Positions 1 through 64,000 of a stretch of 64,000 nt of DNA are shown here, piece after piece. Every line of letters starts with the position of its first letter. The stretch's first letter is position 1. Origin of the DNA: a phage; assembly GCA_014435945.1 (NCBI GenBank), contig GCA_014435945.1_4088.1. One strand, given 5' to 3'. Made by a program: the position numbers and the translations under genes. Below the pieces are notes generated by a model. The model was given only the letters and a program-made list of their open reading frames with translations. It did not search any database and was not told where the DNA came from.

Positions 1-1002
1 AATGGTAACATTAGAACCAACACCCAATGAACCAGCATAACTACTCGCATTTAAACCTGTTGCATATACACCAGAACTCGTAACTAGTATACTAGATTGT
101 GCTGGGTATCCAGTATGAATTGAATACAAAGTACCGGGTGGTAAGGTTGTACTATTATTTCCTAATACTGCTCGTGCTGTACTAGACGTAGTGTTATTAC
201 CCCATGCCCCATTATTGGCGTTCCCACCCACTAGGAACTGACGTGCTCCTGTACTTGGATTCTCCACTAAAGCACTGACTGCACCAATTGTACATACAAC
301 ATATTGTAATGTTTTTGTATATGTTGTACTTGGCTGATATAAAGTATATTGATTGTATGGAGTCCATGTATCAGTAGTACTTATACCTGATGTACTACCA
401 CCAATATATAAATTATTTTGTGTATCATAAAACATTACACAGCTATTTGTTGACTGTATTCGTGCAATATCAACATTAGGCGTGACAGCTTTTACAAATG
501 ATCCATCTGTTATTTGTTGAGTACTACCAGTACCATCAGCGAATTGTCTAGCCCCACTCCAACCAGTACTCCATATTGTATTATTATCCATTAAGAAAGT
601 AAACCAAGTAGTACCTGCATACATCTGTTTAATTGAAGTACCTGAACTTTGTGTGTACAAATTTTCAATATATTGGTTATAACTTAAAAATGATGTAGTA
701 CTAGTTTCTAAACCAATATGACCACCATATCCACAATAAAAATAATTTAAGTCCTTATCTTGAACTAACAAAGTTCCTTGTGTCATCCAGCAATCTTTGA
801 CATTTTCTCTAATTAATGTCCACGACCTTACTGCATTATTATTTCCGCGACCGAACTTCCCATAACTATTATTTCCTCGTGCGTATAGTTGACCGTCAGT
901 ATAAAGTACAACCACATCAGTATCAGTTGGTATTATTTTCTTAATTAGAAGAGGTTCAGGTGTGATATTCCCATAATCAAACAATCTAACAAAAGGTAAC
1001 AT
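1..1002 (-). CDS. RCC1-like beta-propeller repeat protein, array member (C-terminal part outside window)
   Basis: ATG at 1000-1002 with conserved SD/TATAAT cassette upstream; N-term MLPFVRLFDYGN; GQLG-type repeats. Confidence 0.7.
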   Translation of the reverse strand, partial: MLPFVRLFDYGNITPEPLLIKKIIPTDTDVVVLYTDGQLYARGNNSYGKFGRGNNNAVRSWTLIRENVKDCWMTQGTLLVQDKDLNYFYCGYGGHIGLETSTTSFLSYNQYIENLYTQSSGTSIKQMYAGTTWFTFLMDNNTIWSTGWSGARQFADGTGSTQQITDGSFVKAVTPNVDIARIQSTNSCVMFYDTQNNLYIGGSTSGISTTDTWTPYNQYTLYQPSTTYTKTLQYVVCTIGAVSALVENPSTGARQFLVGGNANNGAWGNNTTSSTARAVLGNNSTTLPPGTLYSIHTGYPAQSSILVTSSGVYATGLNASSYAGSLGVGSNVTI

Positions 1003-1073
1003 ATTTTCCTCCTTTATTCATTATACTATATTTAACCAAAAAGAAAAGCCAGTGCTCAAGTACTGGAGTAATG
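1003..1073 (-). promoter_or_regulatory. Intergenic cassette: terminator-like hairpin (CCAGT..ACTGG) + TATAAT box + AGGAGG SD
   Basis: Same cassette repeated between array genes. Confidence 0.5.
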
Positions 1074-2216
1074 TCAATAAGTATCCCAAGGTAATGGTGT
1101 CTTCCTAAATCCATACCTGGTTGTGCTCGCACCATCACCAGCAATGTATCTACCTATACCACATTGGTATAACTCTGTACTACTACATATAGCACCACCT
1201 ATAGTACCACTACTCCACTGAATTATATTAGAATATGTTATTGGTAAATCACTACATTTAGTATATATCCCAACGGTAGCACCACCACTAATACCACCAA
1301 ACATACTTCGGTTAGCACCAGTGTAATATATACCATCTGGACTCATAAATGCAGAGGTGTAAGTTGTACTGCAATCCACTGGACTTCTTATTGTATTAAG
1401 ATCGCCTGGGTATGTCCTGACACCAAAGGTGTATACATTACCATCAGTTGTAATACCATTACCTAACTGTCCACTGTTTTGTCCACCACATGTAAGCAAC
1501 AATGCAGAACCAGAAACAATTGCAGTAGCATTATACGAAGTACCCATTGCAATAGAAGCACCAGACAATAGTTTTGGAGTAACAATAGCTGTTGTATTAC
1601 CCTGGCCTAATTCACCATTGATATTTCGTCCCCATGCGTATATAGAAGTCGTATCCAATCGACATAGTACTGAACCATAACTAAACGTATATCGCATGTC
1701 ATTTACAGCAGAAGGCAAATTAACCTTAGTTGCAACACTAATAACACCACCAGTAACACCACTGTTTGCGTACATGTTACGACCATATGCATATAAAGAA
1801 CCATCTGAAGTTTTAATATGCATCATACCATCTGTACAATATAATGCATCTATACTCTCCACCGCAACCGGACCCATACTGGTAGTTATATCGGTCCACC
1901 CAAGCGTGGTAGTACTAGAAATTAAGTTATTTCCGGCGTATAGTATTCTATTATTATTAGTAACTACAACTGTATATCTGGCAGTAACACCAATTAATCG
2001 AACATCAGTATATATCTTAGACCACGCACCTAATGAATTGGTGTTTGCATCCAAAAAGCCCAACTGCCCATCTGTATTGTATCCAATACCCCATACATCA
2101 CCTGCACTGTCCAATAACACTTCATGTGAAAATCCAATCTTAAAATCTTTTATTGTAGGAACTACCGGAACTGGTGCAATATTCCCGTACTTAACCATTC
2201 TTGCAAAAGGTAACAT
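1074..2216 (-). CDS. RCC1-like beta-propeller repeat protein, array member
   Basis: 380 aa ORF; N-term MLPFARMVKYGN; repeated G-x-N-x-x-GQLG motifs; SD AGGGAGG. Confidence 0.75.
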   Translation of the reverse strand: MLPFARMVKYGNIAPVPVVPTIKDFKIGFSHEVLLDSAGDVWGIGYNTDGQLGFLDANTNSLGAWSKIYTDVRLIGVTARYTVVVTNNNRILYAGNNLISSTTTLGWTDITTSMGPVAVESIDALYCTDGMMHIKTSDGSLYAYGRNMYANSGVTGGVISVATKVNLPSAVNDMRYTFSYGSVLCRLDTTSIYAWGRNINGELGQGNTTAIVTPKLLSGASIAMGTSYNATAIVSGSALLLTCGGQNSGQLGNGITTDGNVYTFGVRTYPGDLNTIRSPVDCSTTYTSAFMSPDGIYYTGANRSMFGGISGGATVGIYTKCSDLPITYSNIIQWSSGTIGGAICSSTELYQCGIGRYIAGDGASTTRYGFRKTPLPWDTY

Positions 2217-2269
2217 AATTCCCTCCTTTATTCATTATACTATATTTAATACAAATAAGAATGCCAGTA
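2217..2269 (-). promoter_or_regulatory. Intergenic cassette: TATAAT box + SD; 9-bp-stem hairpin (2261-2283) overlaps stop codon of upstream gene, followed by T-run
   Basis: ATGCCAGTA-cttga-TACTGGCAT then tcttatttgtatt on minus strand. Confidence 0.55.
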
Positions 2270-3466
2270 TCAAGTACTGGCATTAATTGTTGGGAGTGGG
2301 AATTCTTTCATGACAGATGAACTACTTGCTGAAATATTATCAGGAGATTTCCCCGCGTAGTATAATTTATTATTAATGTACATATACAACGTTGCATCGT
2401 TCCCTGCTACAAGGGATTCACTTTTCTTAAAGTTAACACCAGCAGGTAAAATTGCTTCAACAAATGATCCTGAATCGCGTGTGGTATTATTTGCTAACTG
2501 ACCATTGTTATTATAACCAGTACTATAAATTTTACCTGAACTATAATATACAAGACCACGTGTACTAGTGTTTTCTATTCGAATGAATTCACTATCATCT
2601 GGGACTGTAGTTGATAGTACTGCGTTTAACCTATAAGCAGTTGATACATTATTATTGCCCAGTTGTCCATAACCTTGAAAACCTAGTGCATACATAGGAC
2701 ATGATTCTGGTGATGTTGGTGTTCCTTTTGTTATAATACCAATATAATTCGCACTACAAAAAATATCTACTGCTTCTACAACAGGTGTACCCTTATATTG
2801 AACCCAAGGGAATACATACGATTGTTGTCTGCCATCTGCCAAAGTACCAGAAGATGTTGTTCCTGTACGCCACATTGTATCATCAAGTTTAATAATCCAG
2901 TTAGCTGATGTAATTGATGAACAGAATTTTTTAACATTATCTACTACAAATGTAAATCTATTATAATATGATGCCGTGTTTATACCAAACTTAGCACCAG
3001 TATTATCACCTAACACATATAAACTATTATCAGTTCCTAAAATCACAGCATAATTATAACCTACGTATATCTCTTTAATTCTTGAAATTCCAAATTGTGT
3101 AAAATAGCTTGTACATTCAGTGAATGTTGTTACATTATTGGTGGTATTATTACCCAGCCAAGTATCCAAACCACTATAAAAGAATCTATCATCATTAGTG
3201 CGTATTAGACAAAAAGCGTTCATAGTACTGCACCAAAAATCTTTAACATTGCTATATATTTTTGTCCATTCAGTTACTTGATTAGTATGACCTAAACCAA
3301 AAATTCCACCATTCTGAAGACCCATAGCCCATACTGAACCATTTACATCAAGTAGCATTGTACATGTATATGAATAACCACCCGATGGGGTGACTAATTT
3401 AGTAAAATTTGGTACATATGGAATGACTACATTCCCGTACTTAACCATTCTTGCAAAAGGTAACAT
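2270..3466 (-). CDS. RCC1-like beta-propeller repeat protein, array member
   Basis: 398 aa; N-term MLPFARMVKYGN; Gly/Asn/Thr-rich repeats. Confidence 0.75.
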   Translation of the reverse strand: MLPFARMVKYGNVVIPYVPNFTKLVTPSGGYSYTCTMLLDVNGSVWAMGLQNGGIFGLGHTNQVTEWTKIYSNVKDFWCSTMNAFCLIRTNDDRFFYSGLDTWLGNNTTNNVTTFTECTSYFTQFGISRIKEIYVGYNYAVILGTDNSLYVLGDNTGAKFGINTASYYNRFTFVVDNVKKFCSSITSANWIIKLDDTMWRTGTTSSGTLADGRQQSYVFPWVQYKGTPVVEAVDIFCSANYIGIITKGTPTSPESCPMYALGFQGYGQLGNNNVSTAYRLNAVLSTTVPDDSEFIRIENTSTRGLVYYSSGKIYSTGYNNNGQLANNTTRDSGSFVEAILPAGVNFKKSESLVAGNDATLYMYINNKLYYAGKSPDNISASSSSVMKEFPLPTINAST

Positions 3467-3537
3467 ATTTCCCTCCTTTATTCATTATACTATATTTAAT
3501 TCAAAAAGAAAAGCCAGTATCAAGTACTGGCATTATG
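3467..3537 (-). promoter_or_regulatory. Intergenic cassette: terminator hairpin + TATAAT + SD
   Basis: gccagtatcaagtactggc hairpin; conserved tatagtataatgaataaaggaggg. Confidence 0.5.
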
Positions 3538-4647
3538 TTATTTTGGTAAATCAATTTTAGTAAAGACTGCAACATCCTCGCTTGCCCCTGGGATGGCGTA
3601 ATAAGAACCAGTACTATATACATCTCCGTCTTTTGTTAATATTGATGTCAAACCATCACTAAAAAGAACATCCCTAATTGCACTAACTTCAACGGGTAAT
3701 TGTAAATTTGTAGCACTATATATAGCACCAGTTTGAGAATTGTTTAATCCCAAACCACGGTTCGCCCCAACACCCTTCTGATATGTACTAGTAATTACCA
3801 TTTGTGTCGCAGTATTTAAGGCAGGTGAATTCGTCATAAACAACGGAGAACTATTCGGCAAAGTACTTACAGGAACTGCACGGAATGTAGTTGTATCTGA
3901 ACTAAGAAAGTTTGGCGTTTGACCACATACGAAATATGATGTACCATTATAGTAATTAAATGCATTACCACCTATAGCTGCATCTATTACTCCAGTACTA
4001 CGTAATCCCCACGTGTTAATTTGTGTTCGGTTCCCCGTGCCATGCTGACCCCTGTCATTCCACCCAGAACTATATAACTTATTATCTAATGTAATATACA
4101 TACTGTCATTTGCATTCGTCATTACTTTACGCACATTAGTAGCACATTGAGTTAATGTGTAAATTGATGATGAACCAATACCTAAAGCACCACGATATCC
4201 ATTAGCCCCTGCACCATAGAGTACTGAACTAGTGCTAAGTACAAATATTAAACCATACGAACATACTATATCAGCAATTTCATTTACCGATAGTACACTC
4301 GTAAACCACGCAGTCCTATCAACTAATACAGTACTGTAAGAAGTCCCAGTAGAAGACGAAAACCAATAAGTCTCACCAGCAGTCCATATAGTATTGTCAC
4401 TCTTAATAACAACAACTGTACGATCACCAGCAAAAAAATTAGTAACTCCTGTACTCACTAATCTCCATGAAGATACAGTGTTGGTATTACCATTACCAGA
4501 TTCACCACCTTGATTTCTTCCTATGTAATATAAATCATGTGAATCAGTCAATAAGAATTGACCCTGTGTGGAAGCACCAACTTTAATTATATTTTTAGGA
4601 CCAGGTGCAACATTCCCATACTCCAACATCCTTACAAAAGGTAACAT
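3538..4647 (-). CDS. RCC1-like beta-propeller repeat protein, array member
   Basis: 369 aa; N-term MLPFVRMLEYGN; 10-nt gap to upstream gene, so co-transcribed. Confidence 0.75.
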   Translation of the reverse strand: MLPFVRMLEYGNVAPGPKNIIKVGASTQGQFLLTDSHDLYYIGRNQGGESGNGNTNTVSSWRLVSTGVTNFFAGDRTVVVIKSDNTIWTAGETYWFSSSTGTSYSTVLVDRTAWFTSVLSVNEIADIVCSYGLIFVLSTSSVLYGAGANGYRGALGIGSSSIYTLTQCATNVRKVMTNANDSMYITLDNKLYSSGWNDRGQHGTGNRTQINTWGLRSTGVIDAAIGGNAFNYYNGTSYFVCGQTPNFLSSDTTTFRAVPVSTLPNSSPLFMTNSPALNTATQMVITSTYQKGVGANRGLGLNNSQTGAIYSATNLQLPVEVSAIRDVLFSDGLTSILTKDGDVYSTGSYYAIPGASEDVAVFTKIDLPK

Positions 4648-4657
4648 ATTTCTCTCC

Positions 4658-5788
4658 TTAATTTAATAATGCCCCTGGCAAATCCACTTTGACGAATTGT
4701 GCATATGCTGAGGAATTTTGATCAAAGTTTGGTCCCAATCCATAAAATGAGCTAATGCCGTCTTCATTTGTGTATATGATATAAACGTTCTTTACATCAT
4801 TTCCGCATATAAATCGAATGTCTTTCGTTTGTGTTCCCGCTGGAACATTACGAAGGTTCACAACGCCATTACTTGCATTGTTATCAGCCGCCGCAATTGG
4901 TAATTGATTTTGACCATATTGACCACGCATATTTTTTGCATCTAAACCAAACACAGTATCTGATACCGCACCAACTTTCAAAAATGAACCAAAACTATTA
5001 TTGAATGACTTTGGAAATGTACCACTATAAACACTTCTCCCATCTGATAATACCGCTGAACTGAATTTCCCGCTATTCGATATGGCAAATTCATTGTAAG
5101 GAAGTGTACCCATTTTGGTATATACAGAATATGAATTAGTGGAAGTATTATCAATAATCTTATTACCATTATATCCAATACCATACTGGTATCCGTCTGC
5201 ATCTTGAACTATACACAAAGGACCACTTGGGGTTTGTGTCAACGAAACAACACGTTCAACTTGTATATCACCAAATGTATTTCTTCGCCATGTTCTATCT
5301 ATTATAGTACTAGTATTACCCAAAGATAATGCCACACTATATAATAGATTGTTTTCAGTAAAAATGGCAACATAATATGCGTGGTTAATAACTTGCTTCA
5401 TCCCAGCATCAATAACTTCCTGTGGAATATGATCAGTAACATCCAACCAATCAAGGTTAGATGATGCAATATCTGGAGTACTGAATTTGTCAAATCTAGT
5501 TGAGCCACAAACTAGCACTCTATCATCATTTGTCAAAGCCACTGTGCTAGTCTGCATATTAGAACTGAATGATTTAACATTACTAATGTTAGACTTGTAC
5601 CAACCCTTATCAGCAGCACCCACCGTGAATCCGGTTCCCATTGATCCACTTGTACTTGTACCATAAGCCCACATCTCACCACTATATGTTAGTGCCATAC
5701 AGTGGCTTCCATTTGCTTGGAAATCCTTTATACCAGTGGGAGCAACCACTGTATTCCCATAATCAAACATTCTAACAAAAGGTAACAT
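4658..5788 (-). CDS. RCC1-like beta-propeller repeat protein, array member
   Basis: Start moved to conserved ATG (MLPFVRMFDYGN) at 5788; track start 5803 adds 5 aa. Confidence 0.72.
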   Translation of the reverse strand: MLPFVRMFDYGNTVVAPTGIKDFQANGSHCMALTYSGEMWAYGTSTSGSMGTGFTVGAADKGWYKSNISNVKSFSSNMQTSTVALTNDDRVLVCGSTRFDKFSTPDIASSNLDWLDVTDHIPQEVIDAGMKQVINHAYYVAIFTENNLLYSVALSLGNTSTIIDRTWRRNTFGDIQVERVVSLTQTPSGPLCIVQDADGYQYGIGYNGNKIIDNTSTNSYSVYTKMGTLPYNEFAISNSGKFSSAVLSDGRSVYSGTFPKSFNNSFGSFLKVGAVSDTVFGLDAKNMRGQYGQNQLPIAAADNNASNGVVNLRNVPAGTQTKDIRFICGNDVKNVYIIYTNEDGISSFYGLGPNFDQNSSAYAQFVKVDLPGALLN

Positions 5789-5863
5789 AACTAAAATCTC
5801 CATATAATAATTATAATGTATTTACAAAAAAATACCAGTACGTATTTCAGTACTGGTATAATG
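5789..5863 (-). promoter_or_regulatory. Intergenic cassette with 8-bp-stem hairpin ACCAGTAC..GTACTGGT
   Basis: Hairpin about 5833-5856 plus AT-rich tataat-like tract. Confidence 0.45.
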
Positions 5864-7045
5864 TTATGGTAAAATAATAGCTTGTAACGAACTCATACCC
5901 AATGTTGGGACACTCGCCTGTGGTGCTGGTGAATTCAATTTTGGTGATGAAACCGCATATGACATTCCTGAACCCAAATCTGGATCAAAAACTACAGCAC
6001 AATAATTCCCACTATATATAAGTCCATTCTTGTATCCTTGTGCACTTTGAATGCATTTCGTGAACGTACCAATATCTGTAGTGGCATTTATTAAGTTCCT
6101 CCCACGATAACCGCAGGTGTATATGAAATTATCATCGCCTATGTACATACTAGAATCCCCAGAAGAACTACATAGATACGACATATAAGCACGCATGTTT
6201 TTAGGAGCAACTGACAATGTACCTGCATAGAATTTATTATTCGAACCCGTAATATCACCATCACCCAATGCACCAAAACTTCCCCAGCCAGTACCGTAAT
6301 ATCTCTTATCACTCAAAAATATAATACAGTTGTTATTACACATCTTGATTTGATATATCAATGAAGGATCAACCCCAGGGAATGATTCAGTGAATGTTAG
6401 AACAGCCGGATCAGTACTAGCATTACATTGATGATATGTATTAGTACCAGCGGACAAGATTGTTCCATTAGCTAACAGAATTCTCGCAGTACCAGTACCA
6501 GCAGTACAAGCAACTGCACTTCCTGCACTTCCGGTGTATATTTGTCTGAAAGTAAAGAAACCAACAGTTTTACTTCCCTGCCCACTCCAACCAGTATTAT
6601 CAACTCCACACGCCCATACTGAACCATCTTGCATGATCATCATTACACCAAAGCGTTCTATTGAAATATAAACAATCTTCGTTGTATCAACTGCACTAAA
6701 TCTAGAAGTTATATCAGTCCATACCTTAACACTTACCGCCGTCGCACTGGAAGTAGGATCTTCACCAGCTATCATTATCCTCCCATTGTTAGTAAGATAC
6801 ATTGTCTGACTATAACCAGTACTACAAAACTTAACACTATTAGTCTCTGGAACTTTTAACCACTCGTTGTAACGTGTTACGTTAGTGTTATTACCTAACT
6901 GATAATAGTTATTCATCCCAGATACATATAACACACCATCCTTTATTAAACTATAAGTCGCACTATAGTCACTACAGGTATAACGTGTACCCACAGGTCG
7001 CTCAACGACGTTCCCATAATCAAACATTCTAACAAAAGGTAACAT
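5864..7045 (-). CDS. RCC1-like beta-propeller repeat protein, array member
   Basis: 393 aa; N-term MLPFVRMFDYGN. Confidence 0.75.
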   Translation of the reverse strand: MLPFVRMFDYGNVVERPVGTRYTCSDYSATYSLIKDGVLYVSGMNNYYQLGNNTNVTRYNEWLKVPETNSVKFCSTGYSQTMYLTNNGRIMIAGEDPTSSATAVSVKVWTDITSRFSAVDTTKIVYISIERFGVMMIMQDGSVWACGVDNTGWSGQGSKTVGFFTFRQIYTGSAGSAVACTAGTGTARILLANGTILSAGTNTYHQCNASTDPAVLTFTESFPGVDPSLIYQIKMCNNNCIIFLSDKRYYGTGWGSFGALGDGDITGSNNKFYAGTLSVAPKNMRAYMSYLCSSSGDSSMYIGDDNFIYTCGYRGRNLINATTDIGTFTKCIQSAQGYKNGLIYSGNYCAVVFDPDLGSGMSYAVSSPKLNSPAPQASVPTLGMSSLQAIILP

Positions 7046-7118
7046 AATAAAATCTCCGTAATTAAATTATATAGTATTTACAAAAAATACCAGTACATAT
7101 TTCAGTACTGACCTATTA
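7046..7118 (-). promoter_or_regulatory. Intergenic cassette with hairpin
   Basis: ccagtacatatttcagtactg hairpin; AT-rich promoter-like tract. Confidence 0.45.
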
Positions 7119-8240
7119 TTAAAAGGGCAACGGTAACTCAGTAAAAGTACTTACGTCCGGTAAACCATACATTGAATTAGCATCACCACAGTAATACCAC
7201 TTCGTAGAATCATGTACCACCGATAAACGCTGTGCACATAACACTTCCTGTATGTCATTAAACACCATCGGGACTAACTCATATGTATCCGCAAATGAAG
7301 ATACACCACCACTCGCATGAAAAGTATTCGTCCCAGCATAAAATAACTGATTAGTGTTCTTACCCACAGCAAATGTCATCAATATCCCATCATTCGCCCA
7401 TAAAGAAGAAAACTTATCAACACTACCAGAAAGCTCTGTGTAAGTACTCGTAATGGCACTCGCAGCCGCCGCATTACCCATCTGTTTATTCAAGTTCTGT
7501 CCAGCAATAAAATATCTCGTGCGTGCACTAGAATCAGTATATAATAACCCAGTGTTCGTAGTCATCATTCCAATGTCCTTAATCGTCATACCAGTCTGTG
7601 AATAACTTAGATACGAAGTTAAATTAACATTATTACCCAACGAACCGTTATCACTCATACCACAACGATGTAATATACCACTTGTATCAACGTAGATTGT
7701 ACTAACTAAACTCGTATACAACTCTTGTACATTATTCGCAATAAACACAGCAGTCGCCTTATTACTAACCCCACCAAATGATAGGTTATTATCAAATCCC
7801 TTAGCGTATAATTGATTATTAGTAGTCAATAATCCAATCGTGAAATAAGACATTTTCATATCCCTTACTGTACTCAAATCTACTGCCCCAAATTGGTGCG
7901 TAACATCTGTCCATGTGAAAATCTGTGCACTACCAACACCACCCGTTTCAAACCATTTGTCACCACAGTACAATATGCGATTACCCTTAGTAAAGATAAC
8001 TGTTACCAATCCACTACCACACGCAAACTTTACATCACTTCTAACCTTCGTCCAATTAAGTACATAGGTAGTGGTGTTATTACCTATACCTAACTTGCCA
8101 TAACGGTTATAACCACGCACCCACAAATCACCACTCTTAGTAATTAATAGTAATGCGTCTCCTGTACTTATTATTCGAAATCCCGAACTAGGATCAGGTG
8201 TAATATTTCCATAATCAAACAATCTAACAAAAGGTAACAT
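7119..8240 (-). CDS. RCC1-like beta-propeller repeat protein, array member
   Basis: 373 aa; N-term MLPFVRLFDYGN; 9-nt gap to upstream gene. Confidence 0.75.
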   Translation of the reverse strand: MLPFVRLFDYGNITPDPSSGFRIISTGDALLLITKSGDLWVRGYNRYGKLGIGNNTTTYVLNWTKVRSDVKFACGSGLVTVIFTKGNRILYCGDKWFETGGVGSAQIFTWTDVTHQFGAVDLSTVRDMKMSYFTIGLLTTNNQLYAKGFDNNLSFGGVSNKATAVFIANNVQELYTSLVSTIYVDTSGILHRCGMSDNGSLGNNVNLTSYLSYSQTGMTIKDIGMMTTNTGLLYTDSSARTRYFIAGQNLNKQMGNAAAASAITSTYTELSGSVDKFSSLWANDGILMTFAVGKNTNQLFYAGTNTFHASGGVSSFADTYELVPMVFNDIQEVLCAQRLSVVHDSTKWYYCGDANSMYGLPDVSTFTELPLPF

Positions 8241-8249
8241 GATTTTCTC

Positions 8250-9443
8250 CTATGATTGCCATAACTGCGTTGGCATTAATGTTAATGTTTTAATTACGGA
8301 AGTACCATCCGGTAAGTTACCACCTGAACCGTTAAAGCCCCCACATGCATATAATTTATAATCTTTAGTTATAATTATTGTTCTGGACCAGTCTTTGGAT
8401 GCCATAAGAACATTGTCATATCCACCCTGTATCGCACTTAAAGAAAACGCCCCCCACGAAGTAATTACTGTTGTATTTCCCGTCCCTTCTTGACCATATG
8501 TATTGATGCCTGCACTCCTGACATATGATGGGTATTGAGCCATAGGTGCACCAATTGTTGAGTTACCCATATTACTAGGACACAGGAAACCATCACTAAT
8601 ATTCACTATAACCTGTGAATTCTGAACTGTAGTTAATTGGTTTGTAGTTGAAGTAGTACCATTCCCAGCTTGTCCAGAATTGTTTCTACCACTCCAGTAC
8701 ACCCTACCGGCAGTGAACCACCAGGTAACATCATAAGTAGCACTTATATAATCGACGTTGGATCGTATTAATTTATTAGTAAAAACGTATGAGCTAGTCC
8801 CACCACCACTTTCACCAAAGTTATCCTTACCACAAAACCATGCTTCTTTATTTGTTTTGAGATAGTGCGTACCCTGTAATGAACACGCCAATTGAGAAAC
8901 TTCACCCATACCAGTAACAACTGTTAGTACTGGAATGGAATTTTGGTTACCTGTTCCACATTCGGCATTTGCATTTTTACCACAAACAACTACTCTTCCA
9001 TCGTGTAGTAATATTCTAGTACTTTCACCTATATGTACACTCTTGATTAAATTAGCGTGTACATTTATTTTGTTAAATGCGGCAGTAACATCAGTCCATG
9101 TTCTAAAATAACCATTAACTGGAGTTGCATCTCCATAATCGGGGAATGCTACAGTATTCCCTGTGAAATATATTCTATTATCCAAGTCAATCATCAATGA
9201 GCCATGAACGCCTAACCAAAAGGCTGCACAGTGCGTTGCCAGTACTGTAAAAGTAGAAACTGTCGATTGATTCCCTAGACCTAATTGGCTCAAGTTATTA
9301 CCACCATAACCGTATAGTGTATTCGTGGGCTTATGTAGATACATAGCATTAGTATAATGTTGCTGTAAAACATCAGTGAACTCAACTGGATCAGGAATAG
9401 GCAGTTTATTCCCGTATTTAACCATTCTTGCAAAAGGTAACAT
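8250..9443 (-). CDS. RCC1-like beta-propeller repeat protein, array member
   Basis: 397 aa; N-term MLPFARMVKYGN. Confidence 0.75.
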   Translation of the reverse strand: MLPFARMVKYGNKLPIPDPVEFTDVLQQHYTNAMYLHKPTNTLYGYGGNNLSQLGLGNQSTVSTFTVLATHCAAFWLGVHGSLMIDLDNRIYFTGNTVAFPDYGDATPVNGYFRTWTDVTAAFNKINVHANLIKSVHIGESTRILLHDGRVVVCGKNANAECGTGNQNSIPVLTVVTGMGEVSQLACSLQGTHYLKTNKEAWFCGKDNFGESGGGTSSYVFTNKLIRSNVDYISATYDVTWWFTAGRVYWSGRNNSGQAGNGTTSTTNQLTTVQNSQVIVNISDGFLCPSNMGNSTIGAPMAQYPSYVRSAGINTYGQEGTGNTTVITSWGAFSLSAIQGGYDNVLMASKDWSRTIIITKDYKLYACGGFNGSGGNLPDGTSVIKTLTLMPTQLWQS

Positions 9444-9513
9444 ATTTCCCTCCTTTATTCATTATACTATATTTAATCAAAAATAAATGCCAGTACACAG
9501 TACTGGCATAATA
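9444..9513 (-). promoter_or_regulatory. Intergenic cassette: hairpin + TATAAT + SD
   Basis: gccagtacacagtactggc; tatagtataatgaataaaggaggg. Confidence 0.5.
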
Positions 9514-10692
9514 TTATCGGTTAAATTTAAAATCTGTTATGTGTGTCCATGTATGATTTAATGGTGTACTCATTGGTGTAAAGCCAGCAGGGTCTGACAA
9601 AGCTGTACCACGTGCGTACATAAATTGATTGCCAGTACAATCCATTATAGCATAAGAACGTTTTGCTGTGCCACATTTGAACCCAACTGCACTACTTGGG
9701 GTCGGTAATACTTCAAATGTAGGTGCATTTGAACTACCACCCCCATCTTTTGTTCCAGCTATGTACAGAACTCCATTAGTATCAATGATTAAGTTAGTCC
9801 AATATACTTGTTCTCGTCCAGCAAAAAAATATGTTAAATCACCTGGTACAAATGGTAACGTTCCTTTATATATTGTGGTATTAACATCCACTGGTGCACC
9901 AGCTACACCCCATGAACTCATATAGTTTCTCCCACTTGCGTAGAATGTAGTTCCTTTACCGTAAAGTATTAATGTTGCTAGACTTGTTCGCATTGCATTA
10001 TATTCAAACTCAGGATCATCAGTAGCGTCCTTAAAAATCTGTGTCCATGTTGTTATATTGCCAGTAGTTGTAACACCCATTTGATAATAATAATTATCAC
10101 CAGTAGCATAGAATTCTTTAGGGCCAGTTTGTACAATTGCATTCCTATTAGTTAACCAAAAATCTAATGTATTAGTCTTGATCTTGGTTGGTGTGTAATT
10201 CGCCACGGTATTTCCTTTTCCGAAATAACCATTAGCGTTATTTCCATGACCCCATAAATCACCATTAGTTGTGCGTAGGAATAATGTACCAATATTGAAT
10301 CCAACTTTTTCTATAGTACTTATGTCAATACCAACAGTCGTGTACTTCGTTGTAAAATCTTGAAAAGTACTCCAATAATTAGATGAACCATTAAACATGG
10401 TTTGTTTACCAGTGTACTTCACTTTATTATCTTTAGTGATAAGTAATGTCCCCCACACTGACGCGAACATCAACTTAACATTTTCCATAACAAAGTATGG
10501 CTTACCGTATGCTGACGCGGTAGAGTTCAAACCTAATAGTTGTCCATTATTACTACAACCCCATACTTCGCCGTTATCCAAAAGCATCAACATAGTAGGT
10601 TTGCCAGATGATACATCCAAAAAGAAATCTTTTGGTGTTGGTACACCAGGTGTAATATTTCCATAATCAAACATTCTAACAAAAGGTAACAT
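9514..10692 (-). CDS. RCC1-like beta-propeller repeat protein, array member
   Basis: 392 aa; N-term MLPFVRMFDYGN. Confidence 0.75.
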   Translation of the reverse strand: MLPFVRMFDYGNITPGVPTPKDFFLDVSSGKPTMLMLLDNGEVWGCSNNGQLLGLNSTASAYGKPYFVMENVKLMFASVWGTLLITKDNKVKYTGKQTMFNGSSNYWSTFQDFTTKYTTVGIDISTIEKVGFNIGTLFLRTTNGDLWGHGNNANGYFGKGNTVANYTPTKIKTNTLDFWLTNRNAIVQTGPKEFYATGDNYYYQMGVTTTGNITTWTQIFKDATDDPEFEYNAMRTSLATLILYGKGTTFYASGRNYMSSWGVAGAPVDVNTTIYKGTLPFVPGDLTYFFAGREQVYWTNLIIDTNGVLYIAGTKDGGGSSNAPTFEVLPTPSSAVGFKCGTAKRSYAIMDCTGNQFMYARGTALSDPAGFTPMSTPLNHTWTHITDFKFNR

Positions 10693-10764
10693 ATTTCCCT
10701 CCTTTATTCATTATACTATATTTAATCAAAAATAAAAGCCAGTACTCTGTACTGGCATATTAAT
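10693..10764 (-). promoter_or_regulatory. Intergenic cassette: hairpin + TATAAT + SD
   Basis: gccagtactctgtactggc; conserved cassette. Confidence 0.5.
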
Positions 10765-11913
10765 TCATTGTATAAATGACATATCTACTTCTGTATAATT
10801 AAGAACGTTCTGTCCAGAAATACCACCCATTACTACTATTGCAATGCCACAATAATATAATTTTCCAGTATCCGTAAGTATAAGTGAACCAGATGGACTG
10901 CGTACCAAATTACACGAAGTATTAAACGAAGTATATGAAGGAGTATAGGAGTACTGATTATTATTATTACCAACACCTAATTGCCCAAACCCATTCGATC
11001 CAGAAGCATATAGAACTTCATCTGCTTTGACAATATGTGATGCCATGTTACCAACACAAGTATATAGAGTATAAACTCCTGAACTCAATAATGTCGGAGT
11101 TTTATATTGTATATCTGTAGATGTAGAAGTACCACCTGTACCAAATTCGTTCCCATATTGTGCACCGAACTGTTTACCACAAGCGTACAAATTATTATCC
11201 GATTTGATAAAAAATGTACTCTGATAACTTACATTAAAATCTATAACATCCGAAGAAATCATCGTCACCCCAGTAATAGAAGTTTGATTACCCGTGCCCA
11301 ACTGGTAGTAATAGTTAAAACCACAACCCCATAAAGTATTATCTTCTCGCAAATAAATGTTACCAACTGCCTTTTTAACCGAAGTTATAGTATCTACTCT
11401 TTTGAATGTGTTAAAAGAATTAATGTTTGTGCCATCACCAAATGATGATATGTTCGATATATTGTTAGCTCCACAACAATACAATGTACCATCGTTTGTT
11501 ATCAAATTCACCTTCATATCATAAAAACTACTCATGTATTTTATATCAGAAACATTAATACCACTTGATGTTATCCACGTAGTACAGTCCGTCCACAAAG
11601 TTTTTCTATCAGTTACACCAGTGAATGCCTTCGTGTTACCAGTGATAAAAACTTTTCCAGTACCTTTCTCTTCATACAATTGACAATCACTACTGTTATC
11701 TTCCAATAGAACTCGTTTAACATTCTCCGCACAAAGAATAAATTTACTCGATGCTACACCTGTACCAGTACCCCAATTCGTCGCAGAAGATGCATACAAC
11801 TTATCAGTATAAGTATCATGAAGATACATAGAATCACTGGAATATATTTTAAAACGCCCTTCTTTCTCAGGTATAATATTCCCATAATCAAACATTCTAA
11901 CAAAAGGTAACAT
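10765..11913 (-). CDS. RCC1-like beta-propeller repeat protein, first array member
   Basis: Start moved to conserved ATG at 11913 (MLPFVRMFDYGN); SD AGGAGG. Confidence 0.72.
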   Translation of the reverse strand: MLPFVRMFDYGNIIPEKEGRFKIYSSDSMYLHDTYTDKLYASSATNWGTGTGVASSKFILCAENVKRVLLEDNSSDCQLYEEKGTGKVFITGNTKAFTGVTDRKTLWTDCTTWITSSGINVSDIKYMSSFYDMKVNLITNDGTLYCCGANNISNISSFGDGTNINSFNTFKRVDTITSVKKAVGNIYLREDNTLWGCGFNYYYQLGTGNQTSITGVTMISSDVIDFNVSYQSTFFIKSDNNLYACGKQFGAQYGNEFGTGGTSTSTDIQYKTPTLLSSGVYTLYTCVGNMASHIVKADEVLYASGSNGFGQLGVGNNNNQYSYTPSYTSFNTSCNLVRSPSGSLILTDTGKLYYCGIAIVVMGGISGQNVLNYTEVDMSFIQ

Positions 11914-11961
11914 ATTTCCTCCTTTATTCATTATATCATATTTACCCCATAAACAAAACCC

Positions 11962-11990
11962 TTGACATCCTTTCAGTACTGGTGTACTAT
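11962..11990 (+). promoter_or_regulatory. sigma70-like promoter for family A operon (TTGACA-N17-TACTAT)
   Basis: TTGACA 11962-11967, TACTAT 11985-11990, then SD AAGGAG and ATG 12016; divergent from RCC1 array. Confidence 0.55.
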
Positions 11991-12015
11991 AGAAGGAATA
12001 TAAGGAGAACTGTAC

Positions 12016-12243
12016 ATGACAACTACACTTAAGTACTACCTCAATACTCTAAATGAACTAGAGTACGCGAAGTTTCTCGCGGATAGTTCGTGGCTAATTG
12101 AGCTAAAAACACATAACAGTACTGGATGTAACCTTATGCTGAACAATGCACTTGATACCCTTGTAGTGAGTATTTTACACAGCAACATCTGCGGGGATAG
12201 CAATAAACAATTATCAAAAATCTTAGTACTGGTAGCTCTATGA
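12016..12243 (+). CDS. small protein, paralog family A
   Basis: 75 aa; SD AAGGAG; family-like N-term KYYLNTL. Confidence 0.6.
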   Translation: MTTTLKYYLNTLNELEYAKFLADSSWLIELKTHNSTGCNLMLNNALDTLVVSILHSNICGDSNKQLSKILVLVAL

Positions 12244-12452
12244 ACACTATGAACATTGAACAGTACTACATTGATGCACTACCAACAAAAGGTCTACGAG
12301 AAAGCCTACTGTATACACAAAATAATTATATAAACCTCAAACATTGTCCTAAACTCTTGAACTCGTACAGGAATAATAAAATAAGAAATGCTGTACAAGG
12401 GGTAGAAAGTATGCAATACTATTACATCCTAACCCTTTTAATCGAACACTAA
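12240..12452 (+). CDS. small protein, paralog family A
   Basis: 70 aa; overlaps upstream stop; QYYIDALP. Confidence 0.6.
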   Translation: MNTMNIEQYYIDALPTKGLRESLLYTQNNYINLKHCPKLLNSYRNNKIRNAVQGVESMQYYYILTLLIEH

Positions 12453-12453
12453 T

Positions 12454-12639
12454 ATGTATAAAGAATTCTACTGTAGTAAGCTGCACAAACAATACAGAGA
12501 TTCATTTCCCAATGAACCTATGGATATGAATAGTCCCTTTTATAAATTTGACTTCAGACTGGAGACACGTTATGCAATAGAACATCAATTTCCTGAAACT
12601 AAGTACTTATCTATCATGAACCTCATCTTTAAGTTCTAA
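12454..12639 (+). CDS. small protein, paralog family A
   Basis: 61 aa; MYKEFY N-term. Confidence 0.6.
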   Translation: MYKEFYCSKLHKQYRDSFPNEPMDMNSPFYKFDFRLETRYAIEHQFPETKYLSIMNLIFKF

Positions 12640-12650
12640 AAGAGTACTAT

Positions 12651-12863
12651 ATGAAAACTATGAACATACACCAGTACTACTTAGATATTCTCCCTAAAGA
12701 TGTACAGTTCATCCTTAAACAAGAATACAGTACTTTAAAAAACCTTAAAAGAACCGCACCGAATGTATTAATCCTGCACCAAGAAAATGTAGTTGATAAT
12801 ATTCTACAAGGTGTACCAGGGACCGAGTACTTTAACATAATAAGGCTAATTACATTACCATGA
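12651..12863 (+). CDS. small protein, paralog family A
   Basis: 70 aa; QYYLDILP; close paralog of 12240. Confidence 0.6.
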   Translation: MKTMNIHQYYLDILPKDVQFILKQEYSTLKNLKRTAPNVLILHQENVVDNILQGVPGTEYFNIIRLITLP

Positions 12864-13045
12864 ATCATATATTATACTATTACCAAAATCTATCCGACAG
12901 GGACAAGTACACCCACAACTCCAATGTATGGTACTACAAACGCGGTAGTATAAGAGACAAACAACATTACTTCTGTATTGCTATAAAAGAAGCACTAACA
13001 ACTAAGTACACGTACAGAGCAGTACTGAAACTTATTGATATGTAA
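12860..13045 (+). CDS. small protein, paralog family A
   Basis: 61 aa; C-term YRAVLKLIDM. Confidence 0.6.
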   Translation: MNHILYYYQNLSDRDKYTHNSNVWYYKRGSIRDKQHYFCIAIKEALTTKYTYRAVLKLIDM

Positions 13046-13055
13046 AGAGAATACT

Positions 13056-13238
13056 ATGAGCATTGAATTGTACTTAAGTAAATTACAGCCTGGCGATAGA
13101 TTCATCTACAATAAGTTCGAATTCAACTACAAGAACGGGAGCAACAAATATCGTCGAGGATACCTATATACAAGCACAAGAGATGCACAAAACGAAAAGT
13201 ACACATACAGAGAAGTACTTAAACTAATCTCTATTTGA
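13056..13238 (+). CDS. small protein, paralog family A
   Basis: Start moved to ATG 13056 (track start is TTG); C-term YREVLKLISI. Confidence 0.58.
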   Translation: MSIELYLSKLQPGDRFIYNKFEFNYKNGSNKYRRGYLYTSTRDAQNEKYTYREVLKLISI

Positions 13239-13246
13239 GGTAATAT

Positions 13247-13432
13247 ATGAACACATTTGAGTACTATACAAATAAACTATCTATGCCTGAAAGATCTCAT
13301 CTCTATGTGTGGAGAAATGCGTATAAAAGCGGCAATAAACTTATACAAAGAAATTCCCTTACAGTGTGTACAAATTTAATTAAAGCAGAGTACCGCACAT
13401 ATATTGAAGTACTCAAACTGATAGCAATATAA
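13247..13432 (+). CDS. small protein, paralog family A
   Basis: 61 aa; MNTFEYYTNKL. Confidence 0.6.
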   Translation: MNTFEYYTNKLSMPERSHLYVWRNAYKSGNKLIQRNSLTVCTNLIKAEYRTYIEVLKLIAI

Positions 13433-13440
13433 GGTACTCT

Positions 13441-13620
13441 ATGCAAGAATTCTATATCTATAACCTCCAGCACAAAGATAGATACAACTATAATAAATTC
13501 CAAAGGTACTACACAGTCGGGAACAAAAGAGATAAAAAACGTTATCTACTCTCGTGTACAGTAGAAGCACAAAACGAAAAGTACAGGTACAGAGAAGTAC
13601 TTAAACTAATCTCAATCTAA
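13441..13620 (+). CDS. small protein, paralog family A (59 aa, below track cutoff)
   Basis: Hand-translated MQEFYIYNL...YREVLKLISI; fills gap in array. Confidence 0.55.
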   Translation: MQEFYIYNLQHKDRYNYNKFQRYYTVGNKRDKKRYLLSCTVEAQNEKYRYREVLKLISI

Positions 13621-13627
13621 GGTAGAC

Positions 13628-13816
13628 ATGAACACTTTTGAGTACTACTTCAATAAACTAAACCACATAGAACAAAGTATGCACAACTCATTTATTCAGC
13701 ACCATCAATCATCTGCATCTGGAATTAAAAATATATCGATTGAGATTATAACTACCCGTGTACTGTCATCTGAACGTTATATGTATATTGATGTACTGAA
13801 ACTCATCTCTATGTAA
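13628..13816 (+). CDS. small protein, paralog family A
   Basis: 62 aa; MNTFEYYFNKL. Confidence 0.6.
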   Translation: MNTFEYYFNKLNHIEQSMHNSFIQHHQSSASGIKNISIEIITTRVLSSERYMYIDVLKLISM

Positions 13817-13824
13817 GGAATAAT

Positions 13825-14004
13825 ATGCAAGAATACTATATAGAACACATAAACATTAAAGACCGTTTCATGTACGACACCTTCGTGAAGTACTACAACC
13901 TGGCAACTAACAGTACTAAAAATATTAATCTCAATAGCTGCATTCATCACGCACTAACAAAAGATAATCCCTTCAGGGAAATCCTCGCTCTCGCATCTGT
14001 ATAA
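13825..14004 (+). CDS. small protein, paralog family A (59 aa, below track cutoff)
   Basis: Hand-translated MQEYYIEHI...; fills gap. Confidence 0.55.
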   Translation: MQEYYIEHINIKDRFMYDTFVKYYNLATNSTKNINLNSCIHHALTKDNPFREILALASV

Positions 14005-14014
14005 AGGAAACCAA

Positions 14015-14674
14015 ATGAAACTTAATGCACACAGCAAACAATACCTTAAGCACTTTAAGTACCTCAACAGTATTCAAGCAGAATCTTTTACATCTGCATA
14101 TACGTATCACCCAAATGTACTAAAGAAACGAAATAAAAAGAAAAAATCCAGAAATGTTCTCGTATCTAAGAACCTCAAATCGTACTTGAAGAAAAATAAT
14201 ATAGCTCTTGCTTTTATTAATATCTATAATACTGATTTAAAAGTATTGAGTACTAATACCAGCACAAAAGCACTAAAGAATGCATCTATCTATATACACA
14301 TGGATAATATCCCGTGTACTATAATTCTATCTTTCGGGAATGTATACTTCTTCGGGAATTGTAATAGCACCCATGATATCAGTACTGCACAATTCCAAAT
14401 CGGAGATATGTACTGCATGGGTTCAGAAAAAATACACGATAACATGCACTTCTTCCAAAAGCAACGTACTAACGAAACTGATACAGTACTGCAATTCCTC
14501 AAAGAACTACAAAACAAAGAATTAACACCAGAAGAAGAATTCATGTACAGTACTGTAATCGATAATCCAGAACTCTATAAAAACGCGTACAAACTAACAA
14601 AACATGTACAGGAACTTATCAGTACTGATAAGAAATTTCATAACCTCATTACGTATATTACAAACTATGTATAA
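14015..14674 (+). CDS. hypothetical protein (219 aa) inserted in family A array
   Basis: ORF with lysine-rich stretch KKRNKKKKSRN; no family A signature. Confidence 0.55.
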   Translation: MKLNAHSKQYLKHFKYLNSIQAESFTSAYTYHPNVLKKRNKKKKSRNVLVSKNLKSYLKKNNIALAFINIYNTDLKVLSTNTSTKALKNASIYIHMDNIPCTIILSFGNVYFFGNCNSTHDISTAQFQIGDMYCMGSEKIHDNMHFFQKQRTNETDTVLQFLKELQNKELTPEEEFMYSTVIDNPELYKNAYKLTKHVQELISTDKKFHNLITYITNYV

Positions 14675-14849
14675 AGAATACTACAAAGATAAAATCCCAA
14701 TGCATCTACAACACCATATACCAAACGTTGCATTGGGTATCAAAGATCACACAAAGATAATGTTCCAACAATGTACTAAGTACACGCTCATATACGATGA
14801 TAATCCATATATGCTGTACTACGTAGTAATGCTAACATTCAGGTACTAA
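14667..14849 (+). CDS. small protein, paralog family A
   Basis: Start moved to ATG 14667 (MYKEYYKDKIP), overlapping upstream stop. Confidence 0.58.
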   Translation: MYKEYYKDKIPMHLQHHIPNVALGIKDHTKIMFQQCTKYTLIYDDNPYMLYYVVMLTFRY

Positions 14850-14850
14850 T

Positions 14851-15030
14851 ATGCACAAATATAAAGAATTCTACCTCTCGTACCTTAATTCCGATATAGT
14901 AACATCCAATACATTCAGTACTAAAATTATCTATAATGAAGTAATGAAAGAATGTATTAAAGGTGCTATTAACCCTAAAGATACGTATGACTTGTACTAT
15001 GCAGTACTAACCCTTGTTTTCACGAAATAA
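14851..15030 (+). CDS. small protein, paralog family A (59 aa)
   Basis: Hand-translated MHKYKEFYLSYL... Confidence 0.55.
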   Translation: MHKYKEFYLSYLNSDIVTSNTFSTKIIYNEVMKECIKGAINPKDTYDLYYAVLTLVFTK

Positions 15031-15038
15031 CACATAAT

Positions 15039-15230
15039 ATGAATAACCACAAAGAATACTACATAGAGAAACTCCCAATGTATCTACAACACCTTGTACC
15101 AACAGAACCATTGCGTATAGAAAAAGACTACGAAAAAGACTATTTCATTAAGTGCACTAAATCCTCGATAGATATTGAGGACTATAATAGAGTACTGTAT
15201 CACATCCTTTTACTAATATATAAGTACTAA
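15039..15230 (+). CDS. small protein, paralog family A
   Basis: 63 aa; MNNHKEYYIEKLP. Confidence 0.6.
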   Translation: MNNHKEYYIEKLPMYLQHLVPTEPLRIEKDYEKDYFIKCTKSSIDIEDYNRVLYHILLLIYKY

Positions 15231-15240
15231 AGAGAACAAT

Positions 15241-15429
15241 ATGAATAACCACAAAGAATACTACACACAATTTCTCCCCAGCATTTTTGAACACTACGCC
15301 AGATATAAAGTCCCCCTGGATAACGATTTGGCAGTACTGGGATTCAATAATTGCATAGAACGCAGTATAGAAAATAGTAGTAGCTATGACCAATTATATA
15401 ACACTATCCTACTTATATTCAGGTACTAA
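15241..15429 (+). CDS. small protein, paralog family A
   Basis: 62 aa; MNNHKEYYTQFLP. Confidence 0.6.
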   Translation: MNNHKEYYTQFLPSIFEHYARYKVPLDNDLAVLGFNNCIERSIENSSSYDQLYNTILLIFRY

Positions 15430-15430
15430 T

Positions 15431-15619
15431 ATGCATAAAGAATACTACACAAAATATTTCCCAATGTACCTCAGTACTAATCTATTAGATAAACCTCGCG
15501 GTATCAATGCACAAAACGATAAAGTGTACTTTACTATGTGCACTAAAGCATGTATACTAGATTTTGATAGCTATCATCGAGTACTATACCACACTCTGTA
15601 CCTCGCGTTCGTGTACTAA
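15431..15619 (+). CDS. small protein, paralog family A
   Basis: Start moved to ATG 15431 (MHKEYYTKYFP). Confidence 0.58.
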   Translation: MHKEYYTKYFPMYLSTNLLDKPRGINAQNDKVYFTMCTKACILDFDSYHRVLYHTLYLAFVY

Positions 15620-15629
15620 AGAGGCCAAT

Positions 15630-15836
15630 ATGAACGAACAGAAAGAATTTTACACCAAATACCTCAGCAACGAAGAACAATTGTTTCTAAGGAGTGTATC
15701 ACCTTTAAGTTTAGATACACCACACGCCAGACATTGCTTTAATAATTGTATACGTAGTACTCTAGAAGCTTTAGAAAACAATAACAAAAAGATTCAGTAC
15801 TCAGGTGTAATAGGACTAATATTCTTCTATGAATAA
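15630..15836 (+). CDS. small protein, paralog family A
   Basis: Start moved to ATG 15630 (MNEQKEFYTKYL). Confidence 0.58.
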   Translation: MNEQKEFYTKYLSNEEQLFLRSVSPLSLDTPHARHCFNNCIRSTLEALENNNKKIQYSGVIGLIFFYE

Positions 15837-16008
15837 CTATAAAGAATTCTACATAAGCCATCTGGATATAAACTCCCAAATGCTTATACCACTAAAACCA
15901 ATAGATTTCAAGGATAAGAAAAATACCCAACAATTTATTGACCATACTGACTGTGCGGTGAACCAAAATTATATGTACTACATTCTCGCCCTAATATACA
16001 GGTACTAA
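15829..16008 (+). CDS. small protein, paralog family A (59 aa)
   Basis: Hand-translated MNNYKEFYISHL...LIYRY. Confidence 0.55.
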   Translation: MNNYKEFYISHLDINSQMLIPLKPIDFKDKKNTQQFIDHTDCAVNQNYMYYILALIYRY

Positions 16009-16009
16009 T

Positions 16010-16195
16010 ATGCATAGAGAATACTACACACAATTTGTTAAAGGGAACTACAAACACGCCGTCCCCGTAAACCCCTTAAATTCTAATGACCCAAGTACTA
16101 TATTCTTGTTCCATGACGCAATACGTACAGTACTCAATACTAAAGATGAACAGGTGCAGTACGTATTCTTACTTTTACTTATATACAGACACTAA
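16010..16195 (+). CDS. small protein, paralog family A
   Basis: 61 aa; MHREYYTQF. Confidence 0.6.
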   Translation: MHREYYTQFVKGNYKHAVPVNPLNSNDPSTIFLFHDAIRTVLNTKDEQVQYVFLLLLIYRH

Positions 16196-16200
16196 CTAAT

Positions 16201-16410
16201 ATGAATAATGAACATAAAGAATTCTATTCCAAACACCTCAGCCAATCAGAACAAATGTTTCTAAGGACTACACCACCTTTAAGTACTAATACATATTTCG
16301 GCAGAGTATGCTACAATAATTGTATTCAAATGACTTTAAACGCAAACGCCAATGGTAACAGTACTAACCTGTACTCAGGCATCATAGGTATACTATTTCT
16401 ATATGAATAA
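16201..16410 (+). CDS. small protein, paralog family A
   Basis: 69 aa; close paralog of 15630. Confidence 0.6.
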   Translation: MNNEHKEFYSKHLSQSEQMFLRTTPPLSTNTYFGRVCYNNCIQMTLNANANGNSTNLYSGIIGILFLYE

Positions 16411-16585
16411 AGAACATAAAGACTTCTATATAAGAAAACTAACATTCGTCCCCGTAAGAATATACAAAGAATGCGACCCAAGATTATACCTATGGCACTT
16501 CAATGAGTGCATAAAAGATTCTATATACCCTAAGAACTATAAAGAACAATTGATCTCAGTACTAACACTAGTACTATCATATTAA
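16403..16585 (+). CDS. small protein, paralog family A
   Basis: 60 aa; MNKEHKDFYIRKL. Confidence 0.6.
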   Translation: MNKEHKDFYIRKLTFVPVRIYKECDPRLYLWHFNECIKDSIYPKNYKEQLISVLTLVLSY

Positions 16586-16598
16586 TAGAGATAATACT

Positions 16599-16781
16599 AT
16601 GTATAAAGACTTCTATATAAGTAAACTAAAAGAAAACGAACAAGCATGGGTTAACAATTTAATCCCCTTGGCAATGACTCAATACGAATTTAATATGTGT
16701 ACAAAGATTGTTTTAACTACTAATGATATCTCTAATACGTACTACTTCCTAGTAAGAGTACTATATGGTACTTTGAAATAA
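16599..16781 (+). CDS. small protein, paralog family A
   Basis: 60 aa; MYKDFYISKL. Confidence 0.6.
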   Translation: MYKDFYISKLKENEQAWVNNLIPLAMTQYEFNMCTKIVLTTNDISNTYYFLVRVLYGTLK

Positions 16782-16792
16782 TAAGGTATACT

Positions 16793-16999
16793 ATGCAGAA
16801 CATAAAAAATTATAAAGAGTACTATATAAGTAAACTACCACCGACTGACCAAGCATGGATTAGATCTATAATAGTACTTGCATTTAATAGATATGCATTT
16901 AACAGATGTACCGAGATTGCTATAGACCCTTATAATATTAAAGAGAATGTACAGCATAATCAGTACTACTATATGTTAATGCTTATATATAGGAAGTAA
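16793..16999 (+). CDS. small protein, paralog family A (last member)
   Basis: 68 aa; KEYYISKLPPTDQAW. Confidence 0.6.
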   Translation: MQNIKNYKEYYISKLPPTDQAWIRSIIVLAFNRYAFNRCTEIAIDPYNIKENVQHNQYYYMLMLIYRK

Positions 17000-17122
17000 T
17001 TCAACATATAGACAGGGGAAGCTCCGCAGGGAAAGCATTGGACAGGCTTTAACATATGTTATATATGTTAAAATTCAGCCTGGACAAATGCGATCACTAG
17101 GATTCTCCCCAGGCTAAACCCC

Positions 17123-17410
17123 GTAATCATATGTAGTCATAAGTAATCATATATAAACATTTAAGTAATCATTTATAATCACAGTAGTGATCAGTAGTGA
17201 GTACTAGAGTGTAATAGAGTGTAATAGAGTACAGGAATGTGCACGTTTAATCAAGAACGTAGCAGTACTGCCCCAAAAGTATTCAGTACTGAAGGTGTCG
17301 ATATGCCACTAAGTAGGCAGAGGAAGTCTGCCGTACTTTGTAGTTTCCAAGCTCCTTTTCCATTTTGCAAATTACATCAAATGTAATCAAAAGTAATCAC
17401 GCAATGATTA
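17123..17410. repeat. Cluster of short direct repeats (GTAATCA units; AGTGTAATAGAG x2; AGTAGTGA x2)
   Basis: Read directly; non-coding. Confidence 0.5.
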
Positions 17411-17676
17411 GTACTGAATTATTACTTTCACCTTAATTACAATTACCCTTTTACCCTTCGGGGTAAAATTCCATTACCCCTTGAGGCTCCAGCAAAAAGT
17501 TGGTTAGTACTCCATCCTAAATCTCGATCCTAAAAATTTTGGAGTACCTATGAAATAAAAGTTGGATCTTCGAAAGTTGAAATTTACGTTGGGACGTTTA
17601 TGATTTGTGGGATATAATGATGTTTGTAGTCGGGTAGTTCTCAAGAATATCAGTACTGAATGGTGAAAGAAAGTTA

Positions 17677-17704
17677 TTGACATTATGATTCAGTACTGTA
17701 TAAT
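17677..17704 (+). promoter_or_regulatory. Orphan sigma70-like promoter (TTGACA-N16-TATAAT) with no downstream ORF
   Basis: Downstream about 100 nt contains two CCUCCU tracts; candidate small RNA. Confidence 0.4.
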
Positions 17705-18105
17705 GTTCTACATAGAGAGATGAGTTGCTGCGAACAATTCATTTACTCTACCTCCTGTCGTGAGACAGTACAGAAAAGATAGTTCCTCCTATTGGTGGTG
17801 CATCTTTTTGAACCTCATATGAAAATCGTAATAACAGTACTGATATTAACAGAATGGTATTAGTACTGATTTTAATCTAAAGCATTATGCCACCAGCTTG
17901 TGCTGGTGGATTCCCTCTAACAGTATTCAGTACTACATGATGGTCTTCATCCTCCTAGGGTAACATAGTGAGGGCTATGATGGCAGTACTGAATACTCCT
18001 TTCACAAGATAGATCTATGGTATAGTACTGACGGATTTTGGGCGTAGTTACCCTGGGTGGATTTTGGACGTAGATATGTCTAGCCCTCCAGAAGTCTGGA
18101 AGTAA

Positions 18106-18222
18106 AGATGGCTATCCATCTAGACGGCTAAACGGCTAGATTTCTAGATGGCTGTATGGCTAGACGTTTGGACGGCTAAACGGCTAGATGGTTACACGTC
18201 TGGATGTATAGACGGCTAAATC
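18106..18222. repeat. Iteron-like direct repeats (ACGGCTAAACGGCTAGA / GGCTAGA units) followed by AT-rich tract
   Basis: gacggctaaacggctagat occurs twice, plus related tagatggct/tagacg units; candidate origin or packaging site. Confidence 0.5.
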
Positions 18223-19005
18223 AAAATTTTTATTTTGTTTTTTCCAATAGTTCCCCTACCGCGTGGGGATAGTTTCCCCGCAGTATCTGGAGTTAGATTT
18301 TTCTGAATCTGGAATCATTATCCCCGTTTTAGCCTGGTATGTCAACCGCCTGGATGAATATTTTTAAAAAATAATCTAGTACTGAATTTTGGGCGTAACT
18401 ATGCACCCGGTGGGCTTGAGTCTTTCTCGACTTGATGGAACTATTATACAGTACTGGAAAAATAAAGCAATACCCTGGAAGCAAAAAAGTTTTAATTAAT
18501 TTGCTTGCTATCCTGGGCCGGACTATGGTACTATATTTCAGTACTGAGAAAGTGCGTTTACCTGCTAGGGTGCGGGAGTGTATCCTTTTTAAATTTACTG
18601 AATTTTGGGCGTAATTCCGCACCCCCAGGGGTATCCGCTTTCTCGCGTCTATGTAGTAATTATACGCTTTTTCGGTGCTGAGTCAATAGCTAAAAACAAA
18701 ATAATTGAAAATAATTTAACGCGTTTAAACGGCCCGTAAAGCCCTGGTTAGCTGGTGGCGGTGCAAATGTATAGCTTAGGTGTATTAATGCGTTAGAATG
18801 CGATTGAGGACGTTTTACGGGGTATAGTACTGATTCAGTACTGAAAGATTGTTCTCCCTGGATTGTTCCAGTACTCCTATATAGAAAGAAAACTATTTTA
18901 AAAGTATTTGTAGAAAGTACTTGCAAAGTATTGGGAAAGGTGTAGAATGTTTTACATCGAGACGGGGGATACGCTCCCGACTCACTTTTAAAAGAGATTA
19001 AAACG

Positions 19006-19368
19006 ATGGCGACTCAAATCAATACTATCATGCTTAACCTGGTTTCTTTCCGTGAAGAGATGAAAGATCTTCCCGCTGAGACTGTACGGATTCACATTGC
19101 AGCTTATCGGGAATTGATTGCAATGCTGCCGCTTAAGCGTGAACAGTACGCCGCTACTGCAATGCTGGACGCAATGATACATAAGATGATCCAGACTGAT
19201 TTAACGATGGCTTATCAGTACATGGGCGAAATGTTTGCAGTGTATAGCAAGCCAGTACCAGGAATGGAAAGTACAGAAGTATTACACGGCTTAAACTTAA
19301 AACAAGATGCATGGGATAATATGCCTCGTTTCCTGGTATGGGCTGATAGTGGAAAGATTTACGAATAA
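19006..19368 (+). CDS. hypothetical protein
   Basis: 120 aa; upstream TTGCAA..TAGAAT promoter and leader hairpin. Confidence 0.6.
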   Translation: MATQINTIMLNLVSFREEMKDLPAETVRIHIAAYRELIAMLPLKREQYAATAMLDAMIHKMIQTDLTMAYQYMGEMFAVYSKPVPGMESTEVLHGLNLKQDAWDNMPRFLVWADSGKIYE

Positions 19369-19382
19369 GTTTTTAAAAGTAC

Positions 19383-19410
19383 TTGCAAAGTAAGTTTAAA
19401 GGCGTATAAT
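19383..19410 (+). promoter_or_regulatory. sigma70-like promoter (TTGCAA-N16-TATAAT), class I
   Basis: Consensus repeated before many early genes. Confidence 0.6.
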
Positions 19411-19422
19411 ACTTTACATCAG

Positions 19423-19441
19423 GTGGGGAATAGTTCCCCAC
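19423..19441 (+). promoter_or_regulatory. Conserved 5' leader hairpin GTGGGGAA-tag-TTCCCCAC
   Basis: About 12 nt after -10 box; same motif downstream of about 30 promoters. Confidence 0.55.
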
Positions 19442-19461
19442 TATATAAGAGGATTAAAAAA

Positions 19462-19701
19462 ATGGCTAAATCAAAAATGTTCTTAGGTCACAAAAACAAA
19501 ACTCAATGGAATGTAAGCCTTTGGATTAATAACGACGAATCATTATACCGGTTGGCCCAGGACTTTATTGCCGCTAACACTAATCGTAATGATGCGGCCC
19601 GTCATATGATGCTATTTTTAGAACAGACTGGACAAGATAAAACGCCGGACGGCTTTAAGTATAGCACTACTGCGATCCGTGCGGCGATGGTTGGAATGTA
19701 A
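19462..19701 (+). CDS. hypothetical protein; paralog of 21854-22093
   Basis: Start moved to ATG 19462 (MAKSKMF); shared C-term TPDGFKYSTTAIRAAMVGM. Confidence 0.6.
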   Translation: MAKSKMFLGHKNKTQWNVSLWINNDESLYRLAQDFIAANTNRNDAARHMMLFLEQTGQDKTPDGFKYSTTAIRAAMVGM

Positions 19702-19784
19702 TAGAATATATTAAAAGTACTATTGCACGGTGATAGTACTTTATAATAGTGTTTTATTCATACACCAACGATAAGGGTAACAGC

Positions 19785-20051
19785 ATGAATATTATATATT
19801 TTGCGACGCGTGAACAAGCTCGGATCGCCGCACGCCAGGACGGGGCGACGTTTAAAGATATGGGCGTACAATCGGAACGTGGTAAACGTTGGGCCATTGT
19901 AAAGCGTAGTACCGCCAGATCATTACAGTACTGGTTAGCGGCCTTAAAAAGACCCGATAGTGTATCGCGACGAGTGGTAGAAATAAAGCTCGACCGAAAG
20001 GGCAACCGCGTGACCGTGTACCGTACTAAAAAGATTGCAGTACTTGAATAA
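19785..20051 (+). CDS. hypothetical protein; paralog of 32976-33380
   Basis: Start moved to ATG 19785 (track start is GTG); shared FATREQARI and DRKGNRVTVY. Confidence 0.58.
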   Translation: MNIIYFATREQARIAARQDGATFKDMGVQSERGKRWAIVKRSTARSLQYWLAALKRPDSVSRRVVEIKLDRKGNRVTVYRTKKIAVLE

Positions 20052-20058
20052 AAAGTAC

Positions 20059-20086
20059 TTGCAAACTAAGTTTAAAAGCGTATAAT
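20059..20086 (+). promoter_or_regulatory. sigma70-like promoter, class I
   Basis: TTGCAA 20059-20064, TATAAT 20081-20086. Confidence 0.6.
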
Positions 20087-20100
20087 GTTTTACATCGAGA

Positions 20101-20117
20101 GCGGGAATAGTTCCCGC
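20101..20117 (+). promoter_or_regulatory. Conserved 5' leader hairpin GCGGGAA-tag-TTCCCGC
   Basis: Inverted repeat read directly. Confidence 0.55.
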
Positions 20118-20138
20118 CTATAACCTGGAGTAATAAAA

Positions 20139-20369
20139 ATGACTAATATGTATATGACTGAAGTTAAAACCGTAAAAGATACTACCACTAATAAAACTAC
20201 TTACTTACAGCGGATCTGTGGTGTATGGCAACGTATCAGAAAATCAAAGTACTTTAAATTAACATCATATGCAAACCGTTCGGATTCATTCAGTACTGAA
20301 ATAAAAGGTAATAAAGTACACCAATACGGCACTTATTATTATTATAGCCTGGACGCGATTGCAGTATAA
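20139..20369 (+). CDS. hypothetical protein
   Basis: 76 aa ORF after promoter and hairpin. Confidence 0.55.
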   Translation: MTNMYMTEVKTVKDTTTNKTTYLQRICGVWQRIRKSKYFKLTSYANRSDSFSTEIKGNKVHQYGTYYYYSLDAIAV

Positions 20370-20654
20370 GCAGTTTACAAATCTTTACAATTGCCAGTAT
20401 TGACTTATTTTGTCAGTACTGGCATAATGTATTCATTGGCAGATAAGCCGTAGCCCATAGGGTGCGGAAGTGTATCTATAGAAAAAGTAGTTTAGTACAG
20501 TTACAATTGTGCACCCGGTGGGTTAGCTGTTGTCATGGGGTATATTATACCAGTACTGGATAGTGCTGTCAATACTTTTTTTACTATTCAGTACTGAAAA
20601 ACTATTTGATAAAAAGTACTTGCAAACTATGTTTAAAGGCGTATAATGTTTTAC

Positions 20655-20730
20655 ATCAGGACGGGGAACGAAATAAGTAACTTCCCGTTAAGTAGCCCAG
20701 GAGTAAGGCACACGAAAAACTCCCCTGATA
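20655..20730 (+). ncRNA. Conserved ~75-nt structured leader element, copy 1 of 3
   Basis: ggacggggaacg...aagtag...cgaaaaactcccctgat recurs at 24012-24090 and 31788-31870. Confidence 0.35.
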
Positions 20731-20797
20731 AAATAGTTTGACAATTGTTTTTAAAAGCGTATAATACTTACATAAACTACTGAATGAGGGTTACAAA

Positions 20798-21409
20798 ATG
20801 AAAACTATCACTACTACTACTTATGTTATGGATTTTTCTGAATTGAACGCAGAACAAAAAACGTCAGCTATCGAACTAGTTCGGGAACGTGAAAAAAACT
20901 CAAACGACGATTATTTTTCTGAAAGTGAAATTGAACACTATAAAGAAACAGTATTGCCGGAATATGGCATTAATGACGCTGAAATACAATTCAGTGGTTT
21001 TTGGTCCCAGGGTGACGGTGCATCAATCAGTACTGACCACGTTGACGCAGTGAAGTTTTTACGCAAGGTAAGAGCATTAACTAAGTATCGCTCAATCCGT
21101 CACCTGCTGAATGAAGATGATTTGGCGATGAGTGTAAAGCGTTCGCACTCCCACTACTCGCATGAGAATACTGTAAGCGGGTACATTGAATCGGCTTACA
21201 CTGATTTAACCGCAAAACAAGAAACGTTAGTTAATGAGCTTGAGGAACTACTCACTGACACTATTCGTGAATTATCCCGCAAGTTGTACCGTGATTTAGA
21301 GAATGCATATGAGGATCAATTCACTACTGAAAACATTACGGCACTGATTGAGGGTAACGAATATCAATTCAATGTTATTGATGGCGTAGTAGAATCAATC
21401 GAATATTAA
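20798..21409 (+). CDS. hypothetical protein (203 aa, acidic)
   Basis: ORF with own TATAAT promoter (20740-20790). Confidence 0.6.
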   Translation: MKTITTTTYVMDFSELNAEQKTSAIELVREREKNSNDDYFSESEIEHYKETVLPEYGINDAEIQFSGFWSQGDGASISTDHVDAVKFLRKVRALTKYRSIRHLLNEDDLAMSVKRSHSHYSHENTVSGYIESAYTDLTAKQETLVNELEELLTDTIRELSRKLYRDLENAYEDQFTTENITALIEGNEYQFNVIDGVVESIEY

Positions 21410-21421
21410 TTTAAAAAGTAC

Positions 21422-21449
21422 TTGCAAACTAAGTTTAAAGGCGTATAAT
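21422..21449 (+). promoter_or_regulatory. sigma70-like promoter, class I
   Basis: TTGCAA-N16-TATAAT. Confidence 0.6.
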
Positions 21450-21462
21450 ACTTTATATCGAG

Positions 21463-21481
21463 GCGGGGAGTGGTTCCCCGC
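21463..21481 (+). promoter_or_regulatory. Conserved 5' leader hairpin GCGGGGA-gtggt-TCCCCGC
   Basis: Inverted repeat. Confidence 0.55.
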
Positions 21482-21502
21482 TCATACTAAAAGGGTAACA
21501 AA

Positions 21503-21769
21503 ATGAAAACTTTAAATATCACAACTGCACATCAATTGGTTCGGGATGCGATGGATCATGTGCAAGATTTCTTCCCTGATGTAAGTGTAGTGACTTATGA
21601 AAAAGGTACTTGGACTTATTCAACAATTAACGGTTATGAGCCTGATTTTGATGATCTGGAAGAAATGGAATTTAATTTTGATCTGCTGAATGATGCCGCC
21701 CGTGAAGTGGGAAACGATGTTCAATACATTGATGGAGTAGTCGCACCTGATGCCGTAAAAGGATTATAA
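21503..21769 (+). CDS. hypothetical protein
   Basis: 88 aa; SD AAAGGG. Confidence 0.6.
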   Translation: MKTLNITTAHQLVRDAMDHVQDFFPDVSVVTYEKGTWTYSTINGYEPDFDDLEEMEFNFDLLNDAAREVGNDVQYIDGVVAPDAVKGL

Positions 21770-21775
21770 AAGTAC

Positions 21776-21803
21776 TTGCAAACTAAGTTTAAAGGCGTAT
21801 AAT
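21776..21803 (+). promoter_or_regulatory. sigma70-like promoter, class I
   Basis: TTGCAA-N16-TATAAT. Confidence 0.6.
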
Positions 21804-21816
21804 ACTTTATATCGAG

Positions 21817-21835
21817 GCGGGGAGTGGTTCCCCGC
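21817..21835 (+). promoter_or_regulatory. Conserved 5' leader hairpin
   Basis: GCGGGGA-gtggt-TCCCCGC, identical to 21463 copy. Confidence 0.55.
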
Positions 21836-21853
21836 TCAAACGAGGATTAAAAA

Positions 21854-22093
21854 ATGGCTAGTACTAAAACTTACAACGGGCACAAAAACAAAACTCATTG
21901 GAATGTTTCCTTATGGATTAATAACGGTGAGTCATTGTATCGGCTTGCTCAAAGTTGCATCGCACAAAGTAGAACTAAAGATATTGCTGCGGAATGTATG
22001 TACCGCAGATTAAAAGCCAACGGTACTACTACAACGCCGGACGGATTCAAGTATAGCACTACGGCGATCCGTGCTGCAATGGTTGGAATGTAA
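21854..22093 (+). CDS. hypothetical protein; paralog of 19462-19701
   Basis: 79 aa; HKNKTHWNVSLWINNGESLYRLAQ shared. Confidence 0.6.
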   Translation: MASTKTYNGHKNKTHWNVSLWINNGESLYRLAQSCIAQSRTKDIAAECMYRRLKANGTTTTPDGFKYSTTAIRAAMVGM

Positions 22094-22151
22094 TATTCAG
22101 TACTGTAACAATGGCGGGGAATGGTTCCCGCCTTTATTGAGGGTTTATCTA

Positions 22152-22412
22152 ATGAGTAAAGTAATTAACTATACAGTACTAAGCAAGTCATTATCTATTA
22201 GCCAGTGCACCGATGGTTATTGGTTTTATGATGAAACGCGTGGAATGAATTTAGCTATGCGTGCAAAAACTGCTGAGGCGGCGTATCTTGAGGCACTGGA
22301 ATACTACCAGGAACGTTTAACGGAAGTAGAAGAAGATTATAAAAGCCTCAAAGCGAAAGTAGATCATTTCGTCGGTCAATTCATCGAGGAAGACGCCGAC
22401 AAACAATATTGA
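22152..22412 (+). CDS. hypothetical protein
   Basis: Start moved to ATG 22152 (MSKVINY) after leader hairpin. Confidence 0.55.
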   Translation: MSKVINYTVLSKSLSISQCTDGYWFYDETRGMNLAMRAKTAEAAYLEALEYYQERLTEVEEDYKSLKAKVDHFVGQFIEEDADKQY

Positions 22413-22498
22413 AAAAGTACTTGCAATTAGTTTTCAGTACTGTATAATGGTTTACATCAAAGGGAGAAATGGTTCTCCCTGGTAATGAGGAAAATAAA

Positions 22499-22720
22499 AT
22501 GGCTAATATCACTACTCTTTCCCAACTGGAAGCACTGGTTAAATCTATGCGGGAACATGCCGACAAAATCGGCGTACAAGATCCAGCCGTTTGCTTCTGC
22601 GACGAATTGAATGATGATACCCTGGTAATAGCAGAAGTCCAGGACGTTTCTAACTATTCCTCGCGTTACACTGGCGGCGTAGCAAATAAAGGTGACTTCT
22701 GTTTATACCTTACAAAATAA
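22499..22720 (+). CDS. hypothetical protein
   Basis: Start moved to ATG 22499 (MANITTL). Confidence 0.58.
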   Translation: MANITTLSQLEALVKSMREHADKIGVQDPAVCFCDELNDDTLVIAEVQDVSNYSSRYTGGVANKGDFCLYLTK

Positions 22721-22963
22721 CAACGCGGGGAGATAATAACTCCCCGTTACTTTTTCAGTACTGAATCATTTAATAGACGGATCTCGGCACCCGGTGGGTT
22801 AGTGACTGTTTCGTCTTGATGTAGTAATTATGCCAGTACTGGATGCACTTGTCAACAATTATTTTCCAAATACTTTTTATTAAAATACTTGCTATTAGTT
22901 TTTAAACGCGTATAATGTTTTGCATAGGGGGAGCGGTTCCCCTGGTAACTAAGGAATAAGAAA

Positions 22964-23200
22964 ATGGTCGAACAAATCAAATCAACGTCTTCGAATGTAA
23001 CGGGAACGGTAGCACACTTTACTAGTGATGAATCGCGGGGCGTTCCCTATTGTGCTGTACATGTAAACACTGAGGGTAACTACTGGTTTACGGTTTACGG
23101 ATCATATTCATTTGGACGGCCAGGGCATCAAAAAATTCTGGATAAAGTACAACCAACGGGTAAAAATATCACTGCCGAAATGTTTTATAAAAAATCATAA
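22964..23200 (+). CDS. hypothetical protein
   Basis: 78 aa; promoter and hairpin upstream. Confidence 0.58.
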   Translation: MVEQIKSTSSNVTGTVAHFTSDESRGVPYCAVHVNTEGNYWFTVYGSYSFGRPGHQKILDKVQPTGKNITAEMFYKKS

Positions 23201-23284
23201 AGTACTTGCAATTAGTTTTTAGTACTGTATAATATTTTACATCGCAAGGGGAAACGGTTTCCCCTGGTAACTAAGGATAATCAA

Positions 23285-23584
23285 ATGAAAGTAGCAATCA
23301 TCGCCCTGGCTTTATCTGTTTCCTCTTTCGCTGTTAATGCGTCGTTAGATGTACCTGGTGATAAATTCATTCAGTGCACCGTAGCAATGACAGATGAAAG
23401 TACTGGCGAGATTGTATTAAAGGATTTAGAGATCCAGCCGGAAGCATTTAAAAACGGCCCGTTCCATGAAGAAGACGAAAACGGTAGCACAACAATTTAT
23501 TATGATGCCAGTACTAAACGTGGTTCTGTCACTGTAATGGATACGGAGAAAGTAACTCACACCGGAGTAATTAACTGTTTATAA
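23285..23584 (+). CDS. hypothetical secreted protein
   Basis: N-term MKVAIIALALSVSSFAVNAS looks like a signal peptide. Confidence 0.6.
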   Translation: MKVAIIALALSVSSFAVNASLDVPGDKFIQCTVAMTDESTGEIVLKDLEIQPEAFKNGPFHEEDENGSTTIYYDASTKRGSVTVMDTEKVTHTGVINCL

Positions 23585-23666
23585 TAGTTTGACTATGTAT
23601 TACAGTACTGTATAATAGATACATAAGGGGCGAATAGTTTGCCCCTGGCATAAAGGGGAAAACATT

Positions 23667-23897
23667 ATGACAGCACGAATTGTTTTACTTAACGCTGGAA
23701 GTACTACACAACTCCTTAACGCCGTGCATTATGATATTGAAACGAGCGTTAATCTTATCAGTACTGTAGTACTATTGGACACTGGAAAGGTCGCCAATGA
23801 TAAAGCGATTGCAGGTATACTAACTGATCTCAAGCCTGGTAGCAGTACGCCAATAACGTTAAATGGCAAAGTGTTTAATATTTTACTTACTGATTAA
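23667..23897 (+). CDS. hypothetical protein
   Basis: 76 aa; SD AAGGGGA. Confidence 0.55.
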   Translation: MTARIVLLNAGSTTQLLNAVHYDIETSVNLISTVVLLDTGKVANDKAIAGILTDLKPGSSTPITLNGKVFNILLTD

Positions 23898-23903
23898 GTA
23901 CAT

Positions 23904-23930
23904 AGCCCACCTGGTGGGCTTTTTTGTTTT
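23904..23930 (+). terminator. Intrinsic terminator
   Basis: GCCCACC-tg-GTGGGC followed by TTTTTTGTTTTT. Confidence 0.65.
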
Positions 23931-24011
23931 TGTAGTATCGTAGTACTGAGATACTTTAAAAATAGTTTTAAAAAAGTAGTTGACATTACCACAAAAAGGC
24001 GTAGAATGTAT

Positions 24012-24090
24012 TACATCAAGACGGGGAGCACTAAGTAGACCGCCAGTAAGTCGAACGAAAAACTGGACACGTCGAGAAAACTTTGATACA
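24012..24090 (+). ncRNA. Conserved structured leader element, copy 2
   Basis: caagacggggagcactaagtag...cgaaaaact; between promoter and gene 24131. Confidence 0.35.
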
Positions 24091-24130
24091 CTAATAAACG
24101 TAAACTAAACTTTAATTGAGGATTTATAAA

Positions 24131-24613
24131 ATGGCTAATGTAAAATCATTCATCAAAGCACTGGTAGCAAATGAAACTAACGTCGCGGCAGAGATCCTGG
24201 CTGAACTGGATAACGATACCATGAAAGCGGTACGCAATAATTTTAACATCGCGTACAGTACTGCGAAAGAACTACAAGCAAATAAAGCGGCAGAAATTGA
24301 AGCGGCAAAGGCGGCCCGTGAAGCAGAACTACAAGCAACAATCGAAAGTATTCAGGCGGCAGTAGTTGGATTGGATCTGGAAGTAGTTACAGAGATGGCA
24401 CAAAAAGCCCTGGCGGTTAAGTATGGGGAAGACAAGCCAGAAGTAAAAGCCAAAAAATGGATTCAGGAACGCGTAGCGGTAGTACTGGACAACGGGGAAG
24501 AATATCTGATTCCGGTGCGTGGTAACTGCATTGCGGTAGTACTGGATGCGATTAACTCCAGTGGTATGACTCGCGAGGAATGGATCGAAGCTCATCGCAA
24601 AGTTGAAGCATAA
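24131..24613 (+). CDS. hypothetical protein (Ala/Glu-rich, predicted helical)
   Basis: Start moved to ATG 24131 (track start is TTG); SD GAGGA. Confidence 0.58.
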   Translation: MANVKSFIKALVANETNVAAEILAELDNDTMKAVRNNFNIAYSTAKELQANKAAEIEAAKAAREAELQATIESIQAAVVGLDLEVVTEMAQKALAVKYGEDKPEVKAKKWIQERVAVVLDNGEEYLIPVRGNCIAVVLDAINSSGMTREEWIEAHRKVEA

Positions 24614-24634
24614 CAATTAAAGTACTGAATCACT

Positions 24635-24662
24635 AGCCCACCTTAAACGGTGGGCTTTTTTG
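24635..24662 (+). terminator. Intrinsic terminator
   Basis: AGCCCACC-ttaaac-GGTGGGCT followed by TTTTTTG. Confidence 0.65.
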
Positions 24663-24898
24663 TGTTTATCGTTTACCAGCTCCACATCACCGCCTAGAAA
24701 CGATTCTAACGCATTAAACTGATTATCTGATGCATTGCCCTAGCTGGTGGCGTTAAGGTCGTTGTAATGCGATTGAGAGCGTTTAAAGTATTTTGCAAAA
24801 AGTAATAAAAAGTACTTGCACGATTAAGAGATTAGCGTATAATGTTTTACATCGAGAGGGGGAAACGGTTCTCCTTCCAAATCAAAGGAATAAAAACA

Positions 24899-25126
24899 AT
24901 GGCTATTATCATTACTCGCGTATCTGGTACTACTGGCAACGAACAAGTAGTTGCAGTCATTACCAACAAGGAAGGTGCGGAATTGCAAAATGCAATGAAT
25001 ACCTGGGCCGTTAATGAGTTCGGTCAGTGGGCAAGTGTAGCATACATTGAAACCTATCAAGTGCCGTCGATTAGTTTAACTGATTTGGGCGTTGAGCGTA
25101 TCCTTTGCCTGGATGAATTAAATTAA
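24899..25126 (+). CDS. hypothetical protein
   Basis: Start moved to ATG 24899 (MAIIITRVSG). Confidence 0.58.
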   Translation: MAIIITRVSGTTGNEQVVAVITNKEGAELQNAMNTWAVNEFGQWASVAYIETYQVPSISLTDLGVERILCLDELN

Positions 25127-25212
25127 AAAAAGTACTTGCAAAGTAAATCGAATAAAGTATAATACATTACATCAAGGGGAGAAATGGTTCTCCCCACTAC
25201 AAGGAAACTAAA

Positions 25213-25356
25213 ATGAAAACTTGTCAATGTGGTCAGAAATCTATTACGGGTTTAAAGCGGGGCGTTGCTCTTTGCCAGTACCATTATAATTTACAAGTAT
25301 GGGGTAAAGAATGGGCCGACCAGGTGGAAGCAGCAAAGAAAGCAAAAAGTAAGTAA
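25213..25356 (+). CDS. small Cys-containing protein (47 aa)
   Basis: Hand-translated MKTCQCGQKSITGLKRGVALCQYHY...; promoter, hairpin and SD upstream. Confidence 0.45.
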   Translation: MKTCQCGQKSITGLKRGVALCQYHYNLQVWGKEWADQVEAAKKAKSK

Positions 25357-25420
25357 AAATATTATCACAGTACTATTGACATAGTTTGATAGTACTGGCA
25401 TAATAGATTTTATCAAGACA
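25349..25420 (+). repeat. 72-bp promoter cassette, copy 1 (exact duplicate of 25641-25712)
   Basis: gtaagtaaaaatattatcacagtactattgacatagtttgatagtactggcataatagattttatcaagaca. Confidence 0.6.
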
Positions 25421-25435
25421 ACTGAGGAAAATAAA

Positions 25436-25648
25436 ATGGCTATCATCACTAAAATCAAAGTTAACAAATCACTGGTTAAGCTGGAAGAAGTGAAAGAAGG
25501 TTATAAAGTATCTTGGTGCGGCATGTATCGGATATTCACTGATATTGATGACGCAATCAATTATTACAGCGACACGGTTAAAAACTTTGTTCGTGCTGAT
25601 GTGGTTATGGCAGTGGCAACGCACAAAGCAGCGAAAGAAAGTAAGTAA
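25436..25648 (+). CDS. hypothetical protein
   Basis: 70 aa; MAIITKIKV. Confidence 0.58.
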   Translation: MAIITKIKVNKSLVKLEEVKEGYKVSWCGMYRIFTDIDDAINYYSDTVKNFVRADVVMAVATHKAAKESK

Positions 25649-25712
25649 AAATATTATCACAGTACTATTGACATAGTTTGATAGTACTGGCATAATAGAT
25701 TTTATCAAGACA
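25641..25712 (+). repeat. 72-bp promoter cassette, copy 2
   Basis: Identical to 25349-25420; includes last codons (KSK/ESK-stop) of upstream gene. Confidence 0.6.
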
Positions 25713-25737
25713 ACATATTAATTTAAGGAATACAAAA

Positions 25738-26061
25738 ATGGCTAAAACTATCATTAACACCGTTTCCCTGGCTGCAATCCGTGCAATCAATGTTGACGGT
25801 AAACGTTGGACTGATTCATATGGCAATACTTATCATTCTTGTCATGTAAGCGTTGAACTGGATAACGGTTTGAATGATCTGGCGGTTGAATCATTTACTT
25901 ATGGCTATGAAGATGCATATCAACAAACGGCGTTATCTCTCTTAAAGGAATCAGTAGACGGGCTTAATACTGATGAAACCTCCCTTACTCGTGTGTGCAA
26001 TGATCTTAATATCCCGTTGCATTGTACTGTACAGAATGTTAAACGCAAAAAAGATCTTTAA
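25738..26061 (+). CDS. hypothetical protein; paralog of 32566-32889
   Basis: Shared RWTDS[YH]GNTYHSC, FTYGY and C-term VKRKKD. Confidence 0.6.
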   Translation: MAKTIINTVSLAAIRAINVDGKRWTDSYGNTYHSCHVSVELDNGLNDLAVESFTYGYEDAYQQTALSLLKESVDGLNTDETSLTRVCNDLNIPLHCTVQNVKRKKDL

Positions 26062-26141
26062 TTAGCTTTACTTTATGCAGATACTTTGATATAGTGTCTG
26101 CATAGGGGAAAGAAATTAAATTAACTTAAGAGGATCGTATA

Positions 26142-26411
26142 ATGAAAAATATCAGTACTTTAATCGATGCAGGTACTCATGTTCGTCGGTCTATGGTTGC
26201 AACCAGTACTACAAAACAAGTAGCGAGCGGTTATCTTGTATTTGTGCACGATGGTAAACTCCTGGAACGTTCAATCAATTTTGATGTTAAAAACAATTGC
26301 CGTTTTATTATCTTTAAGCGTGAGCAATATAAAATTGATTTACCAGCAAAGCCCATTAGTGGGGCGTACAACGTGCAATCATTGTTTGAACGTCAACCAT
26401 ACACCTATTAA
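26142..26411 (+). CDS. hypothetical protein
   Basis: 89 aa; SD AAGAGGA. Confidence 0.55.
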   Translation: MKNISTLIDAGTHVRRSMVATSTTKQVASGYLVFVHDGKLLERSINFDVKNNCRFIIFKREQYKIDLPAKPISGAYNVQSLFERQPYTY

Positions 26412-26462
26412 TCAAAACATCGTTAGCGGTCGATTCAGGCCGCTTATATTGGGGATTATACC

Positions 26463-26735
26463 ATGAACGTTAATCAAGTACTGAATGAGATCGAAAGCAT
26501 CATTAAACCGATGAAGCGTACTGATGCTATGTTAACACCGGAAGAATGCCGCCTTTATGAGCGTTACAGCGTCGAACAAGTCCAGGCAATGGCTATGGCT
26601 ACCCCAGCCGTTAAACCGCCTGAGAATGCGTTACAGGACGTTACAGGGGATTATATCATCAATCCAGTACTAGGGAAGATGGCTGCAATCACCGAAGATC
26701 AACAAGACTACTTAAGCCAGTACTTAAAAGGTTAA
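26463..26735 (+). CDS. hypothetical protein
   Basis: 90 aa. Confidence 0.55.
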   Translation: MNVNQVLNEIESIIKPMKRTDAMLTPEECRLYERYSVEQVQAMAMATPAVKPPENALQDVTGDYIINPVLGKMAAITEDQQDYLSQYLKG

Positions 26736-26740
26736 TTAAT

Positions 26741-26950
26741 ATGCTTACTGTACAGGATAAGATCGACATCTTAAAGGTTAATATGTATGTGATTGATGCC
26801 GTACCTGGTAAAGTATTTGCATACGATGACACTACTGTAAGCGATTTCTACTATAGCCAGGCCGTGGGGGATCTTTCTGTACAGTCGGTTATTGAAAACG
26901 TAGTTAATGCAGCGTATGAGCATTTACTTTCAAATAGTACTTGCAATTAG
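26741..26950 (+). CDS. hypothetical protein
   Basis: 69 aa; close-coupled to upstream gene. Confidence 0.5.
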   Translation: MLTVQDKIDILKVNMYVIDAVPGKVFAYDDTTVSDFYYSQAVGDLSVQSVIENVVNAAYEHLLSNSTCN

Positions 26951-27019
26951 TTTTTAAACGCGTATAATGTTTTACATGAAGGGGAGAAATGATTCTCCCC
27001 ACTAATTAAGGAATATGAA

Positions 27020-27166
27020 ATGAAAGCATCAAAAAAGAGTACTAACAAGAAAGCACGTTCAACCTTAGATGGGGTATTCCCTTTACGTTTTGTTGATGAA
27101 GTAGTTTCCTACCCGCCGGGCCTTACTCCTGAGATGGTAGAAAGTTTGCGTAAATCTAAAAAATAG
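27020..27166 (+). CDS. small basic protein (48 aa)
   Basis: Hand-translated MKASKKSTNKKARS...; promoter and hairpin upstream. Confidence 0.45.
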   Translation: MKASKKSTNKKARSTLDGVFPLRFVDEVVSYPPGLTPEMVESLRKSKK

Positions 27167-27248
27167 TACTTGCAATTAGTTTTTAGTACTGTATAATAGT
27201 TTACATGAAGGGGAAAACGTTCCCCTTACACCTAACGAGGAAAGTATA

Positions 27249-27500
27249 ATGGAAACAATTTTAATCAAAGACACTGCTACTACTGTAACTTATGATAATG
27301 ATTGCATTATCCCAGGGACTGAGTACGGCGAACGTGTACCCGTTCAAGTAGAGATTGATACCACATACATCGACAAGGCTGACCAGTGTATCACTATTGT
27401 AATTGGTGAATATCGTTTTCTACCAGAAGAGATCCAAAAATGGCAGAATATGATTGACCGTGCGAAATTAGTCGCACAAAGTTTAAAATACAAAGTTTAA
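27249..27500 (+). CDS. hypothetical protein
   Basis: 83 aa; SD AACGAGGAAAG. Confidence 0.58.
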   Translation: METILIKDTATTVTYDNDCIIPGTEYGERVPVQVEIDTTYIDKADQCITIVIGEYRFLPEEIQKWQNMIDRAKLVAQSLKYKV

Positions 27501-27586
27501 AATAATACTTGCAATTAGTTTTTAAACGCGTATAATGTTTTACATGAAGGGGAGAAATGATTCTCCCCAATAACAGGAGAAACAAA

Positions 27587-27739
27587 ATGAAACAATACAA
27601 CGCTCGGTTTGATGTTACTATCGGTAACGGCAAAGGTCAATTCTCTTTCAGTACTCGCAAAAGTTATACAGAAAACTTCCTGCGTAATTGTGCACTGACC
27701 GCCGCACAAATTAAACATTACTTTCAGGCTAAAAAATGA
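27587..27739 (+). CDS. hypothetical protein
   Basis: Start moved to ATG 27587 (MKQYNARF). Confidence 0.55.
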   Translation: MKQYNARFDVTIGNGKGQFSFSTRKSYTENFLRNCALTAAQIKHYFQAKK

Positions 27740-27825
27740 AATCATTAGCTTATTACAGTTCGGCCCTGGTCGGTGCATTGATCGCGGCATTGTTAGTAAC
27801 CTATCTATTCTTTATGGTGATTTAA
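27736..27825 (+). CDS. small hydrophobic peptide (29 aa, single predicted TM helix)
   Basis: ATGA overlap with upstream stop; MKSLAYYSSALVGALIAALLVTYLFFMVI. Confidence 0.4.
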   Translation: MKSLAYYSSALVGALIAALLVTYLFFMVI

Positions 27826-27969
27826 ATGAATCCAACAGGCTTAAATTATAAAAGTTGTTCGGCGTTTACGAAAGCAAATAAAGCGAATGCACGTAAAGCG
27901 AAAGTACAGGAATACATCAAGCAAGGCATGACGCGAAAGGCGGCGATTCTAAAAGCTAAAAATAAATGA
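27826..27969 (+). CDS. small basic protein (47 aa)
   Basis: Starts directly after upstream stop; Lys/Ala-rich. Confidence 0.4.
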   Translation: MNPTGLNYKSCSAFTKANKANARKAKVQEYIKQGMTRKAAILKAKNK

Positions 27970-28000
27970 AAAAAGTGGTTGACTCCGGTCAGCCATTTTG
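27970..28000 (+). terminator. Terminator-like hairpin (A-run, GTGGTTGAC..GTCAGCCAT, T-run) at start of repeat module
   Basis: Same module at 31633, 34899 and 37657. Confidence 0.45.
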
Positions 28001-28179
28001 CTATTATATATTCATTGAGAGATAGCTCACTAGCCCACAGGGTGCATAAGTGTATCTATTATATAAGTATTGAGTACTGAAAACTATTTTTAAAAAGTAC
28101 TTGCAAACTATCTCAATAAGCGTATAATGTTTTACATCGCAAGGGGAAATGGTTTCCCCTGGTAATAAGGAAACGAATC

Positions 28180-37682: not shown

Positions 37683-37886
37683 GCTATTATATACGCATAG
37701 ACAAAAACTAGCCCACAGGGTGCATAAGTGTATCCAAAATATATAGTTAATAACGGTGAGTAACTATCTGCTGGTGGAGTGAAAACTATTAATAAAAAAA
37801 AGTATTGACAAAGTATATCAGTACTGCAATAATGTATCTCGTAGGGCGGCAATGGTGCGACGGCCCACAAAGTTAGGAGATTCAAA

Positions 37887-38219
37887 ATGACTACTTCAAT
37901 CGCTATCGTTAAAGCTTTCATCCGTACTAATGTTTCCTCTGTATTCATCGACGGCCTCGACCGTAACGTAGAATACTCAATCATTATCGCACAAACGGCA
38001 AACGGTTCTCGGTACATCCTGAATGATAGTGAAGCAAATCACTACTACTTCACTAAAGCCACTGGCTTTAAACGCATCGATGCTGATGTAGTATACGCTA
38101 AGATGAATAAGCTGGTAGACAAGATTAACGCGAAAGGTACTATCGATTTACAGTACTGGACCGAAACCGATCCAGAATATGGATCTCACCGCTACCTGAA
38201 TCCAGGTATTAAAATGTAA
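37887..38219 (+). CDS. hypothetical protein
   Basis: 110 aa; SD TTAGGAGA. Confidence 0.6.
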   Translation: MTTSIAIVKAFIRTNVSSVFIDGLDRNVEYSIIIAQTANGSRYILNDSEANHYYFTKATGFKRIDADVVYAKMNKLVDKINAKGTIDLQYWTETDPEYGSHRYLNPGIKM

Positions 38220-38308
38220 AAAGTACTTGCATAGTACTTAGATTCATGTATAATGTTTTACATAGAGAGGGGGAAATGGTTCTCCCTCCTAAATTAAGGA
38301 GTTTTATC

Positions 38309-38710
38309 ATGACCTTCTCAATCACTTCCTTCGCTGACGTTTTAGTACTGGCTCGGACTTTTGGTAAAGATGCACTGGAGTACGCTGTAAGTAATGGCAC
38401 TATCCAACCGGAACAGTGCCGCATCATTGGAAACTGCAAACGTTGGGCGGTATCCAATACTATTGCACTGGAAAACTTCAACGATGGCAACAATGAATAT
38501 TCTGTTGATGTAGTATTCGAAGCCGTAGACCTGGGCGGTATCTATAACACTAACCTGAATGATGTGCGTATCGTTCGCACTGGCTTCGGTGCTTATGATG
38601 TATCTATCCGTGAAGCTATGGACAAGGGATACATTAGCAAGGACTTACTTGCTCACATCATGCAGCTATGGACGGAACGTAACGAAGCACGTACTATCTT
38701 AGGGCTGTAA
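38309..38710 (+). CDS. hypothetical protein
   Basis: Start moved to ATG 38309 (MTFSITSFADV). Confidence 0.58.
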   Translation: MTFSITSFADVLVLARTFGKDALEYAVSNGTIQPEQCRIIGNCKRWAVSNTIALENFNDGNNEYSVDVVFEAVDLGGIYNTNLNDVRIVRTGFGAYDVSIREAMDKGYISKDLLAHIMQLWTERNEARTILGL

Positions 38711-38734
38711 GCAATACACATCACCAAACATCAT

Positions 38735-38754
38735 AGGCCGCTCTCTAGCGGCCT
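38735..38754 (+). terminator. Hairpin AGGCCGC-tctcta-GCGGCCT (terminator-like, no T-run)
   Basis: Perfect 7-bp inverted repeat after stop. Confidence 0.35.
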
Positions 38755-38778
38755 TAACTATATCAGGAGTACATACAC

Positions 38779-38988
38779 ATGATCTATACAGTATACAACG
38801 TTCTAGGCACTATTGCAGGCGTACATGATAACGTCGATAGTGCTATGCGTACAGTACTGCAACAGGTTCCACTAAAGCCTAAGACCATTAAGCAGATGAC
38901 AGCACGACTAACCAGGGCGACGGCTGGCGTGGAAGTATGGCAGGACTATGGGGATACACAGATAATCGTAAGCGTAACGAAGGATTAA
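38779..38988 (+). CDS. hypothetical protein
   Basis: 69 aa; SD CAGGAG. Confidence 0.55.
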   Translation: MIYTVYNVLGTIAGVHDNVDSAMRTVLQQVPLKPKTIKQMTARLTRATAGVEVWQDYGDTQIIVSVTKD

Positions 38989-39019
38989 TGCGTAAAGGGA
39001 TCTAGTACTGATTCAGAAA

Positions 39020-39083
39020 AAAGTCAAGGCGTTTTTAAAATTATGCGTTAAAAAAATGCATAGGTAATCCCTTGACTTTTTTG
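39020..39083 (+). terminator. Long inverted repeat AAAAAAGTCAAGG ... CCTTGACTTTTTT (13-bp arms, ~38-nt spacer)
   Basis: Perfect complementarity; sits between early region and family B operon. Confidence 0.4.
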
Positions 39084-39179
39084 AAATAAAAGGGATTGGA
39101 CTATGGCAAAATGCGTAGGGGGCTAAAGGGCGGGTAACCTTAGCGACTTCGATAAAGGGGTATTACTTATAAAATGTTA

Positions 39180-39207
39180 TTGACTTTTTATATGAATCGT
39201 ATATTAT
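39180..39207 (+). promoter_or_regulatory. sigma70-like promoter for family B operon (TTGACT..TATATTAT)
   Basis: Immediately upstream of first family B gene; AT-rich. Confidence 0.45.
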
Positions 39208-39237
39208 TGGATTGATATTATTTTTAATGGAGTCCCT

Positions 39238-39435
39238 ATGCGTATTTTAACTCAAGAAGAGCACAACCACACACTCATATCCAACATGGCATATATCCTA
39301 CATATGTCACATATCCGTGGTATTGCATATAAGCGTGAATTGGTTATGAAACTTTTCATAGGAACTAACTATCAAGAAAAGTATATCGAACTATACTTAC
39401 AAGAATTACGAAGGGACATAAAAGGTAGACTATGA
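39238..39435 (+). CDS. small protein, paralog family B ([LF]GTNYQE motif)
   Basis: 65 aa; FIGTNYQEKYIELYLQELRRDIKGRL. Confidence 0.65.
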   Translation: MRILTQEEHNHTLISNMAYILHMSHIRGIAYKRELVMKLFIGTNYQEKYIELYLQELRRDIKGRL

Positions 39436-39632
39436 AAATGCGTATTTTAAATAAAGAAGATTATCAAGAACTGTTACGTAAAAACATGGTAAAGATTTAT
39501 AACACAGACACAAACTTAGAACGAATTGAGTTATACCTTTTGATTACATTGGGAACAAGCTATCAGGGAAGATGGGTGATTCAATATATGGATGCATTGA
39601 AAAATGAAATATTATCCACGAGGAAACAATGA
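39432..39632 (+). CDS. small protein, paralog family B
   Basis: ATGA overlap; LGTSYQGRWVIQYMDAL. Confidence 0.65.
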   Translation: MKMRILNKEDYQELLRKNMVKIYNTDTNLERIELYLLITLGTSYQGRWVIQYMDALKNEILSTRKQ

Positions 39633-39838
39633 AAACTATAACACGAACCCAATCATACGGTCTTATCTTGAGATACATGGACTTAATGTTGGATATCAGA
39701 AAAGACCTTCCTAAAACTGCAATTGAAGTTGCAAGAGCAGAGATCCGCATGTTGGCTGTACTGAACACAAACCATCAGGAAGAGTATGTTGACGATTGGA
39801 TTCGATTTTTAATAGAAGATATTAAGAGGAAACTATGA
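39629..39838 (+). CDS. small protein, paralog family B
   Basis: Overlap; VLNTNHQEEYVDDWIRFL. Confidence 0.65.
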   Translation: MKTITRTQSYGLILRYMDLMLDIRKDLPKTAIEVARAEIRMLAVLNTNHQEEYVDDWIRFLIEDIKRKL

Positions 39839-40047
39839 TTTTTTTAACACCAGAAGAATATAAGATACGTTTTGTTTCTGTCCAGAATAAAATCTTAATT
39901 ATATACAATTCAAATGCAGACCTTAACTTATCAAGGGTATTAGAAAAAGATTTACTTATGGGTGCATTTTTGGATACAGACTTTCAGGTGTATTATGTAG
40001 GGGAATACTTAATTGCACTCCAGAATTACATTAAGAGTAAACTATGA
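39835..40047 (+). CDS. small protein, paralog family B
   Basis: Overlap; FLDTDFQVYYVGEYLIAL. Confidence 0.65.
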   Translation: MIFLTPEEYKIRFVSVQNKILIIYNSNADLNLSRVLEKDLLMGAFLDTDFQVYYVGEYLIALQNYIKSKL

Positions 40048-40256
40048 ATAGCATTAACTCAAATCTATATACCGAACGCGTCGCTGCCAGACAACTTGAA
40101 ATTCTCATAGTATATGAAGAGACTGATGATTTAAACTTAGCATTAGTATTGGAAAATGATATACTATTGGGTGCATTCCTCGGCACAGACTATCAGGAGC
40201 ACTTCTTGAATGAGTATATAATTGCACTCCAGAAATACATTAAGAGCAAACTATGA
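40044..40256 (+). CDS. small protein, paralog family B
   Basis: Close paralog of 39835 (shared C-term ALQ.YIKSKL). Confidence 0.65.
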   Translation: MNSINSNLYTERVAARQLEILIVYEETDDLNLALVLENDILLGAFLGTDYQEHFLNEYIIALQKYIKSKL

Positions 40257-40471
40257 AACATTTAAGTAATTACGAGAAGAATAAAATTATCGTTGCTGCA
40301 ATAAACAAATATTTTACACTTCCTCACACAGAAGGTTTATGTGTAAGGGAACACAGGATAAACACCACCGATATACGCATGATGGCTGTACTGGGGACGA
40401 ACTTTCAGGAAGAGTATGTTGTTGCACACATAGTTGCCCTCACTGATTTAATAAGGGACAAATGCAAATGA
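40253..40471 (+). CDS. small protein, paralog family B
   Basis: VLGTNFQEEYVVAHIVAL. Confidence 0.65.
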   Translation: MKHLSNYEKNKIIVAAINKYFTLPHTEGLCVREHRINTTDIRMMAVLGTNFQEEYVVAHIVALTDLIRDKCK

Positions 40472-40686
40472 AAGACATAAACACTCAAGAATATCTTAAA
40501 CGATTAGAACAAGGGAAGAACTTTAGACTTCAAGTTTACGATGATGAATCACTAACATCCAATGAAAAGTATGTTATACTAACAGACTCAACATTAATAC
40601 CATTTGTAGGAACAAACTATCAGGAGGTTATGGTAGACAACCACATCACGGCCTTAAAATGTCATGTCAGGGATTTAGGTAAATGA
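40462..40686 (+). CDS. small protein, paralog family B
   Basis: FVGTNYQEVMVDNHITAL. Confidence 0.65.
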   Translation: MQMKDINTQEYLKRLEQGKNFRLQVYDDESLTSNEKYVILTDSTLIPFVGTNYQEVMVDNHITALKCHVRDLGK

Positions 40687-40940
40687 AACACTTAACTGAT
40701 GATGAATTTGAAACTATAATTCGTAAACTAACCCCCATCACAAGGATAGTCTACGGTGACCCCAGCCTTACATGGAACCAAATGCGAGCTAAAGTTAATG
40801 AGCTATGGTTGCTGTACTTTATGGGGACTCAATATCAAGATAAGTTTTGCACAGAATATATCGAACAATTAACGAATGTTATACAGGATAAACTAGATGA
40901 TTATTTGCTCACAAAACATGAAGACTTTATCAGGAGTTGA
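40683..40940 (+). CDS. small protein, paralog family B
   Basis: FMGTQYQDKFCTEYIEQL. Confidence 0.65.
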   Translation: MKHLTDDEFETIIRKLTPITRIVYGDPSLTWNQMRAKVNELWLLYFMGTQYQDKFCTEYIEQLTNVIQDKLDDYLLTKHEDFIRS

Positions 40941-41169
40941 GTATCAAACTGCCCTATTCTCTTTAATCCATACCCTTAGAAAAAACAATGCCTTACATGG
41001 TGCACCTGAAGTGGATGTTATCAACGGTGAACTTTATCTTATGAAATTCATTGGAACAAACTATCAAGATCTGTTCATTCAACGATACTTATCAGCATTA
41101 AGAAACCAAATCCAATATAAAACCATCAAGGCCAAAAAAGAATGGAATAAACAATGCGACACAGACTAA
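40918..41169 (+). CDS. small protein, paralog family B
   Basis: Start moved to ATG 40918; FIGTNYQDLFIQRYLSAL. Confidence 0.6.
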   Translation: MKTLSGVEYQTALFSLIHTLRKNNALHGAPEVDVINGELYLMKFIGTNYQDLFIQRYLSALRNQIQYKTIKAKKEWNKQCDTD

Positions 41170-41405
41170 ATCACAAAATGTATTGTAAACTATTACAGAC
41201 ACTGGCACAGAAACACTATGACACGGTATCTGAAATATTACCCTATGATATCATGCGTTTACTTCACTGTGAGGCCGAGATGCTTGTACTGATGACAGGC
41301 ACAGATAAAAAAGCAATTGCCAAATCAATAGATATGTTCATCGAAGCACAATGTCAACACATTAGAACCGAGATATGGAGGCGAGAGAATGATAACCCTA
41401 AATGA
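41154..41405 (+). CDS. small protein, paralog family B (divergent)
   Basis: LMTGTDKKAIAKSIDMFIE. Confidence 0.55.
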   Translation: MRHRLNHKMYCKLLQTLAQKHYDTVSEILPYDIMRLLHCEAEMLVLMTGTDKKAIAKSIDMFIEAQCQHIRTEIWRRENDNPK

Positions 41406-41604
41406 GTATCAGTATCATTGGAGGTTACAAGCTATAAGAAGGAAAGTTGTTAGTATTTCTTTAGACAAGTCTATTGCACAAGAGGACAAATGTGTTATAA
41501 TAGCTGAAATGAAGTTGGGTGCTTTCGTAGGAACAAACTATCAAAACATCTACACTGACGTATTGTTAAGTGCCTTACGTAACAAGGTGATATCAAAAGA
41601 ATGA
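41389..41604 (+). CDS. small protein, paralog family B
   Basis: FVGTNYQNIYTDVLLSAL. Confidence 0.65.
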   Translation: MITLNEYQYHWRLQAIRRKVVSISLDKSIAQEDKCVIIAEMKLGAFVGTNYQNIYTDVLLSALRNKVISKE

Positions 41605-41819
41605 GAAAATTACAAGGCTTTGAATACATCAGACTCCTGAAAACATGTGCCAACAGAAGAGTAAAGATTCAATCTGATAAGAGCATCCCTGCCAACCTAA
41701 AACATGCAATGATAGCTGAACTCTATGCAGGGGCACTCATAGGGACAAACTATCAACAAATGTATATAGACATGTGGGTTGATGCATTAGTCAAGGAGAT
41801 CCAAAGTAAATGCAAATGA
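41601..41819 (+). CDS. small protein, paralog family B
   Basis: LIGTNYQQMYIDMWVDAL. Confidence 0.65.
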   Translation: MRKLQGFEYIRLLKTCANRRVKIQSDKSIPANLKHAMIAELYAGALIGTNYQQMYIDMWVDALVKEIQSKCK

Positions 41820-42028
41820 TTAATTTAAGTAAAGATGAATATTATGATCGTCTTGCAAAAACTTATCCAGCACGTAACGCCGTTTATAATAGTAACATTA
41901 TTGAACGCTCAAAGAAGTTGATTGTAGTGAATGAGATTAAGATGCTTTCAGTCTTAGGAACAAACTATCAAGAGAATGCTGTACTGTTGTTAATTGATGC
42001 CCTCCAGAGAGAGATACAAAGTAAATGA
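41810..42028 (+). CDS. small protein, paralog family B
   Basis: VLGTNYQENAVLLLIDAL. Confidence 0.65.
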   Translation: MQMINLSKDEYYDRLAKTYPARNAVYNSNIIERSKKLIVVNEIKMLSVLGTNYQENAVLLLIDALQREIQSK

Positions 42029-42261
42029 TTAATTTATCTTTCCATGAATATCAAAAACGTTTAAATGCATCAAGGGATATAAGGATTCAAATCTTCAATA
42101 ACAAAAAATTGAAACCTGACACCAGAAGAATCAAAATAATAGAAGCAGAGTTATGCAACTTCCTGGGGACGAACCATCAGGAAGGTAAGATAAAAAACTA
42201 TCTTAGAGAACTAATGAATTGTATCGAAAATAAATGCGATGCTTTGGAGAATAAAAAATGA
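42025..42261 (+). CDS. small protein, paralog family B
   Basis: FLGTNHQEGKIKNYLREL. Confidence 0.65.
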   Translation: MINLSFHEYQKRLNASRDIRIQIFNNKKLKPDTRRIKIIEAELCNFLGTNHQEGKIKNYLRELMNCIENKCDALENKK

Positions 42262-42515
42262 TCAATTTAAGTAAAGATGAATATACCGAGCGTATGACAA
42301 AAATCTCACCTAAACGTAATGCAATCTATTACAGCCAAGAAATTCCACACAGTAAGAAGATGATTATGTATCGTGAGTTAAAGATGGGTATGTTCTTAGG
42401 AACAAACTATCAAGAACCAGAAGTAAATCGCTTAATAAATGAATTACTCATGGAAATCAGAGGTAAGCTGTACTTTCATCAAATGACCCAGCCACTGAGG
42501 TGTACTAAGAAATGA
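42258..42515 (+). CDS. small protein, paralog family B
   Basis: FLGTNYQEPEVNRLINEL. Confidence 0.65.
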   Translation: MINLSKDEYTERMTKISPKRNAIYYSQEIPHSKKMIMYRELKMGMFLGTNYQEPEVNRLINELLMEIRGKLYFHQMTQPLRCTKK

Positions 42516-42727
42516 TCAACATCACATTGCAAGAAAGATTCATCCGAATCAACTATGCAATTACCAAATTAGATGCTACTATAGACAACCAAAGTTTACC
42601 GTTCAAAACAAGAATGATATTAGAGTGCGAAGCCAAGTTAGGTGTACTGTTAGGGACGCAACACCAACAACGATATGTGGAAATCTGGATTGATCTTTTA
42701 ACCCAAAATGCACATGAGAGAATGTAA
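42512..42727 (+). CDS. small protein, paralog family B
   Basis: LLGTQHQQRYVEIWIDLL. Confidence 0.65.
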   Translation: MINITLQERFIRINYAITKLDATIDNQSLPFKTRMILECEAKLGVLLGTQHQQRYVEIWIDLLTQNAHERM

Positions 42728-42958
42728 ATGCAAAAGGAAATGATATACTTAACACATGATGAATTTCAAGAGAAGATGTTAAAAGCCAATAACATTACTC
42801 TTAAGTTCGTTCCAAATCAATCAATATATGAAATGTCTGCGAATGTATTGTTTCAGAAGCTACCATACGTTCTTGGAACTGATAAACAAGAATTTATGGT
42901 TCAAAATATGATTGAGCATCTTGCAATGAGTATTATGGAAAAAGTAAATGCAAAATGA
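42728..42958 (+). CDS. small protein, paralog family B
   Basis: VLGTDKQEFMVQNMIEHL. Confidence 0.65.
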   Translation: MQKEMIYLTHDEFQEKMLKANNITLKFVPNQSIYEMSANVLFQKLPYVLGTDKQEFMVQNMIEHLAMSIMEKVNAK

Positions 42959-43190
42959 AATGAAATACTTAACATATAATGAATACGTCGAGAGATTAGT
43001 TAGTGCCAAGAGATATGCCAATCAACTTCCTAATGATCCAAACCAAACCCCAGAGGAAAAGAATGCGGAAGCTCTATTCCAAGCACTACCATACCTTCTT
43101 GGAACTGATAGGCAGGAGTATCACGTTGAACGTATAATTAAATCTCTTAAAATCACTATTAAGGAAAAAGTAAATGCAAAAGCAAAATGA
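42948..43190 (+). CDS. small protein, paralog family B
   Basis: LLGTDRQEYHVERIIKSL. Confidence 0.65.
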   Translation: MQNEMKYLTYNEYVERLVSAKRYANQLPNDPNQTPEEKNAEALFQALPYLLGTDRQEYHVERIIKSLKITIKEKVNAKAK

Positions 43191-43437
43191 AATGAAATAC
43201 TTAACAGACGATGAGTTAAAAGAACGATTAATTAAATCCAGAAAACTTACAAATCAACTTCCAATCGACACAAACAAGTCACATGCCGAAAGGAGTGCAG
43301 AAGTTTTATACATTCAACTCCTGTACTTTCTTGGAACTGACAGACAAGAGTATTACATTGAAAGTATGCTTCGATATCTTAAATTCTCTATAAAGGAAAA
43401 GGTACATGCTCAAGAATTTAAAAATCCTAACAGTTAA
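43174..43437 (+). CDS. small protein, paralog family B
   Basis: FLGTDRQEYYIESMLRYL; start may be 43192. Confidence 0.6.
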   Translation: MQKQNEMKYLTDDELKERLIKSRKLTNQLPIDTNKSHAERSAEVLYIQLLYFLGTDRQEYYIESMLRYLKFSIKEKVHAQEFKNPNS

Positions 43438-43648
43438 TGAATATCATAAGATTGTAATGAAAACTAATAGTGAAATTTCTAAAAAATCAAACCCAAAGTA
43501 CATACTGGAACACACATTCGAAGAACGTCAATTAGCTCTAGTTGAAGCAAAACTTCTTGCACTCCTAGGAACAAACTATCAGGAAGAATACATCAGAAAA
43601 CTAATATACCTTTTAACTAAACACATCAGGAAAAGAAAAAAAGCATGA
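43406..43648 (+). CDS. small protein, paralog family B
   Basis: LLGTNYQEEYIRKLIYLL. Confidence 0.62.
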   Translation: MLKNLKILTVNEYHKIVMKTNSEISKKSNPKYILEHTFEERQLALVEAKLLALLGTNYQEEYIRKLIYLLTKHIRKRKKA

Positions 43649-43875
43649 AACACTTGACAGATGATGAACATGGGCTTATAGTAATGGATGTAATCAACAT
43701 CGAATACAAAAAGTTGATACGCTACCGTTGTTATGAAGATAAGCAACTCGTTCTAGCAGAACAGAAGTTGTTTCGACTCTTAAACACAAACTTCCAAGCA
43801 CAATACGAAGAATCGTATTTGTACCTACTGTCGAGGAAAGCAAAAAGAGATTATGAAAATTTTAAACCACAGTGA
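43645..43875 (+). CDS. small protein, paralog family B
   Basis: LLNTNFQAQYEESYLYLL. Confidence 0.62.
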   Translation: MKHLTDDEHGLIVMDVINIEYKKLIRYRCYEDKQLVLAEQKLFRLLNTNFQAQYEESYLYLLSRKAKRDYENFKPQ

Positions 43876-44068
43876 ACAAACAGAATTGTTAATCTTTAAT
43901 ACAAGTAAATTCTTAAACATAACATTGTCTGATATAGATGAGGATGAAAAAGAGTTACTTAGAGCAGATTTAAGAGTTCTTTTATATGTTGGAACTAACT
44001 TCCAAGAGCAATTCGTTGAGGACTACATCGATGAACTTAAAGAATCTGTACTGAGAACATGCAAATGA
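43853..44068 (+). CDS. small protein, paralog family B
   Basis: YVGTNFQEQFVEDYIDEL. Confidence 0.65.
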   Translation: MKILNHSEQTELLIFNTSKFLNITLSDIDEDEKELLRADLRVLLYVGTNFQEQFVEDYIDELKESVLRTCK

Positions 44069-44292
44069 AAATCCTTTCACCAAGTGAATACCACGAACTA
44101 TTAAGTAGTTTAATTCTAAAATTGTATATAGCAAAGACCACAGATTTACCTGATGAAGAAAAAAATATTCTAATGAGTGAAATCTATGTTAATTCTACCC
44201 TAGGGACTAACTATCAAGAATGTAATATTAATGATTACATCAATGAACTAAAAAGGTTTATCCAATGCAAATGCGAATCATTACCGAAGTAG
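44059..44292 (+). CDS. small protein, paralog family B
   Basis: TLGTNYQECNINDYINEL. Confidence 0.65.
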   Translation: MQMKILSPSEYHELLSSLILKLYIAKTTDLPDEEKNILMSEIYVNSTLGTNYQECNINDYINELKRFIQCKCESLPK

Positions 44293-44507
44293 AATACCTA
44301 ACAATCATAAATGGACTGTTTTCGAAGTTATTTGCCATTAACACATCAAAACTTCCAGATACTGATAAAATTATTAAGTTAAATGAAATCTACGTTCAAG
44401 CTACTCTAGGAACAAACTATCAAGAAGCCAATGTGTATAATTACATTAATACACTCAAAAGGGTAATACAATTAAAATGCACAGACAGCACACACACAAA
44501 CCCCTAG
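44265..44507 (+). CDS. small protein, paralog family B
   Basis: TLGTNYQEANVYNYINTL. Confidence 0.65.
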   Translation: MQMRIITEVEYLTIINGLFSKLFAINTSKLPDTDKIIKLNEIYVQATLGTNYQEANVYNYINTLKRVIQLKCTDSTHTNP

Positions 44508-44707
44508 GAACAGCAGAATACATTGAACTAATGGCTGCAAACTTCTCATCCTTTAAGAAACTGATGCAAGAATCAAATAATGATTTAGAATATCATATCA
44601 AAAGTTCAGATTTAAGATTACTACTCACTCTAGGAACAGACAGTCAGTACAAATTCGTACAGGAGCATATTAGAGCACTTTTAAATGGCATCAGGGATAA
44701 ACTATGA
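44477..44707 (+). CDS. small protein, paralog family B
   Basis: TLGTDSQYKFVQEHIRAL. Confidence 0.62.
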   Translation: MHRQHTHKPLGTAEYIELMAANFSSFKKLMQESNNDLEYHIKSSDLRLLLTLGTDSQYKFVQEHIRALLNGIRDKL

Positions 44708-44919
44708 AGGAAATATCAAATCAAGAGTACTTGGCACTGTTCAGAAAAAATAGTCAAGAATTTCTGAATATTGATACAAGGACTGATATAAGTGAACTTC
44801 AGAAAAATCTTTTGCGTTCAGAGATGATAGTACTGACACTCTTAGGAACACAGCATCAAGAGAGAACTGTTAATTCACACATAGGTATTCTTATACAGAT
44901 TGTACAGGAAAAGATATGA
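44704..44919 (+). CDS. small protein, paralog family B
   Basis: LLGTQHQERTVNSHIGIL. Confidence 0.65.
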   Translation: MKEISNQEYLALFRKNSQEFLNIDTRTDISELQKNLLRSEMIVLTLLGTQHQERTVNSHIGILIQIVQEKI

Positions 44920-45137
44920 GAATCATAACACAACAAGATATTCTTAAGTTCACAAGGGTTCATGCATCTGAATTTGATGCTATATTATCAAAAAGTTACA
45001 ATGACCCTTATACAGAAGATGTACTCTACAATGAATTATGGGTGTATATACTTTTAGGTACAGATCATCAAGAGCAAGCCGTACAGAAGTATTTGACAGC
45101 TTTACGTGATGCTACAGCTAATGGAGTACATGTTTAA
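44916..45137 (+). CDS. small protein, paralog family B
   Basis: LLGTDHQEQAVQKYLTAL. Confidence 0.65.
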   Translation: MRIITQQDILKFTRVHASEFDAILSKSYNDPYTEDVLYNELWVYILLGTDHQEQAVQKYLTALRDATANGVHV

Positions 45138-45138
45138 T

Positions 45139-45390
45139 ATGAAAGTACTGACAGAATTAGAAATGTATCATAGATTTAACAAGTACTATCATTTACTTAA
45201 ACCTATACAGAGGATTAAGTGTCCCTTTGTAGTGAAACAGGTATTAATTTATGAGCATAAGTTATTTGTATCATTAGGTACGAATGAACAAGAGTATTAT
45301 TTGAAGTTGTACTTAATTACATTAATAGATTTAATTCACTATAAAACCACACAATCCAAACAAGCTAATAAAGAGAAATATGAAAACTAA
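45139..45390 (+). CDS. small protein, paralog family B
   Basis: Start moved to ATG 45139; SLGTNEQEYYLKLYLITL. Confidence 0.6.
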   Translation: MKVLTELEMYHRFNKYYHLLKPIQRIKCPFVVKQVLIYEHKLFVSLGTNEQEYYLKLYLITLIDLIHYKTTQSKQANKEKYEN

Positions 45391-45718
45391 TATACAACTC
45401 AAGGTTTATAAATCATTTGCAAGTACATACATCAAATGCTATACATGTAACTATGTAATGGACTACAAAGGTAAGCCATTTACACTTACTTACGATAATA
45501 CAAGAGGTTTTTATATATCTTTTGCTGATTACAAATATAACATATACGAACACATTGACATTGAAGATTTAAGTACTTTATCACCAGAGGAATACTTTCA
45601 GGAATCGTTAGTATGGGATTTGGAGTTTCCTATGCCATTAGTACATAAAATGGTAGTCCAAATGAAAGAAGCTAAACCGGAGTTTAACGGTTATGAAGAA
45701 TACACAATTGAGTATTAA
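45380..45718 (+). CDS. paralog family C protein (EExFQxSL motif)
   Basis: 112 aa; LSPEEYFQESLVWDLEFPMP; embedded between family B genes. Confidence 0.62.
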   Translation: MKTNIQLKVYKSFASTYIKCYTCNYVMDYKGKPFTLTYDNTRGFYISFADYKYNIYEHIDIEDLSTLSPEEYFQESLVWDLEFPMPLVHKMVVQMKEAKPEFNGYEEYTIEY

Positions 45719-45934
45719 ATGAAAAGATTATCATACGAAGATTACACCAATCTTATCAGGACTTTACAACCAGAAATTAAAAGAATTAATTCTCTTCCTA
45801 TATCTAATGAAGAATGTTCAGTACTGAAAGATGAGTTAATCTTAAAACACACAGTAGGAACAAACTATCAAGCAGATAGTGTTCGATATTTAATTTGGGG
45901 GTTGATGTGTCAAATAAAGTCCAGACAAGCTTGA
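45719..45934 (+). CDS. small protein, paralog family B
   Basis: TVGTNYQADSVRYLIWGL. Confidence 0.62.
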   Translation: MKRLSYEDYTNLIRTLQPEIKRINSLPISNEECSVLKDELILKHTVGTNYQADSVRYLIWGLMCQIKSRQA

Positions 45935-45959
45935 CAGTACTCTTCATTACTGCTATAGT
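45931..45959 (+). promoter_or_regulatory. sigma70-like promoter (TTGACA-N17-TATAGT)
   Basis: Upstream of 45990 ORF. Confidence 0.5.
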
Positions 45960-45989
45960 ACACTAACGTTAATCATTAGGGTAAAAATT

Positions 45990-46235
45990 ATGTTAAATTT
46001 TTTAAATTTCCTTATCGTCTTGTGTATTGTTCTTGGGATTGCACCATTTGTATTGTATTTCATGGATTCAGATGAAATGCAGAAGATGAATTGCACAAGG
46101 ACAGGACAGAGTAGAGAAGAGACGATTCTTATGCCTGTTACGGTTATTGTTAACAACATGCCCATTACAAACATGGTCCCTACCCTAACGACAACGTACC
46201 AGTACTCTTGTACAGACGGAGAGAGGTGGAGATAA
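45990..46235 (+). CDS. hypothetical membrane protein
   Basis: 81 aa; hydrophobic N-term FLNFLIVLCIVLGIAPFVLYF. Confidence 0.5.
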   Translation: MLNFLNFLIVLCIVLGIAPFVLYFMDSDEMQKMNCTRTGQSREETILMPVTVIVNNMPITNMVPTLTTTYQYSCTDGERWR

Positions 46236-46558
46236 TGTGTAAGTTCAATTGTATTGTACGTAAGAATTCATGTTACATTGTAGTAGCTGATTTTAATACA
46301 GGTTCTGGGTTGAAGATATTTGAGTACAGAAAATGCAATAATTCTTTTCATTGGAAATTGGGTGCAAGAAAAACAAAAACAATTTCAGTACCGAATTTAT
46401 GTTCTATCTCTGAAGAAGAAGAGTTTCAGTACTTGTTAGTACATGATGATTCTTTAGGATTTACATTCGAAGACATGAAGGAAGTACAAAAGCAGATGAT
46501 TGCACATTGTCATCTTCCAAAGAATTTTGTTCAACGCGTATGTGAATTCTACATATAA
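46235..46558 (+). CDS. paralog family C protein
   Basis: Start moved to ATG 46235 (SD GAGGTGGAG); SEEEEFQYLLVHDD. Confidence 0.58.
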   Translation: MCKFNCIVRKNSCYIVVADFNTGSGLKIFEYRKCNNSFHWKLGARKTKTISVPNLCSISEEEEFQYLLVHDDSLGFTFEDMKEVQKQMIAHCHLPKNFVQRVCEFYI

Positions 46559-46567
46559 GAGAAGAAT

Positions 46568-46879
46568 ATGAAATTTAATATAGCAAAAACATCGAGTATA
46601 TGTATTTTTGGTTATGCAGAAGAGTTAGGTGATATTGACATTCTTTTGTACAAAAAGGATGGTGTTATGCATTTCAAGTACCAGGATGAAGAGGCAGACA
46701 ATTATCTTTTACCTAATTTAGTACAAATGCAGGAAGAGGAATTATTCCAGTACAGCTTAATATACGACATTGATATTTGCACGATGCCAGTATTAATTAG
46801 TATTCAAAAAGTGATGCTCGATATGTATGATAAGCTAATACAAGGTATGTCAGGGAGGATCATTGAAATTGACATATAA
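46568..46879 (+). CDS. paralog family C protein
   Basis: QEEELFQYSLIYDID. Confidence 0.62.
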   Translation: MKFNIAKTSSICIFGYAEELGDIDILLYKKDGVMHFKYQDEEADNYLLPNLVQMQEEELFQYSLIYDIDICTMPVLISIQKVMLDMYDKLIQGMSGRIIEIDI

Positions 46880-46907
46880 GAATATACCTAAAGGAGATGC
46901 AATATAA

Positions 46908-47159
46908 ATGTACAAAAAAATAAACCGTTATTTGTATGCATCAAAGTACAGGGATTTTTGTTTACGAGGGGGAGAGGAAGATTTTGCTCTGAGGTTATCG
47001 GAATTTAATATGTTATTTTATCTTGGGTCAAAAGAACAAGAAGATACAGTACAGAAATTTCTCAATCATCTTGTACAAAAAATTAATATGCAAATTTTGA
47101 TGCTTAAGTTACAGGATGAGATAAATGAATATGAATCCAGAAATAGTTCAGGATCTTAA
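46908..47159 (+). CDS. small protein, family B-like (embedded in family C region)
   Basis: FYLGSKEQEDTVQKFLNHL. Confidence 0.55.
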   Translation: MYKKINRYLYASKYRDFCLRGGEEDFALRLSEFNMLFYLGSKEQEDTVQKFLNHLVQKINMQILMLKLQDEINEYESRNSSGS

Positions 47160-47514
47160 AAAAGTAATATTTCTTTTGAATACAAGAAGCTCTTTATATA
47201 AGGAATTCAAAGATAATGATGGTTCTTTTAAACCATTATGTATAGAATTCAATGATTTAATTACAGATGCATTGTTTGAATTTTCAGAGAAATATCAAGA
47301 TACCGTGTTTGGTGTTAAGAATGTTATTAGTCCAAGTTCAAGGAAGATAACGTTATCTCATTTTACATTTGACAATAAAGATTTATTCAGTTATAATCCT
47401 AGTACATCTTTATATTTTATTCCTAAAGGAGAAAAGAATAGTCCTATTCATTACGGATGGATTATATCTTATACAATAAATGGAACGGAGTATCCTATCA
47501 AATGGCACGATTAG
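47125..47514 (+). CDS. hypothetical protein
   Basis: 129 aa; no clear family motif. Confidence 0.5.
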   Translation: MNMNPEIVQDLKKVIFLLNTRSSLYKEFKDNDGSFKPLCIEFNDLITDALFEFSEKYQDTVFGVKNVISPSSRKITLSHFTFDNKDLFSYNPSTSLYFIPKGEKNSPIHYGWIISYTINGTEYPIKWHD

Positions 47515-47654
47515 GGAGTGGAGATTATAATATGAATATATTATTAAGAAATATTAATGCAGATTATTGTGTATGGGTTAAGAATCGAGATATGATGTAT
47601 TATGATTTTTATTTAGATTGTGCCATTAAGCGTTTTTTAAGAGAAGAACATTAA
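47457..47654 (+). CDS. hypothetical protein
   Basis: 65 aa; overlaps upstream ORF in another frame; uncertain. Confidence 0.35.
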   Translation: MDYILYNKWNGVSYQMARLGSGDYNMNILLRNINADYCVWVKNRDMMYYDFYLDCAIKRFLREEH

Positions 47655-47836
47655 TGAAAGACGTTAATACAAAAGCAATAAATGATTTAAATGATTCTTT
47701 ATTAGTAAGTATCAAGATGTATTACAATATACATTTAAAGGGTGGTATTGATGATTACAATTATTATCTTTCATTAGTTACAATAGAACATTTAAATTAT
47801 ATAGATCATTTATTACATCCAAATCCACCAATTTAA
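47654..47836 (+). CDS. hypothetical protein
   Basis: 60 aa. Confidence 0.4.
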   Translation: MKDVNTKAINDLNDSLLVSIKMYYNIHLKGGIDDYNYYLSLVTIEHLNYIDHLLHPNPPI

Positions 47837-47847
47837 GGAATACCAAT

Positions 47848-48177
47848 ATGAATAAAATTATTTTAGCTCTAACATTTATTTTATCAATGTTCTCTAATAC
47901 AGTACAGGCCGCTGATTATGAAGTATATCAATTTGATTGCAGATTACAAAACAATGATAAAATTGATATATTTTTACATAGCACAGAAATTCCGTATTTG
48001 CAAATTGAGTCCACAAAGTACATTTATTTTGGTGAGAATTCAGTACAGGAATTTTTATTCAAGCACACATCAGAAGATGTAATTGTATCATTACAATACG
48101 TTGATGCATCATTATCGTTAATGCATTTCAAGAACGCAAAAGGTTTAGTTACAGTGCTTAAATGCACAAGGGTATAA
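47848..48177 (+). CDS. hypothetical secreted protein
   Basis: N-term MNKIILALTFILSMFSNTVQAAD looks like a signal peptide; SD AAGGAA. Confidence 0.55.
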   Translation: MNKIILALTFILSMFSNTVQAADYEVYQFDCRLQNNDKIDIFLHSTEIPYLQIESTKYIYFGENSVQEFLFKHTSEDVIVSLQYVDASLSLMHFKNAKGLVTVLKCTRV

Positions 48178-48178
48178 T

Positions 48179-48739
48179 ATGAATGATATTGAGTTATTGG
48201 TACATAAGATTTGCACAATATCGTTAGTGCTGAACAATGCGAATACAGTACAGAGTTCCCTTTTAAGAATTAATAAAGTTGGGAGTAGTTTATATTTGGA
48301 AGTAAAAGCTGGTTTTGCAGGTCAGTACAATGATAAAATCAAAGAAGAAGTTAAGGGAAGTGAAGATGCTTTCATTGAGGTTTGTGCAACAGTTGGTTCA
48401 AATCCAATTTCAGTATCACCGTTAATGCGAAATGAAAATTCAGAATTTAATTCCATTTTTGAAGGTTATTTGTGGTATAATGCTGGAGATGATTATTTTA
48501 TATATCAGAATTCCAAAACGGATTACAGTGAAGAAGGTATAAAATTCATTGATCCTTACAATGAAGCAGAAGTATTTCAGACATCCCTAATATACAATGC
48601 AAATCAAATGAAGTATCTTATGTTGTTTAGTACAATGCATTTGAATCCATTGAAAGATAATTTAAAATTTTTCATTCGTTTAGAATTAGTTGATATTGCT
48701 TATGATCTTTTAATGCAAGGATACAGTTATGAAGTATAA
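48179..48739 (+). CDS. paralog family C protein (subfamily ending LLMQGYSYEV)
   Basis: NEAEVFQTSLIYNANQMKYL. Confidence 0.62.
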   Translation: MNDIELLVHKICTISLVLNNANTVQSSLLRINKVGSSLYLEVKAGFAGQYNDKIKEEVKGSEDAFIEVCATVGSNPISVSPLMRNENSEFNSIFEGYLWYNAGDDYFIYQNSKTDYSEEGIKFIDPYNEAEVFQTSLIYNANQMKYLMLFSTMHLNPLKDNLKFFIRLELVDIAYDLLMQGYSYEV

Positions 48740-48815
48740 AATGCTTTATACAAAAGATATGATTTATGTTGAATTAGAAGGCAATGACGATGTATCCATC
48801 AATAGGTAATAATAT

Positions 48816-49322
48816 ATGAATGAGATAGAATTATTAGCACACAAGATTAGTACAGTAATGCTTATGCTCAAGAATAATCATTCTATGCATAAGTACATTT
48901 TTATAGGTGATTTACGCATAGAAGATAGATATGATAAATTATCGTTTATGTTTAAAGATGAAAGTAATGCAAAAGTTTGTTTTGCAGCATTTGCCCAAGG
49001 CAATCCAGAACAAGCATCTCCTGTTATATACGAAAATAGTGAAGGGTATTTGTGGGTCAACACAAACGATTATTTCTTTTATGTTTTGAAACAAGATGAT
49101 GAAGTAGAAGCACGAATTGATTTAATTGATATTAGTACAGATTGTAGTGCTGAATTATTTCAGAAATCGTTATTATACAGTCCTCGTCAAATACATTATC
49201 TAAAGTTATTCAGTTCATTGTACGCGAATCCTTTAATTAAGGGTTTTAAATTTTATATCAAAATTCCGCACCTTTCAAACGTTTATGATTTATTAATGCA
49301 AGGATATAGTTATGAAGTATAA
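48816..49322 (+). CDS. paralog family C protein (subfamily ending LLMQGYSYEV)
   Basis: Close paralog of 48179; SAELFQKSLLYSP. Confidence 0.62.
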   Translation: MNEIELLAHKISTVMLMLKNNHSMHKYIFIGDLRIEDRYDKLSFMFKDESNAKVCFAAFAQGNPEQASPVIYENSEGYLWVNTNDYFFYVLKQDDEVEARIDLIDISTDCSAELFQKSLLYSPRQIHYLKLFSSLYANPLIKGFKFYIKIPHLSNVYDLLMQGYSYEV

Positions 49323-49623
49323 AATGCTTTATACATTAACATTAATATATGTAGAATTAGAATCCGATTCAGATGCATGGAATTTGGTTAAAGAGGTCGA
49401 TACCAATCAATGGTACATGGCAAATTTAGACGCACAGGTTGTTACGGATTATTTTATAGATTTTAATACATTATCTGAAGAAGAATTTTTCCAAATGCAA
49501 TTGGTGGTTGACATGTACGGGCATGACATGGTAACATTACGAAATATACAGAAAGCCGTTAATGAAATCCAAAGCAAGAAAGATTATGAGGTAGGAGAGT
49601 ATTATGAGATCGACGTACAGTGA
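49312..49623 (+). CDS. paralog family C protein
   Basis: SEEEFFQMQLVVDMYG. Confidence 0.6.
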   Translation: MKYKMLYTLTLIYVELESDSDAWNLVKEVDTNQWYMANLDAQVVTDYFIDFNTLSEEEFFQMQLVVDMYGHDMVTLRNIQKAVNEIQSKKDYEVGEYYEIDVQ

Positions 49624-49628
49624 AAGCA

Positions 49629-49961
49629 ATGAGTACAATAGTTATGATATATAAAATGCTTTATACAGTATCGGGGATATATGTAGAATTAGAACCCGAT
49701 TATCCAGATGGATGGAATTTTATTAAACGCTCCGATAGAAATACATGGCAAATGGAACATTTGGATAATGACGTAATATTAGACAATTTTGTGGATTTTA
49801 ATACATTATCAGAAGAAGAATTCTTCCAAATGCAATGTGTGCTTGACACAAAAGGATTTGATGTGCTATTATTAAAGAATATACAGAAAGCTGTTAACGA
49901 ATTAATATCCAATGACGAGTTAGGCAAAGTGAGGCTGTTCCATGATCTCGAAGTACAATGA
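49629..49961 (+). CDS. paralog family C protein
   Basis: Start moved to ATG 49629 (track start is GTG); SEEEFFQMQCVLD. Confidence 0.58.
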   Translation: MSTIVMIYKMLYTVSGIYVELEPDYPDGWNFIKRSDRNTWQMEHLDNDVILDNFVDFNTLSEEEFFQMQCVLDTKGFDVLLLKNIQKAVNELISNDELGKVRLFHDLEVQ

Positions 49962-50517
49962 AAGCAATGAGTACAATGAAATTCAGTACACCTACGCTAA
50001 TGCAATCCTTATGGGACAAAAGTTAGCTTGTATTGTTGCAGCCTTATATAATGCACAGAAAGATTACAAGCGTCACATCCACAAATGTATTGGTATTATT
50101 CCATCGAAGTACAATACATATATTGCGTGCACGAGTCATTTTGATAAACGATTCAATACACCTGATACCCCAAATGCCCATAGTGTTATTGGTCTTTTGG
50201 ATTTTGCCCCTGGTGCTGTTATTGGAAAGAATGATTTAGAGTACGCATGGTATAATAAAAATGCCCCGTTAGTAATGGTAAAATATGATACAGAAACGAA
50301 CAAAGCAATAGAGTACAATACATATAAATCAGAGGAAGAATTTTTCCAAGGTTCATTGCTTGTACCAGTGCGATTGTTATTTTATAATGTCATAATGAGT
50401 ACAGTACACGATAGTCCATTACACAAGAATCACAAAATTAATTTCAATTTTTGTGCTTATGCGATTGATGGTGTTTATGAGTGCTTAATGGAGGTATTGA
50501 GTTATGAAGCTGAATAA
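49942..50517 (+). CDS. paralog family C protein
   Basis: SEEEFFQGSLLVPV. Confidence 0.6.
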   Translation: MISKYNESNEYNEIQYTYANAILMGQKLACIVAALYNAQKDYKRHIHKCIGIIPSKYNTYIACTSHFDKRFNTPDTPNAHSVIGLLDFAPGAVIGKNDLEYAWYNKNAPLVMVKYDTETNKAIEYNTYKSEEEFFQGSLLVPVRLLFYNVIMSTVHDSPLHKNHKINFNFCAYAIDGVYECLMEVLSYEAE

Positions 50518-50845
50518 TACATTTGATATTAAGAAGTTAAGAGAATGGTTTTATAGTATTGAAATTGAAGCCATTCCTTATCATAGATATGAACAAAGTG
50601 ATTTACAAAGTATTGATATCAGAGAGTTGTACAAATATTATCAGAGTGCATTAGAGATGCATAAGTTATTTTTGAGTACAAATTTCATCCTAAATTACAA
50701 TTTTGAGGAATTTAATAATTATAATTTAGTACAGAAATATGTAGTAGCAAAGTACATGTACAATCAAGGTATCAAAGGTTGCCTCGAATTCAATACCGTT
50801 CTTATTTTAGTTGAGGTAATTTTATGCACCGCATGTCTGATTTAG
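50504..50845 (+). CDS. hypothetical protein
   Basis: 113 aa; no clear FQ motif. Confidence 0.45.
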   Translation: MKLNNTFDIKKLREWFYSIEIEAIPYHRYEQSDLQSIDIRELYKYYQSALEMHKLFLSTNFILNYNFEEFNNYNLVQKYVVAKYMYNQGIKGCLEFNTVLILVEVILCTACLI

Positions 50846-51321
50846 AGTTCAGTTTAGATGCAGCCTTTAAATTTGTTCACAAAATAGAAACAATATATCG
50901 TACATTATGTGCAATAACATCAGTATCAAAAGAGTTTGATGTTGGTGAAAGGTATCAGGTGTGGAATAATTCATTTTATAATAAAGAACATTCTGCGACG
51001 GCATTTTATATTTTAGCATTTAATCCCAGCAATTGTTACCCAGAGAAGCATGAACGTTATCCAAATGACGACATGTGGTTTGAGTACAAAGAAGATGCTG
51101 ATATGTCGTCAATTGTAGTTCCTGATGATTTTAATGCACAAGATTTAACAGAAGAGTGGTGGTTCCAGCAGAATTTAGTACATGATGATATTGATTTATT
51201 TTTCTATATAGTGTTTAAAATGCTTTATCACAACAATATAGTTAAAGAAAGTTTATCGTTTTCATGTCTATATATTGATGATTTGTACAATGAAATTCAA
51301 ATAAACATGCCTGTATCGTAA
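50824..51321 (+). CDS. paralog family C protein
   Basis: TEEWWFQQNLVHDD. Confidence 0.6.
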   Translation: MHRMSDLEFSLDAAFKFVHKIETIYRTLCAITSVSKEFDVGERYQVWNNSFYNKEHSATAFYILAFNPSNCYPEKHERYPNDDMWFEYKEDADMSSIVVPDDFNAQDLTEEWWFQQNLVHDDIDLFFYIVFKMLYHNNIVKESLSFSCLYIDDLYNEIQINMPVS

Positions 51322-51339
51322 GATATGGGCTTTTTTTGT

Positions 51340-51368
51340 TTGACACGAGTACAAATGCATGGTACAAT
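51340..51368 (+). promoter_or_regulatory. sigma70-like promoter (TTGACA-N17-TACAAT)
   Basis: Preceded by T-run; upstream of 51395. Confidence 0.5.
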
Positions 51369-51394
51369 GTGTAATCATTTTTAAGGAGATACCT

Positions 51395-51943
51395 ATGGAA
51401 AATTTTAAAATACCAGATGATTTCAATTCAGTACAAGAGATGGTACACAAGGTTCATTACATTTTTAATGAATTAATTATTGCCAATTCATCCAGTATGC
51501 AAATTGAGTTAAAGGATATTGATAGAGAAGAAGTTTTTTTGGGTTCCCCAAATTCAATCATTCCTTTTTATGGTCAGGACCGTTTATGGTTCATGAGAGA
51601 TACCCCAATTGACAAATACAAAATACAAAACAAATCAGAGAATGATTTTTCTTATTATTATCTTAAAATTTCATTACAAGTACAAGATATTAGTGCAATG
51701 GGTGAAATAAGTGCAGAGGATTATTTTCAGTACAGTACATTGCATAGTCCAGAAGAAATCTTTGTTGCTATGCTCGTTGCAAAATTGAGCACAGTTGATT
51801 TTGGGACATACCCACATAAATCATTCAAGATTATTATTCCTGCATTCGTCGATCTTTATGATTTCATTGTGCACAAGAAAGAAAGTACAGTGTACGATAT
51901 GTATCGTTCAAATTTCAGTATGATTACAGGGGCATTAAAATGA
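51395..51943 (+). CDS. paralog family C protein
   Basis: Start moved to ATG 51395 (SD AAGGAGA); SAEDYFQYSTLHSP. Confidence 0.6.
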   Translation: MENFKIPDDFNSVQEMVHKVHYIFNELIIANSSSMQIELKDIDREEVFLGSPNSIIPFYGQDRLWFMRDTPIDKYKIQNKSENDFSYYYLKISLQVQDISAMGEISAEDYFQYSTLHSPEEIFVAMLVAKLSTVDFGTYPHKSFKIIIPAFVDLYDFIVHKKESTVYDMYRSNFSMITGALK

Positions 51944-52548
51944 ACATAGATCAATTAATGAAGTACAGTACAAATGCAATTCCAGTGCTAAGTAAAGCAT
52001 TAGATGCATTCAATGCTAAGTACCCTGAAGGTTCAGAGTTAAATATTCCTTTTACCACAGAGGGGATTGTTGATACGTACATTGTAAACATCAGTAGTAC
52101 AGGTATTGTTTTGAAGCAGAAGTACGGCGAAGGTGAATATTATGGATTGAAGCTGGATAATATTTCAGGAGAGAAAACACCTTATGAGTTTTGGGTTCCG
52201 AATAACATTGAGTCATGGAAAACAAATATTAATAAGAGAGACGAAAGAAATTTACCTCTTGTACAAAATAATGAAAAAAGAATTGACGTATTTTATTATT
52301 ACAGTACAGACCAGTTTCCAGAAGAGATTTATTTAAATTCAGAGGTGCATGAAGATATTGAATCATTTTTCTTTCAGTTATCATTGGTACAGGATATCAT
52401 GCCTGTGCAAATGTTCAGGGATGAAATAAATTTAGCGAAAGAGATTTCGGATATGTTACCTGAATTTAGTGTTCTTTATGGTAGTAGAGCTTTACCTGAA
52501 AATGTATACAAAGAATTTATTTCCATTGTTAAAGGGTTGAATATATAA
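51940..52548 (+). CDS. paralog family C protein (divergent)
   Basis: DIESFFFQLSLVQD. Confidence 0.55.
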   Translation: MNIDQLMKYSTNAIPVLSKALDAFNAKYPEGSELNIPFTTEGIVDTYIVNISSTGIVLKQKYGEGEYYGLKLDNISGEKTPYEFWVPNNIESWKTNINKRDERNLPLVQNNEKRIDVFYYYSTDQFPEEIYLNSEVHEDIESFFFQLSLVQDIMPVQMFRDEINLAKEISDMLPEFSVLYGSRALPENVYKEFISIVKGLNI

Positions 52549-52549
52549 T

Positions 52550-52744
52550 ATGACCGCCTATGATATCAAACAAAGGCATACGAAGTTTGATTTGTTCACA
52601 TACCAATTCCACAATGATATAGTGAATTTTAACATCAATGCGTCATTGCATCCTACATCACAAGATGATTTTGACAACAGAGTGCTTAACATAGTGGTGC
52701 TTTTGTGTTATAATCATTTCAGTGAATATTTTAACACAAGATAA
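52550..52744 (+). CDS. hypothetical protein
   Basis: 64 aa. Confidence 0.4.
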   Translation: MTAYDIKQRHTKFDLFTYQFHNDIVNFNINASLHPTSQDDFDNRVLNIVVLLCYNHFSEYFNTR

Positions 52745-52757
52745 GGTTGAGGCACAC

Positions 52758-53276
52758 ATGTATCAGGCCAAGTACAATACATCATATGTATTTGCACACA
52801 ACATTTTGAAGATCATCAAAGCGTTAGAGGGTGGATTGCTTAGTCATAAGTACACCAAAGTAGGTGACAATTGGTTCAGAAATGATGATGAGTTCAGAAG
52901 TCATAAGATTGTTTACAGCAATAATTACAGTGCCAATTACCTTCAGGATGTTGCTATGTGCTTCGAATACGTGTTACAGTTCAGGGGTTCCATCAGTCCA
53001 GAGCTAAGAGAACACATGTACATTCGATACCTACCAATGCTTAAGGATGAGAAATCAATATTCAATTCAGTACACCACAGAGTACGAGAGAGAACATTCA
53101 GGGATATTTTAGAAGATGAAGCTGCCTATTTTCAGCAATCATTGATTGATGCTCCTGATGTGTTACAGATGCAGAATTTGTATAATGTATTAGATGCGAA
53201 CATCGATACGGATATCTTTTTTTCCTTAAGTGATTATGAAACATTTTTGGAAGATTTAAAGGAAATAGGATTATGA
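52758..53276 (+). CDS. paralog family C protein
   Basis: Start moved to ATG 52758 (track start is GTG); DEAAYFQQSLIDAP. Confidence 0.58.
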   Translation: MYQAKYNTSYVFAHNILKIIKALEGGLLSHKYTKVGDNWFRNDDEFRSHKIVYSNNYSANYLQDVAMCFEYVLQFRGSISPELREHMYIRYLPMLKDEKSIFNSVHHRVRERTFRDILEDEAAYFQQSLIDAPDVLQMQNLYNVLDANIDTDIFFSLSDYETFLEDLKEIGL

Positions 53277-53617
53277 GTAGATTTTCAGTGTATATAGTGA
53301 ACGTCAGTAAAGATGGTAGTTTAATTGAATTTGATGTAGTTGATAACAATGATAATTCATATGGTATTAAGGTACAGGACAATGATGTACAGTTCAGTAC
53401 AAGGACAAATTTTGAGAATCCAGTCCAAGTTCCGAATTTCATAGAAGATGAAGCTGCACGATTCCAATACGAAACGGCCTTTGATAATGTAGCGATGCAT
53501 ATTATTATGCAACAAAGTTTAGTTCAATTGCTTCAGGTATTCAGACAAAATATATATATACATGAAGTGTCGATTAATGGCATTCAAAGTTCCGTTTTGT
53601 TCGGTACAAATATGTAA
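53273..53617 (+). CDS. paralog family C protein (divergent)
   Basis: DEAARFQYETAFDN. Confidence 0.55.
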   Translation: MSRFSVYIVNVSKDGSLIEFDVVDNNDNSYGIKVQDNDVQFSTRTNFENPVQVPNFIEDEAARFQYETAFDNVAMHIIMQQSLVQLLQVFRQNIYIHEVSINGIQSSVLFGTNM

Positions 53618-53627
53618 GGAAAGTACA

Positions 53628-54182
53628 ATGAGTTCAATGAGTTTATTAGATACATTAGAAAAAGACAGAAGTGCCATTAAGAGATTAAAAAATCTTGTCC
53701 AGAGCATTGCGAACAACGCTGAGAAGTTCAGTGACAATCTTAGTATAGGTGATATAACCAGTACAGGAATAAAATCCCTGAAGTCAGATTTATTAATTCA
53801 TAAGGAAGATAAATTATTATTTGTATTGAGTTCAGATTTAATGGTTGCAAGTAATGGTTTCAATTCGATATCAACACAAGATGGTAGCACAGGATTATAT
53901 CTATCACAGGGTGTCCAGACGAACGAACAAAAGTGTTTTAGTTCAGGAGTACAGAATCCCTTTAAGTTCAGTACAGAACAAGCTACAGAGCTTTTAGATG
54001 CATCAGAAGAGATGTTATTTCAGTACAAAACGGTTCATACAGATTTTGAATTACGATGCATGTACGCTGTTAAGCATTATGTTCAGGAGTTCGAGGATTT
54101 AAGTTATCTTTTAGTTCGAACGAATACAAAGAACATTGGTGCATTAGAAGATTACATTTCAAAAGTTGTTAAAGGGTGCTAA
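53628..54182 (+). CDS. paralog family C protein
   Basis: Start moved to ATG 53628; SEEMLFQYKTVHTD. Confidence 0.58.
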   Translation: MSSMSLLDTLEKDRSAIKRLKNLVQSIANNAEKFSDNLSIGDITSTGIKSLKSDLLIHKEDKLLFVLSSDLMVASNGFNSISTQDGSTGLYLSQGVQTNEQKCFSSGVQNPFKFSTEQATELLDASEEMLFQYKTVHTDFELRCMYAVKHYVQEFEDLSYLLVRTNTKNIGALEDYISKVVKGC

Positions 54183-54345
54183 AGGGTGCTGATGAAAGAG
54201 TTATTTGAAGAACAGTTCGATACATATGTGGATAATATTCTTTATTCTAGCCGTGCTAGTCAACGAGGAAATCGTGCTTACAACATAGATTACCTATTAA
54301 CGGTGCTGAGTTCACAGTACACCTACGCTGTACAGAGGACATATT

Positions 54346-54549
54346 ATGAATAATTTTAGAGATGTTGCAAAGGAGAAGTTCAAGTGCAGTTTAGATTACG
54401 GTTTAAATGATTTTCTTACATGCACAATGTACAGGAATGATGATTATGAGCAATCCGTAATTTCGTTGCACAGATATTTCGAAATAATTTATGCAAGATA
54501 TCTTAGAAGGTTAGATGGGATAGGGGATTGGAATTATGATTACGTTTGA
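54346..54549 (+). CDS. hypothetical protein
   Basis: 67 aa. Confidence 0.4.
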   Translation: MNNFRDVAKEKFKCSLDYGLNDFLTCTMYRNDDYEQSVISLHRYFEIIYARYLRRLDGIGDWNYDYV

Positions 54550-54760
54550 AGAGCCGGAAGTGGTATATTGCTTTAGTGTGAAAGGTTTTGAATACATGAT
54601 GGATTCGATTTTGAAGGATACATATTTGGTTCAGATTGAAGTTACAGATAATACAGATAATGCATTACAACGAGTATTGAATATATACGAGAGGACGAGT
54701 CGAAGGCTTTGTGCAATGAAAAGGATTGAAGAAATCAAGCTTTCTAGGCTGAATAAATAG
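54536..54760 (+). CDS. hypothetical protein
   Basis: 74 aa. Confidence 0.4.
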   Translation: MITFEEPEVVYCFSVKGFEYMMDSILKDTYLVQIEVTDNTDNALQRVLNIYERTSRRLCAMKRIEEIKLSRLNK

Positions 54761-54957
54761 AGACGTTTCGTTTTCACAGGCCGCAGGAGGGGGGTCAAAA
54801 AAATTTTCGCTGAAAAACATGTTAAGGTATATGTTTAATATAAAGTTTTAAAATGTGTTCACAGAGTACAGTTCATGTTTCCTGAAACAAAAAATACCCC
54901 GCCGCGAACGTTCTCCTTATATTGGAGTTTACCTTATTAATTACAGTTGAGATTAAG

Positions 54958-55335
54958 ATGGAAATAAAATATAAAGAATTTTGTATAGGGACATGGATGT
55001 ACACGGGTGAGTTGATTACGTGTTGTAATTTGTACAAAGGTGATTTAAACTACACAAGGGGCAAGGTTATAAAGTTCTGGAATTCACAATTTTATTTAAT
55101 GGATCTTGGTACTGGATTTAGTTGTAAAGCAACCGATATGCTGGACTATACCTTAATGGATGATGCTGCACTATTTCAGGAGTCATTAGTATTTGACAAG
55201 AAGTACATCTGTACATTAGAAGAGATTGTTGAAATCCAGCGTAGAATTAAATGTATTCACAGGGAATGTATAGATAAATGGTGTAAAACTGGTGAAACTA
55301 ATTTTAGTAATCATTTCAATCTAGGGGAAGAGTGA
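54958..55335 (+). CDS. paralog family C protein (subfamily LFQESLVFDKKY)
   Basis: Start moved to ATG 54958 (track start is TTG); DDAALFQESLVFDKKYICTLEE. Confidence 0.6.
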   Translation: MEIKYKEFCIGTWMYTGELITCCNLYKGDLNYTRGKVIKFWNSQFYLMDLGTGFSCKATDMLDYTLMDDAALFQESLVFDKKYICTLEEIVEIQRRIKCIHRECIDKWCKTGETNFSNHFNLGEE

Positions 55336-55691
55336 TGGAATTTGATTTTGTAATATCAGTACATTCTTTTAAGAACAGTTTTCAGTACTTTTGTAATTTA
55401 AACAAAGGTGATTTAATGCACAGTGCAAATGAGTATATTCATTACACTCAGGGTAAATTTACATTCATTGATTACAGTTCATTACAGTATCCGCATCAGG
55501 ATATGCCGGATTATACAGTACTTGATGAGGCTGAACTATTTCAGGAGTCATTAGTATTTGATAAGAAGTACTTGTGTACATTTGAAGAAGTAATTGCAAT
55601 ACAAAATGAAATGAAAGAGTATGACTCTTTGAATAAAGGCAATGTCAGTATTAATCAAGAATACAAATTCAATATAGGAATTCCAGAATGA
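55335..55691 (+). CDS. paralog family C protein (subfamily LFQESLVFDKKY)
   Basis: Start moved to ATG 55335 (TGATG overlap); DEAELFQESLVFDKKYLCTFEE. Confidence 0.6.
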   Translation: MEFDFVISVHSFKNSFQYFCNLNKGDLMHSANEYIHYTQGKFTFIDYSSLQYPHQDMPDYTVLDEAELFQESLVFDKKYLCTFEEVIAIQNEMKEYDSLNKGNVSINQEYKFNIGIPE

Positions 55692-56032
55692 CATTTGATT
55701 TTTCTATGTTTATACCTAAGATTAGTACTTCACTGGAAGTGTATTGCAATCTTAACAAAGGTGATTATGAACACAAAATGGATCAGTACATTAAATTTAA
55801 TGGTTCTTACTTTAGCTTCATTGATTATCAGACCAAAGGAACAGTTGTAGAAAATATGAAAGACTATACAACAGTACAGGGTGAGGCTGAAATATTTCAA
55901 GAGTCATTAATATTTGACAAGAAGTACTTGTGTACACTAGAGGAAGTAATTGAACTCCAACAGAAGATGAAAGAATATAGAAGAATCTGTATAGAGACTG
56001 ATTCCAAAGATAGGTATTGTTTTAAGCTATGA
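55688..56032 (+). CDS. paralog family C protein (subfamily LFQESLVFDKKY)
   Basis: GEAEIFQESLIFDKKYLCTLEE. Confidence 0.62.
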   Translation: MTFDFSMFIPKISTSLEVYCNLNKGDYEHKMDQYIKFNGSYFSFIDYQTKGTVVENMKDYTTVQGEAEIFQESLIFDKKYLCTLEEVIELQQKMKEYRRICIETDSKDRYCFKL

Positions 56033-56214
56033 ATAAAAAAGAACAAATGGAATCATTCATGAATACAATGCTTCGACGATTCGTAATTGATATTAGACAT
56101 AACAACAGCATTAGGAATGACATGTACTTCGGTACATATGATATTAGTGAATTGTATATAGCTAATATTCACATGGTGTACCGAGATTATATCAAGACAC
56201 AACACAGGAGTTGA
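56029..56214 (+). CDS. hypothetical protein
   Basis: 61 aa. Confidence 0.4.
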   Translation: MNKKEQMESFMNTMLRRFVIDIRHNNSIRNDMYFGTYDISELYIANIHMVYRDYIKTQHRS

Positions 56215-56215
56215 T

Positions 56216-64000: not shown

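Follow-up and report, generated by a model that had tools for sequence, protein, structure and literature searches.

Promoter-early stem-loop (PeSL) cassettes of T4-like phages (Arbiol 2010, PMC2839356; Comeau 2014, PMC4122927) are close to the repeated intergenic element described here, since both join a terminator-like stem-loop (A-run, G-rich stem, T-run) to a sigma70-like early promoter with an N17 spacer, and both recur in the intergenic spaces of a plastic early region of small ORFs. The two differ in that the PeSL promoter lies downstream of the stem-loop, whereas the -35 hexamer of the element lies inside it (a hairpin present in 4/11 copies here and 46/108 in the family), and in that PeSLs end in a Shine-Dalgarno (SD) sequence and start codon while the element continues into a conserved ~50-nt RNA module. 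The nut sites (boxA + boxB) of lambda and the put sites of HK022 are likewise promoter-proximal, transcribed and set in a terminator-filled phage early region, and combine a short hairpin with a free stem sequence and purine-rich loop and a box that is linear and conserved; in the element, however, the hairpin precedes the box, the loops are hexaloops rather than pentaloops, and behind many copies there is nothing to antiterminate. The ops/JUMPstart element read by RfaH is also a 12-nt, orientation-specific and near-invariant 5'-leader box of Enterobacterales with a tiny hairpin and a ...T-G end, but the position of the RfaH-read T6 is a C in half of our copies. Set against a classical trans-acting sRNA gene, the element always has a promoter, yet a strict terminator comes first in only 9/110 copies and no mini-ORF is conserved. 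Finally, the related jumbo phage PA5oct has an early, highly transcribed terminal repeat with two abundant non-coding RNAs (PMC7318152), although these share no sequence or motif similarity with the element.

The DNA analysed is a 64,000-nt stretch (hereafter the window) of a 121Q/PBECO4-like jumbo coliphage (GCA_014435945.1) with 90-96% identity to Asteriusvirus phages such as 121Q, PBECO4, CMSTMSU and fEgEco12. PhageTerm and restriction mapping have defined a direct terminal repeat of 20,993 bp in fEgEco12 (PMC13070987). Position 1 of fEgEco12 aligns with window position 17312 and the end of its repeat projects to ~39134; because that repeat is mapped and the region homologous, we place the terminal repeat of the window at ~17312-39134. 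Within it, 17312-19005 is non-coding, and from 19006 to ~39 kb single small + strand ORFs each have their own promoter, with terminators and promoters dense across the early region and tightly packed genes beyond. A search of the window found no tRNA or tmRNA. A sequence-only reading had described here a dispersed module, in which a terminator-like hairpin doubles as a promoter and is followed by a conserved core, and had leaned towards a protein-binding or recombination site, with short RNAs from the embedded promoter as the alternative. Herein we describe the element as a previously undescribed family of ~50-nt RNA modules limited to the terminal repeat of Rak2/121Q-like phages, whose copies are probably transcribed at the 5' ends of immediate-early transcripts.

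Repetition and distribution of the element

Counting motifs confirmed the repetition of the core: CCCAYAGGGTGC, allowing at most one mismatch, occurs nine times against 0.17 expected in 64 kb, on both strands (Table 1). The reverse cores that had been reported at about 18400, 20515 and 22790 were recovered at 18403, 20511 and 22787, as was the forward core near 20450 (at 20454), while the one given as ~29690 is really at 29701. A profile followed by a covariance model revealed in addition a convergent pair of divergent copies that had been overlooked. With filters off, the covariance model returned 11 copies at E <= 0.025 and no other match in the 64 kb, and 11/11 lie inside the terminal repeat.

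Table 1 Coordinates of the terminal repeat, the element copies, the parts of the 27970 locus and a gene downstream of the element in related phages.
Feature	Coordinates	Strand	Details
Direct terminal repeat (immediate-early region)	17312-39134, ~21.8 kb	.	Homology to fEgEco12
Copy towards left genome end	18387-18470; core 18403-18414; -35 18470-18465; -10 18448-18443	-	29 bits
Divergent copy, left of convergent pair	18505-18588; core CCTGCTAGGGTGC 18561-18573	+	3' hairpin + T-run scores as terminator
Divergent copy, right of convergent pair	18604-18686; core CCCCTGGGGGTGC 18619-18631	-	45 nt between cores
Copy, left of convergent pair	20400-20480; core 20454-20465	+	Covariance model, promoter
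Short-type copy without P1, right of convergent pair	20496-20572; core 20511-20522	-	45-nt spacer
Anti-gene copy	22712-22855; core 22787-22798	-	Reads into bidirectional terminator 22726-22746
27970 locus: small ORF, 47 aa	27826-27969	+	ORF; stop codon 27967-27969, 2 nt before hairpin
27970 locus: terminator-like hairpin AAAGTGGTTGAC-TCCG-GTCAGCCATTTT, A-run + T-run, holds -35	27972-27999	+	12 pairs; -16.9 kcal/mol, z -5.36
27970 locus: element promoter	27979-28007; -35 TTGACT 27979-27984; -10 TATTAT 28002-28007	+	17-nt spacer, TGc
27970 locus: predicted transcript start, A	~28014		Predicted
27970 locus: P1 hairpin UGAG-AGAUAG-CUCA	28016-28029	+	4-bp covarying stem, purine-rich hexaloop
27970 locus: near-invariant 12-nt box CCCACAGGGTGC	28034-28045	+	CCC/GGG mini-hairpin, 3-nt loop
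27970 locus: 3' segment ATAAGTGTATCTATT	28046-28060	+	Family consensus RGARNU-N-YRUCYAU; can pair with GGGUG
27970 locus: second, generic gene promoter	28101-28128	+	TTGCAA-16-TATAAT
Copy with TTGACA...CCAGTACTGGCATAAT promoter	29644-29727; core 29701-29712	+	Covariance model, promoter
Short-type copy, -35 inside hairpin	31630-31713; core 31687-31698	+	Covariance model, promoter, fold
Copy, -35 inside hairpin	34896-34984; core 34958-34969	+	Top covariance-model score, 64.9 bits
Short-type copy, -35 inside hairpin; last before repeat end	37655-37738; core 37712-37723	+	Covariance model, promoter, fold
172-178-aa gene (three related phages)	L047 2122-2643; L085 5481-5996; L038 12666-13196	- (L085)	

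The element turned up in 68 records when IMG/VR was scanned with patterns and 50,697 phage records were searched by BLAST; all 68 are of 337-386 kb, and the 108 distinct copies all derive from phages of this size that infect Enterobacterales (Escherichia, Klebsiella, Salmonella, Erwinia, Yersinia, Pectobacterium, Cronobacter and Serratia). Five phage records labelled with the host Campylobacter jejuni match the coliphage region at >=80% identity, which looks like mislabelling or contamination of those records. Copies cluster in one ~20 kb region per genome, annotated as terminal repeat for CBB, Muenster and fENko-Kae01, and their positions are retained in fEgEco12 and 121Q. The element was absent from 185,579 bacterial and archaeal species (one genome each), apart from three chance matches in unrelated metagenome-assembled genomes, and from the terminal repeat of PA5oct. 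Rfam returned no match at gathering score, left the elements unmatched at E <= 5 and gave no support for pistol or hammerhead ribozymes. The literature searched on these phages nowhere describes the box, and mentions only predicted RpoD-like promoters with UP elements (PMC5259590).

The CRISPR I-E or I-F repeats, as in RNA anti-CRISPRs, bear a poor resemblance to the element; the CsrA site RUACARGGAUGU is partly similar, with GGA where the box has GGG; and the Tus-Ter sequence TGTAACTA fits the 20511 and 29701 copies only. A ribosomal RNA target was rejected, as E. coli rrnB holds no good complement to the main box variants: the only 12-pair match is between 23S and a minor CCCACCGGGUGC variant and needs four G-U pairs, and 16S holds AGGGUGC at 539 in the same sense.

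The terminal repeat carries several other repeated features. Twelve Chi sites GCTGGTGG (0.5 expected) lie at 17890-37777 of the window, 12/12 inside the repeat; the + strand carries 11 of them, oriented to act on RecBCD that comes in from the right; the lone - strand site (17890-17897), ~580 bp inside the left end, is set against entry from that side, and a palindrome at 17888-17910 bears Chi on both strands. Chi was not found in the terminal repeat of the Pseudomonas relative PA5oct. The sites suggest that Chi may protect the phage DNA ends. The hexamer AGTACT occurs 270 times in the whole window against ~22 expected from base composition and is densest at 12-40 kb, with 10-21 per 2 kb at 12-38 kb, zero in 5/7 of the 2-kb bins at 40-54 kb and nine in the other two; this excess is likewise absent from the PA5oct repeat. 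Many occurrences have the form CAGTACTG, or AAGTACTTGC joined to the -35 of a gene promoter; the hexamer often lies near the centre of convergent element pairs, and may be a protein-binding palindrome or part of promoter architecture. A second repeated module of ~85 nt without an ORF (ACAUCAGGACGGGGAACGAAA.AAGUAAC..CCGUUAAGUAG.CCAGGAGUAAG.CA.ACGAAAAACUCCCCUGAUAAAAUAG) follows a generic promoter at 20653-20736 and 31787-31870, has a third promoter, TTGACAAT..TATAAT, immediately 3' of it, and may be another small RNA. In the left-terminal 1.7 kb of non-coding DNA (17312-19005), a box-less RNA would start from a perfect promoter (17677-17704, TTGACA-16-TATAAT), degenerate ggctaaacggctagat-type repeats run in tandem from ~18100 to 18215, and a decayed element remnant lies at ~18040-18062 (-) beside three element copies. 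Lastly, a promoter-leader block (TTGACAtagtttgatAGTACTGGCATAAT + ATCAAGACAAC) is duplicated at 25340-25440 and 25630-25740 before two small genes; it has an element-type promoter and no box, and its weak Rfam mir-1000 matches were set aside as chance.

A dedicated promoter, a covarying hairpin and a near-invariant box

A sigma70-type promoter precedes the core on its own strand at a fixed distance in 11/11 window copies, in both orientations, and in 109/114 nhmmer matches across related phages. The spacer is 17 nt in 8/11 copies and a TGn extended -10 is found in 9/11, and the distance from the end of the -10 to the box is 21 nt in short-type and 25-28 nt in long-type copies. A conserved cAT supplies the A at which transcription is predicted to begin, at about 18436, 18652, 20435, 20537, 22820, 28014, 29679, 31672, 34938 and 37697 in the window. 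Generic gene promoters in this region are of another kind, having TTGCAA or TTGACA, a 16-nt spacer and TATAAT without the TG. At the 27970 locus, AGTACT stands twice before the generic promoter (28073-28078 and 28096-28101), and a 5'UTR hairpin (28143-28159) and a gene (28180-28521) come after it.

Element promoters come in two flavours, with the -35 either buried in a terminator hairpin or part of a TTGACA...CCAGTACTGGCATAAT promoter. The TTGACT-N17-TATTAT promoter that had been reported at four sites was borne out at 27979, 31637, 34903 and 37662. The four hairpins around it were said to be alike, which holds for GGGATTGACTCCGGTCAGTCCC at 31633, 34899 and 37658 (0 expected), while that at 27970 is a compensated variant, GTGGTTGAC-TCCG-GTCAGCCAT. 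All four have 12-bp G+C-rich stems and a T-run (-16.9 to -19.5 kcal/mol, z -5.4 to -6.5), start 3-16 nt past the stop codon of the upstream ORF and have the form of predicted intrinsic terminators. The doubling of terminator hairpin and -35 thus describes 4/11 copies here and, with many different outer stems, 46/108 in the family, and not the rest.

Downstream of the promoter, the module consists of a 4-bp hairpin (P1), a 3-5 nt linker with UAR just before the box, the 12-nt box and a RGARNU-N-YRUCYAU tail. P1 was found in 86/110 copies and is missing from 24/110; in long-type copies its 4-bp stem carries a GCGAAA, GAGAAA or AGAUAA hexaloop and lies 2-4 nt from the predicted start. In an ungapped alignment of 29 copies, picked by loop motif and linker length with pairing ignored, its four pairs are 100% paired, each showing 3-5 pair types and 14-17 changes that affect both sides; covariation scored 0.62, and shuffled alignments 0.16 +/- 0.03 (0/500 shuffles reach the observed value), and slid controls collapse. 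Pairing is 92% over the 108 distinct copies, in a covariance-model alignment that leans towards the model. A per-sequence shuffle test is uninformative for stems of 3-5 bp and was replaced by the pair counts and a chimera test, which gave a mean real stem of 3.86 bp against 3.42 +/- 0.09. The compensatory pairing therefore shows that there is a single-stranded hairpin between start site and box on the promoter strand. Together with the own-strand promoters, this covarying hairpin supports the earlier suggestion of short RNAs from the embedded promoter. The argument that occurrence in both orientations favours a protein-binding or recombination site in DNA fails, since it is the whole promoter-plus-element unit that is inverted.

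Nine of the 12 box positions are invariant in 110 copies, two others vary in one or two copies and the last is C in 101, an invariance that arises partly by construction, since most copies were collected with patterns fixing CCCA and GGGTG. Two loop positions are more variable. With the core left free, an nhmmer profile search retrieved variants with intact CCC and GGG arms around a 4-nt loop; nhmmer and covariance-model searches yielded only minor box variants, and one divergent window copy has a 5-nt loop and CC instead of CCC. The arms stay constant while their spacing shifts by 1-2 nt, which suits a mini-hairpin more than a site read as rigid duplex. Beside the box, the sequences of promoter, hairpin stem and tail differ between copies. 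Tail changes at positions 13, 14 and 17 (first G of GGG = 0) are transitions only and keep the pairing with GGGUG through G-U wobble, so that its five pairs are 94-100% paired, all changes being one-sided; this pairing works only as RNA of the promoter strand. The CCC/GGG hairpin and the GGGUG/tail helix share GGG and are mutually exclusive, neither has two-sided covariation, and ViennaRNA prefers the former in 73/108 copies and the latter in 14/108. Thermodynamically the module RNAs are ordinary (z -0.1 to -2.2).

Three further features were considered and rejected. A pseudoknot between loop and UAUCU tail fits, on inspection, only AGAUAA loops, as the tail is unchanged with GCGAAA loops and shows no covariation; a closing helix, 5' AUAGA/UCUAU, holds in the short type and clashes with P1 elsewhere, with no mutual-information signal between 5' and 3' sides; and a mini-ORF after the box is not conserved, NUG being in place in only 48/110 copies.

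Orientation, downstream context and breakpoints

Copies point against the coding strand in 43/110 cases (39%). The first feature downstream of the 110 copies is a convergent copy in 39, a second promoter (usually with a gene next) in 29, an SD-ATG match in 17 and a strict terminator pattern in 9, and most co-oriented copies have no terminator and read into the second promoter and gene. Several lone anti-gene copies run into the bidirectional terminator of the upstream gene, 36-40 nt past the tail; that of the 22787-22798 copy has a weaker T-run and was missed by the strict pattern, and the predicted stand-alone RNA would be ~100 nt, from 22820 to ~22712 (-). Convergent copies form 24 distinct pairs, and the stretch between the boxes, though unrelated in sequence, measures exactly 45 nt in 18 pairs, 56 nt in two and 63 nt in four. 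In the 20454/20511 pair the segment between the predicted starts (20435-20537) forms a single long hairpin when folded (-38 kcal/mol, z -4.7). The fixed spacing is accounted for by none of the current explanations.

A gene starts within ~50 nt of the box in just three copies (phages L047, L085 and L038). The gene behind these copies is conserved, encodes 172-178 aa and has a short-type element directly 5' with no second promoter. Its product has a Gly/Arg/Ser-rich N-terminus (MPGQFRSKSGATLAGHS...GQGSRGSRNQG) and no Pfam match, and homologues also occur in GAP32, CBB and a Yersinia phage; the gene is not in the window.

The view that elements mark recombination breakpoints between related genomes found no support in a comparison with fEgEco12, the closest relative with a reliable chained alignment and the one genome pair examined: 0/11 indel or replacement breakpoints fall within 100 nt of an element, the nearest being 370 nt away, and for 10/11 a generic gene promoter is 60 nt away or less (p ~1e-4). 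Generic promoters and their 5'UTR hairpins (e.g. 28101-28159) are repeated at ~85-92% identity between cassettes over 19000-37300 of the window.

Candidate roles of the probable early RNAs

We favour, at roughly even chances, a multi-copy, trans-acting and factor-binding family of early RNAs, whose co-oriented copies would double as leaders. It is the best single reading because the box hardly varies, copies are many and face either way, and some units stand alone and run into terminators. From a strong promoter, in most copies with TGn and a 17-nt spacer, host sigma70 RNA polymerase would transcribe each unit; in some copies this promoter is fused to an upstream terminator, so that one gene would end and the next transcript start within 40 bp. 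The functional module would be the first ~50 nt, comprising P1 (GNGAAA or AGAUAA loop), linker, box CCCAYAGGGUGC and tail, and its output a ~100-nt stand-alone RNA, a convergent RNA pair with the 45-nt box gap, or a gene 5' leader. Their place in the terminal repeat would put the units among the earliest transcripts of the phage. From this arrangement we infer transcription of the units, a partner and action in trans: box and hairpin would form a binding platform for one conserved partner, most likely a host or phage protein, and the abundant early RNAs would act mainly as decoy or regulator, with co-oriented copies also acting in cis. Several observations weigh against such a family. Most co-oriented copies run on without a terminator, the RNAs are not unusually stable, the mutually exclusive box helices lack two-sided covariation, and the invariant 12-mer is equally readable on DNA, e.g. 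the non-template strand. A candidate partner was not found: none of the 53 repeat ORFs has a convincing arginine-rich motif (a weak test), and Pfam searches of 10 proteins gave only a DksA/TraR zinc finger and a weak kinase match.

The strongest competitor, which we nevertheless consider rather unlikely, is a signal close to the promoter that acts in cis to modify polymerase during elongation, as lambda nut, HK022 put and ops/RfaH do, where hairpin and box, in nascent RNA or non-template strand, load a factor for read-through of early terminators into delayed-early operons. The constant position of the element, always 21-28 nt past the -10, fits this, as do the boxB-like P1 with its short free-sequence stem and purine-rich, GNRA-like loop, and the density of terminators and promoters in the region. 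Co-oriented copies precede terminators, and beyond the last one (37712) come long operons in which promoter density is at background level; the 172-178-aa gene has some copies directly as its 5' leader, and by eye RCCCAYAGGGUG matches ops GGCGGTAGCGTG at up to 8/12 positions in register, including the ...T-G pause end. Such a signal has little to do, however, in the 39% of copies that are anti-gene and the ~40% in convergent pairs without a downstream gene; P1 is missing in 24/110 copies, and no arginine-rich N-like ORF stands out. Neither consensus is present: boxA, (C/T)GCTCTT(A/T)A, has one chance match in the window, outside the repeat, and ops GGCGGTAGYNTG is absent from the leaders, with one 1-mismatch chance match at 8700, also outside the repeat.

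An improbable alternative is that the elements work at the DNA level as PeSL-like recombination cassettes, with the terminator/promoter blocks supplying homology for gene-cassette shuffling and the box carried as a passenger. The composite terminator/promoter does resemble PeSLs (PMC4122927), and close relatives differ by indels across what is a mosaic of single-gene cassettes. The breakpoint feature of PeSLs is nevertheless found here at the generic gene promoters and not at the elements, and therefore PeSL-type shuffling seems to use generic promoter repeats. The PeSL 3' end is also lacking, as an SD-ATG comes first in only 17/110 copies and a gene start lies near the box in only three; the anti-gene copies are a further difference, element positions are kept in fEgEco12 and 121Q, and shuffling leaves the invariant box, the covarying hairpin and the fixed 45-nt pair spacing unexplained.

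If anything a shade less probable are R-loop replication origins of the T4 type, which combine a promoter with an unwinding element. Here the G-cluster of the box would anchor the transcript, a hybrid in A+T-rich DNA would prime the leading strand, and convergent pairs would give bidirectional starts. The phage group is T4-related, the module has the order promoter, GC-rich box and A+T-rich tail, and convergent pairs lie near the repeat start (~1.25 kb in for the window, ~1 kb in for CBB), but 10-20 copies per repeat are many for origins, and anchoring needs neither an invariant 12-mer nor a covarying 5' hairpin. Least probable of all is an ordinary early promoter with a neutral leader, alike only through recent duplication or gene conversion: a TTGACA...AGTACTGGCATAAT promoter with ATCAAGAC start does drive box-less genes at 25376 and 25668, but the box is kept in 108 copies across genera that share only 33-38% of their proteins (PMC5259590), and stems, loops, tails and promoters diverge while the box stays and compensatory changes keep the hairpin.

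More specifically, though only as a tentative and on balance doubtful proposal, hairpin and CCCAYAGGGUGC could be a new recognition signal of giant Enterobacterales phages, either an elongation or antitermination loading site or a decoy RNA, with convergent pairs, at their fixed 45-nt gap, giving defined collision products or ~100-nt hairpin or double-stranded RNAs. If true, it would be an analogue of nut and ops that marks immediate-early transcripts, or a decoy delivered in 10-20 copies by the first DNA to enter the cell. The family predicts mappable transcripts, a partner to pull down and testable mutations, including compensatory ones. The terminator/promoter cassette logic of T4-like phages extends to the Rak2/121Q-like group, where it is fused to an RNA module, and phages that infect eight host genera share the 12-nt box and its link to dedicated strong promoters of the terminal repeat. 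Rak2/121Q-like jumbo phages are widely isolated and have been proposed for therapy, and the box would offer a handle on the first minutes of their infection.

Follow-up and report, generated by a model that had tools for sequence, protein, structure and literature searches.

Several described systems offer parallels to long arrays of small paralogous genes at viral genome ends. The MGF110, MGF360 and MGF505 families of ASFV and the terminal host-range families of poxviruses are made up of tandem paralogs that adjoin terminal repeats; they vary between strains while their flanks are conserved, their products are non-virion proteins, and they have been shown to act in host range or immune evasion. 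Known phage anti-defense loci, such as those encoding anti-CRISPR or Ocr/ArdA proteins, are collections of unrelated genes. In PA5oct, from a related clade, the genes of the direct terminal repeat (DTR) are early and transcription depends on the host RNA polymerase. Bacillus phage G displays a lineage-specific expansion of about 35 zinc-ribbon proteins (Iyer et al. 2021; PMC7824862). Finally, Hua et al. (2017, mBio; PMC5646251) noted a tandem array in phage 121Q, so the array considered here was already known from related phages, although only its existence had been reported.

The locus described here lies in a 64-kb window (the whole stretch of DNA analyzed) from an Asteriusvirus jumbo coliphage with 98% identity to Turkey3, and it represents the same family and the same array as in the sister phage 121Q. 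Like phage G, this is a jumbo phage in which a single small domain occurs in tens of copies; unlike the zinc ribbons, the domain is all-helical, lacks Cys/His metal ligands or a DNA-binding signature, and belongs to another phage lineage. As with the ASFV and poxvirus families, the array adjoins a terminal repeat, varies in copy number and content between conserved flanks and is undetected in virions, but it shows no homology to them, its organization as a coupled operon is a bacterial feature, and any role in host range or evasion is putative. The early or pre-early blocks of T5-like phages and PA5oct likewise place small genes at the DTR under host-type TTGAC/TATAAT promoters, although these are mostly unrelated singletons with their own promoters, whereas the paralogs of the array form a single long coupled operon just outside the DTR. 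In common with anti-defense loci, the array yields small, probably early products whose presence varies and which are confined to a narrow group of phages; in contrast to these loci, they form a family of 29 paralogs, which has no sequence or fold match and, unlike DNA mimics, is not uniformly acidic.

Between positions 39238 and 45934 the window contains 30 consecutive plus-strand ORFs of 65 to 112 aa (Table 1). A hidden Markov model (HMM) built from the array ORFs recovers 29 of these as members (E 1e-17 to 2e-27), in keeping with the preliminary description, made from the sequence alone, which had counted about 29 paralogs. The remaining ORF matches phrog_13866, which corresponds to what that description had called "family C," and the array is hence not composed of a single family throughout. 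Just three further ORFs matched in the rest of the window, at 46908-47156, 59728-55 and 59921-60124, all weaker and downstream, which agrees with the three additional copies originally reported. The family matches PHROG 4148 (phrog_4148), annotated as being of unknown function, with all eight array members tested and the outlier at 59921 aligning over about 70 of the 74 profile positions (E 1e-12 to 4e-26). The 29 members are packed into 6.7 kb at a regular spacing of about 220 nt; all of their ORFs are intact and have collinear orthologs in PBECO4, G17 and 121Q, except for B30, which is absent from these phages and whose closest Turkey3 counterpart is just 79% identical.

Table 1. Coordinates of the array and associated features in the 64-kb window (B, family member; ORF, open reading frame list; HMM, family HMM; PHROG, PHROG search)
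Feature	Position	Strand	Description	Basis
DTR	17312..39140	+	21.8 kb	Alignment to mapped fEgEco12 termini
Inverted repeat	39017..39082	+	Perfect, 13 nt; arms 39017-39029 and 39070-39082; inside DTR	
G-rich box	39113..39140	+	GCGTAGGGGGCTAAAGGGCGGGTAACCT; ends at physical genome terminus (DTR boundary)	
Candidate sigma-70-type promoter	39180..39207	+	TTGACT-16-TATTAT; feeding array	Sequence scan, five-phage alignment
Shine-Dalgarno of B1 (first gene)	39228..39231	+	GGAG	Sequence
B1	39238..39435	+	65 aa	ORF, HMM, PHROG
B2	39432..39632	+	66 aa	ORF, HMM
B3	39629..39838	+	69 aa	ORF, HMM
B4	39835..40047	+	70 aa	ORF, HMM
B5	40044..40256	+	70 aa	ORF, HMM, PHROG
B6	40253..40471	+	72 aa	ORF, HMM
B7	40462..40686	+	74 aa; family-consistent start 40468	ORF, HMM
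B8	40683..40940	+	85 aa	ORF, HMM, PHROG
B9	40897..41169	+	90 aa; family-consistent start 40918	ORF, HMM
B10	41154..41405	+	83 aa; divergent motif TGTDKK	ORF, HMM
B11	41389..41604	+	71 aa	ORF, HMM
B12	41601..41819	+	72 aa	ORF, HMM
B13	41810..42028	+	72 aa; modeled protein, pLDDT 97.4	ORF, HMM
B14	42025..42261	+	78 aa	ORF, HMM
B15	42258..42515	+	85 aa	ORF, HMM, PHROG
B16	42512..42727	+	71 aa	ORF, HMM
B17	42728..42958	+	76 aa	ORF, HMM
B18	42948..43190	+	80 aa	ORF, HMM
B19	43174..43437	+	87 aa; clear JNE01 ortholog	ORF, HMM
B20	43406..43648	+	80 aa	ORF, HMM
B21	43645..43875	+	76 aa	ORF, HMM
B22	43853..44068	+	71 aa	ORF, HMM
B23	44059..44292	+	77 aa	ORF, HMM
B24	44265..44507	+	80 aa	ORF, HMM
B25	44477..44707	+	76 aa; common to JNE01	ORF, HMM
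B26	44704..44919	+	71 aa	ORF, HMM
B27	44916..45137	+	73 aa	ORF, HMM
B28	45106..45390	+	94 aa from GTG 45106; 83 aa from family-consistent ATG 45139	ORF, HMM
Non-member ORF within array	45380..45718	+	112 aa; phrog_13866 ("family C")	PHROG
B30	45719..45934	+	71 aa; last family member of array	ORF, HMM
Promoter-like site at array end	45931..45959	+	TTGACA-17-TATAGT	Same site in 121Q, JNE01
Outlying ORF	about 46908..47159	+	C-terminal half of family HMM only, E 2.5e-5; no PHROG match	HMM, PHROG
Outlying weak family-like ORF	about 59731..59958	+	C-terminal half only, HMM 5e-6; phrog_4148 E 6e-4	HMM, PHROG
Outlying full-length member	about 59936..60127	+	63 aa; HMM 4e-14; phrog_4148 E 1e-17	HMM, PHROG

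The genes are tightly packed, as had been described, but not strictly by overlaps of 4 to 40 nt or abutting ends: with the longest ORFs the overlaps reach 44 nt, while with family-consistent starts ATGA overlaps make up 15 of the 28 junctions, the others lying at −10 to −23 or +1 to +12 nt. The mean energy of Shine-Dalgarno pairing ahead of the starts is −4.85 kcal/mol, compared with −1.41 for other ATGs of the region (p = 2e-11). Thus, the array combines the features of a coupled operon, namely, a common strand, start/stop overlaps and Shine-Dalgarno sites inside the upstream cistron. Taken together, the junctions, HMM matches, pairing energies and structural model support the earlier reading, in which diversified paralogs of one helical fold make up a translationally coupled operon.

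An AlphaFold2 model of B13 is a confidently predicted four-helix domain (pTM 0.83), as anticipated for a small helical protein, and independent BFVD models of relatives have the same fold (TM 0.89). The B13 model has no significant match in the PDB, and sequence and fold searches recovered no similarity to known anti-defense, host-takeover or other characterized proteins. Since the paralogs are just 29 to 30% identical to one another, the duplications are old and have been retained. Of the proposed division into a variable N-terminal and a conserved C-terminal half, the former stands insofar as residues ~12 to 37 are, along with every exposed helix position, the most variable; the N terminus itself, however, is also conserved (M-K-x-L-T-x-x-E-Y). 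T51 is invariant and G50 and Q54 are nearly so, nearly every conserved column is a hydrophobic or motif position, and the remaining columns have an entropy of >3 bits. In the model, a beta-bridge is predicted between residues 4 and 51. The isoelectric points range from 4.4 to 9.9 (median 8.5) and net charges from −7 to +9, with a basic tail in many members. Given this range of pI, a reading of the proteins as acidic, DNA-mimicking decoys finds no support as a trait of the whole family.

The pooled dN/dS of orthologs (versus PBECO4, G17 and 121Q) is 0.37 to 0.42, which is well below 1 and points to coding selection. It is 0.20 at conserved columns, with the lowest values at conserved polar and motif positions, and 0.44 to 0.47 at variable ones. 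Nearly all exposed positions differ between paralogs and are kept between orthologs. Because no column exceeds the synonymous rate and even the variable sites have omega of <1 in the ortholog comparison, an ongoing arms race is not visible at this level; as judged from these alignments, the paralog diversity is old or comes from cassette exchange.

The alignment of the window to the termini of fEgEco12 places the left end of the latter at 17312 and its right end at 39140; therefore, the array begins 98 nt beyond the DTR, just outside its right boundary, as the first operon following the left DTR. The DTR of the window itself contains mostly unrelated small singleton genes, each with its own promoter. 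At the boundary lies a G-rich box, and GGGTAACCTTAGC is unchanged in the five aligned phages (the window, G17, 121Q, JNE01 and Turkey3). The inverted repeat said to precede the operon is real, with perfect arms and a 40-nt loop containing an inner hairpin (fold z = −3.5), but it is inside the DTR and, while conserved in G17, 121Q and Turkey3, is not conserved in JNE01. A link to the DTR end, or to termination of the last DTR gene, is more likely for it than a part in operon control.

The −35 box and the TAnnAT −10 box of the candidate array promoter are conserved in all five phages, and PBECO4 has a different consensus promoter at the equivalent position. This promoter is without the AGTACTGA element found in the DTR promoters. 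The claim that one promoter feeds the array thus has a plausible conserved site behind it, but promoter-like sites also occur within the array, e.g., TTGACA-17-TATAGT at 43654, formed by the B21 codons for HLTDDE...LIV, and a single transcript is hence a candidate only. The further site at the array end is the predicted start of the next transcription unit and the conserved right-hand anchor of the array.

Arrays of this family were found in just 36 Asteriusvirus-type records, with 16 to 29 copies per array across the genus; RaK2 has only about six divergent, scattered copies. At 50% identity the family comprises 88 clusters worldwide among 1.84 billion representatives. In JNE01, the 94% nucleotide identity breaks off precisely where the B1 start codon begins, and the cassette is almost wholly replaced between conserved flanks and promoters, with just two members shared (B19 and B25). 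Tandem paralogy, lineage-restricted expansion and variation of copy number and content between conserved flanks are together characteristic of a lineage-specific multigene family. On metagenome contig P0089, two neighboring members are joined in a natural read-through fusion. None of the 62 proteins of the phAPEC6 virion proteome falls within the 7- to 11-kDa range of the family, though small proteins can escape mass spectrometry.

Several alternatives have to be weighed against these findings. That the array is a noncoding DNA satellite with artifactual ORFs, which the preliminary description had named as the contrary case, is hinted at by the regular spacing alone and has next to no chance of being correct: tandem-repeat analysis of the array (TRF) detected no gene-sized DNA repeat, and conservation is confined to the protein level, with a confident AlphaFold model. 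In light of the ortholog dN/dS, the Shine-Dalgarno enrichment and this lack of a DNA-level repeat, we conclude from genomic comparison that the array genes are real and translated. A subtler possibility is that they serve as genome filler. Hua et al. (PMC5646251) cited the 121Q array in proposing tandem duplication for jumbo genome expansion, and under their "ratchet" duplicates of little individual function would be fixed as a larger capsid tolerates or needs DNA. The omega of the array (~0.4) is indeed higher than that of neighboring DTR genes (0.19 to 0.23), and phages with 16 to 23 copies are viable. Nevertheless, we regard this account as unlikely, in view of the purifying selection seen even at variable surface positions (omega 0.45), the maintenance of 29 ORFs with their start/stop overlaps and Shine-Dalgarno sites at a dS of 0.25 to 0.37, and the retention of such old duplicates.

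Subunits of complexes are typically translated in tight coupling, and the sharing of one scaffold with varied surfaces by all members, along with the natural fusion of two neighbors, might suggest a hetero-oligomeric non-virion structure, such as a scaffold or compartment component with equimolar subunits. An obligate defined complex accords poorly with 16 to 29 copies and the near-complete replacement in JNE01, and no member was detected in phAPEC6 virions; we consider such a structure quite improbable. Equally doubtful is a role as nucleic-acid-binding regulators of phage or host transcription, comparable to the Myb-type or zinc-ribbon expansions of Bacillus phage G, the latter being interpreted as transcription factors or DNA-binding proteins (Iyer et al.; PMC7824862). 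The median pI and the basic tails would be compatible with this, but no helix-turn-helix or other DNA-binding domain was recovered in Pfam, NCBIfam, PDB sequence or fold searches, no basic surface is conserved across the variously charged members, and the codons of the basic tail double as the Shine-Dalgarno site of the next gene. Lastly, the polar site formed by E10, E42, T51, N52, Q54 and E55 might dock on a common host machine while the variable surface recruits targets, making the array a library of adaptors and not of simple inhibitors. Conservation of T51, G50 and Q54 among otherwise ~29% identical paralogs, and an omega that is lowest at these columns, speak for it. Against it, the model offers a structural reading of the same residues, with a predicted helix N-cap and the bridge between residues 4 and 51, and we give the adaptor scenario a similarly small chance.

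With moderate confidence, we instead propose that the array is a lineage-specific multigene family encoding binders built on a single scaffold, made early, kept out of the virion and used for host takeover or anti-defense, its early timing, single transcript, binding activity and role all being putative. The initial suggestion of host-factor binders or anti-defense decoys, once divested of acidic DNA mimicry, agrees with the early-type position and promoter, the absence from the phAPEC6 virion proteome, the variable surface and the turnover. To the known existence of the array, the present analysis adds its structure, its placement with respect to the DTR, the selection acting on it and its turnover. 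Tandem duplication, divergence and gene birth-and-death would have generated 29 genes for one soluble four-helix domain of ~70 residues. Its predicted fold would be held together by the conserved residues, which form the core of hydrophobic side chains, cap a helix near the N terminus (L-T-x-x-E-Y) and make up the L-G-T-N-Y-Q-E junction with its bridge to the N-terminal strand. An active or binding site common to the members, as opposed to a junction of purely structural use, could also account for the invariant T and the nearly invariant Q. The host RNA polymerase probably transcribes the array as one polycistronic early mRNA from the conserved sigma-70-type promoter, and the ATGA overlaps, with Shine-Dalgarno sites within the basic C-terminal codons of the preceding gene, would result in coupled, roughly equimolar translation. 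Most likely, each member would act as a separate binder on the common scaffold, with a target of its own among host or competitor proteins in takeover or counter-defense, and the content of the cassette may thereby be tuned to the hosts met by a lineage.

The region is 98% identical to that of Escherichia phage Turkey3 and 84 to 96% identical to those of other Asteriusvirus jumbo coliphages (PBECO4, 121Q, phAPEC6, G17, Sharanji, and fEgEco12), and in these relatives every annotation of the array-region genes is "hypothetical." The array, which takes up about 2% of the 360-kb phage genome, comprises 30 successive ORFs of 65 to 112 aa with practically no intergenic space. A profile made from them matches 29 at E values of 1e-17 to 2e-27 and, in a six-frame search of the remaining 57 kb, retrieves only three more ORFs, in keeping with the preliminary description of about 29 coupled paralogs and three further family-like copies. 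The run is not made up of paralogs throughout, since the remaining ORF belongs to a different family, phrog_13866 (family C). With the longest ORFs, 13 junctions are 4-nt ATGA overlaps, two are abutments, and the others overlap by 10 to 44 nt; with starts placed at the conserved family methionine, ATGA is found at 15 of the 28 junctions, and the rest lie between -23 and +12 nt. Shine-Dalgarno (SD) pairing before the array starts is enriched, with a mean of -4.85 kcal/mol versus -1.41 for 171 other ATGs of the same region (p = 2e-11). Many of these SD sequences are formed by K/R codons in the C-terminal tail of the preceding gene; hence, we infer that the "basic tail" of the family is at least partly a dual-coding constraint.

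The position of the array can be defined by comparison with fEgEco12, whose termini have been confirmed by experiment and which has a direct terminal repeat (DTR) of 20,993 bp (PMC13070987). In the alignment, its left end falls at window position 17312 and the physical right end (...GGGCGGGTAACCT) at 39140. These alignments indicate that the window holds the whole DTR and that the array, starting 98 nt past it, is the first predicted transcription unit of the unique region. Around 17 to 18 kb, there is a switch in both strand polarity and GC skew. The 98-nt spacer contains a GGAG SD and a candidate promoter, the -35 box and TAnnAT -10 box of which are kept in G17, 121Q, Turkey3, and also the divergent JNE01. 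In PBECO4, an insertion of about 490 nt exactly past the DTR boundary, which includes a promoter and a hypothetical gene of 121 aa, places a different consensus promoter (TTGACA-17-TATGAT) ahead of the array. A second promoter-like site, also present in 121Q and JNE01, is found at the array end. The preliminary description placed a promoter and a 13-bp-arm inverted repeat before the operon; a plausible promoter and the repeat are both present, but the repeat (fold z = -3.5) lies inside the DTR, just ahead of its G-rich terminal box, and is not conserved in JNE01, whose array promoter is kept. We have therefore downgraded it as an operon operator and regard it as part of the DTR end, either as a terminator of the last gene or as a terminus-related element. 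The conserved H-L-T codons of the family (CAC TTG ACA) also yield near-consensus -35 boxes within genes. The site in B21 is conserved in four other phages; it may act as an internal promoter or may simply result from the coding sequence.

Coordinates of the array and associated features (window positions unless a phage is named)
Feature	Position	Strand	Details
Nine tandem paralogs	1074-11931	-	369-398 aa
DTR	17312-39140		~21.8 kb
AGTACTGA motif, examples	30239, 35347, 37818, 39004
Segment 94% identical to JNE01 (nucleotide)	31723-39236		Ends at B1 start codon
Interval with no AGTACTGA	39012-44828		Covers B1 to B25
Candidate array promoter	39180-39207		TTGACT-16-TATTAT
Array	39238-45934	+	B1-B28 and B30, phrog_4148
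Intragenic -35 box site	40692-40720
Intragenic site in B21	43654-43682		TTGACA-17-TATAGT
Family C ORF inside array	45380-45718	+
Promoter-like site at array end	45931-45959		TTGACA-17-TATAGT
Family ORFs outside array	46908-47156, 59728-59955, 59921-60124
Further family C copies	46235-46558, 46568-46879, 54958-56032, 58032-58346, 61270-61957
Small paralog family	56216-58035, 63037-63519		Five copies of 146-162 aa
Small paralog family	48179-50517		Three copies of 168-191 aa
PBECO4 insertion	L002 1920-2500
RaK2 unannotated ORF	L010 12879-13037		53 aa

A short motif, AGTACTGA, often present as the palindrome TCAGTACTGA, occurs 95 times across the window versus 2.5 expected. It is concentrated in the intergenic spacers of the DTR (4.7 per kb), often within the -35/-10 spacer of sigma-70-like promoters, and is also seen at the terminus of fEgEco12 and the junction in RaK2. 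It is absent from B1 through B25 and occurs four times in the final ~1.1 kb of the array. It looks like a common operator of the DTR promoters.

Several lines of evidence bear on whether the array is translated. Tandem Repeats Finder detected no gene-sized DNA repeat in it, and amino acid identity among the paralogs is only about 30%. Against the collinear orthologs of PBECO4, G17, and 121Q, pooled Nei-Gojobori dN/dS values are 0.37, 0.39, and 0.41, respectively (dS of 0.25 to 0.37), splitting into 0.20 for columns conserved among paralogs and 0.44 to 0.47 for variable ones; nonfamily neighbors give 0.19 to 0.23 upstream and 0.35 downstream. The untranslated DNA satellite considered in the preliminary description is excluded by this split, with dN/dS below 1, and by the lack of a gene-sized repeat. 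Taken together, these results argue that the ORFs are protein coding and that selection, though somewhat relaxed, preserves the individual sequence of every paralog. At no site did the nonsynonymous rate exceed the synonymous rate in a per-column test of orthologs, a weak test with three genome pairs only. The diversity thus looks old, or derived from birth-and-death and exchange, rather than from fast point substitution.

An AlphaFold2 model of B13, built from an alignment of 30 paralogs alone, is very confident (pLDDT 97.4, pTM 0.83) and predicts four helices (residues 8 to 17, 19 to 26, 33 to 47, and 54 to 71) with a beta-bridge linking residue 4 to T51. BFVD models of relatives, which were computed independently, superpose on it with a TM score of 0.89. 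The conserved columns are periodic hydrophobics and E10, E42, G50, T51 (invariant), N52, Q54, E55, and K72, with the remaining columns above about 3 bits of entropy. The C-terminal L-G-T-N-Y-Q-E motif is conserved as originally described; the N-terminal half, described as variable, also has a conserved M-K-x-L-T-x-x-E-Y. When established helix-capping rules are applied to the secondary structure of the model, L-T/S-x-x-E-Y fits a classic hydrophobic staple and capping box at the start of helix 1, and N-x-x-E would N-cap helix 4. The simplest reading of the predicted structure is a scaffold that stays fixed while its surface is free to vary, with T51 and Q54 conceivably forming a functional site common to the members. 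Foldseek gave no significant match in the PDB (best E value of 1.3) and family members only in BFVD, and searches of Pfam, NCBIfam, PADLOC, and PDB sequence profiles recovered nothing for the family. Colicin-immunity-like four-helix proteins and T4 AsiA-like anti-sigma factors were dropped as candidates, being absent among the fold hits, and DNA mimicry was rejected on charge (pI of 4.4 to 9.9, net charge of -7 to +9).

The family has a very narrow distribution: clustering at 50% identity places it in 88 clusters out of 1.84 billion representatives, and tblastn found it in 36 phage records. In a 5.8-billion-sequence database, all 92 family clusters lie on Asteriusvirus-like contigs, some labeled E. 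coli, which agrees with reports of persistent jumbo phages in bacterial assemblies. Array copies number 29 in the window, Turkey3, PBECO4, and G17, 23 in 121Q, and 16 to 18 in JNE01, with single members gained and lost between phages; the pan-repertoire is no less than three times the content of one phage. Conservation with JNE01 ends at the first codon of the array, within which only B19 (68% amino acid identity) and B25 (77%) have counterparts, the other JNE01 members being as distant from window members as paralogs are from each other. The array therefore behaves as an exchangeable cassette with conserved promoters on either side. In the Klebsiella phage RaK2, copies near the equivalent junction number only about six and are scattered and divergent, one being the first gene past a long gap; the large tandem array is therefore an expansion specific to Asteriusvirus. 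RaK2 also has, just upstream of ORF362, an unannotated ORF whose match to the family covers the C-terminal half (…LGTPSQEECVQEYINRLI). A fusion of one member to a domain of about 180 aa occurs in phages EC.P1 and UB, whereas RaK2 encodes this domain as a hypothetical gene on its own; in the fusion protein P0079, this C-terminal part matches that gene only and offers no functional clue. P0089, a 154-aa protein from an ENA metagenome contig, joins the orthologs of B20 and B21 by read-through, either as a natural fusion or through a sequencing error.

The post-DTR region consists largely of expanded families. The nine family C members of the window, most of which lie downstream of the array, are of 103 to 125 aa with the motif ELFQESLVxDK...IQK; the AlphaFold model of this family is of moderate confidence (pLDDT 68.7), with a beta-sheet and two helices. 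The minus-strand tandem paralogs at the other end of the window are presumably the ~41-kDa "DNA condensation protein" paralogs found in phAPEC6 virions.

In the related phage PA5oct, transcription depends on the host RNA polymerase, and the DTR genes are transcribed early (PMC7318152); a literature search found no transcriptomic or functional study of an Asteriusvirus. Given this behavior, the host-type promoters, and its position, the array is probably expressed early in infection. The phAPEC6 virion proteome of 62 proteins includes none of family size (7 to 11 kDa). Taking these findings together, we give an even chance to the array being an early, nonvirion multigene family of single-scaffold binders made from one coupled operon, most likely acting in host takeover or counterdefense. 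We rank this binder family above four other explanations. That the array is genome filler in the sense of Hua et al. is unlikely, as its variable sites are under purifying selection and all ORFs and coupling signals are retained. Still less probable is a hetero-oligomeric assembly of the paralogs, which sits poorly with varying copy number and cassette replacement. We similarly doubt that they are nucleic acid-binding regulators, comparable to the zinc-ribbon expansion of phage G, because charge is heterogeneous across members and no DNA-binding domain was found. An adaptor library docking by the conserved polar site is an equally slim prospect.

A more specific form of the binder family, which we put forward tentatively, is a genetically encoded library of single-scaffold inhibitors or adaptors, comparable in a phage to the terminal multigene families that ASFV and poxviruses carry. 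Every paralog of ~70 residues would then neutralize or redirect a host defense or host factor of its own, and host range would be retuned by whole-cassette exchange between the two conserved promoters, an exchange seen in JNE01/Turkey5. If so, the four-helix domain would be a new, minimal, evolvable binding scaffold.

The family is already cataloged (phrog_4148), and the array was mentioned by Hua et al., a mention repeated in the phAPEC6 paper; therefore, its existence is not new, and paralog expansions are known in jumbo phages. What is new here is the confident, unmatched fold with its scaffold-versus-surface pattern, the exact position past the terminal repeat, the selection figures, and the cassette-like turnover. 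Behind the array is a tiny domain that no database can name. Whatever its function, the family should be easy to study experimentally because its fold is compact and very confidently predicted, and the mapped DTR boundary and bracketing promoters provide exact cut points for deleting the array cleanly or swapping the cassette. Should the members prove to be target-specific binders, they would offer dozens of ready probes or inhibitors for E. coli defense or housekeeping proteins, would help account for the differing host ranges of therapeutic Asteriusvirus phages, and would constitute a clear bacterial-virus parallel to the terminal multigene families found in large eukaryotic viruses.
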